Source: an uncultured Candidatus Rokubacteria bacterium | Lineage (GTDB): Bacteria; Methylomirabilota; Methylomirabilia; Rokubacteriales; DASRDR01 | DNA length: 64,000 nt | NCBI GenBank assembly: GCA_963708025.1 | Contig: CAVPSB010000013.1 | Coordinates: 416,001-480,000 of the forward strand | Reading direction: 5' to 3' | Shown here: positions 1 to 64,000 of the stretch, piece after piece | How positions within the stretch are numbered: the stretch's first letter is position 1 | How the letters are laid out: each line of letters starts with the position of its first letter | Notes under the pieces: generated by a model | What the model was told of the DNA's origin: nothing | The model's input: only the letters and a program-made list of their open reading frames with translations | Database searches by the model: none | Translations under genes and position numbers: made by a program

Positions 1-445
1 GCCGGGCGAGATCGCGATCGAGGTGCTCCGGGCCCGACAGCCCGGGCGCGCCGACTGGACGTCGCTCGCCCTCCGGGTGACCCTGTCGGTGATGAGCCGC
101 CCCGGGGAGACGTACCGGCTCGGCACCGGTCTCCTGGACGCGACCGAGGTGCGGGCGCTCGCGCAGGCCGTGGCGGAGATGGCCAGGCTCGCGACGGCGC
201 CGACGGCGGAGCCGAATCCCGAGAGCGTCGAGGTCGACTTCCACGGGGGCTCCCTGCGGATCGGCGTGCTGCGGGTCCGCGGCGACGCCGTGGCGTATGT
301 CCAGACCGGTGACCTGCCCACGCTCATGCAGCGGGCGGTGTGGGAGGTGCCCACCACGCTCTACCTGGCGCTGAAGGACCTGCCGGCCCTTTCGGCGGCG
401 CTGACCCAGGCAGCGGCCACGATCGAGAGCGTCCGCGGGAAGTAG
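1..445 (+). CDS. hypothetical protein, probably starting upstream of the window
   Basis: Open frame with GC3-rich codons up to TAG 443-445; no family recognised. Confidence 0.6.
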   Translation, partial: PGEIAIEVLRARQPGRADWTSLALRVTLSVMSRPGETYRLGTGLLDATEVRALAQAVAEMARLATAPTAEPNPESVEVDFHGGSLRIGVLRVRGDAVAYVQTGDLPTLMQRAVWEVPTTLYLALKDLPALSAALTQAAATIESVRGK

Positions 446-587
446 CGGGGCCGATGAGCGTCGCATCGCGTCGTCCTCGGTCGTCACCGATCCTCGGCGT
501 ACTCGGAGTACGCCTGCGGTCGGCGACTCCCTGCGTCCTTCGGACGGCCTTCGGCCTTTGGGCGCTGCTCGCTCCTCGGCCCCGCCC
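445..587. repeat. long-hairpin intergenic repeat, copy 1 (REP/MITE-like), carrying an inserted GACGGCCTTCGGCCTTTGG module
   Basis: Near-identical to 31731-31856; terminal IR gcggggccgatgagcg...cgctcctcggccccgc; central ggcgtact-cgg-agtacgcc hairpin. Confidence 0.9.
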
Positions 588-678
588 GCGAGAAACTAAC
601 TCACCCGCGATTCAGTAGGCCGAGTGCGGGGCCGATCAGCTTCGCCTGGTTTCCTACCCTTCAAAAGGAGACAGCGAC

Positions 679-1020
679 ATGAAGATGGCGCTGGTGGTGG
701 TTGCGGTCCTGGTGGGAGCCCTGTCCCCGACGACGGTGCGGGCGCAGCTCCCCGAGACCCAGGTGGTCGTCGACAACCCGTCGATCCGGGTCACCTCCCT
801 GACGTTCGTGCCCGGCGGCGCCACCGGCCGCCATCAGGGGATCGAGGCGGAGATCGGGATCGTCATGGACGGTGAGCTGATCGTGGAGAGCCCGACCGGC
901 CGGCAGAGCCTGAGCCCGGGATCCGTGTACTGGATGCCGGGGCTCACCCCTCACGACGTCCGAAACGAAAGCTCCCGCCCGGCCAGGCTGTACGACATCT
1001 TCCTCAAGCGCTGCGACTGA
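679..1020 (+). CDS. secreted cupin domain protein
   Basis: AGGAG SD; signal peptide; cupin motifs PGGATGRHQG...G and YWMPGLTPHDVRN. Confidence 0.85.
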   Translation: MKMALVVVAVLVGALSPTTVRAQLPETQVVVDNPSIRVTSLTFVPGGATGRHQGIEAEIGIVMDGELIVESPTGRQSLSPGSVYWMPGLTPHDVRNESSRPARLYDIFLKRCD

Positions 1021-1023
1021 TCA

Positions 1024-1058
1024 CCGGAGGGGCGCCGGATCGCCCGGCGCCCCTCCGG
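1024..1058. terminator. hairpin between convergent genes, probable bidirectional terminator
   Basis: Perfect 15-bp stem ccggaggggcgccgg-atcgc-ccggcgcccctccgg; no U-tract. Confidence 0.6.
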
Positions 1059-1075
1059 CCCCGCTCGACCTCGCG

Positions 1076-1885
1076 TTACTTCTTCAGCTCGTAGACCTTG
1101 CTCAGATCCGGATTGAGCACGGTCACCGGCAGCCCCGAATCCCTGAGCGCACTCGTCATGGCCATCGGCGTCGCCGCCCCCGGGGGCGGCTGGAGCCGGT
1201 GGTGGTGGGGGATCACGGTCTTCAGGTTGGGGTTGTCGGTCCGCAGGAGCCGCACCATCTGGACGATGTCCTGCGGGTCGCGGTTGGCGGACAGCGGGAG
1301 GATCGCCACGTCGGGCTTGTAGAGGCTGCCCCAGAGCTGCATGTCCATCGTCAGGGCCGTGCTGCCGGCGAAGTAGACGGTCAGCCCGTTCTCGAACTGG
1401 ATCATGAACCCCATGGCCGGGCCGCCGTTCAGCTTGTCGACCGTTCCCGAGCCGTGCACCGCGGCGACGTTGCGGATCGTCAGGCCGTCCAGCTTGAGCC
1501 AGTCACCGGGGTTGCTCCGGTGCACCTGCCCCTCGGGCACCTTGCGCGGCTCGAAGTACACCGACCACATCTCGAAGGGGGTGACGATCTTCGCCCCGGT
1601 CTTGATCGCGATCTCGTCGGTGGAGCCGACCTCGTCGCGATGCCCGTCGGCCACCAGGATGACGTCGACCTTCGGGAAGTCGGCCACCTTCACCGGGCTG
1701 TCCGGGTTCGTGACGAACGGGTTCGTCACGACGACCTTCCCCCCCGGCGACGTGAAGCGGAAGATGGACCAGGAGAGCCATTCCATCTTGACCGGGCCGG
1801 TCTGCGCCGCTCCCGGGGTCGGCCACCCGGCCAGGGTCGCCGCCATCAGCCCACCGATCACCCACCCGAGCAATCCTCTTCTCAT
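1076..1885 (-). CDS. secreted MBL-fold metal-dependent hydrolase (UPF0173/UlaG-like)
   Basis: Signal peptide; DVILVADGHRDEVG (variant HxHxDH), AVHGS, VYFAGST, VIPHH. Confidence 0.75.
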   Translation of the reverse strand: MRRGLLGWVIGGLMAATLAGWPTPGAAQTGPVKMEWLSWSIFRFTSPGGKVVVTNPFVTNPDSPVKVADFPKVDVILVADGHRDEVGSTDEIAIKTGAKIVTPFEMWSVYFEPRKVPEGQVHRSNPGDWLKLDGLTIRNVAAVHGSGTVDKLNGGPAMGFMIQFENGLTVYFAGSTALTMDMQLWGSLYKPDVAILPLSANRDPQDIVQMVRLLRTDNPNLKTVIPHHHRLQPPPGAATPMAMTSALRDSGLPVTVLNPDLSKVYELKK

Positions 1886-2056
1886 GATCGTCCTCCAAGC
1901 GTTGACGTGTCGAGCGTGGCGCGGCCCGAATCCGACTTCCCCCGGCCGCGCGCTTCCGATCCGCGCCTGGCGGCGCCGTCGGCGCAGGCCAGGATTGTAA
2001 GCCGGCGCCCGGCAGATTGACCATCCCCCGCCCGATCTGCGCTAGAATCGGGGGCC

Positions 2057-3272
2057 ATGGCGACCCGAATGGCGCGCAACATGCGGCTCCTGGCCCATCA
2101 CGAGCTCAACGGCTTCGGCAACTGCGGCGAGGGCATGGCCATCCAGCTCACCCGGGACGGCCGGCGCGTGCTGTGGCTCGCCCACGAGTCGCCGCCGAAG
2201 AACGTCACCGCGGTGGACGTGACCGAGCCGCGGAAGCCCGCGGTAATCTTCCAGAGCGACTTGCCCCACGGGGAGATGCGGTCCAACTCCCTCGACGTCG
2301 TCGGGGACCTGCTCGTCGTCGCCTACCAGACGAGCCGGCCCGGGCTCACCCCGGCGGGGTTCGAGATCTTCGACGTCGGCGATCCCACCCGCCCGCGGTC
2401 GGTGGCGGTGTTCGACGCCTCGGGACCCGCCTCGCGGGGCGTCCACCACCTGTGGTTCGTGGACGGCCAGTACGTCCACCTGAGCGGCGGCGCCGCCGAC
2501 TTCACCCCGCTCAACCGCAAGGACGACCAGTGCTACCGGATCGTGGACGTCCGCGACCCCGCCCGACCCCAGGAGGTCGGCCGCTGGTGGCTACCCGGCA
2601 CCCGTGATGGCGACTCCGAGCCGCCGCCGGCGCGCCACGCGAAGTTCGACTCGGGCTTTCGCGCCCACAACACCAACGTCTATCCCAAGCGCCCTGACCG
2701 CGCCTGGATCGGCTACCTCGACGGCGGCGCGATCGTGCTGGATATCTCGGACATGGCCCACCCGCGGCTCGTCAGCCGCTGGGACTACCACCCGCCCTTC
2801 CCGGGCTTCACCCACACCCTGCTCCCGCTGCTCGACCGGGGCCTGCTCGTCGTCTCCGACGAGTCGATCGCCGACGGCGCCAGCGACTGGCCGAAGCTCG
2901 TCTGGATCCTCGACGCCCGCGAGGAGACGAACCTGGTTCCGATCAGCACCTGCCCGCTGCCGCCGGTCGAGACCTTCGCCAAGCGCGGCGGCCGCTTCGG
3001 CGCCCACAACCTCCACGAGAACCGGCCGGCGCCGGGGTCGTGGGTGTCGGAGACGGTCATCGTGGGGACCTTCTTCAATGGCGGCGTCCGGGCCTTCGAC
3101 CTGACCGACCCCTTCCGTCCCGAGGAGGCCGCCTTCTACGTGCCGGCCGGCCCCTCGCCGGTCGTCCCGCAGCGCGGTCCAGCTCAACGACGTCTTCGTT
3201 GACGAGCGGCAGGTCGTCTACACCGTCGACCGCTTCACCGGCGGGCTGTACATCCTCGAGCTGAAGCTCTGA
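2057..3272 (+). CDS. LVIVD repeat-containing protein (frameshift near 3165)
   Basis: Repeated xVDVxDPxxP units, GRFGAHNLHEN; the true C-terminus (VQLNDVFVDERQVVYTVDRFTGGLYILELKL*) is in another frame, ending TGA 3270-3272. Confidence 0.85.
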
Positions 3273-3324
3273 GCTGCCTCGGGGGATCTCGGAAGCCCCC
3301 GTTTACCTGGCCGCGCGGGCGGAG

Positions 3325-3486
3325 TCAGCGGCCCGCGAGCTTCGCCTCGGCCTTCTCGAGCCAGGACGCCATGCCCATCTCGCGGTGGTCACGCCAGTCG
3401 CGTCGCGCCGTCGTATCGCAAGGGATCCCATAGCCGTGGAGGAGCCGGGCGAGACCGTTGGGGAGATTGACGTCAAGCAGCCACAT
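3325..3486 (-). pseudogene. truncated DUF5615 (PIN-like) toxin fused to an adenylate-cyclase/TPR C-terminal tail
   Basis: MWLLDVNLPNGLARLLHGYGIPCDT is a DUF5615-type N-terminus, followed by REMGMASWLEKAEAKL. Confidence 0.65.
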
Positions 3487-3709
3487 CGTGGCGGTCGGTG
3501 ACCTCGGCCGCGAAGCGAAGCACCTCTCCGATGCTCTCGCGGGGAAAGTCCGAGTACTCCCGCACGATGTCCTCATGCGACATGCCCTCGGCCAGGCAGG
3601 CCAGGATGAACGACACCGAAAAGCGCGTGCCTGCGATCGTCACCTTGCCGCCGAGGCGATCTGGATTCGTCACCAGGAAGCGGTATCCGGCGATCAACTT
3701 GTCTTCCAC
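3473..3709 (-). CDS. DUF433 antitoxin-like protein
   Basis: GTG after GGAGG; TNPDRLGGKVTIAGTRFSVSFILACLAEGMSHEDIVREY. Confidence 0.85.
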   Translation of the reverse strand: MEDKLIAGYRFLVTNPDRLGGKVTIAGTRFSVSFILACLAEGMSHEDIVREYSDFPRESIGEVLRFAAEVTDRHDVAA

Positions 3710-3806
3710 GACCCCTCCTGTCTTGCGGTGGCAAGCCGAGATGGGCACCGCGCCATGGAGCGCCCCGGCCGCCTCCACATGGAGATTGAAGCACGGCCGC
3801 CCGGCT

Positions 3807-6800
3807 TCAGGCCAGCGTTCTCGACTCCGCCGCCGCCTGCTCCGACCAGAACCGCATCCCCATCTCGCCGTACATCGTCGTCGCGGTGGTGAGGTGCTCG
3901 CGGGCCTGCTCACGCTTGCCGGTGCTCCGGGAGAGCCGACTCAGCCCGAAGTGGCAGTGGGCGATCAGCGGGCGCATCCCGAGCTCGGTGGCCCGGGCGA
4001 GGGCCCGACCGTAGTGCTCGGCGGCTGACTCCAGGTCGGGGGGATCGGCCTGCGCGGCGATCTCGCCGAGGAGGCGCAGGACCCACGCCTCGTTGCCGCG
4101 CTCCTTCTGGCGGTGCGCGAGGTCGAGGGCGTGCCGGGCGACTGCGAGCGCGTCGTCCCGGCGGCCGGCCAGGAGATGCGCCTCTCCGAGGTAAGCGAGA
4201 AAGAGCGGATGGTTAGCGATGCCCGTCACGGCGGGGTCGGCGAGGGCCTCCTCGATGAGGGCCGCGCCCTCGGGGAGGCGCCCCGACAGCGCGTACGCGT
4301 ACCCGAGATGCGCAGCCGGGACGTCGAAGAGGGCCGGCGCCGGGATGACCCGGCAGAGCTCGACGGAGCGCTCGAGCGGCGAGATGGCCCGCATGAGGTC
4401 GCCACGCCGGACAGAGACGAGCCCCAGGCTCCGGTCGGCGATGACGAGGCTGGGGGAATGGTCGACCTCGCGGGCGATCCGGCCAGCCTCGTCGGTGCGC
4501 GCCATCGCCTCGGCGAACTCGCCCAGCTCCGCGAGGCACCAGGCGAGCCGGTCCTGCGCGAAGACGGATATCAGGGTGCCGGTTTCCAGCCGTTCATACC
4601 GCCGATCGCCCTGAAGCGCCTCCACGGCCCGGCTGAGGCACTCGGCAGCCTGTCGATAGTCGCCAATCGTCTGCCAGACCACGCCGAGGCGCAGGGTCGC
4701 CCATGTCTGGCGAGAGACGTCATCGTGGGCGATGGCGAGGGCGAGGGCCCGCTGGGCCAACTCGAGGGCGCGGTCCGGGTCACCTTCCATCCACGTCTGG
4801 AGCGCGAGCCGGGCCAGGGCCCGCCCCAGCCGGCGTTCGTCGCCCAGCGTCGCGGCGAGGAGCTCGGCCTCGCGGGCAAGCTCGGCACCCTTCGCCCCTG
4901 CGCCAATTGCCCCCAGGGCGCCGCTGGCGTCGAGATGGAGGTCGATGGCCTGCTCCGTCCGCGCGCGACTTTCCGGGAGGTGCCGGATCGCGTCGAGCGC
5001 CTGGTCGAAGCCAGCGGCGGCCTCCCAGTAGGCCGAGCGCGCCATCGCCTTCCCTCCGGCCTGGTGGAGATAGCGGACGGCCTTGTCCCAGGCCTCGCCC
5101 CGAAGCGCGTGGTGAGCCAGCCGCTCGACGTGCTCGGCCAGCCGTGCCGGGTACAGGCCCTCGATCGCCTCGACCGCCCGGGCGTGGAGCGTGCGCCGAC
5201 GCTCATGGACGAGGCTTCCGTAGGCCACCTCGTGGGTGAGCGCGTGCTTGAAGGTGTACTCGGCGTCGGGGAACAGGCTCGTCTCGTAGAGGAACTCGGC
5301 CGCCTGGAGCCGGGCGAGGCCATCGGCGAGCGCATCCGGAAACACCTCGGCGACGGCCGCGAGCACGATCACGGGAACGTCGGTGCCAACGACCGCGGCG
5401 GTCTGGAGGAGGTCCTTGTCCTCCGGCACCAGCCGGTCGATGCGCGCCGCCAGGATGGCCTGCACCGTCGCCGGCACCTGGATCGTGTCCGGGGTCTTCA
5501 CTAGACGGTATGCGCCGCGCTCGCCCGCGAGCACCCCGTCGTCCACCAGGCTCCGCACGCTCTCCTCGAGGAAGAAGGGGTTGCCCTCGGTCCGCGCGAG
5601 GAGGAGCGGCTTCAGCGGCGCGAGGCCGGCGTCGCCTCCGAGGAGGGTCTCCAGCAGCTCGCCGGCACGCTCCGGCGCGAGCGGATCGAGCCGGAGCTGG
5701 CGGTAGTAGGTCTTCCCGCCCCAGTCGTGCCGGTACTCCGGGCGGTAGTTCACGAGGAGCAGGAGCCGGGCGGTCGGCAGGCTCTCGACCAGGCGGTCGA
5801 GCGCGGCTTGCGCCTCCGTGTCGATCCAGTGAAGGTCCTCGACGACGGCCAGGAGCGGCTGGACCTGGCTCTCCCGCAGGAGGAGCCGCTTCAGGGCGTC
5901 GATGGTGCGCTGCCGCCGCTCGGGCGGGGACAGAACCTCCCACCCGCGGTCCTCCACCGGCACGTCGAGGAGCGCGAGGAACGCCGGCAGCGCCGGCTCG
6001 AGGGCGCGGTCGAGCGCCAAGAGCTTGCCGGTGACCTTCTCCCGGATGGCGCGGGGCTCGTCGCGGTCGCCGATCTGGAGGTACCCCTTGAGGAGGTCGA
6101 CCACCGGGAGATACGGCGTGGCCTTGCCATAGGAAACGGAGCCAGCCTGGAGGATCAGCCAGCCGTGGGTCCGGTGGGAATGGGTGACCTCCCAGACGAG
6201 CCGCGACTTCCCGACCCCCGGCTCGCCGACGATGGCCACCACCTGGCCATGCCCGCTCGCCGCGCGGCCGAGCGCCTCGCGGAGCTGCTCGAGCTCCCCG
6301 TCCCGGCCCACGAACCGGGTGAGTCCGCGCGCGGCCGCCGCGGAGAGCCGCGAGCGCCGGGGGCCCGCCCCCAGCAGCTCGAAGGCCTCCACCGGAGCCG
6401 GGAGCCCCTTGACCGGCATCGCGCCGAGCGACTTCACCTCGACGTACCCCTCCGACAGGCGGAGGGTGTCAGCGGTCAGGAGCGTCGTGCCCGGGCTGGC
6501 GAGCTGCTCCATGCGGGCGGCCAGGTGCGTGGTCTGGCCGACGGCCGTGTAGTCCATGTGGAGATCACTCGAGATCGCCCGCACCACCACCTCGCCCGAG
6601 TTGAGGCCCACCCGGACCTCGACGGTCACGCCGTGAGACCGCCGGAGCTCCTCGGTCAGGCGCCGCATTCCGCGCTGCAGGTCCAGCGCCGCGTAGCACG
6701 CCCGCACGGCGTGGTCCTCGTGGGTCACCGGCGCGCCGAAGAGCGCCATGATCCCGTCACCCATGACCTGGTTCACAGTCCCCTCGTAGCGGTGGACGGC

Positions 6801-7163
6801 GTCCATCATGCGCTCGAGGACCGGGTCCAGGAGCTTCCGGGCCTCCTCGGGATCCCGGTCCGAGAGGAGCTCCAGCGAGCCCTTCAGGTCCGCGAACAGC
6901 ACGGTGACCTGCTTGCGCTCGCCTTCGAGGGCGCGCTTCGAGCTCAGGATCTTCTCGGCGAGGCGCTTCGGGATATAGCTGGCGGGAGCTGGCACGGCTG
7001 CGGTCGAGCCTCCGGGCAGAGCCGTGCCGCAGGAGCGACAGAACCGCTTGCCCGGGGAGACGTCGGCTCCGCACTGGGGGCAAGCGAGGGCGAGGCGGGC
7101 GCCGCAGTCCTCGCAGAACCGCGCGTCCACGGCGTTCTCGGCCTGGCACCGGGGACAGTGCAT
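3807..7163 (-). CDS. double zinc ribbon / class III adenylate-guanylate cyclase / AAA ATPase / TPR protein
   Basis: CxxC repeats; ERKQVTVLFADLKGS, GDGIMALFGAP; P-loop GEPGVGKS; helical repeats. Confidence 0.93.
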   Translation of the reverse strand: MHCPRCQAENAVDARFCEDCGARLALACPQCGADVSPGKRFCRSCGTALPGGSTAAVPAPASYIPKRLAEKILSSKRALEGERKQVTVLFADLKGSLELLSDRDPEEARKLLDPVLERMMDAVHRYEGTVNQVMGDGIMALFGAPVTHEDHAVRACYAALDLQRGMRRLTEELRRSHGVTVEVRVGLNSGEVVVRAISSDLHMDYTAVGQTTHLAARMEQLASPGTTLLTADTLRLSEGYVEVKSLGAMPVKGLPAPVEAFELLGAGPRRSRLSAAAARGLTRFVGRDGELEQLREALGRAASGHGQVVAIVGEPGVGKSRLVWEVTHSHRTHGWLILQAGSVSYGKATPYLPVVDLLKGYLQIGDRDEPRAIREKVTGKLLALDRALEPALPAFLALLDVPVEDRGWEVLSPPERRQRTIDALKRLLLRESQVQPLLAVVEDLHWIDTEAQAALDRLVESLPTARLLLLVNYRPEYRHDWGGKTYYRQLRLDPLAPERAGELLETLLGGDAGLAPLKPLLLARTEGNPFFLEESVRSLVDDGVLAGERGAYRLVKTPDTIQVPATVQAILAARIDRLVPEDKDLLQTAAVVGTDVPVIVLAAVAEVFPDALADGLARLQAAEFLYETSLFPDAEYTFKHALTHEVAYGSLVHERRRTLHARAVEAIEGLYPARLAEHVERLAHHALRGEAWDKAVRYLHQAGGKAMARSAYWEAAAGFDQALDAIRHLPESRARTEQAIDLHLDASGALGAIGAGAKGAELAREAELLAATLGDERRLGRALARLALQTWMEGDPDRALELAQRALALAIAHDDVSRQTWATLRLGVVWQTIGDYRQAAECLSRAVEALQGDRRYERLETGTLISVFAQDRLAWCLAELGEFAEAMARTDEAGRIAREVDHSPSLVIADRSLGLVSVRRGDLMRAISPLERSVELCRVIPAPALFDVPAAHLGYAYALSGRLPEGAALIEEALADPAVTGIANHPLFLAYLGEAHLLAGRRDDALAVARHALDLAHRQKERGNEAWVLRLLGEIAAQADPPDLESAAEHYGRALARATELGMRPLIAHCHFGLSRLSRSTGKREQAREHLTTATTMYGEMGMRFWSEQAAAESRTLA

Positions 7164-7249
7164 CCGGGACCTCGGTGCGCTGAGGCTACGCCCCGGGAAA
7201 TGGGGCGTCAAGGCACGCGCGATGGCACACCGCCCGGGCCTGGCTCAAG

Positions 7250-8210
7250 CATGAGATCCCCGTGCGACCTTGCCGAGTGGAGCGACGCCAGCCCGGCTTC
7301 TCGAACTCGACTGGTCGCCCATTGTGGCCCGACCACGCGCGGCTTCTATCTCTGCACCCTCTGCGCGTCGATGTCGCGACCAGCTGGGTCGAGCTCCAAG
7401 CCGTCTGGGGCAAGGGCCAGCTGCGGGTCGGCACCGCCATCCATCACGTCCGCCAGCGCCTGCCCATGCCCTTGCGCGGCCTGGACAGCGACAACGGCTC
7501 CGAGTTCATCAATCACGACCTGTATGCCTGGTGCCAGCGCGAGGGCATCACCTTCACCCGCAGTCGTCCCTACCAGAAGAACGACAGCGCCCACGTCGAG
7601 CAGAAGAACGGCGCCATCGTCCGCCCCCTCATCGGCTATGATCGCTACGCCTCCCGCGCCGCCTATGCCCAGCTCGCCCACGTCTACGAGCTCGCCCGGC
7701 TGCACATCAACTTCTTCCAGCCCGTCCAGAAGCTCGTGACCAAAGCGCGCCGCGGCCCGCGCGTGCATCGCGTGTACGACCGCGCCCAGACCCCGTATCA
7801 GCGCCTGTGTGCCACGGGCGTCCTCCCGCCCCCGCGCCGGCAAGAGCTCGAGGCCGTGTATCAGCGGCTCAACCCGCTGCACCTCCGCCGGCAGCTCGAG
7901 GCCGCCCTGGATCGCCTCTGGCCCTTGGCCGTCCCGGCCCCGCCCGCGCCGGCCGCACCCCGGGAAAACGCCCCGGAAAGGGAATAGCCGGATATGGCCT
8001 CGCGCCCAACTCGCGCTCCTACGGGCGCCCAGCGGCCCGCGCGCCTGACCCCGGGCCTGGCAAGCGGCCCCAGGCGCTCCCGGGGCGCGCCGCCCGCCCG
8101 GTCCGCCGGCACTCCCACGGCCTCACGCGCCGCCCTGGGCGGCGCCGCCACCCTGCGGCCCCGGGTAACCCTGACTTCTGATCTGACGGATCACGGAGGG
8201 TAACCCTGAC
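7250..8210 (+). mobile_element. 5'-truncated, frameshifted IS remnant with rve/DDE integrase-core transposase (coding part to 7987)
   Basis: LVAHCG, VDVATSW, DSDNGSEFIN, FTRSRPYQKNDSAHVEQKN; direct repeats gggtaaccctgac at 8163-8175 and 8198-8210 as the probable right end. Confidence 0.85.
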
Positions 8211-8251
8211 CCGCGCGATCCCGGCAGCAGGAGGGGTGCCGGCCGCGAGCT

Positions 8252-8879
8252 TCAGGCCCGGTCGGCCACCGGACGCGGCGCGGCTGCGCCGAAGACGGGG
8301 TTGTCCGTGCGATCGACGAGCGACTCGTCGCCTTCGGTGGGGAGCGGCTCGGCGTGGCTCTGCGCCCCCTCGATGTCGCCCTCCCACACCTCCCGGGGCA
8401 GCTCGTACAGCACCTCGATGCCGTGACCATCGGGGTCGGTGATGTACACGCTGTGGCTCATGCCGTGGTTGACGCGCCGGCGGAAGGGCACGCCGCGGCT
8501 GCGAAGGAAGGCGATCTGGGCGAGCCACGACTCCCGGTCGGGCCAGGCGATGGCCACGTGGTTCAGCCCCGCCCGGCCCGGCGACAGCCTCCACGGCGGC
8601 TCCGCCGGGCCGCCGACGCCGTCGGCCCCGGAGATCTCGGCCAGCGCCACGTCGTGATGGGTCACGCGCCCTTGCGGCGTCGAGTCCGCTGTAGAAGCGC
8701 ATCTTCGGCCGGTGGCCGGCGATGGGCTGGAGCCGGGCGACGCAGCGGAAGCCCATGATCTCGGTCCAGAACCGGTGCGACACCTCGAGGTCCCGCACGT
8801 TGAGGACGACGTGGTTGATGCCGCGTGGCGGCCGGGCCTGCGCCGGCGGTGCGGAAGCGTGCGCGTCGTCGTTCGGCAT
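8252..8879 (-). CDS. VOC/glyoxalase family protein (frameshift near 8675)
   Basis: GINHVVLNVRDLEVSHRFW then HHDVALAE, GLNHVAIAW, SVYITDPDGHGIEVLYE in two frames. Confidence 0.85.
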
Positions 8880-8896
8880 GGTGCCCTCCGTTCGTA

Positions 8897-8985
8897 ACCT
8901 CCCGCCCACCCCCCAACCCCCCTCCGCAATTGTTGGACGGCCTCGGCCGTGGCCGGGGGGGAGGGGGGGTCGGAAGGCGATTGCT
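8897..8985. repeat. C-tract/G-tract intergenic repeat with a degenerate GGACGGCC module
   Basis: acctcccgcccaccccc...gggggggaggggggg; homologous to 17968, 19778, 26048, 36794. Confidence 0.75.
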
Positions 8986-8997
8986 CCCAGATGCTCT

Positions 8998-9471
8998 TCA
9001 GTGCGCGGGGGCGACGCCGCGCCGGGCCAGCTCGCGCTCCAGGTCCAGCTCCCGGGTCGGGACCGGGCGGCCCTCGGGCACGGTCCAGAAGACCTCGAAC
9101 TCCAGCCCGTCCGGATCCTTGGCGTACAGCGACAGGCTGACGCCGTGGTCCGACTCCCCCACCAGCGCCCGCGTCTCGATCAGCCGCTGCCGCGCGCGCA
9201 CCAGGTCGGTGATCTCGCCGACCTCCCAGGCGGAATGGTACATGCGCACCACCCGCTCGTCGGGCGGCGGCGCGCCCGTCTGCTCGAACAGGCCGAGGTG
9301 GTGATCGTCGAGGCTGCCCGGGATCTTCAGGAAGGCCGCCCGCGGGTGCCGCACCGTCACCTCGAAGCCCAGCACGTCGCGGTAGAAGCGCACGCTGCGC
9401 TCGACGCTCGACACCCACAGGACCAGGTGCTGCAATCGCTTGAGGCCGATGCCGGTCGTCACAGTGGTCAT
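8998..9471 (-). CDS. VOC/glyoxalase family protein
   Basis: LQHLVLWV, HHLGLF, YHSAWEV, SLYAKDPDGLEFEVFW; TATAAT on the minus strand near 9546-9551. Confidence 0.9.
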   Translation of the reverse strand: MTTVTTGIGLKRLQHLVLWVSSVERSVRFYRDVLGFEVTVRHPRAAFLKIPGSLDDHHLGLFEQTGAPPPDERVVRMYHSAWEVGEITDLVRARQRLIETRALVGESDHGVSLSLYAKDPDGLEFEVFWTVPEGRPVPTRELDLERELARRGVAPAH

Positions 9472-9702
9472 GCGTCACTCTCCCTCGTGACCCCGACTTC
9501 GTAGTCGCGCGGGGCCCTTGCGCTCACCACACCGTCTCCCGGATCATTATAGCCGCCGGCCGGGCCCGGGACCGGCCCGACGGGGACCGGCCGGGTCGGC
9601 GCCGGGCGGACGAGCGGCCGGCCGTCGTCTCGTGTACAGTCGTACCCGAAGGCCGAACGCACCACCCCGAACGCATCACCCCCAACAGGAGGCAGGAACA
9701 AC

Positions 9703-10302
9703 ATGGCTCAGACGAAGATTCCCCTGGACGCGCAGCGGTTCGCCACCGGTCTCACCTGGAAGGACTACATGGCCCAGATGGGCGACACCCGGGCTCGCAC
9801 CGAGGACAACTACGCGAAGGCCACGCTGACCGACGAGGAGCGGAAGTTCTTCAGCGGCATCGGCCAGGTGCGGTACGCCCTGATGCTCGCCGAGAACTGG
9901 TGCGGCGACGTCCACCGCAACTCGCCGCTGCTCGCGCACATCGTCGAGGCGATGCCGGGCTGCGAGCTGCGCGTCTTCTTCCGCGATCAGAACATCGACC
10001 TGACGGACTGCTTCCTGAACAACGGCTACCGGTCCATTCCGGTCCTGGTCTTCTTCGACAAGGACTGGAACGAGATCGGGCACTGGATCGAGCGGGCGCA
10101 TCCCGCGACCGCCAAGGTCGTGGGGATCCGCTCCCGGACGCTCGACGTGGCGCCCAAGGACCAGCAGGAGGCCGCGATGGGCGAGTACCGGAAGCAGGTC
10201 CAGGCCGAGTACGACGTGCCCGGCGGCCCGCTCTGGCGGGCGGCCGCCCAGGAGGTCCGCACCCTGCTGGAGACCCGGCTCGGGCTGGCGGCCAAGAAGT
10301 AG
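9703..10302 (+). CDS. thioredoxin-like protein (Thioredoxin_9 type, WCGD)
   Basis: AENWCGDV, RSIPVLVFFD, GHWIER. Confidence 0.85.
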   Translation: MAQTKIPLDAQRFATGLTWKDYMAQMGDTRARTEDNYAKATLTDEERKFFSGIGQVRYALMLAENWCGDVHRNSPLLAHIVEAMPGCELRVFFRDQNIDLTDCFLNNGYRSIPVLVFFDKDWNEIGHWIERAHPATAKVVGIRSRTLDVAPKDQQEAAMGEYRKQVQAEYDVPGGPLWRAAAQEVRTLLETRLGLAAKK

Positions 10303-10322
10303 CCGCGCGGCGGTGCGACCGG

Positions 10323-11138
10323 ATGAACCTGCTGCGCCCGCTCGATCGCGAGCTGGTGGTCAACGGGTTGCGGCTCCAGGTCCTCGACTGGGGCGGCGAC
10401 GGTCGCACCGCCCTCCTGCTGTTGCACGGATTCACGGGGCACGCGCACGCCTGGGACACGCTCAGCATCGCGCTCCAGCCCCACTTCCACGTCTACGCCC
10501 TCGACCAGCGCGGTCACGGTGACAGCGATCCCGCCGACACCTACGACGCCGTCGCGGCCTTCGACGACCTCGCCGGGGTCATCGACCAGCTCGGGCTCAC
10601 CTCGCTGGTCCTGGTCGGCCTCTCGATGGGGGGCCGGAACGCGATGTACTTCACCGCCAAGCGGCCCGACCTCGTCCGGAAGCTGGTCGTCGTCAACATC
10701 GGGCCGGAGATCAGCCGGCGGGCGATGGAGGCACCGGCCGGGCCTCCGGAGCCCGACTCCTGGGACAGCATCGAGCAGGCCGCCCAGCACCTGCATCGCG
10801 CGAACCCTTATCCCGGCATTCACTACTACCGCTGGGTTGTGTCGCACAGCCTGCGAGCGCGTCCCGACGGGTCGCTCCGGTGGGCCTGGCATCCCAGCAT
10901 CAAGCAGCGCCGGTCGCAGGCGGACGTCAACTGGTGGGCGGTGGTGAGGTCGATCGAGCCGCCGACCCTGGTGCTGCGGGGCGAGGAGAGCCACGTCCTG
11001 GACCGGGACGTCGCCGAGCGGATGGCGCGGGAGCTGCCCCATGGCCGGCTCGTCGAGGTCCCGCGGGCCGTCCATACCCTGCACGAGGACAACCCCGGCG
11101 CGGTCCTGGCCGCGCTTAAGGACTTCCTGGGCTTCTGA
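10323..11138 (+). CDS. alpha/beta hydrolase
   Basis: LLLHGF, DQRGHGDS, nucleophile elbow GLSMGG, C-terminal HTLHEDNP. Confidence 0.92.
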   Translation: MNLLRPLDRELVVNGLRLQVLDWGGDGRTALLLLHGFTGHAHAWDTLSIALQPHFHVYALDQRGHGDSDPADTYDAVAAFDDLAGVIDQLGLTSLVLVGLSMGGRNAMYFTAKRPDLVRKLVVVNIGPEISRRAMEAPAGPPEPDSWDSIEQAAQHLHRANPYPGIHYYRWVVSHSLRARPDGSLRWAWHPSIKQRRSQADVNWWAVVRSIEPPTLVLRGEESHVLDRDVAERMARELPHGRLVEVPRAVHTLHEDNPGAVLAALKDFLGF

Positions 11139-11188
11139 CGAGCGGCCCGTGCCGTCCCGCCGACGGCGGGCGGAAAGGAGACGACGAG

Positions 11189-11860
11189 ATGGGAGAGATG
11201 CTGACGCTGACCGCCGAGGACGGGCACCGGCTGGGGGCCTACCGGGCGGCGCCCGCGGGCACCGCGCGCGGCGGCCTGGTGGTGGTGCAGGAGATCTTCG
11301 GCGTGAACTCGCACATCAAGCGGACCTGCGACGGCTTCGCCGCGGATGGCTACGTGGCCCTGGCCCCGGCGCTCTTCGACCGCGTGGAGCGCGACTACGC
11401 GACGGGCTACAGCCCGGCCGACATCGAGGCGGGGCGCGCGGTGCGGGGGAAGCTGTCGATGGACGACGCCATCGCCGACGTGCGAGCGGCCGTGCGCGAG
11501 CTGGCCCGGTCCGGGTCGAAGGTGGGCGTCGTCGGCTACTGCTACGGCGGAACGATGGCGTGGCTGGCCGGCACGCGGATCGACGGGGTGGCGGCGGCGG
11601 TCGGCTACTACGGCGGCGGCATCGCCGACACCGCCCAGGAGACCCCGCGCTGTCCCGTCATGCTCCACTTCGGCGAGACCGACGCCTCGATCCCCAAGGA
11701 GCACTGGGAGCGGATCCGCGCGCACCAGCCGAGCCTTCCGCTGCACGTCTACCCCGCCGGCCACGGCTTCAACTGCGACGAGCGCGGCAGCTACGACGCG
11801 GCCAGCGCGCGCCAGGCGCGCGAGCGGACCCTCGCGTTCCTGCGCCAGCACGTGGGGTAG
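11189..11860 (+). CDS. dienelactone hydrolase family protein
   Basis: QEIFGVNSHI, GYCYGG, YPAGHGFNCDER. Confidence 0.93.
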   Translation: MGEMLTLTAEDGHRLGAYRAAPAGTARGGLVVVQEIFGVNSHIKRTCDGFAADGYVALAPALFDRVERDYATGYSPADIEAGRAVRGKLSMDDAIADVRAAVRELARSGSKVGVVGYCYGGTMAWLAGTRIDGVAAAVGYYGGGIADTAQETPRCPVMLHFGETDASIPKEHWERIRAHQPSLPLHVYPAGHGFNCDERGSYDAASARQARERTLAFLRQHVG

Positions 11861-11918
11861 CCCGATCCGGGGGTCCTCGAGGGGCGCGAACCCGGCCGGG
11901 CGCCCGGCCGGGCGCCCC

Positions 11919-11947
11919 TTGACAGTGGCGGCGCCTCGCCTCACACT
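11919..11947 (+). promoter_or_regulatory. sigma70-like promoter of the ABC operon
   Basis: TTGACA-17 bp-CACACT upstream of GAGGAG...ATG 12005. Confidence 0.55.
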
Positions 11948-12004
11948 CGCCTCACCGTCCCCAACCGGGCCGTTCGGCCCCTCGTGATCCAAAGAGGAGG
12001 AGCC

Positions 12005-13291
12005 ATGCGAGCCATCACGCGGCGACACTTCCTGACCACCTCCACGGGTCTGGCGGGCATCCTCGCCACGGGGATTCCGCCGGCCCGCGGGCAGCAGCGG
12101 GAGATCTCCTACCTCTGCTGGAACAACTTCGCCCCGGCGCTCGGACAAGAAGCAGAACGAGATCGGCCAGCGCTTCACGAAGGACACCGGGATCAAGATC
12201 CGGATCGACTACATCTCCCACTGGGGCCGCAGCAGCCGGCCAAGTACGCGGCCGAGGTCCAGACCCAGGCCGGGCACGACCTGGTCGAGATGCGCATGCA
12301 CTTCCCGTGGCTCTACGAGCCCCAGCTCGCGGACGTCTCCGACATGGTGGCCGAGCTCGAGAAGAAGTACGGCAAGGCGCTCTCCTCCGGCTACGAGTCG
12401 GCCCACGTCAAGGGCGTCTGGCGCGCGGTCCCCATGTACCACGGGCTACTTCGTCGCCGACCTACCGCGAGGACCTCTTCAAGAAGGCCGGGCTCAAGGT
12501 CCCCGACACCTGGGAGGACCTCTACACGGTCGGCAAGGAGCTGAAGAAGATGGGGAATCCGGTGGGGATCCCCATCAGCCCAGAACTACGACTCGATCTC
12601 GACCGCCGGCCCGGTCCTGTGGAGCTTCGGCGGCATGGAGGTGGACAAGGACGGCAAGACGGTCCGGATCAACTCGCCGCAGGCTGCCGAGACGATCGAG
12701 TGGTACAAGAAGGTGTACCGGGACTGCATGGAGCCCGAGGTGCTGTCCTGGACCGACTCCAGCAACAACGAGTCGATGCAGCAGGGCAAGGCGGGCTGGA
12801 TCCACAACCCGGTCAGCACCTACATCGTGGCCAAGCAGCGAGAAGCTGCCCGACCGCCGACGCTGATCAACCACCACCGGAGCCTGGCCGGGCCCAGCGG
12901 CCGCCACGAGACCGACGTGCCGCGCAACATCGGCATCTGGAAGTTCTCGAAGAACGTCGAGCCGGCCAAGGAGTGGATCCGCTACCTGTCTGGGCACGCG
13001 AGAGATCTACGACGAGTGGATCATGTCGGCCGACGCGTTCAACCTCCCCGGCTACGAGAAGCTCCAGGACCACCCGGTGCTGAAGACCGACCCGAAGTAC
13101 GCCGGCGCTCAGCGCGCCCGGCGTCCAGTACCACCTCTACGGCTGGCCGGCGCCGCCGCACCGACAAGGTCCAGCGCATCACCAACGAGTTCATCCTGCC
13201 CAACATGATCGCCAAGGCGGTGACCGGCACGTCCGACCAAGGACGCCGTCGCGTGGGCCGAGAAGGAAATGAAGCGCATCGTCGCGGGTAG
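12005..13291 (+). CDS. ABC transporter extracellular solute-binding protein, Tat signal (several frameshifts)
   Basis: TRRHFL twin-arginine motif; YREDLFKKAGLKVPDTWEDL; SBP-type segments spread over three frames. Confidence 0.8.
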
Positions 13292-13295
13292 ACCG

Positions 13296-14241
13296 GTGGC
13301 CGTCGGTCGCACCCGCGTCGCCGTTGCCGTCCGCCCGCGCGGGTCCTCCGCGTCCGGGTCCGGGAGCTGCTCGACCGCGAGCGGTTCCTGGGCCCGGCTC
13401 TTCGTCACCCCGGCCCTGCTCCTGCTCGTCCTGCTGGTCGCCTACCCCTTCTGCATGGCCCTGTACTTCGCGCTCTCCAACGCGTTCATCGGCCGGCCCA
13501 GCCAGTTCGTCGGGATCCGCAACTTCGTCGCGTTGTGGGACAGCGACGCCTTCCGCCAGACCTTCCAGAACGCCTTCGTCTTCACCGGGGCCGCGGTCGG
13601 GCTCAAGGTGGTCCTGGGCATGGCGCTGGCCCTGCTCCTCCACCAGCAGCTCTGGTTCAAGCGCCTGATCCGGGGCGCGGTCCTCCTGCCCTGGGTCATC
13701 CCGACCGCGCTCTCCACGCTGGGCTGGTGGTGGATGTTCAACTCGCTCTACAGCGTCGTCAACTGGACCGGCATCGCGCTGGGGCTCACTGGACCCGCCC
13801 GGGCCCAACTGGCTCGGCCAGAAGTACTACGCGATGTCGGCGGTCGTCGCCGTCAACGTGTGGCGCGGGCTCCCGTTCTTCGCCATCACGATCCTCGCCG
13901 GGCTGGTGTCGATCCCGCGCGAGCTCTACGAGGCGGCGGAGTCCGATGGCGCCGGGCCCGTCGCCCGCTTCTGGTACGTCACGCTGCCGCTCCTCAGGCC
14001 GGTGCTCGCCATCGTCGTGCTCTTCTCGACGATCTTCACGTTCAGCGACTTCAACATCGTCTACGTGCTCACGCACGGCGGACCCATCAACTCCACGCAC
14101 CTCTTCGCCACGCTCTCGCGCCAGATCGGGCTCGAGAGCGGGCGCATCGGCGAGGGGGCGGCGATCTCGCTCTACCTCTTCCCGGTCCTGGCGTTCGTGG
14201 TCTACGCCCAGCTCAAATTCGTCCGGAAGGAGACCCAATGA
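13296..14241 (+). CDS. carbohydrate ABC transporter permease, MalF-like (frameshifts)
   Basis: FVGIRNF, LLPWVIP, EAA loop IPRELYEAAESDGA. Confidence 0.85.
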
Positions 14242-14299
14242 GAGCGCATCGAGGCATGGGTCCTCCGGCTGAGGGGGGCAGGAGGGAGGTCCCGAACTG

Positions 14300-15145
14300 A
14301 TGCGGCGGCCGTCCCGGCGGCTCACCTGGAAGATCGCGACGCACGTGATGCTGGCGCCGTTCCTCGTCTTCGCCCTGTTCCCCTTCTACCACATGACGCT
14401 CACCTCGCTGAAGACGGATCGCGAGCTGTACGACCGGCAGTCGGTGCCGCTCCTGATCCGCCAGGGCGTCACGCTCGAGCACTACACGACGCTCCTCTGG
14501 GATACCGCCTTCGTCACCTGGACCAAGAACAGCCTGCTCGTCACCGTGCTGGCGACGGCGGTCTCGCTGGTCATCGGCACCGTCGCGGCCTACGCGCTGG
14601 CCCGGCTCCGGTTCTTCGCCGTGGAGGGCTTCGGGACCGGCATCTTCGTGACCTACCTGGTGCCGACCTCGCTCCTGTTCCTCCCGCTGGCCCAGGTGGT
14701 GCACTGGCTCGGGCTCGGCGACTCGAAGTGGGCGCTGGTCGTGACCTACCCGACCTTCCTGGTGCCGTTCTGCACCTGGCTGCTGATGGGCTACTTCCGG
14801 ACGGTGCCGAAGGAGGTCGAGGAGTGCGCGATGGTGGACGGGGCGACGCGGATCCAGGCCCTGACGCGCATCGTGCTGCCCATCGCGGTGCCCGGGCTCG
14901 TCTGCGCGGCCCTGTTCGCGTTCACGCTCTCCTGGAACGAGTTCATCTACGCGCTCACGTTCACCTCGTCGTCGGACCAGATCACCGCCAGCGTCGGCGT
15001 CACCAGTGAGCTGATCCGGGGGGACATCTACTTCTGGGGCCCGCTGATGGCGGGCGCCATCCTCGGCTCGGTGCCCATCGTGGTGCTCTACGTCTTCTTC
15101 CTCGACTACTACGTCTCCGGCCTCACCTCCGGCGCCCTGAAGTAG
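14300..15145 (+). CDS. carbohydrate ABC transporter permease, MalG-like
   Basis: VPKEVEECAMVDGATR, FTLSWNEF, GLTSGALK. Confidence 0.93.
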   Translation: MRRPSRRLTWKIATHVMLAPFLVFALFPFYHMTLTSLKTDRELYDRQSVPLLIRQGVTLEHYTTLLWDTAFVTWTKNSLLVTVLATAVSLVIGTVAAYALARLRFFAVEGFGTGIFVTYLVPTSLLFLPLAQVVHWLGLGDSKWALVVTYPTFLVPFCTWLLMGYFRTVPKEVEECAMVDGATRIQALTRIVLPIAVPGLVCAALFAFTLSWNEFIYALTFTSSSDQITASVGVTSELIRGDIYFWGPLMAGAILGSVPIVVLYVFFLDYYVSGLTSGALK

Positions 15146-15213
15146 TCCTCCCGTCGCGCTCGAGCGCGAGTCACCGACATGCGAGAGGTCCTGGCCGGTT
15201 TCCTGAGGGCGCG

Positions 15214-16212
15214 ATGACGTCGACCGGACCCGTGCTCCGCCTGGCGTTGATCCTCGTGCTGAGCCCGGGCCTGGCGGGCCTGGCGGCCCCGGCGGCGGAG
15301 ACGGCCGCCCAGGTGCGATTCCTCGCCCCTCAGGTGAACCCACCGGCGGACTTGCCGCGCGATGCCCGACTTGCCGGCACCGTATCCCCTCCGGCCGGGA
15401 CCGACGCCTCGAGCGGCGTCGTGTTCCGCACCGTTCCCGACGTGAGCGACCACGGTCCTCCGTCCCGGGTCGTCGGCGGGCGCATCGAGACGCTCGGCGT
15501 CAGCTGGTGGGATCGGACGCTCTTCACGGCGGAGTCCGCGGTCGAGGCCTATCTGCAGCGCCTCTTCGCCTCGTCGAGCGGCTCGACCACCGTGTTCGTT
15601 CCATGGGCGCAGCTGCTCCCGACGCCAAGCGTGGCCGCCACCGCCGGGGAGACGGGCGGCCGGGCCGGCCGGCTGCTCCTCTGGTACGCGTGGCCGTCGG
15701 TGTACCTCGCGTACCAGGACGGCGACGCGAAGTGGTGGTTTGGCCACTGGCTGGAGCGGGAGGACGTTCGCCTCGCCGGGCCGATCCTGGCGCAGGCCGG
15801 CGCCGGCACCGTCACGGTCGGGGGCCTCCAGGACGGTCAGCCGGTCGTGTTCCGCCCCGACGCAGAGGCACGGATCGCCTCGCTGGCCCTGGGGATTCTA
15901 AACTCCGCCAGCTACGAGGCCCCTCCGGCCATCGCGACCGAGCGGCGCTGGACCGAGACCCGCCAGGCATCACACCTTCACCTGAGCTTCACGCCCGCTC
16001 GGACCGTCACCTTCCGGTTCAGCACGACCGGGCCGACGGCCGAGCGGCCGGTCGAGGTGGCCGAGATGCTGATCGCGATCTCGAAGGACCAGTGGCCGGA
16101 CTACATCCTGGTTCGCGAGCGGGGCCAGGTCCGCGCGTTCGCGAAGTATCATCCGAGCCAGGCGCAGGCGTTGCGGGACGCGCTGAGCGCGGGTGGTCAG
16201 CCCAGCCGGTAG
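15214..16212 (+). CDS. hypothetical secreted protein
   Basis: 332-aa ORF with signal-peptide-like N-terminus and coding-like codon bias. Confidence 0.6.
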   Translation: MTSTGPVLRLALILVLSPGLAGLAAPAAETAAQVRFLAPQVNPPADLPRDARLAGTVSPPAGTDASSGVVFRTVPDVSDHGPPSRVVGGRIETLGVSWWDRTLFTAESAVEAYLQRLFASSSGSTTVFVPWAQLLPTPSVAATAGETGGRAGRLLLWYAWPSVYLAYQDGDAKWWFGHWLEREDVRLAGPILAQAGAGTVTVGGLQDGQPVVFRPDAEARIASLALGILNSASYEAPPAIATERRWTETRQASHLHLSFTPARTVTFRFSTTGPTAERPVEVAEMLIAISKDQWPDYILVRERGQVRAFAKYHPSQAQALRDALSAGGQPSR

Positions 16213-17220
16213 AGCCGGAGGGCGTTGTCGGCGAGGATCTTCCGCTTCTGGCCGTCCGTCAGGTCGCCCCGCTCCCGGATCTCGTCGATGGACCCCGGGA
16301 AGGAGTGATCCCAGTGGGGGAAGTCGGACGCGTAGATGATCTGATTCTCCCCGACCAGCTTGACCGCCTGCGGGAGCAGCCACTCGTCGGCCTCGCAGGA
16401 GAAGTAGATGTTGCCAGCCCGGACGTAGTCGCTCGGCCGCTTCTTCAGGACGGGCGCCTCGGCTCTCGCCGCGCTTGGCGTACTCGTCGTCCATCCGCTC
16501 CATCCAGTAGGGCGCCCAGCCGGCCCCCGCTTCCAGGAAGGCCAGCCGCAGTCGGGGGAACCGCTCCGGGATGCCCTCGAAGACGATCGAGGTCAGCTGG
16601 CGCATCTGCCCGAACGGGTGCGAGGTCGTGTGGGCCTGGATGAACCGGGGGAAGAGGTCCACCCCGGCGCCGCCGAGGTGCGATCCGGACGCGTGGACCC
16701 CGAGCATCGTGTCCAGGCGCTGGGCCTCCTCGTAGATGGGGAAGAACCGGGCATCCCCCAGCACGTGGGACCCGTCGGCCGCCAGCATCCCGCCCACGAG
16801 CCCCAGCTCCCGCACCCCGCGGCGAAGCTCGAGGGCGGCCGCCTCGGGGTCCTGGATCGGGAGCAGCGCCACCGCACGGAGCCGGGGGCTGACCCGGACG
16901 AACTCCTCGGACAGGAAGGTGTTGTACGCGCGGCAGAGGGCGACGGCCCACTCCCGGTCCTTGAGGAAGCTCACGAAGAGCCCGAGCGTCGGGTAGAGGA
17001 TCGTCGACTCCATGCCGCCACGGTCGAGGGCCTCGAGCCAGGCGGAGGCATCCCCGGCCCAGTCGCCGAGACGGCCCAGGAGACGGCGGTCCCAGCCGTC
17101 GGCGGGGTACCAGGCGAACGTGAGCGGACGCCGCCGGTAGGGCTCGTCCAGGTACTTCGCCACCTGCTCGGTCGTCTCCGTGACGTGGCCGTCGCCGTCG
17201 ATCACCCGATACGTCGTCAT
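16197..17220 (-). CDS. amidohydrolase_2 family protein (frameshift near 16460)
   Basis: VIDGDGHVTE, LAFLEAGAGW, IYASDFPHWD, ILADNALRLYRLG*. Confidence 0.88.
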
Positions 17221-17954
17221 GCTCCACCCCCCCCGGCGCCCACGAACGCCTCCAGCATCCCGTCGGCGCAGATCCGCCGCGCGGTGATGGCCCGGCGCAG
17301 GGCCAGCCGGCCGCGCGCCTGCTCCTCGTCGGTGACGGCGAGCTTCGAGATGATGCGCACGGCGCGCTCGGCGTGGTCGGCCTCCACCTCCATGTGCACG
17401 TAGTAGAACTCGAGCGCGTCGCGGGCCACCCCGTAGTGGCGCTCCATCGCCTCGGCCATCCGCTGCATGTGGATCGGGTTGATCGACTCGGTCGCGATGT
17501 TGCCGCCGCAGAGCGCCTCCAGCGTGGACGAGCGCTGGAGGAGGAACAGCTCGTTCTTCTCGATGATGGTGGTCGGGAGGTAGTCGGTCCGGAAGACCGC
17601 GTCCCGCGAGATCCCGAGGCCCTCGCACAGCCGGAGGTAGAGGAACGCGTGGGCGGTGGTCTTGCCGCCGACCGTGTCCTCGCCCCCCTCCTCGACGACG
17701 AGCGGGATGAGGGCGCGCTGGCGCTCGAGGTCCTCGAAGGTCGGCGTGTAGCCGCCGACGGAGATGATCTTCCACGCCGCGTGCCGGAGCGTGTCGAGGA
17801 AGAAGCACCCCTGCTGTCGGAGCACGTCCTGGAGCTGGCCCCGGCCGAGCCGTCCGTCGTAGATCAGGTGGAACAGCGGGTGGTGGAGCCAGGGGTGCGT
17901 CGCCCTGGCCTCCTCGAGCAGCGCGGCGGTGAACGCGGCCGGTGACAGCGCCAT
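17217..17954 (-). CDS. heme-oxygenase-like diiron enzyme (TenA/PqqC/CADD family)
   Basis: HPWLHHPLF, EEGG...HAFLY, YYVHMEVEADHAE metal-ligand pattern. Confidence 0.8.
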   Translation of the reverse strand: MALSPAAFTAALLEEARATHPWLHHPLFHLIYDGRLGRGQLQDVLRQQGCFFLDTLRHAAWKIISVGGYTPTFEDLERQRALIPLVVEEGGEDTVGGKTTAHAFLYLRLCEGLGISRDAVFRTDYLPTTIIEKNELFLLQRSSTLEALCGGNIATESINPIHMQRMAEAMERHYGVARDALEFYYVHMEVEADHAERAVRIISKLAVTDEEQARGRLALRRAITARRICADGMLEAFVGAGGGGA

Positions 17955-17967
17955 CGGGTTCCTCCTT

Positions 17968-18035
17968 TCGGGACCTCCCGCCTACCCCCCCAACCCCCCT
18001 CCCCCACCCACCGGGGGGGAGGGGGGAGCCGGAGA
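17968..18035. repeat. C-tract/G-tract intergenic repeat
   Basis: tcgggacctcccgcctacccccc...ccacccaccgggggggagggggg. Confidence 0.75.
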
Positions 18036-18062
18036 ACAGGAGCCCCACTCCTTCACACGCCC

Positions 18063-19751
18063 TCAGGCGACCGGGCGCAGCACGCGACCGGGCGGCGGGC
18101 CCTCGGGCGTCGCCGGGATTCGGCCCTCGCTGATCACGGCCCGGCCGTTGACGAACGACCAGGCGATGCCGCTGGCCCGCTGGACCAGCCGCGGCCCGCC
18201 GTCGGGGAGGTCGTGGACCAGCTCGGGCGGATGATCGGTGATGGTGGCGGGGTCGAAGACGACGATGTCGGCCGCCAGCCCAGGCGCGAGCCGCCCCCGG
18301 TCGGCGAGCCCGAAGAGGTCGGCGGGCATCGACGTGATCCGCCGGACGGCCTCCTCCAGCGACAGGGCCCGGCGCTCCCGCACCCAGTGGCCCAGGAAGC
18401 GGCTCGTCTGGCCGGCCTCGCAGAAGAGCGTGAGGTGAGCCCCGGCGTCGGACAGGCCGAGGAGCGTGAGCGGGTGGGAGAAGATCTCGGCGACGGCAGC
18501 CGCATCGGTGTTGACGGTCGCGACCGTGAACCGGGTCTTCAGGTCGTCGTCGAGCGCCAGGTCGAAGAACGCGTCAACGACGTCCTTCCCCATCGCCCGG
18601 GCGACCGCCGCCACCGTCTGGCCCTCGAAGTGTCCGAAGGCCGGCGAGCGGACCGCGTGGACGCGCAGCGGCGCCGCGTCCCCGGTGAAGAGCGCCGACC
18701 GCCCAACGGTCGAGCGGAACTCCTCGCGGAAGCCGGGGTCCCGGAAGAGCTGCCGCCAGCCGCTGGTCGGCGTCTCCATCACGCGCCGCCACACGGGGAA
18801 GCGGTAGAAGACGAACGGCCCCGTGAGGTCGAAGGTGGCGGTCAGGGGCGAGCAGGTGCCCTGGGGATGGACGCGAAGCCCTTCCCGGTGGAGCGCCTCG
18901 ACGCGGGCCAGGACCTGGCGGTGCTCGTCGGGGGCGAGCGGGTTGTGGCGGATCGAGACGAGCGTGACCGGCCGCCCGCTCGCCCGGGCCAGCTCGGCGA
19001 AGCGGTCGATCTCGGCGACGCGATCGACGCGGCTGCCGCCGATCGTCAGCTCGAGGATGCCGCGACCCGTCTCGCCCATCGCGGCGACCAGCTCCGTGAG
19101 CTCGCGCTCGTCGGCGAGCCGGCTCGGCACCGGCCGGCCCCGGTCGCCGACGTGGTTCGTGTTCGCCGAGGACGACAGCCCGACGGCACCGGCGGCCATC
19201 GCCGTCCGGACGAGCCCGACCATCCGCCCCCGCTCGTCCTCGGACGCCGCGCGCTCCCAGGCCGCGTCGCCCATCACGTACTGCCGGATCGCCGAGTGGC
19301 CGACGAACGCGCCGACGTTCACCCACAGCCCGCCGCGCTCGAGCGCGTCGAGGTACTCGCCGAAGTGCTCGAAGTCCCAGCGGATGCCCTTCCGCATCGC
19401 CTCCAGCGACATGGCCTCGACGTACTGGAGCATGCGCATCATGGTCTCGCGGTCGCCGGGCCGGCAGGGCGCGATGGTGAAGCCGCAGTTGCCGGTCACC
19501 ACCGTGGTGACGCCGTGCCAGGAGGAGCAGGACGCCAGCGGGTCCCACATGAGCTGGGCGTCGTAGTGGGTGTGGGGGTCGACGAACCCGGGGGCCACCG
19601 CCAGCCCGGCGGCGTCGATCTCCCGCTGCCCGCGGGCGTTCACGACGCCCACCTCGGCGATCCGGCCGTCGGCGACGGCGAGGTCGCCGGGACGAGCGGG
19701 CGCGCCGGTTCCGTCAACGACGAGGCCGCCGCGGATCACGAGGTCGTGCAT
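18063..19751 (-). CDS. N-acyl-D-amino-acid deacylase-like amidohydrolase
   Basis: APGFVDPHTHYDAQ, GVTTVVTGNCG, SDAGAH, RGRLAPGLAADIVVFD. Confidence 0.92.
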   Translation of the reverse strand: MHDLVIRGGLVVDGTGAPARPGDLAVADGRIAEVGVVNARGQREIDAAGLAVAPGFVDPHTHYDAQLMWDPLASCSSWHGVTTVVTGNCGFTIAPCRPGDRETMMRMLQYVEAMSLEAMRKGIRWDFEHFGEYLDALERGGLWVNVGAFVGHSAIRQYVMGDAAWERAASEDERGRMVGLVRTAMAAGAVGLSSSANTNHVGDRGRPVPSRLADERELTELVAAMGETGRGILELTIGGSRVDRVAEIDRFAELARASGRPVTLVSIRHNPLAPDEHRQVLARVEALHREGLRVHPQGTCSPLTATFDLTGPFVFYRFPVWRRVMETPTSGWRQLFRDPGFREEFRSTVGRSALFTGDAAPLRVHAVRSPAFGHFEGQTVAAVARAMGKDVVDAFFDLALDDDLKTRFTVATVNTDAAAVAEIFSHPLTLLGLSDAGAHLTLFCEAGQTSRFLGHWVRERRALSLEEAVRRITSMPADLFGLADRGRLAPGLAADIVVFDPATITDHPPELVHDLPDGGPRLVQRASGIAWSFVNGRAVISEGRIPATPEGPPPGRVLRPVA

Positions 19752-19777
19752 GCTGGTCCTCCTTTGGGATTGTTCGG

Positions 19778-19835
19778 GTCCTCCCGCCCACCCCCCAGCC
19801 CCCCTCCCCCACCCACCGGGGGGGAGGGGGGCGCA
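19778..19835. repeat. C-tract/G-tract intergenic repeat
   Basis: cctcccgcccaccccccagcccccctcccccacccaccggggggaggggggcg, nearly the same as the 17968 copy. Confidence 0.75.
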
Positions 19836-19867
19836 GGAAGGACTGGACCCGCTCCCAACTCATGCGC

Positions 19868-21291
19868 TCAGAGGGCGTGGATCTCCAGGGCCGCCCGGAG
19901 GCCCGACTCGATCGCGCCCTGGATCCACGCGTGCGCCAGCGAGGCGTGCTCGCCGGCGAAGTGGATGCGGCCCTCCGGCCGGACGATGTGTCTCGTAGAG
20001 GCGGATCTGCTGGCCGGGATCGAACAGGGCGAACGCGCCGCCGGCGAACTCGTCGTCGTGCCACATGTACGAGGCGCCGATCTCGAACTCGGCCGGGGAC
20101 CTGCGGGTGGATCACGGCCAGGTTCTCGAGCGCCTGGGACGATGCGGTCGGCGGGCGACAGCGATCCCCAGCGCTGGGCGTCCTCGGACCAGGTGTAGCT
20201 GGCCAGGAGCACGCCCGCGGCCGGTCTCGCGCCCGTGGTCCGGATAGTAGAGGTCGCCCGGATCGGCAGGTCGGTGACGGTGCCGCCGCCGAAGATCCCG
20301 TCGTCCTCCTCCCAGAACCGGCGGCGGAACTGGAACAGGATCTTGGCCGAGGCGTCGTAGTGGAGCTGGCGGATGGCGCGCTGCTTGGCCCGGCGAGAAG
20401 GGCTTGAGGACCTCGACGTGCCGCAGGACCGGGAACGGGACGGTCACGATCGCGTAGTCCCCGGTCGCGGCGAAGCGGCCGCCGGCCGTCTGGTAGTGGA
20501 CGGTGACGCCGGTCTCGGACTGATCGAGGGCGATCATCCGGGCGCCGAAGCGGATGCCGGCCGCAGCTCGGGCAGGAACGCCTCGCGGCAGCCGGTCCAT
20601 GCCCCCGTCGATCTCGACGAGGTTCCGGTGTAGCAGTCGCCAGCCTCCTCCCGCGGAGACTCCAGGAAGGACGCGTTCATCAGCGACTCCTGGAAGGCCA
20701 GTCAGGCCGAAGCACTCGATGGCGCCCTCCGACCAGCCCCGCGCCTCCAGGAACTCCCGGTCGAGTACTCGTCGTATCGGGCGACGATCTCCGTCCACGC
20801 CGCGTCGCCCTGTCGGGCGAGCGGTCGCACGAGCTCGGCGATGGCCTCCGCCCAGAGCTGCTCGACGGTCTGCCCCGCCTCGTGGGCGGCCATCTCGAAG
20901 GGCAGCAGACCGGGCTTCGTCTGAGTCTCGTGGAGGCGCCAGCGGGTGCCGCGCAGGTAGACGTAGCCGTTGCGGGTTCGCCATGGTGAAGGCGCGGCGT
21001 CCGCAGAGCCGAAGCGCTCGCAGTAGGCCAGGGTCAGCGTCGTGAGTCCGCGGGATCCGCATCGCGCCGACCTCGGCGTACAGGCCGTCGGTGAACGGCT
21101 CGCGCAGGGTGTGGACCCGGCCGCCCGACCCGCTGCTGGGCCTCGAGCACCACGGGCTCGTGCCCGGCCCGACGGAGCTCGAAGGCCGCCACCAGGCCGG
21201 CGATGCCGGCGCCGACGATCACGACCTTCTTGGGCCGGCCGTCTCGCCGGGGCAGGCCGGCGCGCGCGGCGGACGCGATCTCGGACGGCAT
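19868..21291 (-). CDS. flavin monoamine oxidase / L-amino acid oxidase family (many frameshifts; possibly a pseudogene)
   Basis: [17 protein letters not shown]...[43 protein letters not shown]. Confidence 0.8.
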
Positions 21292-21370
21292 CAGGGACCT
21301 CCCGCTGCGAGGAGCCTACGTCGCGGGCGGCGCCCGCGTCAACGGCTCAGCCGGGTCGTGCTCATGCCGG

Positions 21371-21506
21371 TCACGCGCCACGCACCGGATACGCGACGGC
21401 GATCGCCCGACACTGTCTCGCGATCTCGGCCAAATGGGTCTGGTGGAACCCGGCGACCTCGAGATCCCGCTCGCCGAGTTCTTCCAGGGTCGGGGTGTCT
21501 GGTCAC
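21371..21506 (-). pseudogene. internally deleted remnant resembling WapI-type immunity proteins
   Basis: With one base removed it reads MTRHPTLEELGERDLEVAGF joined to HQTHLAEIARQCRAIAVAYPVRGA; resemblance recalled, not searched. Confidence 0.35.
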
Positions 21507-21538
21507 TCAGGTGACCTCGGTGGGCGTGCGCGACTCTC

Positions 21539-22772
21539 TCACAGCGGCTGGATGCCCGGCAGGTTGCGTAAGCGCTCCGTGACCGGCCCCGGCCGGAGCT
21601 GCGCGGCTCCCGGGGGCCCGGAGCGGCCCGGGGGCCCCGCGCTCCCGGCGGCGCCGCCCGCACCGCCTCGCCCGTCCCGCCCGCCCTCGCGGCCCCGGCC
21701 GCCGTCGCCGCCGGTGCCGCCGTCACCGCCCGAACCGGCGACGCCGGCGGGTCCGCCGGAGACGTCGGGCCGGATCCACCGGCCGATGTCGGGAAAGCGG
21801 CTGTCGTAGATCAGCTCGATCGAGCCTCCGGGTCCTCCGTCCGCGCCGGGTCCGCCGCTCCCCCCCGGACCGCCGGGACCGCCCGACCCGCCGGATCGTC
21901 CCGGCCGGCCCCGGCCGCCGTCTCCCCCGTTCCCCCCTCGCCCGCCCGACCCGCCGGCGCCGCCGGCCCCACCGCCGGCCACCAGCACGAGCTCCTGGTC
22001 CGGCGAGCGCCAGCACGAGGTCGCGCACCTCGCCCTCGATCCGGATGGCCAGGAGACGCGGGTAGAATCGGGTGCGCACGTAGGTCGCGAAGGCCTGGAA
22101 GCGCGGGCCGGGCCGGCCGGGGCCGCCCGGCCCGCCGGACCCACCCGGTGAGCCGGCAGCCCCGGACGAGCCCTCGCGGCCGTCGTAGCCGGAACTGCCG
22201 CCATCACCGGATGAGCCGCTGGTCCCGCTCTCCCCGACGCCGCCGGCCGTCCGGACGCAGGAGTATTCGGGCTCGTACCGCCGGCTCTCGGTGAACCGCT
22301 CGGGCCGGTAGCGGAGCGCCGTCTGGATCTCGAAGCCGCCCTCGACGGTCGCCAGCATGTCGCCGTTCGGCAGGAAGAAGCCGAACTCGTCGAAGGTCCC
22401 CTGGCGGCTCGCGAACGCGAAGTTGCCGAAGTCGAGCTTGCCGTTCCGCCGCACCTTCGGGTCGCCCCCCCACGTCTCGATCCGGGTCACGCTCGACTGG
22501 CCCTCGAGCCGCGCATCCACGGTGACCCACATCTGCACCGGCTCCCGGGGGCAGATCCGCTTCACCGGACGGCGGATGTCCACCTCCATGCGCTGGACCT
22601 CGGCGTTCTGGAGGCTCACGGTGTCCTCGCCGACGATCTGCCGGTACGCGGCGCAGCCCGCGAGCCCCAGGAGGGCGAGGCCCGCGGCAGCCGCGGCGAA
22701 CCGCCAAGCGTGAGCCGTCCGGCCGACGAGTTCCCGACGATGACCCGCAGACGGCGGTCGAGTCTCGAACAT
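21539..22772 (-). CDS. Gly-rich (collagen-like/PGRS-like) lipoprotein (frameshift near 22010)
   Basis: Lipobox LLGLAGC; GGxGGxGG repeats alternating with short globular segments. Confidence 0.7.
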
Positions 22773-23019
22773 GGCCCCCTCCCCGAGCACACGGTGGTCG
22801 TGCTGTCCGGCCTCGGCCGCCCGCAGGATATCACCCTCGTGCTCGCGGTCCGACGAAACCGAGAGACCAGCCCCTACTCCACTCACGTTGTGTGCACGCC
22901 CTGATCCGCGATACCCTACCGGCCGTGCATGCGCTGGTGGAGCCCGTGGAGAAGGTTCTGCTCGAGACCTTCGAGCGCTCGCTGACGGCTACTCGACCGA
23001 GCTGGAGCCGAGTCTGGCC

Positions 23020-23211
23020 GTGACGTCGCGTCTGCGCCAGTATCTCGAGCTGGAACGGCTGATGACGGTCTTGGACGAGGATGGTGACCCCGGCGCGGAC
23101 GCGGTGCGCGACGCGATGGATCCGATCTGGTATTCCCTGAGCGACGAGGAGCGGCGGTTTCTCGACGAGCGGACGATCGGGCGGATCGAGTCGGTCGAGG
23201 GTGAGCCATAG
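23020..23211 (+). CDS. small hypothetical protein or fragment
   Basis: GTG start; coding-like acidic sequence LERLMTVLDEDGDPGADAVRDAMDPIWYSLSDEERRFLDER. Confidence 0.35.
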   Translation: MTSRLRQYLELERLMTVLDEDGDPGADAVRDAMDPIWYSLSDEERRFLDERTIGRIESVEGEP

Positions 23212-23289
23212 CGCAGCGGCCATCCATCTAACCCTGATCGGCAATTCCACCACGCTCCCGAGGATCGCCGCAGTCGCTCCTGTTCCGCT

Positions 23290-23383
23290 CCCTCTCCCTT
23301 CCAGGGAGAGGGTTGGGGTGAGGGTGTCCAGGGGCGCGTGGTTTCCCCCTCACCCTGACCCTCTCCCCCAGTGGGGGAGAGGG
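23290..23383. repeat. pair of inverted CCCTCTCCC-N-GGGAGAGGG REP-like palindromes
   Basis: ccctctcccttccagggagagggttggggtgaggg...ccctcaccctgaccctctcccccagtgggggagaggg. Confidence 0.8.
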
Positions 23384-23475
23384 AAAATGGGAGCAGCCCG
23401 CTCCGCGTATTCGGCGATCAGGGCTAAGAGTCTGAAGCCGGTCTGGCGTGCCGCGCCCGAGCAGCATCGCGGGCC

Positions 23476-24729
23476 TTGCCCGGTTCGGGCTGTCCCCGGC
23501 TGACGGGCTTGACGTTCGGACGTTCCCGGTGGTCTATTGCGCCTACGTCCCCGCTGAGAGCCAACCCCCGCCTTCTCGTTGCCCTTTCCGGGCTGCACTT
23601 CGTCCTCTTCCCGATCCCGGTCATCACGCTCTTCTGGAAGGACCAGATCGGGATGTCGCTCACCGACATCATGGTCCTGCAAGCGGCGTTCGGTCTGGCG
23701 GTGGTGCTCCTCGAGTTCCCGTCCGGCTACCTCGCCGACCGGGTCGGGTACCGGACGTCGCTCCTCGTCGGGGCCGTTCTCTGGCTGGCCGGCTGGCTCG
23801 CCTACACTCGCGGTGCGACGTTCGGGGCGATCGTGGTCGCCGAGCTCCTGCTCGGGGCCGGCAGCGCGTTCGTCTCCGGCGCCGACCGCGCGCTGCTCTG
23901 GGTGTCCCTGGAGGCGGCCGGCCGGAGCGGCCAGTACCCGCGGTGGGAGGGCCGGGCCCGGGCCGGGTCGCAGACGTGCGAGGCGGCGAGCGCCGCCGCC
24001 GGGGGATGGCTCTACGCGGTGGCGCCACGCCTCCCCTTCTGGCTCCAGGTCCCGACCGCCGCGCTGGCGCTGGCGTCGGTCGTCGCCCTGCGGGAGGCGC
24101 CGCGCCCGCGTCCCGCCGCGCACCCCTCGCACCTACGGCGGGCGTGGCACCTCGTCCGCTTCGTCCTGTGGCATCACCGGCGGCTCCAGGGGGCGATGGC
24201 CCTCAGCGTCACGCTCGGGCTCTCGACCTTCGTGATGGTCTGGCTCATCCAGCCGTACATGCAGGCCCGCGGCGTCCCGCCGGCGTGGTTCGGGCCCATC
24301 TGGGCGGCGGCGAACCTCTGGCTCGCGGGCGTGTCGCTGGCGAGCGCCCGGGTGGCCGAGGCGCTCGGCGTGCGCGCCGCCCTCCTCGGCTGCTGCCTCT
24401 TGATCCCGCTCGGCTACGCGGGTCTGGCGGCGAGCCCGGCGGCGTGGGGGACCGCGTTCTACCTCTGCTTCATGACGCTCCGCGGTCTCCAGGGCCCGAT
24501 CCTGGCGACCGTCATGCAGGAGGACGCCCCCGGGGAGGACCGGGCCGGCGTGCTCTCGCTAGCCGCGCTGCTGTTCCGGCTGGCGTTCGTCCTCACCGGG
24601 CCCCCGATCGGCGCCCTCGTCGACCGGGCCGGGCTGGAGGCGGCGCTGGTCGTGCTGGCCGCGCTGTTCACCGCCGCCGGCCTGGCCGCCCTGGCGCTGT
24701 TCGCGCGGGCGCACCGCCGGCCGGCCTGA
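23476..24729 (+). CDS. MFS transporter (start uncertain)
   Basis: LEFPSGYLADRVGYRTSL (MFS motif A), AFVSGADRALL; about 12 hydrophobic segments. Confidence 0.88.
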   Translation: MPGSGCPRLTGLTFGRSRWSIAPTSPLRANPRLLVALSGLHFVLFPIPVITLFWKDQIGMSLTDIMVLQAAFGLAVVLLEFPSGYLADRVGYRTSLLVGAVLWLAGWLAYTRGATFGAIVVAELLLGAGSAFVSGADRALLWVSLEAAGRSGQYPRWEGRARAGSQTCEAASAAAGGWLYAVAPRLPFWLQVPTAALALASVVALREAPRPRPAAHPSHLRRAWHLVRFVLWHHRRLQGAMALSVTLGLSTFVMVWLIQPYMQARGVPPAWFGPIWAAANLWLAGVSLASARVAEALGVRAALLGCCLLIPLGYAGLAASPAAWGTAFYLCFMTLRGLQGPILATVMQEDAPGEDRAGVLSLAALLFRLAFVLTGPPIGALVDRAGLEAALVVLAALFTAAGLAALALFARAHRRPA

Positions 24730-24753
24730 GCGGCCGGCGGTCGCGCGATCCGG

Positions 24754-25164
24754 TCACGGACCCGCCCGGAAGAGGCGCAGGTACTCGTGGACTGCCGTCC
24801 GGTCGACCTCGAGGTCCAGGGCCGACAGCCCGTCGAGCGGCACCCACAGCAGCGCTTCCGCTTCGTGCGTCGCCGGCTCTCCCTCCCAGCGCTCGACGGC
24901 GAAGTAGTGGAGCTGGCGGAACTCCTCCGATCGATGGAGCAGGGTGCAGACGTAGCGGAGCCCGAGCGGCACGATCCCCAGCTCTTCCCGGAGCTCGCGG
25001 CGCAGGGCCTCCTCCGGGCGCTCGCCATCCTCCATGTGACCGCCCGGGAGGGCGACGGCACCCGGAACCACCCGCTTGGTCAGCCGGCGCCGCTCCGCCA
25101 GCACCCGATCGCCGGTCACGAGCATGAAGGCGACGCACTCGAGCGGGGTCAGGGGGTCGTCCAC
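24754..25164 (-). CDS. NUDIX hydrolase (start uncertain)
   Basis: Nudix box GGHMEDGERPEEALRRELREELGI. Confidence 0.9.
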   Translation of the reverse strand: MDDPLTPLECVAFMLVTGDRVLAERRRLTKRVVPGAVALPGGHMEDGERPEEALRRELREELGIVPLGLRYVCTLLHRSEEFRQLHYFAVERWEGEPATHEAEALLWVPLDGLSALDLEVDRTAVHEYLRLFRAGP

Positions 25165-25418
25165 GCCGAAGGCCCTCCCGGTCGCGGGCTCGACACGCAC
25201 CCCAGTAGGGCACCGGCGACGGGACCCGTCAAGCCGGCGCCGGTCGGCCCACCGCTTGACCCGACCATGGCCGCGTGCTATCACTCGCCGTACCGGGAAC
25301 GGTCGCTCGGGCGAGCGGCGCCCCCGGTATTCACGAGCGAAACGGTGAGCCGGCCGATCTCCCCAGGTCCTCCGACGCGGCCTGCCTCCCGGTTACCCGA
25401 CGAGCGAGGCGCCGGCCC

Positions 25419-26042
25419 ATGATCAGCCTCGATGCCAGCCACACCGCGCTGGTCGCCATCGACATGCACCGGGGCCACCTGGACCCGTCGGTCGCCACGC
25501 TCCCGCTCGCCGCGAACCGCTGCGGCCCGGTGATCGACCGGGCCAGCGCTCTCTTCCACGAGCTGCGCGCGATCGGGGTGCCCATCGTCCACGTCGTGAC
25601 CGAGTACCGGGAGGCGGGGGAGATCGCCGCGAACCCGTTCTGGAAGGCGGCGCACGACGACCCCGGCAAGGCGCGACGCGGCATCCTCGGGCACAACCTG
25701 GCCGGGAGTCCCGGCACCGAAATCATCCCGGCCCTGTGGGCACCGGGCGATCTTCGCGTGGGCAACAAGAAGCGCTACAGCTGCTTCGCCGCCACCGACC
25801 TCGACTTCCTCCTCCACCGGCTCGCGGCCGACAGCGTGATCCTGGCCGGCATCAACACGACGACCTGCGTGCTGGCCACGGCCTTCGAGGCCACCAACCG
25901 CGATCTGCGGGTCGTGATCGCCAGCGAGGCGGTCAACTCCATGGACGGGGAGGAGATGCATCGCTTCGCGCTCCGGCTCATGTCGGCGGCGGTCGGGTGG
26001 GTCCTCTCCAACGACGAGATCCTCAAGGCGCTGCGACGCTGA
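25419..26042 (+). CDS. isochorismatase-family cysteine hydrolase
   Basis: ALVAIDMH (Asp), KKRYSCF (Lys), GINTTTCV (Cys). Confidence 0.92.
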   Translation: MISLDASHTALVAIDMHRGHLDPSVATLPLAANRCGPVIDRASALFHELRAIGVPIVHVVTEYREAGEIAANPFWKAAHDDPGKARRGILGHNLAGSPGTEIIPALWAPGDLRVGNKKRYSCFAATDLDFLLHRLAADSVILAGINTTTCVLATAFEATNRDLRVVIASEAVNSMDGEEMHRFALRLMSAAVGWVLSNDEILKALRR

Positions 26043-26047
26043 GATCT

Positions 26048-26119
26048 TCGGGACCTCCCTGCCACCCGATCCTTCGACGGCCTTCGGCCTTTGGCTGGGG
26101 GGAGGGGGGAGCCGGAGGC
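26048..26119. repeat. C-tract/G-tract repeat with an internal GACGGCCTTCGGCCTTTGG module
   Basis: ttcgggacctccctgccacc...gacggccttcggcctttgg (26076-26094)...gggggagggggagccgga. Confidence 0.75.
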
Positions 26120-26164
26120 CTCGACCGGAGTGCTGGCCGCCCCGACGACCGGAGGGCCCCGACG

Positions 26165-26707
26165 ATGACGACCGGACCGGATCTGCGGACCGTGACCTAC
26201 CTCCGGGCGCCCGACGACGGCCGGGTCGTCGCGATCCACATCCGGAGCGACTTCGACGAGTTCGCCAGCTTCCCGCCGTTCATGGAGAGCGAGGAGGAGC
26301 TGCGCCACGTCCGCGAGGCCTACCGGGTCGGCGATCCCGCCTCGGAGCGCCACACCAAGGCCCACATCACCGACAATGCCTGGCCCTTGCAGGTCATCCT
26401 GCTCGAGCGGGCGCCGGGCGGCGCCGTCATGCCGCACTATCACGTCCCCACCGAGGCGCTGCCGCCGCTGCCCACCCGCCACCAGATCTTCATCTGCCAG
26501 CGCGGCCGAGCCCGGGTCGGCATCTTCACCACCGAGGGGCACCCGCTGGGCGACGTGTTCCTCGAGCCCAACGATCTCGTCCTCATGCTGGAGGGTCACG
26601 AGGTCGAGTTCCTGGAGCCGAAGACCCGCCTGATCGAGATCAAGCAGGGGCCGTTCCCGGGGACGGACGCGGACGACAAGGTCGATCTCCAGCCGATCCG
26701 GCCGTGA
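26165..26707 (+). CDS. cupin-fold protein
   Basis: MPHYH...HQIFIC, GHEVEFLEPKTRLIEIKQGP. Confidence 0.7.
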   Translation: MTTGPDLRTVTYLRAPDDGRVVAIHIRSDFDEFASFPPFMESEEELRHVREAYRVGDPASERHTKAHITDNAWPLQVILLERAPGGAVMPHYHVPTEALPPLPTRHQIFICQRGRARVGIFTTEGHPLGDVFLEPNDLVLMLEGHEVEFLEPKTRLIEIKQGPFPGTDADDKVDLQPIRP

Positions 26708-26776
26708 CATGAGCGGGCCGAGCGCGCCCGGGGCGCGAAGGGAGCCGGACATGATCGCCGTCGCCCCCGTCGGCAC

Positions 26777-28363
26777 GTGACGCCCGCTCCGGCAGCGCGT
26801 CCGGTGGGGGACGCGGTCCGCCCGGTCGTGGTCGCGGTCGAGGGCCTCGTCAAGGAGTACCCCGGGGTGGTCGCGCTCGGGGGCGTCTCCCTCGATCTGC
26901 GGGCCGGCGAGGTGCACGGGCTGGTCGGCGAGAACGGGGCAGGTAAGTCGACGCTGATCAAGGTGCTGTCGGGCGACATCCGGCCCGATCGGGGCACGAT
27001 CCAGGTCTTCGGGAAGCCGGTCCGGTTCGCCGGCCCGCGGGACGCGCGGCGACTGGGGATCGTCACCATCTTCCAGGAGCTGATGATCGTCCCCCACCTG
27101 AGCGTCGTCGAGAACATCGTGCTCGGCAGCGAGCCGACGGTCGGGATCGGTGGCCACCTCGTCTCGCGCCGCCGGGCCCTCGTGCTCGCGCGCGAGACGC
27201 TGCGCCGGCTGGGCGAGGGCCTGAGCCTCGACCCCTGGGCCCCGGCCGGCCGGCTGTCCACCGCGCAGAAGCAGATCGTCGAGATCGCCCGGGCCCTGCT
27301 CCTGGAGGCGCCCGTCATCGTCATGGACGAGCCCACCGCCGCCCTGTCGGCCCGGGAGGCCGAGGGGCTGCTGCGCATCATCCGCCAGCTGCGCGAGCAG
27401 GGCCGGGCGATCCTGTTCGTCTCTCACCGGCTCGACGAGGTCTGCCGTGTCGCCGACCGGGTGACCGTGCTCCGGGGCGGCGAGCGGATCGTCACCCTCG
27501 CCGCCGCCGACATCACCGGGACCCGCGGGCTCATCGAGTTCATGGTCGGCCGGCCCCTGAGCGAGCTGTTCCCGCCGCGCAACGCGACCATCGGGGACGT
27601 GGCCTTCGCCGTGCGCGGGCTCACCCGCGCGGGCGCCTTCGAGGATGTGAGCTTCGAGGTCCGGGCCGGCGAGGTCCTCGGCGTCGCCGGCCTGATCGGA
27701 GCCGGCCGCACCGAGGTCATGCGGGCGATCTTCGGCGCCGACCCGCTCGACCGGGGCGTCATCGTCAAGGGCGGCCGGACGCTGGCGATCCGTAGCCCGC
27801 GCGACGCCATCGCCGCGGGCATCGCCTATCTGCCCGAGGACCGCAAGGAGCAGGCGCTCGTTCCCCTGCTCTCGGGCCGCGAGAACCTGGTGCTGGCCTG
27901 GCTGGAGAAGCTCAGCCGGGCGGGCTTCGTCAAGAACGGCGCGGTGCGCCGGGTCGCGCGGGACATCGCGCGGCGGCTCTCCTTCCGGGGGAGCCTGGAG
28001 GCGCCGGCGCGCACGATCTCCGGGGGCAACCAGCAGAAGCTCGTCATCGGCAAGTGGGTGGTCAGCCAGGCCGACGTCCTGATCTTCGACGAGCCGACGC
28101 GCGGCATCGACATCGGGGCCAAGGTGGAGGTCTACCGGCTGATCCACGAGCTGGCGGCGCAGGGGGCGGCGATCGTCCTCGTCTCCTCCGAGCTGCCCGA
28201 GCTGCTGAACCTGAGCCACCGCCTGATCGTGATGTCCGGCGGTCGGGTGCGAGACGAGCTCGCCGCCGACGAGTTCGACGAGCAGCGGATCCTGGAGGCG
28301 GCGTTCGCCGCCCACCTGGCCGGAGCCGGGAGCCCCGGCGGGGCCGCGTCGCCCCGGGCATGA
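26777..28363 (+). CDS. monosaccharide/nucleoside ABC transporter ATP-binding protein (RbsA-like, two NBDs)
   Basis: GENGAGKST, MDEPTAAL, SGGNQQK, DEPTRGIDIGAK. Confidence 0.95.
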   Translation: MTPAPAARPVGDAVRPVVVAVEGLVKEYPGVVALGGVSLDLRAGEVHGLVGENGAGKSTLIKVLSGDIRPDRGTIQVFGKPVRFAGPRDARRLGIVTIFQELMIVPHLSVVENIVLGSEPTVGIGGHLVSRRRALVLARETLRRLGEGLSLDPWAPAGRLSTAQKQIVEIARALLLEAPVIVMDEPTAALSAREAEGLLRIIRQLREQGRAILFVSHRLDEVCRVADRVTVLRGGERIVTLAAADITGTRGLIEFMVGRPLSELFPPRNATIGDVAFAVRGLTRAGAFEDVSFEVRAGEVLGVAGLIGAGRTEVMRAIFGADPLDRGVIVKGGRTLAIRSPRDAIAAGIAYLPEDRKEQALVPLLSGRENLVLAWLEKLSRAGFVKNGAVRRVARDIARRLSFRGSLEAPARTISGGNQQKLVIGKWVVSQADVLIFDEPTRGIDIGAKVEVYRLIHELAAQGAAIVLVSSELPELLNLSHRLIVMSGGRVRDELAADEFDEQRILEAAFAAHLAGAGSPGGAASPRA

Positions 28364-29376
28364 TCCCGCCCCGGAGCGACGCCGCCGGTGCCGATCGGGC
28401 CGAGGCCCCGGCCTCCGGGGGATGGCCGGCGCGGCTGGCGGCGCTGGTCTCCCGCCACGGCCGCCAGATCGGCCTGCCGCTGGCCTGCCTGGCCCTCGTC
28501 GTCTTCTTCGGGGCCACTTCCGACGTGTTCCTCAACGTCCAGAACTTCCGCAACATCGGGCTGGCCGGGTCGGCCCTGGCCGCCGTCGCGTTCGGGCAGA
28601 CGTTCGTCATCCTCACCGCCGGCCTCGATCTGTCCGTGGGCTCGACGGTGGCGCTCGTCAGCGTGGTCAGCGGCTTCGCCATGCGGAAGTACGGCATCGG
28701 CGGCGGCATCGTGGCCGGGCTCCTCACCGGGATCGCGGTCGGCCTGGTCAACGGCCTCGTGATCACGCGGCTCCGGGTGGTGCCGTTCATCGCGACCCTG
28801 GCGATGCTCTCGATCGCCTCCGGCCTCGCCCTGAACCTGAGCGCGGGCGTCCCGGTGACCGGGCTGCCCTCGGCGTTCGGCGACCTCGCCTACCGGCTCG
28901 TCCTCGGCGTCCCGGTCCCGGTCGCCGTCGCGTTCGCCATGCTGCTGGTGTCCGACGTCATCCTGCGCTACACACGCCGGGGCCGGCACCTCTACGCGGT
29001 CGGTGGCAACGAGGAGGCGGCCCGGCTGTCCGGCATCGAGGTCGATCGAGTGAAAGTGCTCGCCTACATGTACTGCGGCTTCAGCGCCGCGGTCGGCTCG
29101 CTCATCCTCACCGCCCGCGTGGCGTCCGGCCAGCCGACGCTCGGCGTCAGCCTGCCGCTGGAGTCGGTGGCGGCCGTCGTCCTGGGCGGGGTGTCGCTGT
29201 TCGGCGGCCGGGGCTCCGCCGTCAACGTCGCCTTCGGAGTCGCCTTCGTGAGCTTCCTCTCGAACGGGCTCAACCTGTTGAACGTTTCGTCGTACACGCA
29301 GATGATGGTCATCGGGGCCGCCCTGATCCTGGCGGTCGCGCTCGACCAGGCCCTGGCCCGGCGGGGAGCCGGCTGA
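28360..29376 (+). CDS. ABC transporter permease (RbsC-like)
   Basis: ILTAGLDLSVGS, PFIATLA, YAVGGNEEAARLSGI, AAVVLGGVSLFGGRG. Confidence 0.93.
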   Translation: MIPPRSDAAGADRAEAPASGGWPARLAALVSRHGRQIGLPLACLALVVFFGATSDVFLNVQNFRNIGLAGSALAAVAFGQTFVILTAGLDLSVGSTVALVSVVSGFAMRKYGIGGGIVAGLLTGIAVGLVNGLVITRLRVVPFIATLAMLSIASGLALNLSAGVPVTGLPSAFGDLAYRLVLGVPVPVAVAFAMLLVSDVILRYTRRGRHLYAVGGNEEAARLSGIEVDRVKVLAYMYCGFSAAVGSLILTARVASGQPTLGVSLPLESVAAVVLGGVSLFGGRGSAVNVAFGVAFVSFLSNGLNLLNVSSYTQMMVIGAALILAVALDQALARRGAG

Positions 29377-29458
29377 GGCCTCGAGGAGGTGAGAGACGGG
29401 ACGGCGCCGCGCAACGGAAGACGAACGTGAATCCCCTGAACCTCATAGGGAGGAAGTC

Positions 29459-30455
29459 ATGAGCAGACCCAGGATGCTTGGCGTGGCCGGCGCGGTGATC
29501 GCCGGGCTCGTCGTGTCTGGCGGGCGCCCTCGGGCTCGGGGCGGGCGGCCCGGCGCTGGCCGCCGGCAAGGGGACACTCGGCGTGTCCATGCCCAACATC
29601 AAGGGCCCGTGGTTCACGCCGATCCTGTACGGGATCACCGACGAGGCGAAGAAGCTCGGCTACGAGGTGGTCATCCAGGACGCCGGCGGGTACGGCAACG
29701 TCAACAAGCAGGTCACCCAGATGGAGAACCTGATCGTCAAGAAGGTCAGCGCCATCCTCCAGGACCCCGCCAACCCGGCCTCGTTCAACGGCGTGGTTCG
29801 CCAGGCGAAGGCCGCCGGCATCCCGGTCGTCGGCGCCGGGAGCCCGATCGTGGCCTCGGAGGTCGAGGCCGACGCCGCCTCCTCCTCCAGCCACTGCAGC
29901 ATCGGCCACGAGCTGGCCAAGGGGGCGATGAAGCTCCTGCCCAAGGGCGGCAAGATCGCCGTCCTGGCCGGGCCCCCGGGGGCGTTCTGGGCCTCCGACC
30001 GGCTGCGCTGCTTCAAGGACGACATCAAGAGCACGGCGATCAAGATCGTCGCCGAGCAGAACAGCGAGCAGGACGCCGCGGTGGCCCTGTCGCTGGCCAA
30101 CGACTTCCTGCAGCGGGTGCCCGACCTCGACCTCCTGTACGGCGCCGACGACACTTACGGGGTCGGCGCGGCGCGCGCCGCCCAGGGCGCCGGGAAGTGC
30201 GGCAAGGTCAAGGTGCTGTTCGCGGTGCTCGGCGAGACCGCCGAGGAGATGATGCGGGCCAAGTGCGCCGACTACGTCGTCGCCCAGCAGCCGGTGCTGA
30301 TCGGGCGCACCGCCGTCCGCATGGCGGACGCCCTCGTCCAGAAGAAGCCCCTCGAGAAGAAGCTGGTCGAGATTCCGCTCATCCCGGTCACGCCGGCCAA
30401 TCTCAACTCGGTGAACAAGAGCACGATCCAGGCGCCCAAGGGGTGGACCCCCTGA
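29459..30455 (+). CDS. ABC transporter substrate-binding protein (RbsB-like; frameshift in the signal region)
   Basis: GVSMPNIKGPWF, QVTQMENLIVKKV, periplasmic-binding fold; SD and ATG at 29459. Confidence 0.88.
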
Positions 30456-30570
30456 GGGCTTCGGGGGGGTCTCGGAAGACCCCCCGGTTCCCCCCTCGGA
30501 GGCCGCGACTGTTGGACGGCCTTCGGCCCTTGGGCCGCGGCTCGGAGTGGAACGCTCGGCCGCGAGGCCT
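30456..30570. repeat. palindromic intergenic repeat cluster with a GACGGCCTTCGGCC module (30515-30533)
   Basis: gggggggtctcggaagacccccc hairpin (similar to 3281-3300); ggccgcg...cgcgg arms. Confidence 0.6.
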
Positions 30571-30642
30571 GGTCCAGAGGGTTGCGAGAAACCGATAGGT
30601 GGGGGGAACGGGACTCGCCGGCGCGGATCGAGAGGAGGACGG

Positions 30643-30807
30643 ATGGGGGAGCAGGTGGTCACGGTGAGGCTGAACCAGCAGCAGCTCGAGCTGGTGGACC
30701 GGACGGTCGAGCGGGGGGAGGCGCCGGACCGAGAGGCGCTCTTCCGGCGCGCCCTGCGCGAATTCGCGCAGGCGCAGACCGGGGGGCCGGCCGGGAAGGA
30801 CGGATGA
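30643..30807 (+). CDS. ribbon-helix-helix (CopG/MetJ/NikR-like) small protein
   Basis: GAGGAG SD; VVTVRLNQQQLELVDRTVERGEAPDREALFRRALREF; ATGA overlap with the next gene. Confidence 0.75.
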   Translation: MGEQVVTVRLNQQQLELVDRTVERGEAPDREALFRRALREFAQAQTGGPAGKDG

Positions 30808-31730
30808 CGCGCCGGCGGGTCCTCCAGGAGCTGGTCATCGAGCCCGGCACCGGCAAGGCCCTGCCGCTCGCGCGAGGCCAGGTCCTGCGCATCGAGCAGA
30901 CCGTCGGCCGCCAGTGCGCGGACTTCAACTGCTTCAACCTCCACGACTACAAGGAGTACATGCACACCGGCCGCACCCGCCACATGCACGGGCTCCACCC
31001 CACGAAGGGCGACTTCCTCTGGTCGGCGCCGCCCCGCGAGCGGCCGATGATCGCGATCCTCTCGGACACCGTCGGCACCAACGACGCCCTCTATCCCCGC
31101 TGCAGCGCGTTCCTGTTCGAGTACCACTACGGGCTGGCCGTCCACACGAACTGCCACGACATCCAGGCCGAGGCCCAGCGGGAGTTCGGCCTGACGCCCG
31201 ACGACGTGCACGATTCCCTCAACTTCTTCATGCACACCGGCGTCGACGCGAACGGCCGGCCGTTCATCGCCGACAACCGGGCGGGCCAGGGCGACTACGT
31301 GGAGCTGCTCGCGCTCATCGACGTCCTGGCGGTGCCCAACGTGTGCGGGGCCGATGTGATGGCGACGAGCAACTTCGAGCTGAAGCCCCTGCGGCTCGTC
31401 GTCGCCGAGGCCGCCGACGAGGACTGGGCCGGGCTCTCCTCGTTGCCCCGCTACCGGAACCAGCGCACGCCGGCGGACTTCAAGATTCCGGCCATCAAGG
31501 CGGACCGGGAGCTCCGGCGCGACCCTCACTACCGCCCCGAGTTCGTGAACGTGCCGCTCCGCACCTCGGAGGTGGCCGTCCGCCTGGAGCCGGCGGAGAC
31601 CGAGATGCTCCGGCGTCTCGCGGCGACCGGCCGGTACGGCGAGACCGACGGCGAGGCCCTGCGCCACGTCTTCTTCAGCTGGTGGATCGGGAAGTTCATG
31701 CATGGACCGAAGCACTTCCGGTCGAGCTAG
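30804..31730 (+). CDS. DUF1989 (urea carboxylase-associated) family protein with C-terminal extension
   Basis: GQVLRIEQTVGRQCADFNCFN, YPRCS, HTNCHD, DVHDSLNFFM, GDYVELLALIDVLAVPNVC. Confidence 0.88.
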   Translation: MTRRRVLQELVIEPGTGKALPLARGQVLRIEQTVGRQCADFNCFNLHDYKEYMHTGRTRHMHGLHPTKGDFLWSAPPRERPMIAILSDTVGTNDALYPRCSAFLFEYHYGLAVHTNCHDIQAEAQREFGLTPDDVHDSLNFFMHTGVDANGRPFIADNRAGQGDYVELLALIDVLAVPNVCGADVMATSNFELKPLRLVVAEAADEDWAGLSSLPRYRNQRTPADFKIPAIKADRELRRDPHYRPEFVNVPLRTSEVAVRLEPAETEMLRRLAATGRYGETDGEALRHVFFSWWIGKFMHGPKHFRSS

Positions 31731-31856
31731 CGGGCGGGGCCGATGAGCGTCGCATCGCGTCGTCCTCGGTCGTCGCCGATCCTCGGCGTACTCGGAGTAC
31801 GCCTGCGGTCGGCGACTCCCTGCGTCCTAGCGCTGCTCGCTCCTCGGCCCCGCCCG
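31731..31856. repeat. long-hairpin intergenic repeat, copy 2 (without the insert)
   Basis: Same as 445-587 but with cctagcg where copy 1 has the extra module; also directly after a TAG stop. Confidence 0.9.
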
Positions 31857-31914
31857 AAAGAACTTGACTCATCTGTGCCATGGACTCTGGGTCTTGAAGA
31901 AACGAGGGAAATCC

Positions 31915-32376
31915 ATGAAGGCTGAAGAGGACATCGCGCGGCCGCTGTCCCGGTACGCGCCCTACCGCCGGGCGGGAGACATCGTCTACTTCTCCGGAAT
32001 CGTGGCCGCCGACCCGGCGACCGGCCGGATCGTCCGGGGCTACGCCGACCTGCCCGAGCACGGCCGGCGGGAGGCGGGCGAGACCGGCGAGATGTCGAGC
32101 GACGCCAAGGACGGCCCCATCGCCGCCCAGTCGTGGTTCGTCCTGACCCGGCTGCGCAAGACGGTGGAGGCGGTGGGCGGCAGTCTGGACGACGTGGTGA
32201 AGCTCACCCAGTACTTCCGGGACCTGCGGGACTTCCCCATCTACAACCGCATCCGGGCGACGTTCTTCCGCGATCCCCCGGCCAGCACCGTGGTTCGCGT
32301 GCTCGAGCTGCTGCCGACCGAAGAGTCGCTCCTGGAGGTGGAGGCGGTCGCGTACATCCCGGAACGGCGCCGGTAG
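31915..32376 (+). CDS. RidA/YjgF family protein (2-aminomuconate deaminase-like)
   Basis: YAPYRRAGDIVYFSGIV, YNRIRATFF...PPASTVV, LLEVEAVAY. Confidence 0.88.
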   Translation: MKAEEDIARPLSRYAPYRRAGDIVYFSGIVAADPATGRIVRGYADLPEHGRREAGETGEMSSDAKDGPIAAQSWFVLTRLRKTVEAVGGSLDDVVKLTQYFRDLRDFPIYNRIRATFFRDPPASTVVRVLELLPTEESLLEVEAVAYIPERRR

Positions 32377-32394
32377 CCGGCGAGGGAGGGACGC

Positions 32395-33279
32395 ATGCTT
32401 CGCGACCACGGGCGCTTCGAGTACTCCGCCATCGTCAGCCGGCCCGACTTCAGCTGGCCCGGCGGGAAGCGGCTGGCGGTCTACGTCGCGCTGAACCTGG
32501 AGCACTTCGCCTACGGCGAAGGGCTCGGCCTCTCCTATTCGCCCGGGATCCCCCACCCGAACACCTACAACTGGGCGTGGCGGGAGTACGGGAACCGCGT
32601 GGGCGTGTGGCGGCTGCTCGATCTCTTCGACCGGCTCCGGCTGCCGGTCTCGCTCCTGCTAAACTCGGCGGTGTACGACCACTGCCCCGAGGTGGTCGCG
32701 GCCTTCCGGAAGCGGGGTGACGAGGTTCTCGGCCACGGCCGGACCAACTCCGAGCACCAGAACGACTTCGACGAGGCGGGCGAGGCCGCCCTCATCCGGC
32801 AGGTCCGGGACGCGATCGCCCGGCACGAGGGCCAGCCCCCCCAGGGCTGGCTCAGCCCCGGGGTGAACCCCAGCGTGGTGACGACCGACCTCCTCCAGGA
32901 AGCCGGCTACACCTACCTGCTGGACTGGCCCATGGACGACCAGCCGGTGTGGCTCCGGACCCGCAAGGGCCACATCCTGAGCGTGCCCTACCCGCACGAG
33001 GTCAACGACATCCCGGTCATCGCGCTCCACCACGGCACCGCGCCGGCCTTCGCCGACATGATCATCGACACCTTCGACGAGATGCTCACCCAGTCGGCCG
33101 GGCAGCCCCTCGTCTACGGCATCGCCCTCCACGCGTTCCTGGTCGGGCAGCCGTTCCGCCTGCGCCACCTCCGCCGGGCCTTCGAGCACGTCTGCCGCCA
33201 GCCCGACCGCGTGTGGCTCGCGACCACGGGGCAGATCGCGGCGCACTTCGCCGCGCACGCGCCGATCAAGCCCGCCTGA
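32395..33279 (+). CDS. polysaccharide deacetylase (CE4), PuuE allantoinase-like
   Basis: WPGGKRLAVYVALNLEHF, WREYGNRVGVWRL, GHGRTN, IALHAFLVGQPFRLRHL. Confidence 0.9.
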   Translation: MLRDHGRFEYSAIVSRPDFSWPGGKRLAVYVALNLEHFAYGEGLGLSYSPGIPHPNTYNWAWREYGNRVGVWRLLDLFDRLRLPVSLLLNSAVYDHCPEVVAAFRKRGDEVLGHGRTNSEHQNDFDEAGEAALIRQVRDAIARHEGQPPQGWLSPGVNPSVVTTDLLQEAGYTYLLDWPMDDQPVWLRTRKGHILSVPYPHEVNDIPVIALHHGTAPAFADMIIDTFDEMLTQSAGQPLVYGIALHAFLVGQPFRLRHLRRAFEHVCRQPDRVWLATTGQIAAHFAAHAPIKPA

Positions 33280-33288
33280 GCGCCGCCG

Positions 33289-33627
33289 ATGGGCAACGTC
33301 GAGCGCTGCGACAAGACCCTGGCCCTGAACGAGATGATGTACCACGTGCGCCGCGACGCGCGGCTCCGTGAGCGGTGGCTGAGCGACCTCGAGGGCCTGG
33401 CCCGCGACTTCGGCCTGAGCCCGGACGAGTACGCGGCGCTGCGGGACCGGGATCCCCGGCGGCTCATGGACCTCGGGGTGCACCAGTACTACGTGCCGCA
33501 GATCCTGCGGCTCTTCTTCGGCGCCGCCCAGAACTCGAACGCGAGCGCCGCCCTCGAGTGCTACCGGCGGGCCTTCCCCGAGGAGAGCGCGGCGGCGGCA
33601 TCCGAGGCGGGCCCGGGGCGGGGCTAG
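33289..33627 (+). CDS. LigA-like small subunit of an extradiol ring-cleavage dioxygenase
   Basis: FGLSPDEYAALRDRDPRRLMDLGVHQY; directly upstream of a LigB-like gene. Confidence 0.75.
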   Translation: MGNVERCDKTLALNEMMYHVRRDARLRERWLSDLEGLARDFGLSPDEYAALRDRDPRRLMDLGVHQYYVPQILRLFFGAAQNSNASAALECYRRAFPEESAAAASEAGPGRG

Positions 33628-33631
33628 CGGG

Positions 33632-34471
33632 ATGGCCGAGATCGTCGCCGCCATGGCCATGACCCACGCCCCCGGGCTCACCGGGTGGTTCGCGCGGGGC
33701 TCCGAGACGGATCAGCAGGGCGTGCTCCGGGCGACGGCCGAGATGCGACGGCGCCTGGAGGTGGCGCGCCCCGACGTGCTGGTGATGTTCAGCAACGACC
33801 ACCTGCTCAACTGGCCGCTCAACAACACGCCGGAGTACACGGTCGGCATCGGGGAGGAGCACGTCGGGCCCGCCGACTGGTTCGACGAGTGGCTGGCGAT
33901 GGAGAAGTACCGCGTGCCCGGCCACCCCGGCCTCGCCCGCTGGCTCGTGAACCTGGGCGCTCGGCGGGGGCTGATGCTGGCCTTCCTCCGCGAGATGCAG
34001 TTCGACGACGGCATCTCGGTGCCGGTCCACTACCTGAACCCGGACGGACGGTTCCGGCTCGTGCCCGTCACGATGAACTGCACGGTGCCGCCGCTCCCCA
34101 CCCCCGAGCGGGCCTACCAGGTGGGCGCCGTCCTGCGCGAGGCGCTCGTGGCGTACCCGGGGCCGGAGCGGATCGCGGTCATCGCGACCGGGGGGCTCTC
34201 CCACGAGCCCGGGGGGCCGCGCTACCTCCAGGTGGACGAGGCCTTCGACCGCTGGTTCCTCGACCTGCTGGCGAAGGGCGACCACCAGGCGCTCCTCCGC
34301 GAGTGCACGCTCGAGCGCCTGGAGGCGGCCGGCTCCGGCGGCACCGCCGAGCTGATCGCCTGGATCCTCGTCCTCGCCTTCACCGCGGGGCCGGCGGAGG
34401 TCCTCGCCTACATGCCGGCGGTGGCCTGGCGGACCGGCACCGGCATGGTGGCCTGGAACGAGTTGCTCTGA
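33632..34471 (+). CDS. class III extradiol dioxygenase catalytic subunit (LigB-like)
   Basis: MTHAPG, FSNDH, ATGGLSHEPG, GGTAELIAW. Confidence 0.9.
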   Translation: MAEIVAAMAMTHAPGLTGWFARGSETDQQGVLRATAEMRRRLEVARPDVLVMFSNDHLLNWPLNNTPEYTVGIGEEHVGPADWFDEWLAMEKYRVPGHPGLARWLVNLGARRGLMLAFLREMQFDDGISVPVHYLNPDGRFRLVPVTMNCTVPPLPTPERAYQVGAVLREALVAYPGPERIAVIATGGLSHEPGGPRYLQVDEAFDRWFLDLLAKGDHQALLRECTLERLEAAGSGGTAELIAWILVLAFTAGPAEVLAYMPAVAWRTGTGMVAWNELL

Positions 34472-34664
34472 GCGCCGGTGGCGCCACGCCGAGACTGGTT
34501 ATCGGGCGATGGAGTCATAGTCCGAAGCGCCGGCGCGTAGCGCGCAAAGAGAAGACCCTCTCGGCGGACAGTCCGAGGAGAACACATCTGTTGACCCTAC
34601 GGCATGCGACACTACGTAGACCAACCGCACGATTTTCCATAGACCATCAAGCCCGACACACCAT

Positions 34665-34715
34665 TACACTTGACCGCCATCTACACTTGACCGCCATCAG
34701 CCGCTCGGATATTCT
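34665..34715 (+). promoter_or_regulatory. sigma70-like promoter with a 17-bp tandem duplication of the -35 region
   Basis: tacacttgaccgccatc x2 (34665-34698); TTGACC 34687-34692, 17 bp, TATTCT 34710-34715. Confidence 0.55.
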
Positions 34716-34779
34716 TAATGCCCCTAGCCTGGCCCTCACATCCAGAGTCGTTCCTTCGCGAGCGGCTGTAGGTGCCGGT

Positions 34780-35985
34780 ATGGAATGCCTGGGCTGCGGA
34801 CGGCAGAACCCCGAGGGGGCAAAGTATTGCGGCGACTGCGGGGTTCGCCTCCCGTCCACGTGCTCGGCCTGCGGTACGGCGAACCCCCCCGGGCATCGGT
34901 TCTGCCTCGAGTGCGGTCACCGCTTGGCATCCGCCGGGCAGGAACGTGAATCCGACGAGACGCGTATCTCGGGTGAGCAGGCGCGGACCGGCGTCGTCCA
35001 GGCAGACGTCGGTGAGCGGCGCCACCTGACCGTCATGTTTTGCGATCTCGTCGGGTCCACGTCCCTCGCGGAGCGCCTGGATCCCGAAGACCTCCGTCAA
35101 GTGGTCCGCAAGTACCAGGATGTCAGCACGGCGATCGTCACGCGGTTCGACGGCTACGTCTCTCAATATCTCGGAGACGGCATCCTCGCCTATTTTGGCT
35201 ATCCGCACGCTCACGAAGACGATGTTCAGCGGTCGGTCCGGGCCGCGCTCGAGATCGTGGCCGGCGTCTCGGAGTTGACGGCCGAGACGGGCGGCGGCAG
35301 CGTCAGGCTCAGTGTTCGAATCGGGATCCATTCGGGCTTCGTCGTCGTGACCGAGGTCGGCTCCGGCGCGCGCCACGAGCCGCTGGCTCTGGGTCAGACG
35401 CCAAACCTCGCCGCTCGACTTCAGGACCTCGCCCCACCAAACCGTGTGGTCGTGAGTGCCGAGGCGCTCCGCCTATTGGGGCATGGCTTCGTGTGCCGCG
35501 ATCTGGGGCCCCAAACCATCAAGGGCCTGACGGAGCCGATTCGCGTCTTCGAGGTGGTCTCCGAAGCCGAGCCGATCAGTCGCCCGGAGGGCTCCGGGGC
35601 GTCCGAGCTCACCGAGCTGATCGGCCGGGAGCAGGAACTTGCCATCCTGCGCGAATGCTGGGAGCAAGTCAGAGACGGATACGGGCAGGTGGTGTCGCTT
35701 GCCGGCGAAGCGGGTATCGGCAAGTCCCGACTGGTAGAGGCACTGAAGCAAGAGCTCGCCAAGGAGCCGTGCACCCGGTGGGAATGCCGCTGCTCCCCCT
35801 ACCATCAAGACAGCGCATTCCATCCGATCATCGATCTCTTCGGACGCATCTTCGAGTTCGAGCGCGACGAACCGGCCCCAGCGAAGTTGAAGAAGCTCGA
35901 GTCGGGGCTCGCGATCCATGGTCTCGCGACCCCCGGCCCGACGGATCAGAACACGTCGTCGCGCTCGCCGAACTCGAACTGGTAG
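34780..35985 (+). pseudogene. 3'-truncated zinc ribbon / adenylate cyclase / AAA protein
   Basis: CxxC ribbons, ERRHLTVMFCDLVGST, GEAGIGKS; homology ends about 35930 where it runs into the convergent NHase accessory gene; no TPR half. Confidence 0.85.
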
Positions 35986-36788
35986 GTGGTCTCGGCGACC
36001 TCGGCGGGGGTGATCAGGCCCTTGCGCGCGAGCAGCTCCTCGAAGGTGGCGAGCCAGATCTCGTAGTAAGCGAAACGGCCACCGCCGGCCTCGGCCGCCG
36101 CGATCCGGGCGATGAGGGCCTGGCGGAATTCCTCCCACTCGTAGACGCCGCGCTCGTGGAGCGCCACCGCCATGCCGAAGGCGCGACCCTGCCACGGCTC
36201 CTCGAAGACCAGCTCGCCGTTCTTCCGGGGGAGCGCCGCCCGTCCTTCCATCACCGCCACCGCCCGGTCCACCGTGAGGGCTTCCCCCTCGGCGGTCAGG
36301 CCCGACGGGGTCCCGGCGCAGGCATGCGTGCGCCCGGCGGCCCGCCAGGGCCGGGCGTCGTCCACCGGCTGCCCGTCGGGACGCGGCTGCCAGGCGGTGG
36401 CGGTGAAGTGGTACGGGGCCAGCGCCGCGGGCGGTGGCAAGCTGCCGCCGGCCTCCAGCATCCGCTCCACGTGGTCGTAGAGGGCCACCGCGAGGGCGTC
36501 GGAGTCCACGGAGTGGAACCACTGCGCCTGGCCGTCGAAGAGCAGCAGGACCACGTTGGCGAGCGCGCAGGGGCCCAGGCAGCCGCCGATGGTCAGGTGG
36601 AGGACGTTGCGGAGCCGCCGGCGCTCCCACTCCCGGTGGAAGGTCTCGGCCGGCACGGCGGCGAACCCGTCCTCCGTGCGGCCGCAGCAGCAGCCCGTGG
36701 AGCAGACGAAGAGCTGGCCGCGGAAGCGCGCCACGTTCACGCGCCGGCCGTCGCGGCGGACGACGATGTTGCGCCGGCGCTCGTACAG
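35946..36788 (-). CDS. nitrile hydratase accessory/activator protein with an N-terminal Cys-rich thioredoxin-like ferredoxin domain
   Basis: CSTGCCCG...GCLGPC, then ALPRKNGELVFEEPWQGRAFGMAVAL...YYEIWLATFEELL; start is CTG 36788 (GGGAGG SD) or ATG 36905. Confidence 0.85.
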   Translation of the reverse strand: MYERRRNIVVRRDGRRVNVARFRGQLFVCSTGCCCGRTEDGFAAVPAETFHREWERRRLRNVLHLTIGGCLGPCALANVVLLLFDGQAQWFHSVDSDALAVALYDHVERMLEAGGSLPPPAALAPYHFTATAWQPRPDGQPVDDARPWRAAGRTHACAGTPSGLTAEGEALTVDRAVAVMEGRAALPRKNGELVFEEPWQGRAFGMAVALHERGVYEWEEFRQALIARIAAAEAGGGRFAYYEIWLATFEELLARKGLITPAEVAETTYQFEFGERDDVF

Positions 36789-36793
36789 TTCGC

Positions 36794-36903
36794 GACCTCC
36801 CGCCCACCCCGCTTCTTCGACGGCCTTCGGCCTTTGGCCCCCTCCCCCACCATTGGACGGCCTTCGGCCTTTGGCCGGGCGGGAGGGGGGAGTCGGAGAA
36901 CCC
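36794..36903. repeat. C-tract/G-tract repeat with two GACGGCCTTCGGCCTTTGG modules
   Basis: Modules at 36819-36837 and 36856-36874. Confidence 0.8.
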
Positions 36904-36919
36904 ATTACTTCACACTCTT

Positions 36920-37519
36920 TCAGCGGGCGGCCGCCGCCGGCCGGACCTCGGCCACGCCGATGAGAGCGTCCCGCGTGATCAGCGGCACCAGGTCCGCCTC
37001 GCCGAGCCCCTCCGTCCCTGCCGGCCGCTGGGGCAGGACCATGTAGCGCATCTCGGCGCTCGAGTCCCAGACGCGGACCTCGCGCTCCGCCGCCACCTCG
37101 AGCCCCATCTCCCGGAGCACGGCGCGCGGCTCACTGACCGCGCGCGAGCGGTAGGCGGGCATCTTGTACCAGGTGGGCGGCAGCCCCAGCACGGGCCACG
37201 GGTAGCAGGAGCAGAGCGTGCAGACCACCAGGTTGTGCACGGCCGGCGTGTTCTCCACCACCAGGAGCATCGCGTAGTCCAGGTCGAAGCGCGCCAGGGC
37301 CGCCCTGGAGTCCTCGAGCAGCAGACGCCGGTAACCGGGATCCGTCCAGGCGCGCGCGACGGCGCGGGCGCCGATCAGGGGCCCGGTGTCGGCCTCGAAG
37401 CGCTGGATCACGCGGTCCACCGCGTCGGGGGCCAGGATGCCCTTCTCGAGCAGGAGCGACTCGAGGGCACGGACGCGGGAGACGACGTAGGGATCGACGT
37501 TGGGGTGGTTCTTGCCCAT
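36920..37519 (-). CDS. nthA: nitrile hydratase alpha subunit, cobalt type
   Basis: VVCTLCSCYPWPVLGLPPTWYK (Thr/Tyr indicates Co-type), VWDSSAEMRYMVLPQRP. Confidence 0.96.
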   Translation of the reverse strand: MGKNHPNVDPYVVSRVRALESLLLEKGILAPDAVDRVIQRFEADTGPLIGARAVARAWTDPGYRRLLLEDSRAALARFDLDYAMLLVVENTPAVHNLVVCTLCSCYPWPVLGLPPTWYKMPAYRSRAVSEPRAVLREMGLEVAAEREVRVWDSSAEMRYMVLPQRPAGTEGLGEADLVPLITRDALIGVAEVRPAAAAR

Positions 37520-37522
37520 CCC

Positions 37523-38201
37523 TCACCTCCCGGGCAGCAGGTAGCTCTCCCAGAGATCGAGATGCACCACCTGGCTCGGCTCCGCCGCCTCGCCCCACAG
37601 CTCGCCCGCATCGAACCGGACGCTGTAGAGCGGCTGCGGCTGCTCGCCGAGGCCGTGGGCGTTGCTGTCGGGGAAGACGTGGATGCCGTGGCAGCGGTGG
37701 ATCACCCCGCGCTTGCCGCGCGCGTAGCGCGGCAGCCGTGTGTGGCCGTGGGGGTGGATCTGGCGGGTGAGGACGGGATCCCCCGGCCCGAAGCGGGGCG
37801 TGGCGCCGGTCTCGCGGATCACGTCCTGGATCCATCCGGATCGAACGGGACCCCGCGGGCGGCGGGCCCGGGAGCGCAGCGGTCGCCGGCGCGTCCGGCT
37901 TCTTCTCGAAGAAGGCCACGCGCGCGTCCAGCTCGCCCCGGCTCACCACCCCCTTCTCGACGAGGAGCCGCGTCACGCCGTCGAGCCACTTCTCGTAGTA
38001 GGTCGCGCGCAGGTAGTGGGCGGGGCTCATCCGCTCGATCCCGTGCCGGAACTCGTCGATGTTGAAGAGCCGCCGCGAGCCGGTGGCGCGCGTCATGGTC
38101 AGCACCGCCGCCTCCCACGTCGCGTGGAAAACCGGCTCGTTCTCCTCCCGCTCGATGGGGCCGAAGCCCTGCATGCCCCCCAGGTCGTGCACCCCGTCCA
38201 T
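37523..38201 (-). CDS. nthB: nitrile hydratase beta subunit (frameshift near 37830)
   Basis: MDGVHDLGGMQGFG, DEFRHGIERM, YYEKW, HTRLPRYARGKRG, DLWESYL. Confidence 0.93.
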
Positions 38202-38242
38202 GCCAGGATTGTAGCCGATGGGACCCCCGGTTTCTCCTGGGG

Positions 38243-39187
38243 TCACGCGAAGCAGCGGAGGTCCTTCAGCCCGAAGGGCCCGGGGGCCGGCAGGCCCTGG
38301 CGAATCTGCTCCTCGGTGAACCGGCGCCAGGGCGCCAGGTCGTCCGGCGGATCCGGGCAGGCCGGCGCCGGCTCCACCAGGCCCTCGGACAGGATCCGCA
38401 CCTGGGCCAGCGAGACGAGCGGGATCGTCATGGCCCGCTCGAACGCCCGGGCCAGCACGCGGTGGGCCCAGACCGGCGCCGGCACGACGAGCACACGCCG
38501 GCCGATGACCCGCCCGATGCGCCGGACCGCGTCGCCGAGCCGAAGCTCTTCGGGCCCCCTGACGGCGATCGTCTGGCGCGCGAGCCGGCCTTCGACGAGG
38601 GCCGCCTGGAGGACCCGGACGAGGTCCTCCACGGCCACGGGACGGACAGGTCGCTCGGACAGCCCGACCGCGGCGAAGACCGGCAGCGTGTGGAGCGCGT
38701 GGCTCGTGTGGTCGAGGAAGTGGTCGCCCCGGCCGTAGATGACGCCGGCCTTGACGATGGTGTAGTCGAGGCCCGACGCGCGCAGGATCTCCTCCGCCGC
38801 CCACTTCGACTCGTGGTAGGCCGAGCCGCAGCCGGGCCGCGCGCGGAGGAAGCTCTGCAGGACCACCTTCCGCACGCCCGCCCGCGTCGCCGCCGTGACC
38901 ACGTGGCGGGTCCCCTCGACGTGGACGACCTGGTAGGTCTGGACCCCGATCTCCCGATTGATGCCGGCACAGTGCGCGACCGCGTCGCAGCCCTCGAAGG
39001 CGCGCGCCAGCGCCGCCGGGTCGACGACCGAGGCCGGGACCAGCGTGACCCCGGACAGGGTCCGGACGCTCTCGTCCCGCTGGTCGCGGCCGCGGGCGGC
39101 CAGCACCACCGAGTGCCCGCCGGCCGCCAGCGCGCGGGCGAGATGCCGGCCGACGAACCCCGTGCCACCCGTGATGGCGATCTTCAT
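38243..39187 (-). CDS. NAD(P)-binding atypical SDR (NDUFA9-like)
   Basis: ITGGTGFVG, SAYHESKWAAEE, RPVAVEDL. Confidence 0.9.
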   Translation of the reverse strand: MKIAITGGTGFVGRHLARALAAGGHSVVLAARGRDQRDESVRTLSGVTLVPASVVDPAALARAFEGCDAVAHCAGINREIGVQTYQVVHVEGTRHVVTAATRAGVRKVVLQSFLRARPGCGSAYHESKWAAEEILRASGLDYTIVKAGVIYGRGDHFLDHTSHALHTLPVFAAVGLSERPVRPVAVEDLVRVLQAALVEGRLARQTIAVRGPEELRLGDAVRRIGRVIGRRVLVVPAPVWAHRVLARAFERAMTIPLVSLAQVRILSEGLVEPAPACPDPPDDLAPWRRFTEEQIRQGLPAPGPFGLKDLRCFA

Positions 39188-39498
39188 CGGCGTTCCCTCC
39201 GTTCCCGGATCCGGCGGCGCTGGGCGACCTGGGTCGGGCACACGGCGCTCAGGAAGTCGTTGACGTGGCGCACGAGCCGCCCCGGCTCGAGGCGGTAGAA
39301 GATGCGGTTGCCCTGCCGGCGCTCGACGATCAGCTCGGCCGCCCGGAGGATGGCGAGGTGCCGCGAGACGGACGGGGCGGCGATGGCGAAGCGGGACGCG
39401 ATCGCCCCGGCCGCCAGCTCCCCCTCGCCGATCTCCTGGAGGATCTGCCGGCGGGTGGGATCGGCCAGGGCCTTGAAGATCCGCGCCGCCGCCGCCAT
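39184..39498 (-). CDS. ArsR/SmtB family transcriptional regulator
   Basis: FKALADPTRRQIL, PSVSRHLAILRAAELI. Confidence 0.93.
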   Translation of the reverse strand: MAAAARIFKALADPTRRQILQEIGEGELAAGAIASRFAIAAPSVSRHLAILRAAELIVERRQGNRIFYRLEPGRLVRHVNDFLSAVCPTQVAQRRRIRERRERR

Positions 39499-39505
39499 GG
39501 CCGTA

Positions 39506-39535
39506 AGGTTAGCTAATTAGCTAAATGGATGTCAA
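39506..39535 (-). promoter_or_regulatory. promoter with overlapping palindromic operator, probably ArsR autoregulation
   Basis: TTGACA-18 bp-TAACCT on the minus strand; perfect palindrome TTAGCTAATTAGCTAA at 39509-39524. Confidence 0.8.
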
Positions 39536-39602
39536 GCAACTTCGCTCGCTGGAGCGCGCGGCGGCCGCGCGGCTCGCCAGCCCGAGGGAGCACGGCCGCC
39601 GG

Positions 39603-40340
39603 CTACGTGTCTCCTCGGTAGCGGATCAACGACCGGGCGGTCGGCCGCAGGCACAGGGTCGCCACGTCGGCGGTCAGGCGGCCGGGCATCTCCCCCGGCC
39701 CGACCGCAACCATGTCGCTCCAGTCATGCCGCATGGCGGCATGGTGCTCGCGATCGCGGTACGCGGAGAGGACCACGAGGAGCGTGGGATCCTGGATGAC
39801 CGGCAGCCGCGGATAGTCGTTGGGGGTCAGCTCCGCGACGAAGTGCCCGAGGACCTGGTGCCCGCGCTCGACGAGGACGGGCCGCACGCGCCGCTCGAAG
39901 AGCTCGACCAGCCGCCCGAGCCCCCCGGGCTCCGTCCGGTAGAAGTCGACGACGACCAGCCCGGTGTGCGGCGGGAGGGCGCCGGGCGGCTCCGACGCCC
40001 GGTCCTCGAGCGACAGGCCTCCGGTCAGGGCGCCGACGGGACCGAGCGGCCGGAGCAGGTGCACGTCGTGGTTCTCCCGTATCATCGCGTTCGCCTCGGG
40101 CCGGCGGGCTTGCCAGAAGGAGCCGCCGTAGAAGCCGCTCAGCCCGCGCAGGCGGGCCGGCATGTCGGCGAAGCCGCGCATCCACACGAAGCGGCTCGGC
40201 GCGTCCACGACCTCGAACTGCCCGAGGGGGTGCATGCCCTCCTCCCGCTGGGAGAAGAGGAAGTGCTCCTCGAAGTACCGGATGAAGTCGCCGGTCCTGC
40301 CGTCCTCGAGGAGATAGTTGCGCAGCTCGATCACCTGCAT
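39603..40340 (-). CDS. NIPSNAP family protein, two domains
   Basis: VIELRNYLL, FVWMRGFADM, FYGGSFWQARRPEANAMI. Confidence 0.8.
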   Translation of the reverse strand: MQVIELRNYLLEDGRTGDFIRYFEEHFLFSQREEGMHPLGQFEVVDAPSRFVWMRGFADMPARLRGLSGFYGGSFWQARRPEANAMIRENHDVHLLRPLGPVGALTGGLSLEDRASEPPGALPPHTGLVVVDFYRTEPGGLGRLVELFERRVRPVLVERGHQVLGHFVAELTPNDYPRLPVIQDPTLLVVLSAYRDREHHAAMRHDWSDMVAVGPGEMPGRLTADVATLCLRPTARSLIRYRGDT

Positions 40341-40361
40341 CGTTCCGCGTCTCCCGGTCAT

Positions 40362-40651
40362 CTAGGCGATTCGCTCCGAACGGGTGACGTCGAGAGGGTG
40401 GTCGATCAGCGGCTCCACGCGTTCGAGGAAGCGTACGTATGCGGCAAGCCGGCGTGATGCTCGAACGCCGCTTCATCCTTCCAGACGGAATGGATGTAGA
40501 ACAGTCTCGGGTCGCGAATCGACCGGAAATGCTGAATGCTCAGGCAGCCCGGCTCCTCGCGCGTAGGAGCGAGGCCGTCACGCATCGCTTCTGCGACGGC
40601 GCCCTCGTTGCCGGGACGCGCGTGAAAGCGCGCAAAGATGAACAACTCCAT
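40362..40651 (-). CDS. antibiotic biosynthesis monooxygenase (ABM/YgiN-like; frameshift near 40435)
   Basis: ARFHARPG, TREEPGC, HSVWKDEAAFEHHAGLPHT. Confidence 0.85.
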
Positions 40652-40652
40652 G

Positions 40653-41138
40653 TCATTCCTCCCGCGCCATGACCATGATCCAGTTCTTCTCCCAGGTTCG
40701 CCCCTCGTCAGGCGAGAAGGCCTGCTCCCAGCGCACCCCCGTCTCCGTGATGTTCGACCACGTGTAGCGGACGAGGATGGGCCGCCCGTCCAGCTCGTCG
40801 CGTCCCTCGAAGACGCCGATGCCATCGGAGAACGATCCGACGACGGGCGGCTGGAGCACCCCGGTCTGGTTGTTGACCCAGTAGATGCTCCACTGCCGGG
40901 TCTGGGGGTTGTAGAGACGCAGGGACATGCCGACGAATCCCGGCCAGTGGTCGGTGACGAAGTCGTCCATGTTCCCGAGGCCGCCGGGGAGGAGCCAGGC
41001 GTGGTGGGTCGCCTCGAACGTCTCCCATTCCGTGCAGCCCTGCAGGCGCTTCACCAGGCGCTCGTTGCGGATACGCCAGCGGCCGGTGTGGAAGTCGAAG
41101 TCGTGCGCGCCATCGCGGTCGGGCCGTGCCTCGCTCAT
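40653..41138 (-). CDS. DUF1579-like protein
   Basis: HDFDFHTGRW, RWEQAFSPDEGRTWEKNWIM. Confidence 0.75.
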   Translation of the reverse strand: MSEARPDRDGAHDFDFHTGRWRIRNERLVKRLQGCTEWETFEATHHAWLLPGGLGNMDDFVTDHWPGFVGMSLRLYNPQTRQWSIYWVNNQTGVLQPPVVGSFSDGIGVFEGRDELDGRPILVRYTWSNITETGVRWEQAFSPDEGRTWEKNWIMVMAREE

Positions 41139-41280
41139 GTCGAACCTCCTGGGCTGGAGTCTTCACGATTCTCGTCCCGGCCCCGCGGATCGTGGAGATC
41201 CAGTTCGGTGAGACCACATGTGGCCACTTGCCCGGCTGGGTGCTGGTATCATCGGGTGACCCGGAGAGGGCGTACCGCAG

Positions 41281-42787
41281 ATGGCCACCTCACGACCCGC
41301 CGCGACCCTGCTCGTCCGCATCGACGCCGGTCTCCGCCAGGGGTTGCAGCAGCAGGTCTACGAGAGCATCCGCCGGGCGATACTCGAGGGGATCGTGGCC
41401 CCGGGGACACGGCTGCCGTCGTCCCGCGCGCTGGCCGGCGACCTCGGCGTGTCGCGCACGACCACGCTGCTCGCGGTGCAGCAGCTCCAGGCCGAGGGAT
41501 ACCTCACCGCCCGCCGCGGCTCCGGCACCTTCGTGGCCGGCGAGCTTCCCGACGACCTCCTCCGGCGGCAGGCCACGCGTCCCGCCGCCCGCCCGCGGCA
41601 CCCGCCGCTGTCGCGCCGCGGCACCGCGCTGGTGGCGGCCCCCCAGGGCGCGCGGCGCCTCGGCGGTCCCCCGAGAGCCTTCCGGATCGGGACACCCGGC
41701 GTGGACCTGTTCCCGGTCGGCCTCTGGTCGCGGCTCGCGAGTCGCCGGCTCCGATCCGTCACGGCGGCGCAGCTCGACTACGGCGACTCCGCCGGCCTTC
41801 GAGTCCTACGGGAAGCCATCGCCGACCACGTCCAGACGGCGCGGGGCACGCGCTGCGAAGCCGATCAGGTCCTCGTGGTGGCCGGGGCCCAGCAGGGTCT
41901 GGAGCTGATCTGCCGGCTGCTGCTCGACCCGGGCGACCGGGTGTGGATGGAAGAGCCGGGCTACCCCGGCGCGCGCAGCGCGCTCCTCGGAGCGGGGGCG
42001 CGGATCCTCCCGGTGCGCGTGGACACGGAGGGCCTGGACGTCGCGATGGGCGCCCGGCGCGCGGGCGATGCCCGACTCGTCTACGTGACGCCGTCCCACC
42101 AGTATCCGCTGGGCGTCCCCATGAGCCTGCCGCGCCGCCTCGCACTGCTGGAGTGGGCGAGCGCGGCGCGGGCGTGGGTGATCGAGGACGACTACGACAG
42201 CGAGTTCCGGTACGGCGCCCGCCCCGTCCCGTGTCTCCACGGCCTCGACGTCGACGGCCGCGTGATCTACGTCGGCAGCTTCAGCAAGACGCTCTTCCCG
42301 GCCCTGCGGCTGGGCTTCCTGATCGTGCCGCCCGACCTGCAGGATGGGCTGGTGGCGGCCCGCGCGGCCGCCGACCAGCACCCGCCGGCGCTCGACCAGG
42401 CCGTCCTGGCCGACTTCATCGTGGAGCGGCCACTTCGCCCGCCACCTGCGCCGGATGCGGGTGGCGTACCGCGAGCGCCTGGAGGCGCTGACCGCCGCTG
42501 CCGAGCGCTGCTGCCGTGGCGTGCTCCGGCTGCGTCCGACCCGGACCGGGCTCCATGCGATCGCCGACCTCGACGGCGTGGACGCCGTCAGCGTGTCGCG
42601 GGAGGCGGCGACCCGGGGCGTGGAGGCCACACCCCTGTCCGCGTACTTCGTGGGGCGTGAGAAGCCCGTCAACGGTCTGGTCCTCGGCTTCGCGGCGGTG
42701 CGCCCCGAGGCGGCGCGGCGAGGCATGGAGCGGCTGGCGGCGGCGATCGAGGCGGCCCGGCCCCGCGGCCCCGCACCTTCGAGGTGA
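41281..42787 (+). CDS. MocR/GabR family regulator (GntR HTH plus PLP aminotransferase domain; frameshift near 42425)
   Basis: RLPSSRALAGDLGVSRTT, YVTPSHQYPLG, IEDDYDSEFRY, GSFSKTLFPALRLG. Confidence 0.93.
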
Positions 42788-42851
42788 GGCCTCCCACGAC
42801 GATCGGACTCGGGATGGTGTTCCTCGGTGGGCTCGTGCTATCGTCCTGCGC

Positions 42852-43598
42852 ATGACGACACCGAGCTCCTCCGCCGCCCGATCGGAGCTGGCCCCCACCG
42901 GGAAGCTCCGCACCGGGATCAACTTCGGGAACTTCCTCCTCGTGAACAAGAACCCGGCCACCGGGGAATACGGCGGCGTCGCGGTGGACCTGGGGCGGGA
43001 GCTCGGCCGGCGGCTGGGCGTTCCGATCGAGATCGTCCCCTTCGAGACCGCGGGCAAGCTGAACGACGCGCTGAAGGTCGGCGCCTGGGACGTCGCGTTC
43101 CTGGCGAACGAGCCCGCGCGCGCCAGCGAGATCGCCTTCAGCGCGGCCTACCTGGAGATCGAGGCGGGCTACCTGGTCCCGGCCGGCTCCCCGATCCGTA
43201 CGATCGCGGAGGTGGACCGTGAGGGCGTCCGCATCGCCGTGGCCGAGAAGAGCGCCTACGAGCTGTACCTGAGCCGCAGCATCCAGCACGCCCGGATCGT
43301 CCGCGTGCAGGGCATGGACGGCTCGTACGAGCTCTTCGTGAAGGAGAAGCTCGAGGCGCTGGCCGGGCTCAAGCCCCGCCTCGTGATGGACGCCGAGAAG
43401 CTGCCGGGATCGCGGGTGCTCGATGGGCGGTTCACGGCGGTCCAGCAATCGATCGGCACCCCCCAGGGGCGCGCCGCCGGCGCCCGGTTCCTCCGCGAGT
43501 TCGTCGAGGAGATGAAGGCGTCCGGCTTCGTCGCCCGGGCCATCGAACGGCACGCCGTTCGCGGCGTGTCCGTCGCGGCCCCGGCACCAGCTCAGTAG
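42852..43598 (+). CDS. family 3 solute-binding-like protein
   Basis: ELAPTGKLRTGINFGN, GAWDVAFLA, EVDREGVRIAV. Confidence 0.85.
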   Translation: MTTPSSSAARSELAPTGKLRTGINFGNFLLVNKNPATGEYGGVAVDLGRELGRRLGVPIEIVPFETAGKLNDALKVGAWDVAFLANEPARASEIAFSAAYLEIEAGYLVPAGSPIRTIAEVDREGVRIAVAEKSAYELYLSRSIQHARIVRVQGMDGSYELFVKEKLEALAGLKPRLVMDAEKLPGSRVLDGRFTAVQQSIGTPQGRAAGARFLREFVEEMKASGFVARAIERHAVRGVSVAAPAPAQ

Positions 43599-43659
43599 CT
43601 ACCGAGCCGCCGGGAGTGGGGCCGACTACGCTAAGGCTTTTCCAGTGGGACCTCCAGTC

Positions 43660-44060
43660 GCAGGGTGCCGGGCTGCTCGGACGCCCGGCGACCTGGGCCC
43701 GGCCTTCGCCGCCATCACGAACGAGCGCCCCGGCGGGCTTGTGGTAGTCGGCGATCCTCTGACCTTCATTCTGCGATCCCGCATCGTGGAGTTTGCTGCT
43801 GCGAACCGTCTCCCGGCCGTATACGGGACCCGAGAGTTCGCGCAGGTGGGCGGCCTCTTGTCCTGCGGCACCCATCTGTCGGATCTCTTTCAACGCGCTG
43901 GCGGCTACGTCGCGCGACTCCTCAGGGGCGCCAAGCCCGCCGACCTTCCCGTGGAACAGCCCACGAAGTTCGAGCTGGTCGTCAACATGAAGACCGCGAA
44001 GGCGCTCGGCCTCACCATCCCGCAGTCGGTGCTGGTGCGGCGGATGAGATCATTCAGTAG
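43660..44060 (+). pseudogene. C-terminal remnant of an ABC_sub_bind substrate-binding protein
   Basis: LRGAKPADLPVEQPTKFELVVNMKTAKALGLTIPQSVLV(RADEIIQ*); N-terminus missing. Confidence 0.85.
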
Positions 44061-44289
44061 AAATCAGCGCGAGGTCCCTGGAAGAGAGCGATTCAAGGAC
44101 TTACCGCGGCAACGCGGAGGAAGCGCAACGAACACACAGCCGAAAAAGCGCGATATGGCCCTGCGTGGACGAGTGCCGTGGGGCCGTGTCTCTGCGGGCT
44201 AAACTATGCGGCAAGTTGACGTTGCGCCAGAGGGACGTGATATCCTACCGCCCCCGCCGGAAGCCGCGACGAGTCGGGAGGAGTTGACG

Positions 44290-44898
44290 ATGGCCTTCAT
44301 ATACACCATTCCCGTCGACCAGGCCGAGGGTGAGGTCCGGGCGATGTACCAGAAGACGCAGGCGGTCGTCGGCTACGTCCCCAACTACGCCAAGGTCTTC
44401 AGCCACCGGCCGCAAGTGATGGCCGCCTGGTCGGGCCTCCTGGCAAGCATCCGCGCCAATCTGGACGCCCGCCGGTACGAGCTGGTCACGCTGGCCGCTG
44501 CGCGCGCCTTGCGTAGCTCGTACTGTATGCTGGCCCACGGCAGCATCCTGCGAAAGCAGTTCTACTCTGCCGCGGAGCTGACCGCGATCGCCGGGAGCGC
44601 CGCCGGCGGTGAGCTTGCGCCGGCCGACGTCGCGACGATGACCTTCGCGGAAAAGGTGGCCCGCGACGCCAGCGCAATCACCGAGGGCGACGTGCGGGCC
44701 CTCCGCGAACACGGTCTCTCGGACACCGAGATCTTCGATGTCGCCGCCGCCGCCGCGGCGCGCTGCTTCTTCAGCAAGCTGCTGGATGCGCTCGGGGTGG
44801 AGCCCGACGCGGCGTACGAGAGCCTTGAGGATGAACTGAAGCGCCGGCTCACCCCGGGCCGGCCGATCAGTCGGCACGCCCCCGAACAGCTCTTATAG
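44290..44898 (+). CDS. AhpD/carboxymuconolactone decarboxylase-like peroxidase-related protein
   Basis: GYVPNYAKVFSHRP, RRYELVTLAAA...SSYCMLAHG, LREHGLSDTEIFDV. Confidence 0.88.
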   Translation: MAFIYTIPVDQAEGEVRAMYQKTQAVVGYVPNYAKVFSHRPQVMAAWSGLLASIRANLDARRYELVTLAAARALRSSYCMLAHGSILRKQFYSAAELTAIAGSAAGGELAPADVATMTFAEKVARDASAITEGDVRALREHGLSDTEIFDVAAAAAARCFFSKLLDALGVEPDAAYESLEDELKRRLTPGRPISRHAPEQLL

Positions 44899-45175
44899 TC
44901 GAACGGTCCGTGCCAGACCACGCCGGGTGCCAGCAAACCGTGCGGTTGGTAACGGGTAGACCCATGGCTTCGCCGCCTGAAGCAACAAGCGCCTCCCAAC
45001 CAGATCATCGCCTTGTAGCGGAATGCCAGATCCTCACCTTCCGGATTAGGATCGTGCCGTGATGGCTTGCCGATCTGCGTTGGCAGCATCGCCATATGAG
45101 TCATCCAACAGGCGGCCTCTGGATCAGACCGGTCTAGGACAATCTAGAGACATTGGTAGAGAAACGAGGTGATGT

Positions 45176-45505
45176 ATGGCCACATCGTGGCACTCTGAGC
45201 GCTTGGAGCTGTCGGCCGATGTGCAAAGGATCCTGAAGACGATCGACACCGTTGTTCGAACAACCGTGTCGATTCAATCGCAGCGGCCATCGCCGCCTGA
45301 ACTACGAAACTACCTTGCGAGTTCGGTGCACGTGGCATCAACCCTTGGCAGCCTAGCTGTGGGCGGTGTTCAATGTCCATTCGCACAACCTCCGGCGAAC
45401 ATTCAAACGGGATTCGATTCGACCGGAAACCTTCGTCTGGAGTGCTTACACCCAATGCCGAATCAGCATTGTTGGGATCTTTCCGGCAGCCGGACCAGCT
45501 GCTGA
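45176..45505 (+). CDS. hypothetical Cys/His-containing small protein
   Basis: GAGGTG SD; low GC; stop 1 bp before the next ATG. Confidence 0.55.
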   Translation: MATSWHSERLELSADVQRILKTIDTVVRTTVSIQSQRPSPPELRNYLASSVHVASTLGSLAVGGVQCPFAQPPANIQTGFDSTGNLRLECLHPMPNQHCWDLSGSRTSC

Positions 45506-45506
45506 G

Positions 45507-46085
45507 ATGTACGAGCTTGTATCCGGGGCCGGCGGAATCGCTCTCTACTTTCTCAGTGTGTCGTGGGGCACTACGGGGGTGGGGATCTCGATTATTGTGA
45601 TGGCACTGGGAGGAATGGTCTTTACGCTTGTCGGGTGGACCATCGTGACCACGCTTCACCTTCGTGTACTGTCGTGTCTCCTGATCAGCGGCTGGGCCGT
45701 CTTTCTGCTCGCCATCGGGATGCTGGTTGCCTGGGGAGTGCTCGTCGCAACGATCCAAGTGAGCGCAGCCTTCGGCGCGCAGCCGACGCCAACTCAAAGC
45801 GTTCTCGCCAGCGCGATCACCTCGCTTCTCGCTATCGTCGGGGCGTTCCGGTTGAAGATCGCAGACCGCTGGGGCGTTTCGGTCATCCGGCGACGGATCA
45901 TCCAAGATGCGTTCCGCAAACGTATCGGAAGCCGTCCCCTGGGGGTGCCTACGAACGATCCCCGCGTTCTCGCATACGAAGCGGTCGAGAACGAGAACTT
46001 TTCTATCCCAGGAGATACTGTCGAGGGGTGGGGCTTCGAGGCCTCGTGCAAGCGGCTCCGGTTGATTGGAGCGGTGCTTGGCTGA
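45507..46085 (+). CDS. hypothetical membrane protein (about 4 TM helices)
   Basis: Hydrophobic segments followed by a soluble C-terminus. Confidence 0.6.
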   Translation: MYELVSGAGGIALYFLSVSWGTTGVGISIIVMALGGMVFTLVGWTIVTTLHLRVLSCLLISGWAVFLLAIGMLVAWGVLVATIQVSAAFGAQPTPTQSVLASAITSLLAIVGAFRLKIADRWGVSVIRRRIIQDAFRKRIGSRPLGVPTNDPRVLAYEAVENENFSIPGDTVEGWGFEASCKRLRLIGAVLG

Positions 46086-46270
46086 GGGCGAGTGAACCCC
46101 GATCGGCGATTAGGTTTCCCCTGATGCGCGGCAGCATGGCGGAGAGTACCATCACAAATGTACCGTTCCGTCGTACCTACGATGCGCTCTGCTGTCTAGC
46201 CGGCTAGGCGACTTGGTCAATCCCGGGTCCGTCCGCCGTCACTTCCACTCGAGCAGATGGAGGCCTTGCG

Positions 46271-46753
46271 ATGCTGAGGAAACAGGTCACTCCGAAGCCA
46301 CCCGTCGAGTCCGCATCCTTCGAGGACGAGATACCAGTTGCGAACGTCGCCACAGTGCACGTTAGTTCGGAACAGGGTGATCATCCCATCGACAATGTGT
46401 TCGATAACAGCCGAGGACCCGGAGGCAGTCGCTGGATTGCCGACGGACCTGGCGAGCAGACGGTGACTTTGGTGTTCGACAGCCCGCAGACCATCCGAAG
46501 AATCGGCGTGGAGGTTGAGGAGGTCGCGGTCAACCGAACGCAAGAGCTATCCGTGTTTGTCTCCTCCGATGGAGGGCGGACCTATCGACAGCTCGTGCGA
46601 CAGGAGTTCAACTTCAGCCCTCCCGGCACGAGTTTCGAGCGTGAGGTCTGGTCGGTCGCGGCGGACGCGGTAACCCATCTACGGCTGGAGATCAAGCCGG
46701 ACAAGGGAGGTCGAATCGGCCGGGCGACTCTTACCGCCCTCGCGCTGGCGTAA
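46271..46753 (+). CDS. discoidin/galactose-binding-like (F5/8 type C, APC10-like) domain protein
   Basis: SSEQGDHPIDNVFD, RQEFNFSPPGTSFERE, LRLEIKPDKGG. Confidence 0.75.
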   Translation: MLRKQVTPKPPVESASFEDEIPVANVATVHVSSEQGDHPIDNVFDNSRGPGGSRWIADGPGEQTVTLVFDSPQTIRRIGVEVEEVAVNRTQELSVFVSSDGGRTYRQLVRQEFNFSPPGTSFEREVWSVAADAVTHLRLEIKPDKGGRIGRATLTALALA

Positions 46754-46893
46754 AGCGTGCTCGGCGAGCTGCTGACAACGCGCGAATTGGGTAGTTCTCG
46801 GGTCGGTAGACGTACCGGAGATACCTGGAACCCGAACGACGATAGAGAGTGGTGATGAGAGGTACCTAGAACCAAGTGATCCCAGGGGATCCC

Positions 46894-47127
46894 ATGGCAC
46901 GACAGGTGACCCGACGCCAGATGGAGACGTGGCTGCTAGGCAACGGGTTCCGCCGTCTCAAGGGCGGAATGAGCGGCCACGTGCAGTACGAGAGGCAAGG
47001 TGTCAAGATAACCTTGCCTGGGCACGGGCCGCAGGATCTGACAAAGAAGCATGTCGCGCTCATTCTTCGTTCGCTTGATGAGGCAGGATTCGACCGTGAG
47101 CAGGTGCGCCGCGAGCTCGGTGGATGA
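46894..47127 (+). CDS. HicA-like toxin with no adjacent HicB
   Basis: LLGNGFRRLKGGMSGHVQYE...ITLPGHGPQDL...VALIL matches the HicA GSH/VPxH layout. Confidence 0.7.
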   Translation: MARQVTRRQMETWLLGNGFRRLKGGMSGHVQYERQGVKITLPGHGPQDLTKKHVALILRSLDEAGFDREQVRRELGG

Positions 47128-47391
47128 GAGATGCCCCTAGAAGCCGGCAATCCAGGAATACGTGATGGCCGATATATCAAGAGCCGCCCTTTAACGGAAG
47201 CGGCTCCGACTTCGACTGAGAGCAATACCTAGATCGGACCGATCGACCTGCGAAGTGTGTCGCGATGCGTTCCACTAGCGTTGCCGACGAGTTTCCCGAG
47301 CTTCACTCTTATGCGGCTGACGGCGGAGCGGTAGCAGAAGGCGGGTGAGCCCAGTGTGGCCCGACCCGCGGCCGTAGACGACCGCAGCCTT

Positions 47392-48012
47392 CTAGCTGGA
47401 GCTCCAGTTGAACGGCGCGAAATGGCCGTTGTTCTTGCCCGATGTGTCGTCCCAGTCGATGCCGAAGGCGTGCAGGTGGCTACGGGAGGCCTTCGCCAAC
47501 GCGAGCCGGCTCGCGGCCGGGTGGGCGACGTTGTCAAGGTAGATCGGCTCGTTCTGGTTGGCGCCCGCAATGCCCTCGACGGCGATGTCGAGCACGCCCC
47601 GGATGGACACCGACCGACGCATCCCGCTCCTCTCGATGGTGATTGGCTTTGCCTCGGTGCCCCCGAAGCGACCGATCAGTGGACCAAGCGCGGCCATCGG
47701 ACCACCGCCCTGGCCGCTCGCGATGGCCGTGAGCGCCTCGCGCTGCTCGGTCGAGGCCTGCTCGTCCACAACGACGCCGACGTTCCAGTTGCCCTGGATC
47801 ATCGGGCCCGGCGTGTGCAGTAGCACGGCAAAGCTCAAGCCGTCGAGCCGGGTGCCTCCATACTGACCGCGCTCGACGTGGAACACGAGGCCCGCGTCGC
47901 AGGAGCCCTTGGTCGGCCGTGCGGCCAGCCCCGAGGTCGGACAAGGGCACACGGAGTCACAGCTGCAGGCTTCGAAGTACTCGCCGCTGATCCGCCACTG
48001 AAGGTTCGCCAT
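47392..48012 (-). CDS. DUF1326 domain protein
   Basis: GEYFEACSCDSVCPC, PTKGSC, EQREALTAIASG, GKNNGHFAPF. Confidence 0.9.
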   Translation of the reverse strand: MANLQWRISGEYFEACSCDSVCPCPTSGLAARPTKGSCDAGLVFHVERGQYGGTRLDGLSFAVLLHTPGPMIQGNWNVGVVVDEQASTEQREALTAIASGQGGGPMAALGPLIGRFGGTEAKPITIERSGMRRSVSIRGVLDIAVEGIAGANQNEPIYLDNVAHPAASRLALAKASRSHLHAFGIDWDDTSGKNNGHFAPFNWSSS

Positions 48013-48042
48013 GGTGATCCTCCCTGGATTGCCTGGTGTCCG

Positions 48043-48876
48043 TCACATCGAGTGGCCGCCGGCCCGCAGCGCCATAGCGAGGTCTGGCCGGACGGCAACG
48101 GCCACGCCGAGCAGCACCAGCGCGATGCCGGTCACTCGCGCGATACATTCTCCATACGGCAGGAGCTTCTCGGCCGCGACGACCGCCGCGATGAGCAGCA
48201 CCCATGGAAGGCCCATCGCGCCGGCGGCGACCAGCACGGCCATGAGTGCCCAGCAGCAACCGAGACAGTAGACCGCGTGTGCCCAGCCCATTGCCAACCC
48301 GCCACGCCAACCCGGGCGCCAATGGCCGAGAAGGAACCCGATCGGGCTGCGACAGTGTCGCAGACACACCTGCTTGAGCGGCGAGACCTGGAAAAGCCCA
48401 GCGACGAGGAGCACCCCGGCGATGCCGTAGGGCAGCGCATCGGAGGTGATGGCGCCAAGCGCCACGCTCCCGAAGTAGATCGGGACACCTGTTGACGCCC
48501 AAAGCGCAAGATACATGAGCGCGAACAACGCCACGGGCACGGCCTTCCCGACCAGGCCCGCCGAGTTTCGCTGGGTCGCGGCGTAGAGCCCGATCATCGG
48601 CGAGGCACTCGGCAGCATCATTGCGGCCATCATGGCAGCCCAGGCTCCCACGTACAGAAGCCCGTCCAAGACCGTCGGGGTCATCGCCATGTGCATGTCA
48701 CGCATGTCATCGGTTCTCATTGCCGACGACAAGACTGGGACCCACGCCGTCACCGTGATGACGAGCAGGACGGCGTACGTCAGGACGGACATGGGATCGC
48801 GGGCGGTGACGACGGCCGGACTCGGCGTTGACTCGGGAGAAGAGTCAGCGACCACGGCCGGCATTCTATTCCGCAT
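48043..48876 (-). CDS. DUF2182 metal-binding membrane protein
   Basis: MMAAMMLPS, PLKQVCLRHCRSP, YCLGCCWALM; usual partner of DUF1326. Confidence 0.9.
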   Translation of the reverse strand: MRNRMPAVVADSSPESTPSPAVVTARDPMSVLTYAVLLVITVTAWVPVLSSAMRTDDMRDMHMAMTPTVLDGLLYVGAWAAMMAAMMLPSASPMIGLYAATQRNSAGLVGKAVPVALFALMYLALWASTGVPIYFGSVALGAITSDALPYGIAGVLLVAGLFQVSPLKQVCLRHCRSPIGFLLGHWRPGWRGGLAMGWAHAVYCLGCCWALMAVLVAAGAMGLPWVLLIAAVVAAEKLLPYGECIARVTGIALVLLGVAVAVRPDLAMALRAGGHSM

Positions 48877-49178
48877 CTTGCAAGGTGTCCAGCGCCCCGG
48901 TTCAGGTCCTCATCGGCACTGGGGCATAGCGCGCGGCGCGCGCTTCATCACATGCTCATTCGGGTATTCGTCGAAGGCACATTTGCTCTCGTCCCAAGGG
49001 TGTAGATGATCTCGTGCGTCCCGGCGTGACCAGCCTAGAGCTTATTGTTTTCTGGCAGCTCCAGTCCTTAGAACAGTAAGTTCTAGGACGTCTCGTTAGG
49101 TTCTTGTGTCACGCTCTTCGCGATCGCAGGGAAAATCATCCGCGTTCATTAGATGCGCAATGTCCCCGTACCCTAAGC

Positions 49179-49553
49179 TCAGATCCAGCGCGCCGCGGCC
49201 GCGCCGGTGTCCTCCGGGCGGCTGTTGAAGGCGATGGCCGCGCCCGGAGCGGCGCGGTGGATGGCGTTGACTAAGGCCTCGAACAGGACCAGCCGGCTCG
49301 GCGGCAAGCGGACACCCGCTCCGACCACCACGCAGTCGTAGTGGCCCTCGGCCAGGCGGCGCTCCACGGCGAGTGCGGCGGTCGCGTCGGGATTGATAAA
49401 GCAGTTCTCGGCCTGCCAGCCGCGCTCGGCCATGTCGGCGAGCGCGACTTCTACCCCGGCGTGAATCTTCTCCGCAGTCATGCCCCGCGGCAGCGCCGGA
49501 TCCGAAAAATCCACCGTCGCCGGATCCAAGCCGACCAACAGAACTCGCTTCAT
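49179..49553 (-). CDS. conserved hypothetical protein
   Basis: YDCVVVGAGVR...FEALVNAIHRAAPGAAIAFNSRPEDTGAAAARW. Confidence 0.75.
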   Translation of the reverse strand: MKRVLLVGLDPATVDFSDPALPRGMTAEKIHAGVEVALADMAERGWQAENCFINPDATAALAVERRLAEGHYDCVVVGAGVRLPPSRLVLFEALVNAIHRAAPGAAIAFNSRPEDTGAAAARWI

Positions 49554-49733
49554 CTCACGCTCCCCCCGCCCAGCTGCGTCCGCCACCATTCCCTACTCTA
49601 GCTGGATCATGTCCCTAGATCACCGTGTTCCAAGGACGCCTGGGTACCTGTGGCGACCTGAGATCACGCATGCCCGTCAGGAGTCGCCAAGGAACAGACC
49701 CTCGTTGGCTCGAGCGTTTCCTCGCCGTCCCAC

Positions 49734-50092
49734 TCAGCCGGCGGGACGGCGACTGATCCGGACCCGGCCCGGCTGGAGGACCACGAATTGGCCCACGAGT
49801 CCCTCACCGCGCTCCTCGACCAGCTTCAGGACGGCTCCGGGAAGATCGGCGCGGGCCCTCGCCGGGAAGCGAAGCAGGAAGACGCCGCCCGCCGCGGCCT
49901 CGTTGGCATGGAGCAGCTGACCGAAGTCCTTGTCCTCAGTCACCAAGATTCTGCCCTCGCGAATCGCGAGCTCCAGCACGACCCGTCCGTGGCGCGTGCC
50001 GAGATCTCCGCGATCGCTACCACGTCGTGACCGGCAACACGGAGGGCCCGGACGACGGCGAAGTCACAGCTCTCATCCGCCAGGAATCGCAC
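49734..50092 (-). CDS. DUF5615 PIN-like toxin (frameshift near 49985)
   Basis: MRFLADESCD...GHDVVAI, EGRILVTEDKDFG. Confidence 0.85.
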
Positions 50093-50101
50093 CGGTACCG
50101 G

Positions 50102-50365
50102 TCAACGCTTGGGGTGCTTGCGGCCGCGCCCTCTAGCGGGCTCCATGACCACCGTCTCCTCGTGCGCCACCGTATCCGCCGCATAGCCGATGGCCGCCTG
50201 GATGTCCGCGCGCGTGAGGCGCGGGTAGGCGTCCAGTAGATCAGCCTCCGTGGCCCCTTCGCTCAGCTTGCGCAGGACGAGCTCGACGGTGATCCGGGTC
50301 CCGCGAATGACGGGCTTTCCCAGCATGACCTTGGGATTCATCTCAATCCGATCGGTGATTGTCAT
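50102..50365 (-). CDS. DUF433 antitoxin-like protein
   Basis: NPKVMLGKPVIRGTRITVELVL...YPRLTRADIQAAIGYAA. Confidence 0.92.
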   Translation of the reverse strand: MTITDRIEMNPKVMLGKPVIRGTRITVELVLRKLSEGATEADLLDAYPRLTRADIQAAIGYAADTVAHEETVVMEPARGRGRKHPKR

Positions 50366-50927
50366 CCTCACCTCCGCGGCCAGCTTCTCTGTCAGGAGAC
50401 CCGCGAGCCGCACCCTCGCCGATGATTCTAAAGGATGAGTGGAGATGGGAAAAGGGGGATGCCGGCGGGGTGCGCTCCAATCAACTCGTCCAAAACGAGC
50501 GAGCTTTTCACTGAGTGGGGAGGTCCCGCCCGAACCCGTTGCGCCCGGGCTCTCGACTGAGGGCCGCTCAGGGCGCGCCCACTCCACAAAAGGGGGAGCA
50601 TCATTCCCATGGTCAAGGGCAGCGGATCGTCTTCCCCCATCTCCCCCCGGTCAGCAGGCATCGCGCCCGTCTTGGCCAAGGAGATACTGGCTTGTCTGAA
50701 GGTCATGGTCACGCCCTCCGTAGGGTGAGCAGGGTTGTTGTCGGCAGACCGAGAGCGCTCGCCGTGCTATGGCGGAGGCGGAGACCGGCTACTCGGGGGT
50801 ACCTCGGCGAACACAGTCCTCCCGACCGCGAGACGGAAGGCCGCCCGAGTTAGCGGCATTTGACATGGCCTCGTACGGCCTCTCGGTTGACACGCCCTGA
50901 GGTCGGGCGTAGGTTGCTCCCAACATC

Positions 50928-51137
50928 ATGGCGACCGGACGGCGAGGAGAGGCGAAGCCGTTCACCACCATCGCCGTCATCGTTCTTTCTTTGATAGCGC
51001 TCCTGCAACTGCTCCGCTTCGTCTTGAGGTGGGAGGTGACGCTCAACGGCGCGATAGTTCCCGTGTGGCTCAGCGGCGTCGCGTTTGTGGTCGCAGGCGC
51101 GCTGGCCGTGATGGTCTGGCGGGAAACCCGCCGGTGA
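50928..51137 (+). CDS. small 2-TM membrane protein
   Basis: KPFTTIAVIVLSLIALLQLLR...VPVWLS. Confidence 0.7.
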   Translation: MATGRRGEAKPFTTIAVIVLSLIALLQLLRFVLRWEVTLNGAIVPVWLSGVAFVVAGALAVMVWRETRR

Positions 51138-51758
51138 ACCGGCGGCCATGGCACGCGCTCGCCGACTCGTCCCGCTGCTTGCCGCGTGTACGCGCTTGCC
51201 GTACGGCCCCATATGCTTCGGTGGGGCGCTTCGGACGAGGAGGTGCGGCAGCCGTATTCAGGAGCCAACCTGATTCCCGGCGGCCAGCGGGGCGCGACGA
51301 CGGCCGTGACGATCGACGCCTCGCCGTCGCGTGTCTGGCCGTGGCTCGTGCAGGTGAGCTGCGATCGGGCTGGCTGGTACAGTTGGGACCGTCTCGACAA
51401 CGGTGGCGTCCCGAGCGCCGAGCGGATCCACCCGGAGTGGCAGCACTTCGCGGTCAAGGATCGCCTAGCGTCAACGCCGAGCGGGAGCGCCTGGTTCGAG
51501 GTCGCCGTGCTCGACCCGGATCATTTTCCTAAGTGCGTGCGGCGATCAACCTGCGCGGCGGGCGCCCTTTCGACACCGCGAGGCCGCGACCGGGGTTCTC
51601 CTTGGATGCTCCCTGCGGCTTTCAGCTCAAGGAATTACCCGGTGAGCGTATGCGGCTCGGGGTCAGCAGCTACGCTTCCGCTCGGCCGCGGCTCCTGCAG
51701 GGGAAGCCCATTGGGTCATGCAGACGCGCCACTTCGCGAACCTGAAGCGGCGCGCTGA
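51134..51758 (+). pseudogene. degraded SRPBCC-family protein
   Basis: RWGASDEE, TTAVTIDASPSRVWPWLVQ, RAGWYSWDRLDN; frameshifts and deletions. Confidence 0.75.
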
Positions 51759-51906
51759 AAGCCAGCGCGTGCGATCCCTCGAGTCAGCGCAGGATTGGAC
51801 TCGGAGCAGCAAGTGTCTCAAGAGTCCTTGGACGCGGGCGATCCACGGACCGCCTGTGAAGAGTACCTCTCGGTGCAGGAACAAACGGCGAAGACAGGAG
51901 GGTCTA

Positions 51907-52776
51907 ATGACTAGCTTCGCAATCGGTGCGGCGACGGTCACGCGGATCGAGGAGACCTACGAGCCCAACTTCGACGCGGCGAAGTTCTTCCCCGACTGGC
52001 GACCGGAGACGGTTCAGCAGCATAAGGACTGGATGTTGCCGCATCACTACGATGCTGCAAGTGGATTCTTAAAGCTTAGCGTACACAGCTGGCTGGTCCG
52101 GGTTGGTGGGCGCACGATTCTCATCGATACCTGCGTCGGGAACGGTAAGGCGCGACCGACCATGCCGAAGTGGCATCAGATGCAGACCGGCTACCTCGAC
52201 CGTCTGGCGGAGGCGGGAGTGCGCCCGGACCAAATCGATATGGTGATGTGTACGCACCTGCATTCGGACCACGTCGGCTGGAACACCAGGCTCGACAATG
52301 GTCGCTGGATGCCGACGTTCCCGAACGCGCGGTACGTGTTCAGCAAACTGGACTATGAATTCTACCGGACCCCTGCGCCAGAGAAGGGGCCCGCGTCACT
52401 CGCCGCCTTCCACGACAGTGTGCGGCCGGTCGTTGAGGCCGGCCTCGCACACATGGTCTCCGGTACCCATCAGGTGGACGAGCATATCTCCCTGGACCCG
52501 GCTCCCGGCCACACACCGGGCACCGTAGCCATTACGCTCGTCTCCCGCGGCGAGCGCGCTCTTTTCTCCGGCGACATTCTCCACCATGCCATTCAGGTTC
52601 ATGAGCCGACGTGGAACAGCGTCGGGTGCGTCGACGGGGTCAGTGCCCGGACGGGCCGACGCAAGGTGCTGGAGGAGTGCGTCGGTACTGGCGCCGTGCT
52701 GATGCCAGCGCATTTCGGTATCCCATTCGCCTGTCACGTTGACGCTAAGGGCGATAGGTTCGTCCCACGCTTCTAG
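51907..52776 (+). CDS. MBL-fold metallo-hydrolase
   Basis: CTHLHSDHVGWN, PGHTPG, FSGDILH, PAHF. Confidence 0.92.
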   Translation: MTSFAIGAATVTRIEETYEPNFDAAKFFPDWRPETVQQHKDWMLPHHYDAASGFLKLSVHSWLVRVGGRTILIDTCVGNGKARPTMPKWHQMQTGYLDRLAEAGVRPDQIDMVMCTHLHSDHVGWNTRLDNGRWMPTFPNARYVFSKLDYEFYRTPAPEKGPASLAAFHDSVRPVVEAGLAHMVSGTHQVDEHISLDPAPGHTPGTVAITLVSRGERALFSGDILHHAIQVHEPTWNSVGCVDGVSARTGRRKVLEECVGTGAVLMPAHFGIPFACHVDAKGDRFVPRF

Positions 52777-53174
52777 GAAGGCCCTGGGGGCGCTACCACT
52801 AGGATCACGCGGCGAGGCAAGTGACGACGGCTGGCAATGAGGGCCGGCCGGCGGCCTATGAAGGACCGTGATGACGCTGAATGGCTCGGCCAGACTCCCT
52901 GAATGAGAGCGATCTAGGGAGTCGGAGCCCACTGGCAGGACTTCGGTTGCAGCCGGGGTCAGTGAGAACGGCCGCCAGAGCGGTAAGATGCGTAAAGTCG
53001 GCCCAGGGCGGTGCTTGACCCTATAGGAGTCGTCGGGTAGGGTAGTCGCACCTCCCGGGTCCTGGGAGTTCAAGATGTCCTGGCAGGGTCTGCGGTGTTG
53101 TTCCGTGACGCCCTCGCGGTCAGACGACCGACGAGGGCGTTCGTGTCTCACGCTTGACGGTCAAGGAGGCAGCC

Positions 53175-53978
53175 ATGGTGTTGCGCGGCAAGCACGCACT
53201 TGTGACGGGCGGCTCTCGCGGGATCGGACGAGGCATCGTGCTCAAGCTAGCCGAGGAAGGGGCTCGCGTCGGCATCCACTACTACCGAAACGAGGCCGCG
53301 GCCAAGGAGACGCTGGAGCGTGTCCGGAAGCACGGCACCGACGGATTCCTCGTACAGGGGGATGTGTCGCGACCCGAGGACGTTCGTCGGATGTTCGCGG
53401 AGGTGAAGAGTCGGTTCGGAACGCTGGACATCTTCGTAGCGAACGCGCGCCCTGAACTGGCGATGTTCTATCAGAAGCCGATGGAGATCACGCTGGAGGC
53501 CTGGGATCACGCCCTGGACTCGCAGGCGAAGGCGTTCTTGGTTGGCGCCCGCGAAGCCGTCGCGCTAATGGGGGAAGGCGGGCGGATGGTGGCCATTACG
53601 TACGCGCCGGGCGGGCGCACCGGCACGTGGCAGCCCTGGGTGGCGATGGGCTCGGCGAAAGCGGCGCTCGAGTCGCTCGTCCGCTACTTCGCGGTGACAC
53701 TCGCCACGCGCGGTATAACGGTCAACAGTGTCAGTCCGGGGTTGACCGATGACAGCGTGCTGAATGGATTGCCTGATCCGGTGGTCCAAACGGCGCGGAC
53801 CTGGCACGCGAGCGGCTGGACCCCGATGGCCCGGATGGGGACCCCGGCGGACATCGGCAATGTCGTGGCACTTCTGTGCTCGCCGGACGCGAACTGGATC
53901 ACGGGTCAACTCATCACAGCGGACGGTGGCGCGTCGCTCGTGGACACCCATCTGCCCCTTGAAATTCAGCGAGGCTAA
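53175..53978 (+). CDS. SDR oxidoreductase (FabL-like)
   Basis: TGGSRGIG, GSAKAALESLVRYFA, ITGQLITADGG; W/M replaces the usual catalytic Tyr. Confidence 0.88.
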   Translation: MVLRGKHALVTGGSRGIGRGIVLKLAEEGARVGIHYYRNEAAAKETLERVRKHGTDGFLVQGDVSRPEDVRRMFAEVKSRFGTLDIFVANARPELAMFYQKPMEITLEAWDHALDSQAKAFLVGAREAVALMGEGGRMVAITYAPGGRTGTWQPWVAMGSAKAALESLVRYFAVTLATRGITVNSVSPGLTDDSVLNGLPDPVVQTARTWHASGWTPMARMGTPADIGNVVALLCSPDANWITGQLITADGGASLVDTHLPLEIQRG

Positions 53979-54364
53979 CGTATCGACGCTTTCCTAAGGC
54001 GGGGCCGTACGGCTGTACTCGGTCGTGGCCAGGAGCGGTAGCGACGACGCACGTTGATGCCGCTCTCCGCCCGCTTCACGATCGACACAGCAGCCGGTGC
54101 TGCTTCCGGCGAATGTGGGTCATTCAAAATGGGTTGGTCCCCGGATCAGACCGATCCAGGGTCACTCTCGGCGACTGATGGCGGTAGAAGATCGAACGGT
54201 GTCCTCGGGATGGTACGGAAGATCGTATTGTCGGCTCGAAAGCGACCACCGGATGCGTCGGCGGCGGCTCTGCCCACTTACTCGTAACGCTCCACCCGGA
54301 ACTGGAACACCCTAGAACTTACTGATCTAAGGACTGCCGCCTTCCGGGAACAGTAAGTTTCAGG

Positions 54365-54673
54365 GAGCCCAATAGGTTGACGGCGATGGCGAGCATTCCG
54401 ATCACCAGCGGCCACCGGTACCCGTAGCGGTCCCCAAGCGGCCCGACGACGAGGCCCAGGCCGGCGCTCAGCAGGACCATCAGCGTCACAACCTGCCCGA
54501 GGAGGGGGACCGTCGTGTGCAGGTCGCGCGCCATCGGCGGGTAGAAGGGGGTCGTGGCGAAGAAGTTGAGCGCTGCCAGGAAGGCGGCGACGCACAGCGC
54601 CGCGAGGAGGCGCCCGCCCACATGCCCGTCCGCGGCCGACGTCTTGCCCTTACTGACTGCGTTGCTCACCACC
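54365..54673 (-). pseudogene. N-terminal MFS transporter fragment
   Basis: LCVAAFLAALN, GPLGDRYGYR (motif A); homology stops at the repeat site 54344-54364. Confidence 0.75.
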
Positions 54674-54953
54674 GAACCGGCTCCCGCATTCACGTGAGAC
54701 CTTTCAGCGGACCCGGCCAAGCACCACCGATCTCTGGACTCTAACCTGGATCGATCTGATCCAGGGCCTATCGGCGGCTGCCCCAACCCGCAGTTCGCCA
54801 GGCGGTCCGTCGCGAGGCGCTGGAGGCCTCGATGAAGAAATGGCCGCGAACGGTTCCGGGATCACGAGGGCCTCACCGGCGGATGCCCCCAGACGAAGAC
54901 GTGAAGCCCCCGCGCCCGGGGCCACCCCGCTTCCAGTGGGACACCGCGAGTCG

Positions 54954-56939
54954 TCATGCTGCTACGATGAGGCTTGACAGCACGTACTGAGACACCGGCT
55001 TCACGAGGTGCGCGTCAAAACCGGCCTCTTTCGAACGCTGGCGGTCAGCCGCCTGGCCGTACCCAGTCACAGCGATGAGACTCGGTGTCTTGCCAGCCAG
55101 TGTCGAGCGCAACGTGCGGGCAACGTCATAGCCATCGAGACCGGGCAGGCCCAGATCGATCAAGACGACATCGGGTCGTTCGGCGAGTGCCAGGGCCACG
55201 CCCCGTGTCCCATCGCTCGCCTCGGCGACCCGATGCCCGAGAGACTCGAGCAGAAGACGCAGCGATTCGCGCGCGTCATCGTTATCCTCGATGATCAGCA
55301 CTCGCCGCGGCTGCTCGGGGATGGCCGCCGGCGAGGGCGGAGCAGGCGTCTGCACGAGCTCGAGTGGGAGTCGAATCGTGAACTGAGCCCCGCGCCCTCT
55401 GCCCTCACTCAGCGCGAGAATGGTGCCACCGTGCATTTCGATCAAGCGCCGCCCCAGGCTCAGCCCGATCCCCAGGCCTCCCGGTGACCGGCCCATCGGC
55501 CTCTCACCCTGCGCGAACAAGTCGAAAACGCGCGCGAGCAGTTCAGGTGCAATGCCGACCCCGCTGTCGGTGACCCGAAGGACCGCGTCGTGCCCATCCC
55601 GCAGGACATCGACATCGATCGACCCTCCCGGGGGAGTGTACTTGACGGCATTCTCCAAAAGGTTCGTGATGATTTGTTCGAGGCGGGTCGGGTCGGCGTT
55701 GACGACAACGGACTCGGCTCGGAAGGTGATGCGGTGCTCTCGGCCTTTGCCAGCCTCCCGCAGTGAGCGCACACAATGCCCAGCCACGTCGCTCAGGTTG
55801 AGCGGCTCACGCTGCAGAATGATCTTGCCCGCGGTCAGCCCCGCGACATCCAGGAGATCCTCAAGAAGCCGCGTGAGATGCTGGGTCTGACGATGAATGA
55901 TCTGCCGCAGACGAACGGCAGGCTCCTCCGGAGGGCCCCGTTGCCCGAGCACGTTCACGGCATTGCTGATGGCGGCGAGGGGGTTGCGCAGCTCGTGTGA
56001 GAGCGTCGCGAGAAACTCATCCTTCGCCCGGTTGGCCTCGGCCGCCTCCCGATACAGTTGCGCGTTCTCGAGAAAGATACCGGCCAGATCACTGATCCCC
56101 TGGAGCAGTCGGAGCTCGTCCTCACTGAACGAGCGACGCTTCGTCCACCAGATGACGAAGAAGCCGCCGACGGGTCGATCCTTGATACAGATCGGCACGA
56201 AGACATCGGATTGGTGTGGAAAGCGGCGGAAGCTCTCGGCGTCCACGCGAGAATCGCCGGACATATCGTCGGTCCACACAGCGCGTCGATGGAGCCAGGC
56301 CTCTTCGATGGCCGGATGATTCTTGATCGGGATCGGAAACCGCCGGAACGCGTTGACCAGATTCTTGGGGACCCGATAGCCAGCCACCGGTTGAAGCTCC
56401 TCGTGAGCGGGATCGGCAAGAAAGGCGCCTGCCATATCAGCGGCCAGCGCCCGAGCTATCTCACGCGCCACTCGTCGCATCGTTTCTGTGGGATCCAGCG
56501 TCGAGCTCAGCGTCCGGCTGATCGCCAGCAGCGTCGCGGTCTCCTGCAGTCTGAGCTGTTCGCGCCTGAGGAGGTCCGCTCGCTCCACCTCCGCATGCTT
56601 GCGGTCGGTGATGTCGCGCAGGATGGCAAGGTGGCGCCCGGCGAGGAAGTGGGCTCGCGCGCTGTACTCGACGTCGCGTAGCGCCCCATCAGCACGGACC
56701 ACGCGTAGCTCGCCGGTTTGCTGGCCGGTGGTGAGAAAGTCCCGCCAGGCGCCGTCGAGGTCCTGTGCAGGCGGCTCGAGTAGCTCGTCAAAGCGCCGAC
56801 CGAGGAGTTCGTCCGGCGGCAGGCCGAGCAGGCGGCAGGCGGCTGGGTTTGCATCGATGAAGGTGCGAGCATCATCGATGACCAGCACCGCGTCAAGTGC
56901 CGCCTTGAACAGCGCCTCGAACTCTGATCTGCTCGACAT
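54954..56939 (-). CDS. hybrid sensor kinase PAS-GAF-HisKA-HATPase-REC
   Basis: DEFLATLSHELRNPL, NLLENAVKYT, GLGIGL, VLIIEDN, DLGLPGLDG. Confidence 0.95.
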   Translation of the reverse strand: MSSRSEFEALFKAALDAVLVIDDARTFIDANPAACRLLGLPPDELLGRRFDELLEPPAQDLDGAWRDFLTTGQQTGELRVVRADGALRDVEYSARAHFLAGRHLAILRDITDRKHAEVERADLLRREQLRLQETATLLAISRTLSSTLDPTETMRRVAREIARALAADMAGAFLADPAHEELQPVAGYRVPKNLVNAFRRFPIPIKNHPAIEEAWLHRRAVWTDDMSGDSRVDAESFRRFPHQSDVFVPICIKDRPVGGFFVIWWTKRRSFSEDELRLLQGISDLAGIFLENAQLYREAAEANRAKDEFLATLSHELRNPLAAISNAVNVLGQRGPPEEPAVRLRQIIHRQTQHLTRLLEDLLDVAGLTAGKIILQREPLNLSDVAGHCVRSLREAGKGREHRITFRAESVVVNADPTRLEQIITNLLENAVKYTPPGGSIDVDVLRDGHDAVLRVTDSGVGIAPELLARVFDLFAQGERPMGRSPGGLGIGLSLGRRLIEMHGGTILALSEGRGRGAQFTIRLPLELVQTPAPPSPAAIPEQPRRVLIIEDNDDARESLRLLLESLGHRVAEASDGTRGVALALAERPDVVLIDLGLPGLDGYDVARTLRSTLAGKTPSLIAVTGYGQAADRQRSKEAGFDAHLVKPVSQYVLSSLIVAA

Positions 56940-57499
56940 CAGGAGAGAGAGATGTCAAGCGTGAAGGTAAGGAACCACATGTCGAGACCGCCTCGATAAG
57001 GCTAGTCCCGTCCGCAGCACCCGCTAGACGCACCCGCCTGTTCTGGATGCGCGATGATCTCATCTGTCCGCATCGGCATGCTCTCCAGGAATGGGGCCCG
57101 AGCGCTCGCGGTCTCCAGCGTCGGATGCGATCAGGGCGCGATGGCGGTGGCCGGCATGATCGATCCATGGCGCATCGACGATGCTACTCCGCCAATGACG
57201 TCGACACCGCGGACAATGCGCAGTAGGCCCGAGTTTATGCGGAGGGTGCGAGGATGTCAATTGAGAGGCGCGTGTAGGGGCCTCCCCCGATGTATCCGAT
57301 CGTAGACACCGCGGGACCCGACTTGCTCGGTCGGCCGCGGAGCCCAGTGCGCCCCTTTAGGGCGTTCAGAACCGGCCTCGCGATCCCGCTATTCGACCCG
57401 CCGTTCCGTCCACGGGTAGCAGCGCGCGCCACGCACGCTGCAACTCGTGCAAGCGGCCCCTTCCCGAGTTGATGTTCGCCTTCGCCCGTTCGGAGATGA

Positions 57500-58384
57500 T
57501 CATGGTTGAGCCATCAACGCTTGCAGCGCCGCGCGCCGAGGCGCGCCCGACCCCTTGATCTGCGTGCGATGCATCACGCGCCGCGCCTTCGGGTCGAATG
57601 CGTCCCGGCGATGCATCGTGGTGCGGTTGTCCCAGAGCACGAGATCGCCCAGCGCCCACTTGTGCCGGTAGATCGCGGCATCGGCGTACGACCAGATCTC
57701 GTCCAGGAGGCGCTCCGACTCCTCGAGCTCTAGGCCCATGATGTAGGCATTGCGTCGGCGACCGAGATATAGCGCGTTGTCGCCCGACATCGGGTGCTCG
57801 ATGACAATCGGGTGCGGCGTGCCTTCCGATACACGCGGATCTTCGGAAGCCGCCAGACCCTTGCGAAGATAGCCGCCGGAGTCGTACGTGCCGTCGTGCT
57901 TGATATCGAGCTGCTTGATCCGGCCGACCAACCGCTGCGGCATTCTCGCGAGCGCGGCCTTCATGCTGCAAAACCAAGTGTCGCCGCCCTCGGTCGGGAT
58001 TTCGAGCGAATACAGCATCGACGCATCCGGCGGTTGCGACACGTAGCTCATGTCCGTGTGCCAAGTCGCTTCGCCGTCGCCGAGGGCGCCGATCGGCTCG
58101 CCCTTCTCGTCGAGCACGTTGGACACGACGTAGATATCCGGATAGCCCGGAGGTGACTTGCGTCCGGCGCCCTGATTCGGGGGCGGGTCGAGCGTGCCGA
58201 AATGCTTGGAGAACGACAACAGATCGTCGTCGGTCAGTTTCTGGTTCCGGAAGATCAGGACGTCGTGGCGGTACCAGGCGTTCTTGATTGCTTCGATCTG
58301 CGCGTCGGTGACCGTCGCGAGGTTGACGCCTCTGACTTCGGCGCCGACGGTTCCAGTGGGAACGATTTCGAGTGCATCCGACAT
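57500..58384 (-). CDS. TauD/TfdA family 2-oxoglutarate dioxygenase
   Basis: WHTDMSY, GGDTWF, WDNRTTMHRR, RVMHRT. Confidence 0.93.
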   Translation of the reverse strand: MSDALEIVPTGTVGAEVRGVNLATVTDAQIEAIKNAWYRHDVLIFRNQKLTDDDLLSFSKHFGTLDPPPNQGAGRKSPPGYPDIYVVSNVLDEKGEPIGALGDGEATWHTDMSYVSQPPDASMLYSLEIPTEGGDTWFCSMKAALARMPQRLVGRIKQLDIKHDGTYDSGGYLRKGLAASEDPRVSEGTPHPIVIEHPMSGDNALYLGRRRNAYIMGLELEESERLLDEIWSYADAAIYRHKWALGDLVLWDNRTTMHRRDAFDPKARRVMHRTQIKGSGAPRRAALQALMAQP

Positions 58385-58410
58385 GTTGTCCTCCTTGGTC
58401 GGCGATTACT

Positions 58411-60891
58411 CTAGCCGGGCCCGGCGGCGGGGAACTCGACCGTGAAGACCGCGCCCGGGCCCGGGTCGCGGTTCTCCGCCCGGATGGTGCCGCGGTGGAC
58501 GTTGACGATGGCCCGGCACAGCGCGAGGCCGAGCCCGGTGCCGTGCCGCTTGGTGGTCACGAAGGGCTCGAAGACCGTCTCGCGGACCGACTCGGAGATC
58601 CCCGGTCCGGTGTCCGCGACCTCCAGGAAGACCGTCGGGCGCGAGCGCCCCCGCCGCTCCCCGCAGCGCACGTGGATCTCCCCCCGGTCGGAGACCGCCT
58701 CCCGGGCGTTGACCACCAGGTTCAGGCAGAGCTGCTGGAGCTGCTCGCGGTCGCCGCGGACCCGGCAGCCGCCCTCGAGGTCCAGGACGACGGTGACGGA
58801 CGCCTGGCTCAGGCTGGCCTGGAGCAGGCGCAGGGTCTCCCGGATCACCTCGCCCAGATCGACCGGCGTGAACGTCGCGCGCGGGACGTCGCGCATCCCC
58901 ATCAGCCGCTCGAGCAGCGCGTCGATCCGGTCGATCTCCCGCGTCCCCACGCTGGCGAACTCGCGCTGCTCCTCCTGGGCGGCGCACGTGCAGCCCTCGG
59001 GCAGGAGCTGGAAGTGCGTCTTGATCGCCACCAGCGGGTTCCGCACCTCGTGCGCGATGCCCGACGCCATCGCGCCCAGCGTGGCCAGCCGCTCGACCCG
59101 GCGGGTCTCCGCCTCGAGCTCCTTGACCCGGCTCAGGTCGCTGCCCACGCAGACCGCGCCGTGGACCTCGCCCTGCGCGTTCAGCAGCGGGGCCACCGCG
59201 CAGACGAGATGGACGGCCGGGCCGGGGCCGCTCCGCAGCGCGACCTCTTCCTGACGCGGCTGCCCGTCGGCGAGCGTCTCCCCGATCAGCCGGGCCAGCG
59301 GATGCGCGGCCGGCAGGGTATGGCCGCGCACCGACTCCCCCGGCAGCCCGGTCACGCGCGCGGCCGCGTCGTTGAACCACTCGACCTGGCCGAGCCGGTT
59401 CACCGCCACCACCGCGCCCGGCATCGTCTGGAGGATCGCCTCGATCTGCTCGCGGGCACGCACCACGTCCCGGTGGAGCCGCGCGTTGGCGAGCGCCACC
59501 GCCGCCTCGGCGGCGAGCGCGCCGAGCAGGGCCACGTCCTCGTCGAAGTAGGGATCCCCCGAGCGCTTCGGCCCGATCACCAGGAGGCCGCCCAGCCCGC
59601 CCGGCCCCGGGTCGGCGCCGATGGGCACGGCCAGCTCGCCGCCCCGGCCGGCCAGCTCGCCGAGGGCGCGCTGCCCGTCGGCGTCGGCCCGGCCGGGATC
59701 GTCGAGCAGGAGGGGCTGGCGATGACGCGTGAGCCAGCTCACCAGGGCCGAGTCCGCCGGCAGGCTCTCCGCTCCGCCGGCATCCGGCTCGAGCGCGCGA
59801 CCCTGCCGCACGGCGCGCCGGTACCCGGACCCGTCGGGCGCCGGCAGCCACACCTCGACGCGGTCGGGCCGGACGGCCCGGTCCACCACCATGCCGAGGT
59901 CGATGAGGAGCGTGTCGAGGTGCCGTAGCTGCCCCAGCCGCTCCATCGCTTCCCGGATGACCTCGTGATAGGCGTAGCGTTCCCGGTACACGTAGGCGTT
60001 GAGCACCCGGTGCAGGCGATTGCGGAGCGGCGCGGCCAGGACGGCGACCACGCCGACCACGAGGGCGCCCAGGACCAGCCGCCCCACGGCGGTGGGAGTC
60101 CACAGGTCCACGGCCACCACGAGCGCGACCGCCGGCGCCGCCAGGATGAGACCGGTCAGGGCATAGACGGTGCCGTCGCGCACGATGAGCCGGATGTCCA
60201 TCAGCCGGTGGCGGATGATGGCGTGCGCCATGACGGCGATCATGGGGATCGTGAACAGCGGGCCGTAGCTGGAGACCGCCGCCGTCCCGACCAGCAGCGG
60301 GGCCACCAGGTTCGTCGTGATGATGGCCAGGCTGGGGACGACGAACCCCAGCAGGAGGTACTGGAGCTGGAGCCGGGCCAGCCCGGTCGCCCGGCGGAAC
60401 CGCCGCCAGAGGGTGGCCACGGCCGCGCCGATGCAGGCGAAGACGTATGCCCCGAACGCCGGGTAGAGGGGGCCGTAGAAGTTCAGGTGGTGGCCGTCCT
60501 GGAAGATCGACTCGCGGTAGACGAGCGGCGTGAACGAGAGCAGCGTGAAGGCCCCGCCCAGGACGGCAAAGACGGCGAAGTCCCACTGGCCCCGGAGGGT
60601 GGCCCCGTGCGGGAGGCTCTTGACCAGCGCCAGCAGGCAGAGGACGAGGAGGCTGGCGCCGACGTAGGCGAGGCGATCGAGGAGCGGCGGCGAGCTGGCG
60701 GTGCGGATGAAGAGGAGCCCGATGCTCCACAGCGCGATGCTGCCGCCGAACGCGGCGAACAGCCGGTGGGGCCAGCTCCCCGGCCTCTGCCGGTACACGG
60801 AGAGGCCGAAGGCGACGTTGACGATCGCGACCGCCAGCAGGAGCAGGCGAACGAGCGGATACTCCGGGCCGACGAGCTCCGTGACGCTCAT
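58411..60891 (-). CDS. membrane sensor histidine kinase (multi-TM N-terminus, GAF, PAS, HisKA, HATPase); PrsK-like layout
   Basis: Seven or more TM helices; AIIRHRLMDI; GPKRSGDPY; GIAHEVRNPL; FVTTKRHGTGLGL. Confidence 0.93.
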   Translation of the reverse strand: MSVTELVGPEYPLVRLLLLAVAIVNVAFGLSVYRQRPGSWPHRLFAAFGGSIALWSIGLLFIRTASSPPLLDRLAYVGASLLVLCLLALVKSLPHGATLRGQWDFAVFAVLGGAFTLLSFTPLVYRESIFQDGHHLNFYGPLYPAFGAYVFACIGAAVATLWRRFRRATGLARLQLQYLLLGFVVPSLAIITTNLVAPLLVGTAAVSSYGPLFTIPMIAVMAHAIIRHRLMDIRLIVRDGTVYALTGLILAAPAVALVVAVDLWTPTAVGRLVLGALVVGVVAVLAAPLRNRLHRVLNAYVYRERYAYHEVIREAMERLGQLRHLDTLLIDLGMVVDRAVRPDRVEVWLPAPDGSGYRRAVRQGRALEPDAGGAESLPADSALVSWLTRHRQPLLLDDPGRADADGQRALGELAGRGGELAVPIGADPGPGGLGGLLVIGPKRSGDPYFDEDVALLGALAAEAAVALANARLHRDVVRAREQIEAILQTMPGAVVAVNRLGQVEWFNDAAARVTGLPGESVRGHTLPAAHPLARLIGETLADGQPRQEEVALRSGPGPAVHLVCAVAPLLNAQGEVHGAVCVGSDLSRVKELEAETRRVERLATLGAMASGIAHEVRNPLVAIKTHFQLLPEGCTCAAQEEQREFASVGTREIDRIDALLERLMGMRDVPRATFTPVDLGEVIRETLRLLQASLSQASVTVVLDLEGGCRVRGDREQLQQLCLNLVVNAREAVSDRGEIHVRCGERRGRSRPTVFLEVADTGPGISESVRETVFEPFVTTKRHGTGLGLALCRAIVNVHRGTIRAENRDPGPGAVFTVEFPAAGPG

Positions 60892-60940
60892 GGGGCCACC
60901 GTTGCACTCCCTTATACCCCATGCTATTGGGGAGGGCGAG

Positions 60941-62406
<1,466 letters not shown>

Positions 62407-62415
62407 CTCCCGCCG

Positions 62416-62460
62416 GATTCTTGTGCAGCGTCGCCCCGCGCTGCACGAATCCTTGTGCAC
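62416..62460. promoter_or_regulatory. inverted repeat, candidate activator binding site (or terminator)
   Basis: gattcttgtgcagcg...cgctgcacgaatc plus a further ttgtgcac, about 70-110 bp upstream of the sigma54 promoter. Confidence 0.55.
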
Positions 62461-62523
62461 GCCCGCGAGCCGCCCCCCGTCGAGATCGGCTGCCCGGGCG
62501 CGGAGATAGCAGCCTTCGCGCCG

Positions 62524-62538
62524 TGGCACGCGCGTTGC
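62524..62538 (+). promoter_or_regulatory. sigma54 (-24/-12) promoter
   Basis: TGGCAC-GCGCG-TTGC, an exact consensus match. Confidence 0.88.
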
Positions 62539-62598
62539 GCTTCCTTCACGCAGGCGGCGAGGGACGAGGACCTCCACCAGCGACTACGGGAGGGAGCC

Positions 62599-63448
62599 AT
62601 GGTCGGCGCGCAGGCGGTCAACCGGCGGCGGTGGTGGGACGAGGACGAGGTCGTCGCCTCCCTGGACTTCGGTCTGGCGACGGCGACCGACGACTTCGAG
62701 GGCGCGTTCCGGCTCCTCCACGATCAGTACGTCCGGGTCGGGTACATGAGCCCCCACCCCACCCGCCGCCGCGTCGGCATCTTCAACGCGGTCCCGTCCA
62801 CCAAGGTGTTCGTCGCCAAGGACGGAGACCGGGTGGTCGGCACCGTGACCCTGGTCCAGGACTCCCCGGTCGGGCTCCCGATGGACCAGGTCTACCGCGA
62901 GGAGGTGTCGCGCTTCCGCGCTCCGGGCCGGCGCCTCGGGGAAGCCTCGACGCTGACCGTGGACCCCGCGCTACCGGGACTCGGGGGTCGCGATCCTGAT
63001 GCGGCTCTACCGGCTGCTGAGCGTCTACGCCACCACGATCGCCCGCCTGCACGACCTCTGCATGGTGGTCCGCCGCCACCACGTCCGGTTCTACCGGACG
63101 CTCTTCCCGTTTCGCCCGATCGGGCCGACCCGACCGTATCCGCGGCTCAACGGGGCGCCGGTGGTCGGCTTCCACACGGACCTGACGCCGGTCCGGGCGC
63201 TCGTCCAGGAGGCGCGGGGCCTGATGCCCGGCAGTCCCCTGGATTTCTTCTTCGGCCCGGAGCACCTCCCCGCGGTGCTGGCCCGCCTGCATCGGGACCT
63301 GGCGGTGTCGGCCATGAGCCCGGATCAGGTGGCGCACTTCTTCGCGGGACCCGGCGCCGAGGCCGCCGGCTCGCTGGCGCGGGCGACCGGGCTCCTGAGC
63401 GCCGGGCACCTTCCGGCGCTCCGACCGGTCCACCAGCTCACTGCGTGA
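62599..63448 (+). CDS. FeeM-like N-acyl amino acid synthase / GNAT acyltransferase (frameshift near 62970)
   Basis: AFRLLHDQYVRVGY, VVGTVTLVQDSPVGLPMD, GRRLGEASTLTVD, HHVRFY, YPRLNGAP. Confidence 0.8.
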
Positions 63449-63518
63449 ACGTTGCCGCCCGGTCCGCGCCGGCGGCGAGGGACGCGAAACCCGAGGTCGG
63501 GTCAACCGGGAGGGTGCC

Positions 63519-64000
63519 ATGAACGGAGCGCAGGCGGTCAACCGGCGGCGGTGGTGGGACGGAGGACGAGGTCGTCGCCTCCCTGGACTTCGGTCTGGCG
63601 ACGGCGACCGACGACTTCGACGGCGCGTTCCGGCTCCTCCACGACAACTACGTCCGCGACGGCCACATGACGCCGCATCCGACCGGTCGCCGCGTCGGCA
63701 TCTTCAACGCGCTGCCGTCCACCCGGGTGTTCGTCGCCAAGGACGGAGACCGGGTGGTCGGCACCGTCACGCTGGTCCCGGACTCGCCCGTCGGGCTCCC
63801 GATGGACCAGGTGTATCGGCAGGAGCTGGCAGGCCTGCGCGCGCGCGGCCGCCGCCTGGGGGAAGCCGGGACGCTCACCGTGGACCGCGCCTACCGCGCT
63901 TCGGGGGTCGCGATCCTGGCGCGGCTCTTCCGGATGCTGAGCCTGTATGCCGCCCGGATCGCCCGCCTGCACGAGCTGGTCATGGTCGTGGCCCCGCACC
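63519..64000 (+). CDS. second FeeM-like acyltransferase, runs off the window (frameshift near 63561)
   Basis: Near-identical N-terminal DNA to the 62599 gene; ELVMVVAPH at the window edge. Confidence 0.8.
   Translation, partial: MNGAQAVNRRRWWDGGRGRRLPGLRSGDGDRRLRRRVPAPPRQLRPRRPHDAASDRSPRRHLQRAAVHPGVRRQGRRPGGRHRHAGPGLARRAPDGPGVSAGAGRPARARPPPGGSRDAHRGPRLPRFGGRDPGAALPDAEPVCRPDRPPARAGHGRGPA

Follow-up and report, generated by a model that had tools for sequence, protein, structure and literature searches.

Short near-palindromic sites at the borders of small gene modules in variable islands of Candidatus Rokubacteria

A family of short, near-palindromic DNA sites borders small, mostly single-gene modules in low-GC variable islands of Candidatus Rokubacteria. 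The sites are real, directional and clustered, their centre classes are conserved across the order, and they coincide with the ends of horizontally exchanged blocks. They look like the edges of small swapped gene modules, apparently in a form of cassette exchange separate from the classical integron. The window, the whole stretch of DNA analysed, covers 64,000 nucleotides of contig C13 of the source genome, G000 (C14, C19, C24 and C26 below are further contigs of this genome). A first-pass annotation of the window had read thirteen 21-bp sites as partitioning one island into cassettes, with the recombinase encoded elsewhere. That reading is partly supported, namely in the site family, in the modules that the sites mark out in the island and in the movement of modules between species.

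All thirteen 21-mers are present at their claimed positions and strands, and all lie, as proposed, between genes or at a gene break, the breaks being truncated genes (an ABC_sub_bind 3′ fragment and an MFS N-terminal fragment). The full site is about 25 bp long and near-palindromic, TYCCTRGAWC-A-NNNN-GWTCYAGGRA: 10-bp inverted arms (TYCCTRGAWC / GWTCYAGGRA) surround a 5-bp centre, almost always A-initial, that defines the class. Orientations along the island run + + - - - - + - + + - + -. The sites and cargo genes are as follows, with leave-one-out results given in brackets as the number of equal-scoring positions outside the island.

43645..44202, forward strand: open reading frame over the ABC_sub_bind C-terminal fragment, left island edge
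44077..44097, forward strand: site, class AGAGC, 5′ bracket of the CMD module (moderate, 35 outside)
44206..44898, forward strand: carboxymuconolactone decarboxylase-family gene (CMD cargo)
45118..45138, forward strand: site, class AGACC, 3′ bracket of the CMD module
46865..46885, reverse strand: site, class ACTTG, immediately upstream of the HicA-like gene
46876..47127, forward strand: HicA-like small cargo gene
47136..47156, reverse strand: site, class GCCGG, 9 bp past the HicA-like stop (weak, 1625 outside)
47228..47248, reverse strand: doubtful site with a poor left arm (weak, 156 outside)
47392..48876, reverse strand: cargo pair, DUF1326 and PpoB2 (copper chaperone family)
49034..49054, reverse strand: degenerate site that, as the outer half, forms a 54-bp inverted pair with 49067 (212 outside)
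49067..49087, forward strand: site, class AGTAA, whose right arm marks where homology to genome G013 begins
49179..49589, reverse strand: 136-aa cargo gene without a Pfam match, in the module 49069-49630
49614..49634, reverse strand: site, class ACGGT, inside which homology to G013 stops and homology to G022 begins
52898..52918, forward strand: site, class AGAGC, 5′ bracket of the SDR module
53154..53978, forward strand: short-chain dehydrogenase gene (SDR cargo)
54140..54160, forward strand: site, class AGACC, 3′ bracket of the SDR module
54311..54331, reverse strand: site, class AGTAA, half of a second 54-bp inverted pair (z -3.05)
54319..54786, reverse strand: MFS transporter gene, truncated to the first 75 of 347 profile positions and enclosed by sites
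54344..54364, forward strand: site, class AGTAA; relatives' homology to the truncated MFS gene begins 3 bp after it, at 54367
54745..54765, unstranded: site with perfectly palindromic arms and centre AGATC

The sites are enriched over shuffled sequence, a check that the first-pass annotation had asked for. The half-pattern GAWCNNNNNGWTCYAGG has 8 matches at 7 places in the window, all within 46865-54765, against a chance expectation of 0.06 and a maximum of 1 in 100 shuffles of the window. When as many as 2 mismatches are allowed, the 21-mer pattern has 34 strand matches (4.39 expected). Across the 8.17-Mb genome, 4 of the 5 places that carry CYWRGAWCNNNNNGWTCYWRG, and all 5 that carry GAWCNNNNNGWTCTAGG, lie in the island. 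A weight matrix, trained on these same 13 sites, scores at least 19 at 23 places genome-wide, 12 of which fall within the 10.7-kb island. On leave-one-out scoring 9 of the 13 sites are strong, with at most 9 equal-scoring positions outside the island, 1 is moderate and 3 are weak alone. Site 49034, weak by itself, is saved by two things, the 54-bp pair that it forms with 49067 and a paralogous copy on C19. Site 47136 is rescued because a matching centre class follows the same gene in relatives, where class GCCCG resembles its GCCGG. The claim that no site lies outside the island stands for the window, where scores of at least 11 occur elsewhere only at 14931, 21805 and 34452, but falls for the genome, which has good sites at C19:83133/83166, C19:312874 and C13:506973.

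The recurring spacer classes are real and reach across genomes. The same sites, with the same few centres, recur in other genera and families of the order, where they lie in low-GC arrays, and named records with complete sites are mostly Candidatus Rokubacteria. Among 67 sites the commonest classes are AGACC (13), AGTAA (12), ACTTG (9), AGAGC (8), ACCGT/ACGGT (7) and ACTTA (4); conservation spans 25 bp, and 61 of 66 have A at position 9. Neighbouring sites often differ in their centres. Site 46865 keeps its place before the HicA-like gene in 4 of 5 genomes. In metagenomes 76 of 80 loci of this gene have no site nearby (6 sites in 432 kb overall), and the gene is therefore not inherently a cassette.

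The 562-bp module at 49069-49630 is 97% identical to its counterpart in G013, a different genus, and this identity extends from the right arm of site 49067 into site 49614; the remaining matches between the two genomes are 77-83% identical. Two other species, G011 and G018, have in common an 827-bp two-module block, 99.6% identical, that begins 3 bp before one ACTTG site and stops inside another. Outside this block, whatever else can be aligned in their 20-kb loci is 66-70% identical. Whether synteny breakpoints fall inside sites was among the checks proposed with the first-pass annotation, and at the moved modules homology does end there. Counting all homology blocks of at least 85% identity (HicA-like, 136-aa, MFS and C19), 6 of 8 ends lie inside a site or within 3 bp of one. 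The other two are at 48970 and at 54703, where upstream (5′) MFS homology stops some 40 bp (42 bp) short of the thirteenth site, 54745. In intact relatives no site-like sequence was found at the MFS break point. At the left edge, site 44077 lies 17 bp downstream of the stop of the ABC_sub_bind 3′ fragment, which covers profile positions 203-288 of 293 and has DNA homology to relatives at about 43779-44060. These comparisons show that site-bounded modules have moved between species. The centre class is kept at 3 of the 4 boundaries of the two near-identical transferred blocks and changed at 1. At one boundary of the 97% module the centre is AGTAA in one genome and ACTTA in the other, so strict centre identity is not always kept.

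A second line of evidence comes from brackets in which AGAGC is followed by AGACC. The two sites always point the same way, and all seven brackets hold one co-oriented cargo gene, each from a different, unrelated family (CMD, SDR, methyltransferase, alpha/beta hydrolase, GYD, DUF169 and TPR). In 21 pairwise comparisons the stretches in common are the sites, with 8 pairs giving no alignment at the threshold used. What is shared beyond the sites is an 84-bp stretch plus a relocated 30-bp one between the window's second bracket and locus L069, and the ends of the upstream ABC_sub_bind gene that L013 has in common with L061 and L069. The bracket pattern and the two near-identical blocks point to exchange at the sites.

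We tentatively propose, at somewhat less than an even chance, that a recombinase encoded elsewhere uses these as crossover sites, much in the way of dif modules. The arm-core-arm geometry over 21-25 bp suggests a tyrosine-type enzyme. Sites with the same centre would recombine with each other, so that a module between two different classes, such as AGAGC and AGACC, could give way to one that has the same pair at its ends, and modules could be gained or lost at direct repeats of a single class. We infer the cutting of the sites by an enzyme, its identity as a tyrosine recombinase and the role of the centre in setting compatibility. Compared with known tyrosine recombinases, a centre of 5 bp (7 bp if the flanking C and G are counted) is short. 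The sites also enclose gene fragments, and 3 of the 13 are weak, both of which are points against the crossover reading.

Palindromes with 8-10-bp arms are typical of dimeric regulators, and some sites do sit 10-60 bp upstream of gene starts (the HicA-like gene, the 136-aa gene and the MFS fragment). It is nevertheless highly improbable that they are transcription-factor operators over a regulon of accessory stress genes. Divergent regions hold just 6 of 58 classifiable sites and 22 lie between convergent genes, the distance to the gene end varies from 9 to more than 300 bp, and no regulator gene recurs beside the arrays. Centres conserved in classes, and sites that coincide with homology breaks, do not fit operators either. 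The fixed promoter positions at conserved genes that the first-pass annotation had named as the mark of an operator were not found; the neighbouring genes are unrelated, and the regulon was rejected.

A recombinase gene consistently near the sites was not found in a Pfam scan of open reading frames in 21 site-bearing loci (the island and 20 others) that reached up to 5 kb from the sites or covered the whole 20-kb locus. This agrees with the earlier claim of an enzyme encoded elsewhere, as far as nearby enzymes go. The scan yielded scattered IS genes (IS110 twice, rve, Mutator) and one integrase fragment; by eye, this fragment adjoins a tRNA-gene-like sequence. Read-level inversions and circles, which were likewise among the proposed checks, were not seen: four public runs with short contigs contained no circle, deletion or inversion joints at sites.

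Several of these observations could also be read in terms of transposition. Each site would then join two non-autonomous cassettes, the right end of the first being separated by 5 bp from the left end of the second; the cassettes would have terminal inverted repeats of 8-10 bp and be mobilised by a DDE/DEDD transposase encoded elsewhere. Abutted ends of this layout are known from IS circle junctions and tandem dimers. Homology of the 97% module begins at one arm and stops beyond a second arm and its centre, which gives the module inverted 8-bp ends of its own. Where identical centres follow one another in direct order, as ACTTG does three times in G011, they look like target duplications used again, the 54-bp doublets resemble empty elements, and IS110-family, IS30-like, rve and Mutator genes adjoin several arrays. 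Yet a transposase with matching ends was not found, and the only multi-copy IS110 element mapped in G000 has unrelated ends and targets. A fixed 5-bp gap would require end-targeted insertion each time, an invariant AGAGC-then-AGACC pair around seven cargos is unlike random target duplications, and solitary complete sites occur without any element. We consider this origin improbable, though still a live rival.

The sites might instead be passive. Hairpin-forming or protein-binding palindromes at gene 3′ ends, of the REP kind, which might stabilise mRNA, signal a pause or termination, or bind nucleoid proteins, would travel along with accessory genes and offer 21-25 bp of microhomology through which ordinary or illegitimate recombination could join in foreign DNA, and the lack of a recombinase near the sites fits this. 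Gene context is biased toward 3′ ends: among the 67 sites 22 are convergent, 30 tandem and 6 divergent, with 8 inside mostly spurious open reading frames and 1 at a locus edge. As RNA, site hairpins are on average more stable than shuffles (-7.5 vs -3.4 kcal/mol). One strand gives the more stable hairpin at 40 vs 25 sites (p 0.003), a bias that is weak because the strand was chosen by the matrix. As DNA, on the other hand, most single sites fold no better than shuffles. The arms and centres fall into discrete classes conserved across families while the flanks are unrelated, and several precise exchanges have occurred despite the 25-bp length, which is marginal for RecA-driven exchange. Passive palindromes are unlikely, though we leave them a real share of the probability. 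Intrinsic terminators were rejected: 0 of 13 sites were called, none has a T-run just after it in the flanking sequence inspected, and the regional count of terminator-like sequences is at chance (7 vs 6.1). A scan of 43000-59000 against Rfam 15 gave one sub-threshold match (E 0.089), away from the sites.

REP/REPIN elements have much in common with the family: both are extragenic, imperfect palindromes of few classes with a 3′-end or convergent bias, and the inverted doublets that occur here occasionally look REPIN-like. REP/REPIN copies, however, number tens to hundreds and are spread over the chromosome, whereas the sites are low in copy number (about 20 per genome) and confined to islands. 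The RAYT gene is also missing, with 0 Y1/RAYT (PF01797) matches in G000 at 99.67% completeness. Across the order PF01797 occurs in 35 of 151 genomes, and 0 of 20 Y1 loci have a site within 1.5 kb. A REP/REPIN-RAYT system was rejected on the Y1 genes not being site-flanked and on the 12 of 23 high-scoring places lying in one island.

Integrons are also close in general plan, with mostly single-gene arrays, imperfect palindromes at gene 3′ ends and similar cargo, toxin-antitoxin genes and small enzymes being typical of cassettes. The sites could be integron-type simple sites, a degenerate attC/attI-like cluster (CALIN) served by the genome's integron integrase. G000 does have this gene on C24 (TIGR02249, two adjacent pieces, 235.9 + 200.4 bits), and IntI is frequent across the order, where 53 of 151 genomes exceed the cut-off. 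An attC half-site has an AAC-N5-GTT geometry that half of the sites share, and the two 54-bp doublets fold like minimal attC hairpins (z -3.7 for 49034/49067). But the integrase is frameshifted and lies on a contig other than the island's. TIGR02249 matches in G000 are limited to C24:97846-98792, at the contig end, and a fragment on C26, with none near the island on C13. attC sites have the form R''-L''...L'-R', about 57-140 bp, with a GTTRRRY core. In G000 and its relatives they measure 70-100 bp and follow the GCCTAAC...GTTAGG type, which makes them different in sequence from the island sites, most of which are single 21-25-bp palindromes, and 3-4 times longer. An nhmmer profile of 9 attC sites from relatives matches C24 (E 3.6e-5, 0.0016, 0.012 and 0.8) and other contigs (best C14, E 7.8e-6) but nothing within the island (C13:460-471 kb).

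Arrays and integrases do not go together in relatives either. G011, G013 and G018 have site arrays without IntI, and 32 intI-flanking loci hold no convincing site: 22 upstream or short loci have no match of at least 15, and 10 downstream loci have 2 isolated ones, of classes absent elsewhere. The island's few site classes are common to unrelated cargos in both orientations, unlike integron cassettes. Since no IntI adjoins the array, no attC was found in it, the cargo occupies both strands and sites occur at 5′ as well as 3′ gene ends, the integron/CALIN reading was rejected, and we give it very little credence.

The proposed crossover sites have a close functional parallel in dif modules. As described in PMC13141974 and PMC6449649, the XerC/XerD pdif sites of Acinetobacter plasmids are 28 bp long (11-6-11) and resemble chromosomal dif; the former describes exchange between sites with identical or near-identical spacers. 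On these accounts, too, short sites lie singly between small accessory modules whose cargo includes toxin-antitoxin genes and enzymes, the array does not encode its recombinase, one replicon's modules can replace another's, and the spacer class, like the centre class in the scheme proposed here, appears to set pairing, making same-pair modules swappable. The island sites differ in being 21-25 bp (10-5-10). They lack the regular alternation of orientation described for pdif, the AGAGC/AGACC pairs being direct, and the arrays are chromosomal and in another phylum. The first-pass annotation had called the sites neither attC nor dif; the attC profile is blank in the island, and the clade's candidate single-copy dif sites (G000, G013, G108 and G112), which are putative, look different and end in TTATGTNAANT. 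Having nothing in common with these candidates, the island sites were rejected as members of the dif/Xer family.

Neisserial intergenic mosaic elements offer one more comparison. In PMC1797815 their dRS3 repeats (6-8-6) flank non-coding units of 50-150 bp and number hundreds per genome, whereas the sites here flank genes and number about 20. The same account proposes that dRS3 repeats are bound by a site-specific recombinase, with an IS110/Piv-type candidate, that promotes exchange of neighbouring genes. Like the sites of the island, they are inverted repeats of about 20 bp with a variable centre, arranged in arrays, and IS110-family genes adjoin two of the arrays found here.

The quasi-palindromic sites of the island, 13 of about 25 bp between window positions 44077 and 54765 and each named here by its start, lie at the ends of DNA modules that, judged by comparing genomes, have been exchanged between relatives. 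Every site was found where the first-pass annotation had placed it. The idea put forward there, a cassette system separate from both integrons and dif modules, is supported in part. Genome comparison bears out both the boundary role and the exchange; enzymatic recombination at the sites is what we infer from them. The family also extends well beyond the island, as a clade-wide one.

The enrichment of the sites is far above chance: GAWCNNNNNGWTCYAGG has eight matches, all in the island, against 0.06 expected, and when at most two mismatches are allowed the degenerate 21-mer gives 34 strand matches where 4.39 would be expected. Genome-wide, the strict palindromic pattern turns up at five places, four of them in the island, and the CTAGG-arm pattern at five, all in the island. 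With leave-one-out matrices, nine sites rank among the genome's best handful, 44077 is moderate, and 47136, 47228 and 49034 are each weak when scored alone. Further good sites of the genome under study (G000) lie at C19:83133/83166, C19:312874 and C13:506973, the first pair being a 91% copy of the 49034/49067 pair with its adjoining upstream region. Pooling 66 non-identical sites from G000 and relatives gives a conserved 25 bp, T-Y-CCTRGAWC-A-NNNN-GWTCYAGG-R-A. An A occupies position 9 in 61 of the 66, and the site is therefore directional. Sites are classed below by their 5-bp centre.

The G000 assembly (8.17 Mb, 49 contigs, about 71% G+C) falls to 58-67% G+C across window positions of roughly 44 to 58 kb, the window being C13:416001-480000. 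The following genes occupy the island.

Genes of the island (Pfam assignments)
43645-44202 (ORF): ABC_sub_bind C-terminal fragment
CMD-family gene
F5/8-type-C protein gene
HicA-like gene
DUF1326 and PpoB2 pair
136-aa gene, no Pfam family
DUF5615 fragment with DUF433 partner
MBL-fold gene
SDR gene
MFS N-terminal fragment
To the right of these: hybrid histidine kinase and TauD-family dioxygenase

No tRNA gene was found in the window, and the island is accordingly no integrative element linked to a tRNA.

The 136-aa gene and its flanking DNA (window 49069-49630) match G013, a genome of a different genus, at 97% identity; other matches between the two genomes are at 77-83%. Identity sets in on the left with the right arm of site 49067, whose other arm and centre differ (AGTAA versus ACTTA). 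On the right it runs through the left arm and the centre of site 49614 and stops there, and in a third genome homology to the next module starts inside this same site. Two other genomes of the order, G011 and G018, have in common one 827-bp block of two modules, 99.6% identical, which starts 3 bp ahead of an ACTTG site and ends inside another ACTTG site; the rest of the alignable DNA in their 20-kb loci is 66-70% identical. An ACTTG site also stands directly upstream of the HicA-like gene in four of five genomes, with unrelated DNA beyond it, and a site directly follows the stop of that gene in three of five. Homology of the truncated MFS gene to its intact relatives starts 3 bp after site 54344, and the intact genes hold no site-like sequence at the break point.

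The centres follow a bracket rule. Where an AGAGC-class site has an AGACC-class site of like orientation 0.5-2.2 kb after it, the two enclose one co-oriented gene in seven of seven cases, the seven genes belonging to seven different families. What is shared from bracket to bracket is the sites themselves, with 8 of 21 pairs giving no alignment at the threshold used. As exceptions, the second bracket of the window has an 84-bp flank and a relocated stretch of 30 bp in common with L069, and L013 shares upstream gene ends with L061 and with L069, all of these being loci from relatives.

Inverted arms around a short asymmetric centre would be the target of a trans-acting site-specific recombinase, which would pair sites of like centre. 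We favour this reading because it agrees best with the geometry, with the discreteness of the centre classes and with the bracket rule; we hold it tentatively, at slightly less than an even chance. The same like-centre pairing logic is documented for the pdif sites and dif modules of Acinetobacter (PMC13141974), and a similar recombinase idea has been proposed for neisserial dRS3 arrays (PMC1797815). Rokubacteria may possess a second, integron-independent cassette system, in which a trans-acting recombinase would use a few heterospecific 25-bp sites, the 5-bp centres would serve as compatibility codes, and single-gene modules between two classes would be swapped between genomes as in laboratory recombinase-mediated cassette exchange. 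We offer this fuller model as possible and somewhat doubtful.

Several observations count against the recombinase reading. At one end of the 97% module the two genomes differ in the centre of the site, and some of the DNA between sites consists of gene fragments. In soil metagenomes the HicA-like gene mostly lacks sites, and it is common in that site-free form: 80 metagenome loci (432 kb) hold six sites in all, with a site no more than 90 bp upstream in 3 of 73 and no more than 80 bp downstream in 1 of 77. The sites could instead be passive 3'-end palindromes that serve as microhomology, an unlikely explanation that still deserves weight, or the abutted ends of non-autonomous transposable cassettes, which we regard as improbable.

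G000 carries a canonical integron elsewhere, at C24:88600-98873. Its intI is split over two frames, whether by a true frameshift or by an error of assembly, and stops some 13 nt short of the end of the contig. On the 3' side of the gene, matches to an attC profile stand at about 88.6, 93.4, 95.1 and 95.9 kb, and C26:74294-74506 has another N-terminal piece of intI. In relatives, canonical attC sites of 70-100 bp form arrays downstream of intI. The profile built from these matches C24 and a few other G000 contigs and nothing in the island, and a matrix scan of 32 intI-flanking loci yielded no convincing sites. With the attC profile blank in the island, intI on other contigs, and site arrays present in G011, G013 and G018, which lack IntI, we rejected the island as an integron. 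Simple sites of the integron type are very improbable on the same evidence.

Other known elements were considered. A single-copy candidate dif in G000 and three relatives has the usual XerD-type arm and no likeness to the sites; it lies at a contig end in G000 (C23:161946-161973) and is similar in G013, G108 and G112. REP/RAYT elements were set aside, as the Y1 transposase is absent from G000 and sites flank 0 of 20 Y1 genes in relatives. None of the 13 sites was called as a terminator, and Rfam gave no match to a known RNA. Binding sites for a regulator fit poorly with the gene context, since by rough gene calls convergent genes have 22 sites between them and tandem gaps contain 30, as against only 6 for divergent gaps, and we give operators hardly any credence. 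Two 54-bp doublets fold better than shuffles as DNA (z of -3.7 and -3.05), and most single sites fold no better. Arm changes are more often wobble-compatible than mismatching, and RNA folding is better on one strand in 40 of 67 sites. This is a weak hint of a single-strand function, on which we place little weight because the result depends on how the matrix orients the sites.

The enzyme itself was sought by Pfam scans of the window's island and 20 further site-bearing loci (31 + 68 + 128 ORFs, up to 5 kb from sites or across the whole 20-kb locus), and no recurrent recombinase was found near sites. Consistent proximity to a tyrosine recombinase or transposase, for which the first-pass annotation had suggested looking, did not emerge; the IS genes in these loci were only scattered ones (two of the IS110 family, rve and Mutator), along with a single integrase fragment next to a tRNA-like gene, judged as such by eye only. 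Candidates in G000 as a whole comprise 23 tyrosine-recombinase matches, 5 resolvase matches and 7 matches of IS110 type. A link to IS110 was dropped, the multi-copy IS110 element of G000 not being inserted in a site. In G018, an IS110-family transposase gene (L013 6919-8413) stops 40 bp short of an ACTTA-class site with a degenerate outer arm, and could have inserted beside a site or into one. IS91-type Y2_Tnp gave three weak partial matches, none near the island. The best public sequencing runs consist of short contigs and contain at most 30% of the window's sampled words; among the joints listed from these short contigs, 9 of 10 are away from sites and none is clearly at one. The remaining joint, in a single contig of run X2, connects opposite strands from 47132 to 50236, 4 bp ahead of site 47136. 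These listed joints speak neither for nor against recombination at the sites.

The matrix scan of related genomes suggested by the first reading recovered the same sites across the order, often as arrays within low-GC stretches.

Site sets in relatives
G011 (L012): 8 sites, 7 of them in 5.7 kb
G018 (L013): 7 sites
G013 (L055): 6 sites in 5.6 kb
G045, G096, G126, G058, G020, G022: smaller site sets

Solitary sites also occur; at two of these the flanks map to different contigs, with breakpoints placed no closer than hundreds of bp. A few centre classes are shared across families: among 67 sites, AGACC has 13, AGTAA 12, ACTTG 9, AGAGC 8, ACCGT/ACGGT 7 and ACTTA 4. The loose palindrome occurs in 83 of the order's 151 genomes, over a noisy background, the CTAGG-arm pattern in 47, and IntI above the curated cut-off in 53, all three tallies taking in three unpublished genomes (G038, G055, G083), on which no individual claim depends. 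A scan of the whole collection with an AGACC-class 17-mer gave at least 119 loci, mostly chance half-matches. Among the matches listed, 10 score at least 25 as full sites: 4 from Rokubacteria/Rokuibacteriota, 2 from one further MAG and 4 from other taxa, which may be chance. Named records with complete AGACC-class sites are, among those matches, mostly Candidatus Rokubacteria/Rokuibacteriota. A perfect AGACC-class 21-mer also occurs at position 1997 of L148, near a contig end in an unrelated MAG labelled Tissierellaceae (33% G+C); chance alone would give about one such full match in the 119 listed.

We found no published description of such sites in the literature on Rokubacteria/Methylomirabilota integrons, gene cassettes and attC outside subscription journals and supplements. 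If an enzyme acts on them, an uncultured soil phylum of wide distribution would have a new natural system for exchanging cassettes, parallel to classical integrons within the same genomes. Besides integrons and dif modules, there would then be a third example of small accessory genes kept modular. Such a compact set of sites (25 bp, several orthogonal centre classes) might then be of use in genome engineering. Even if passive, the sites are useful markers of variable islands and recent gene transfer in Rokubacteria MAGs.

Finally, the island and its surroundings hold several smaller features. The ABC_sub_bind fragment has a frame shift just ahead of its expected C-terminal end (window 44020-44060), and at 44028-44040 the sequence of many soil contigs departs from that of the window, a sign of a large paralogous family. 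Contigs of two public runs (X2, X3) have one extra T after window 49983, so this assembly probably has a frameshift in the PIN-like DUF5615 gene, the partner of DUF433. In contigs of both runs, 47382-48894 is also replaced by 38 other letters, placed between 47381 and 48895; this variant is without the DUF1326 and PpoB2 genes, and its junctions fall at gene ends, not at sites. The 136-aa gene has a 91% paralogue at C18:580833-581221 with no sites around it, which could be the chromosomal source of the module or simply a second copy. A short element without a transposase gene at window 23267-23390 (C13:439267-439390) has the same ends as the IS110-family IS at C13:384226-385513 and C15:72468-73754, and looks like a miniature derivative of it.
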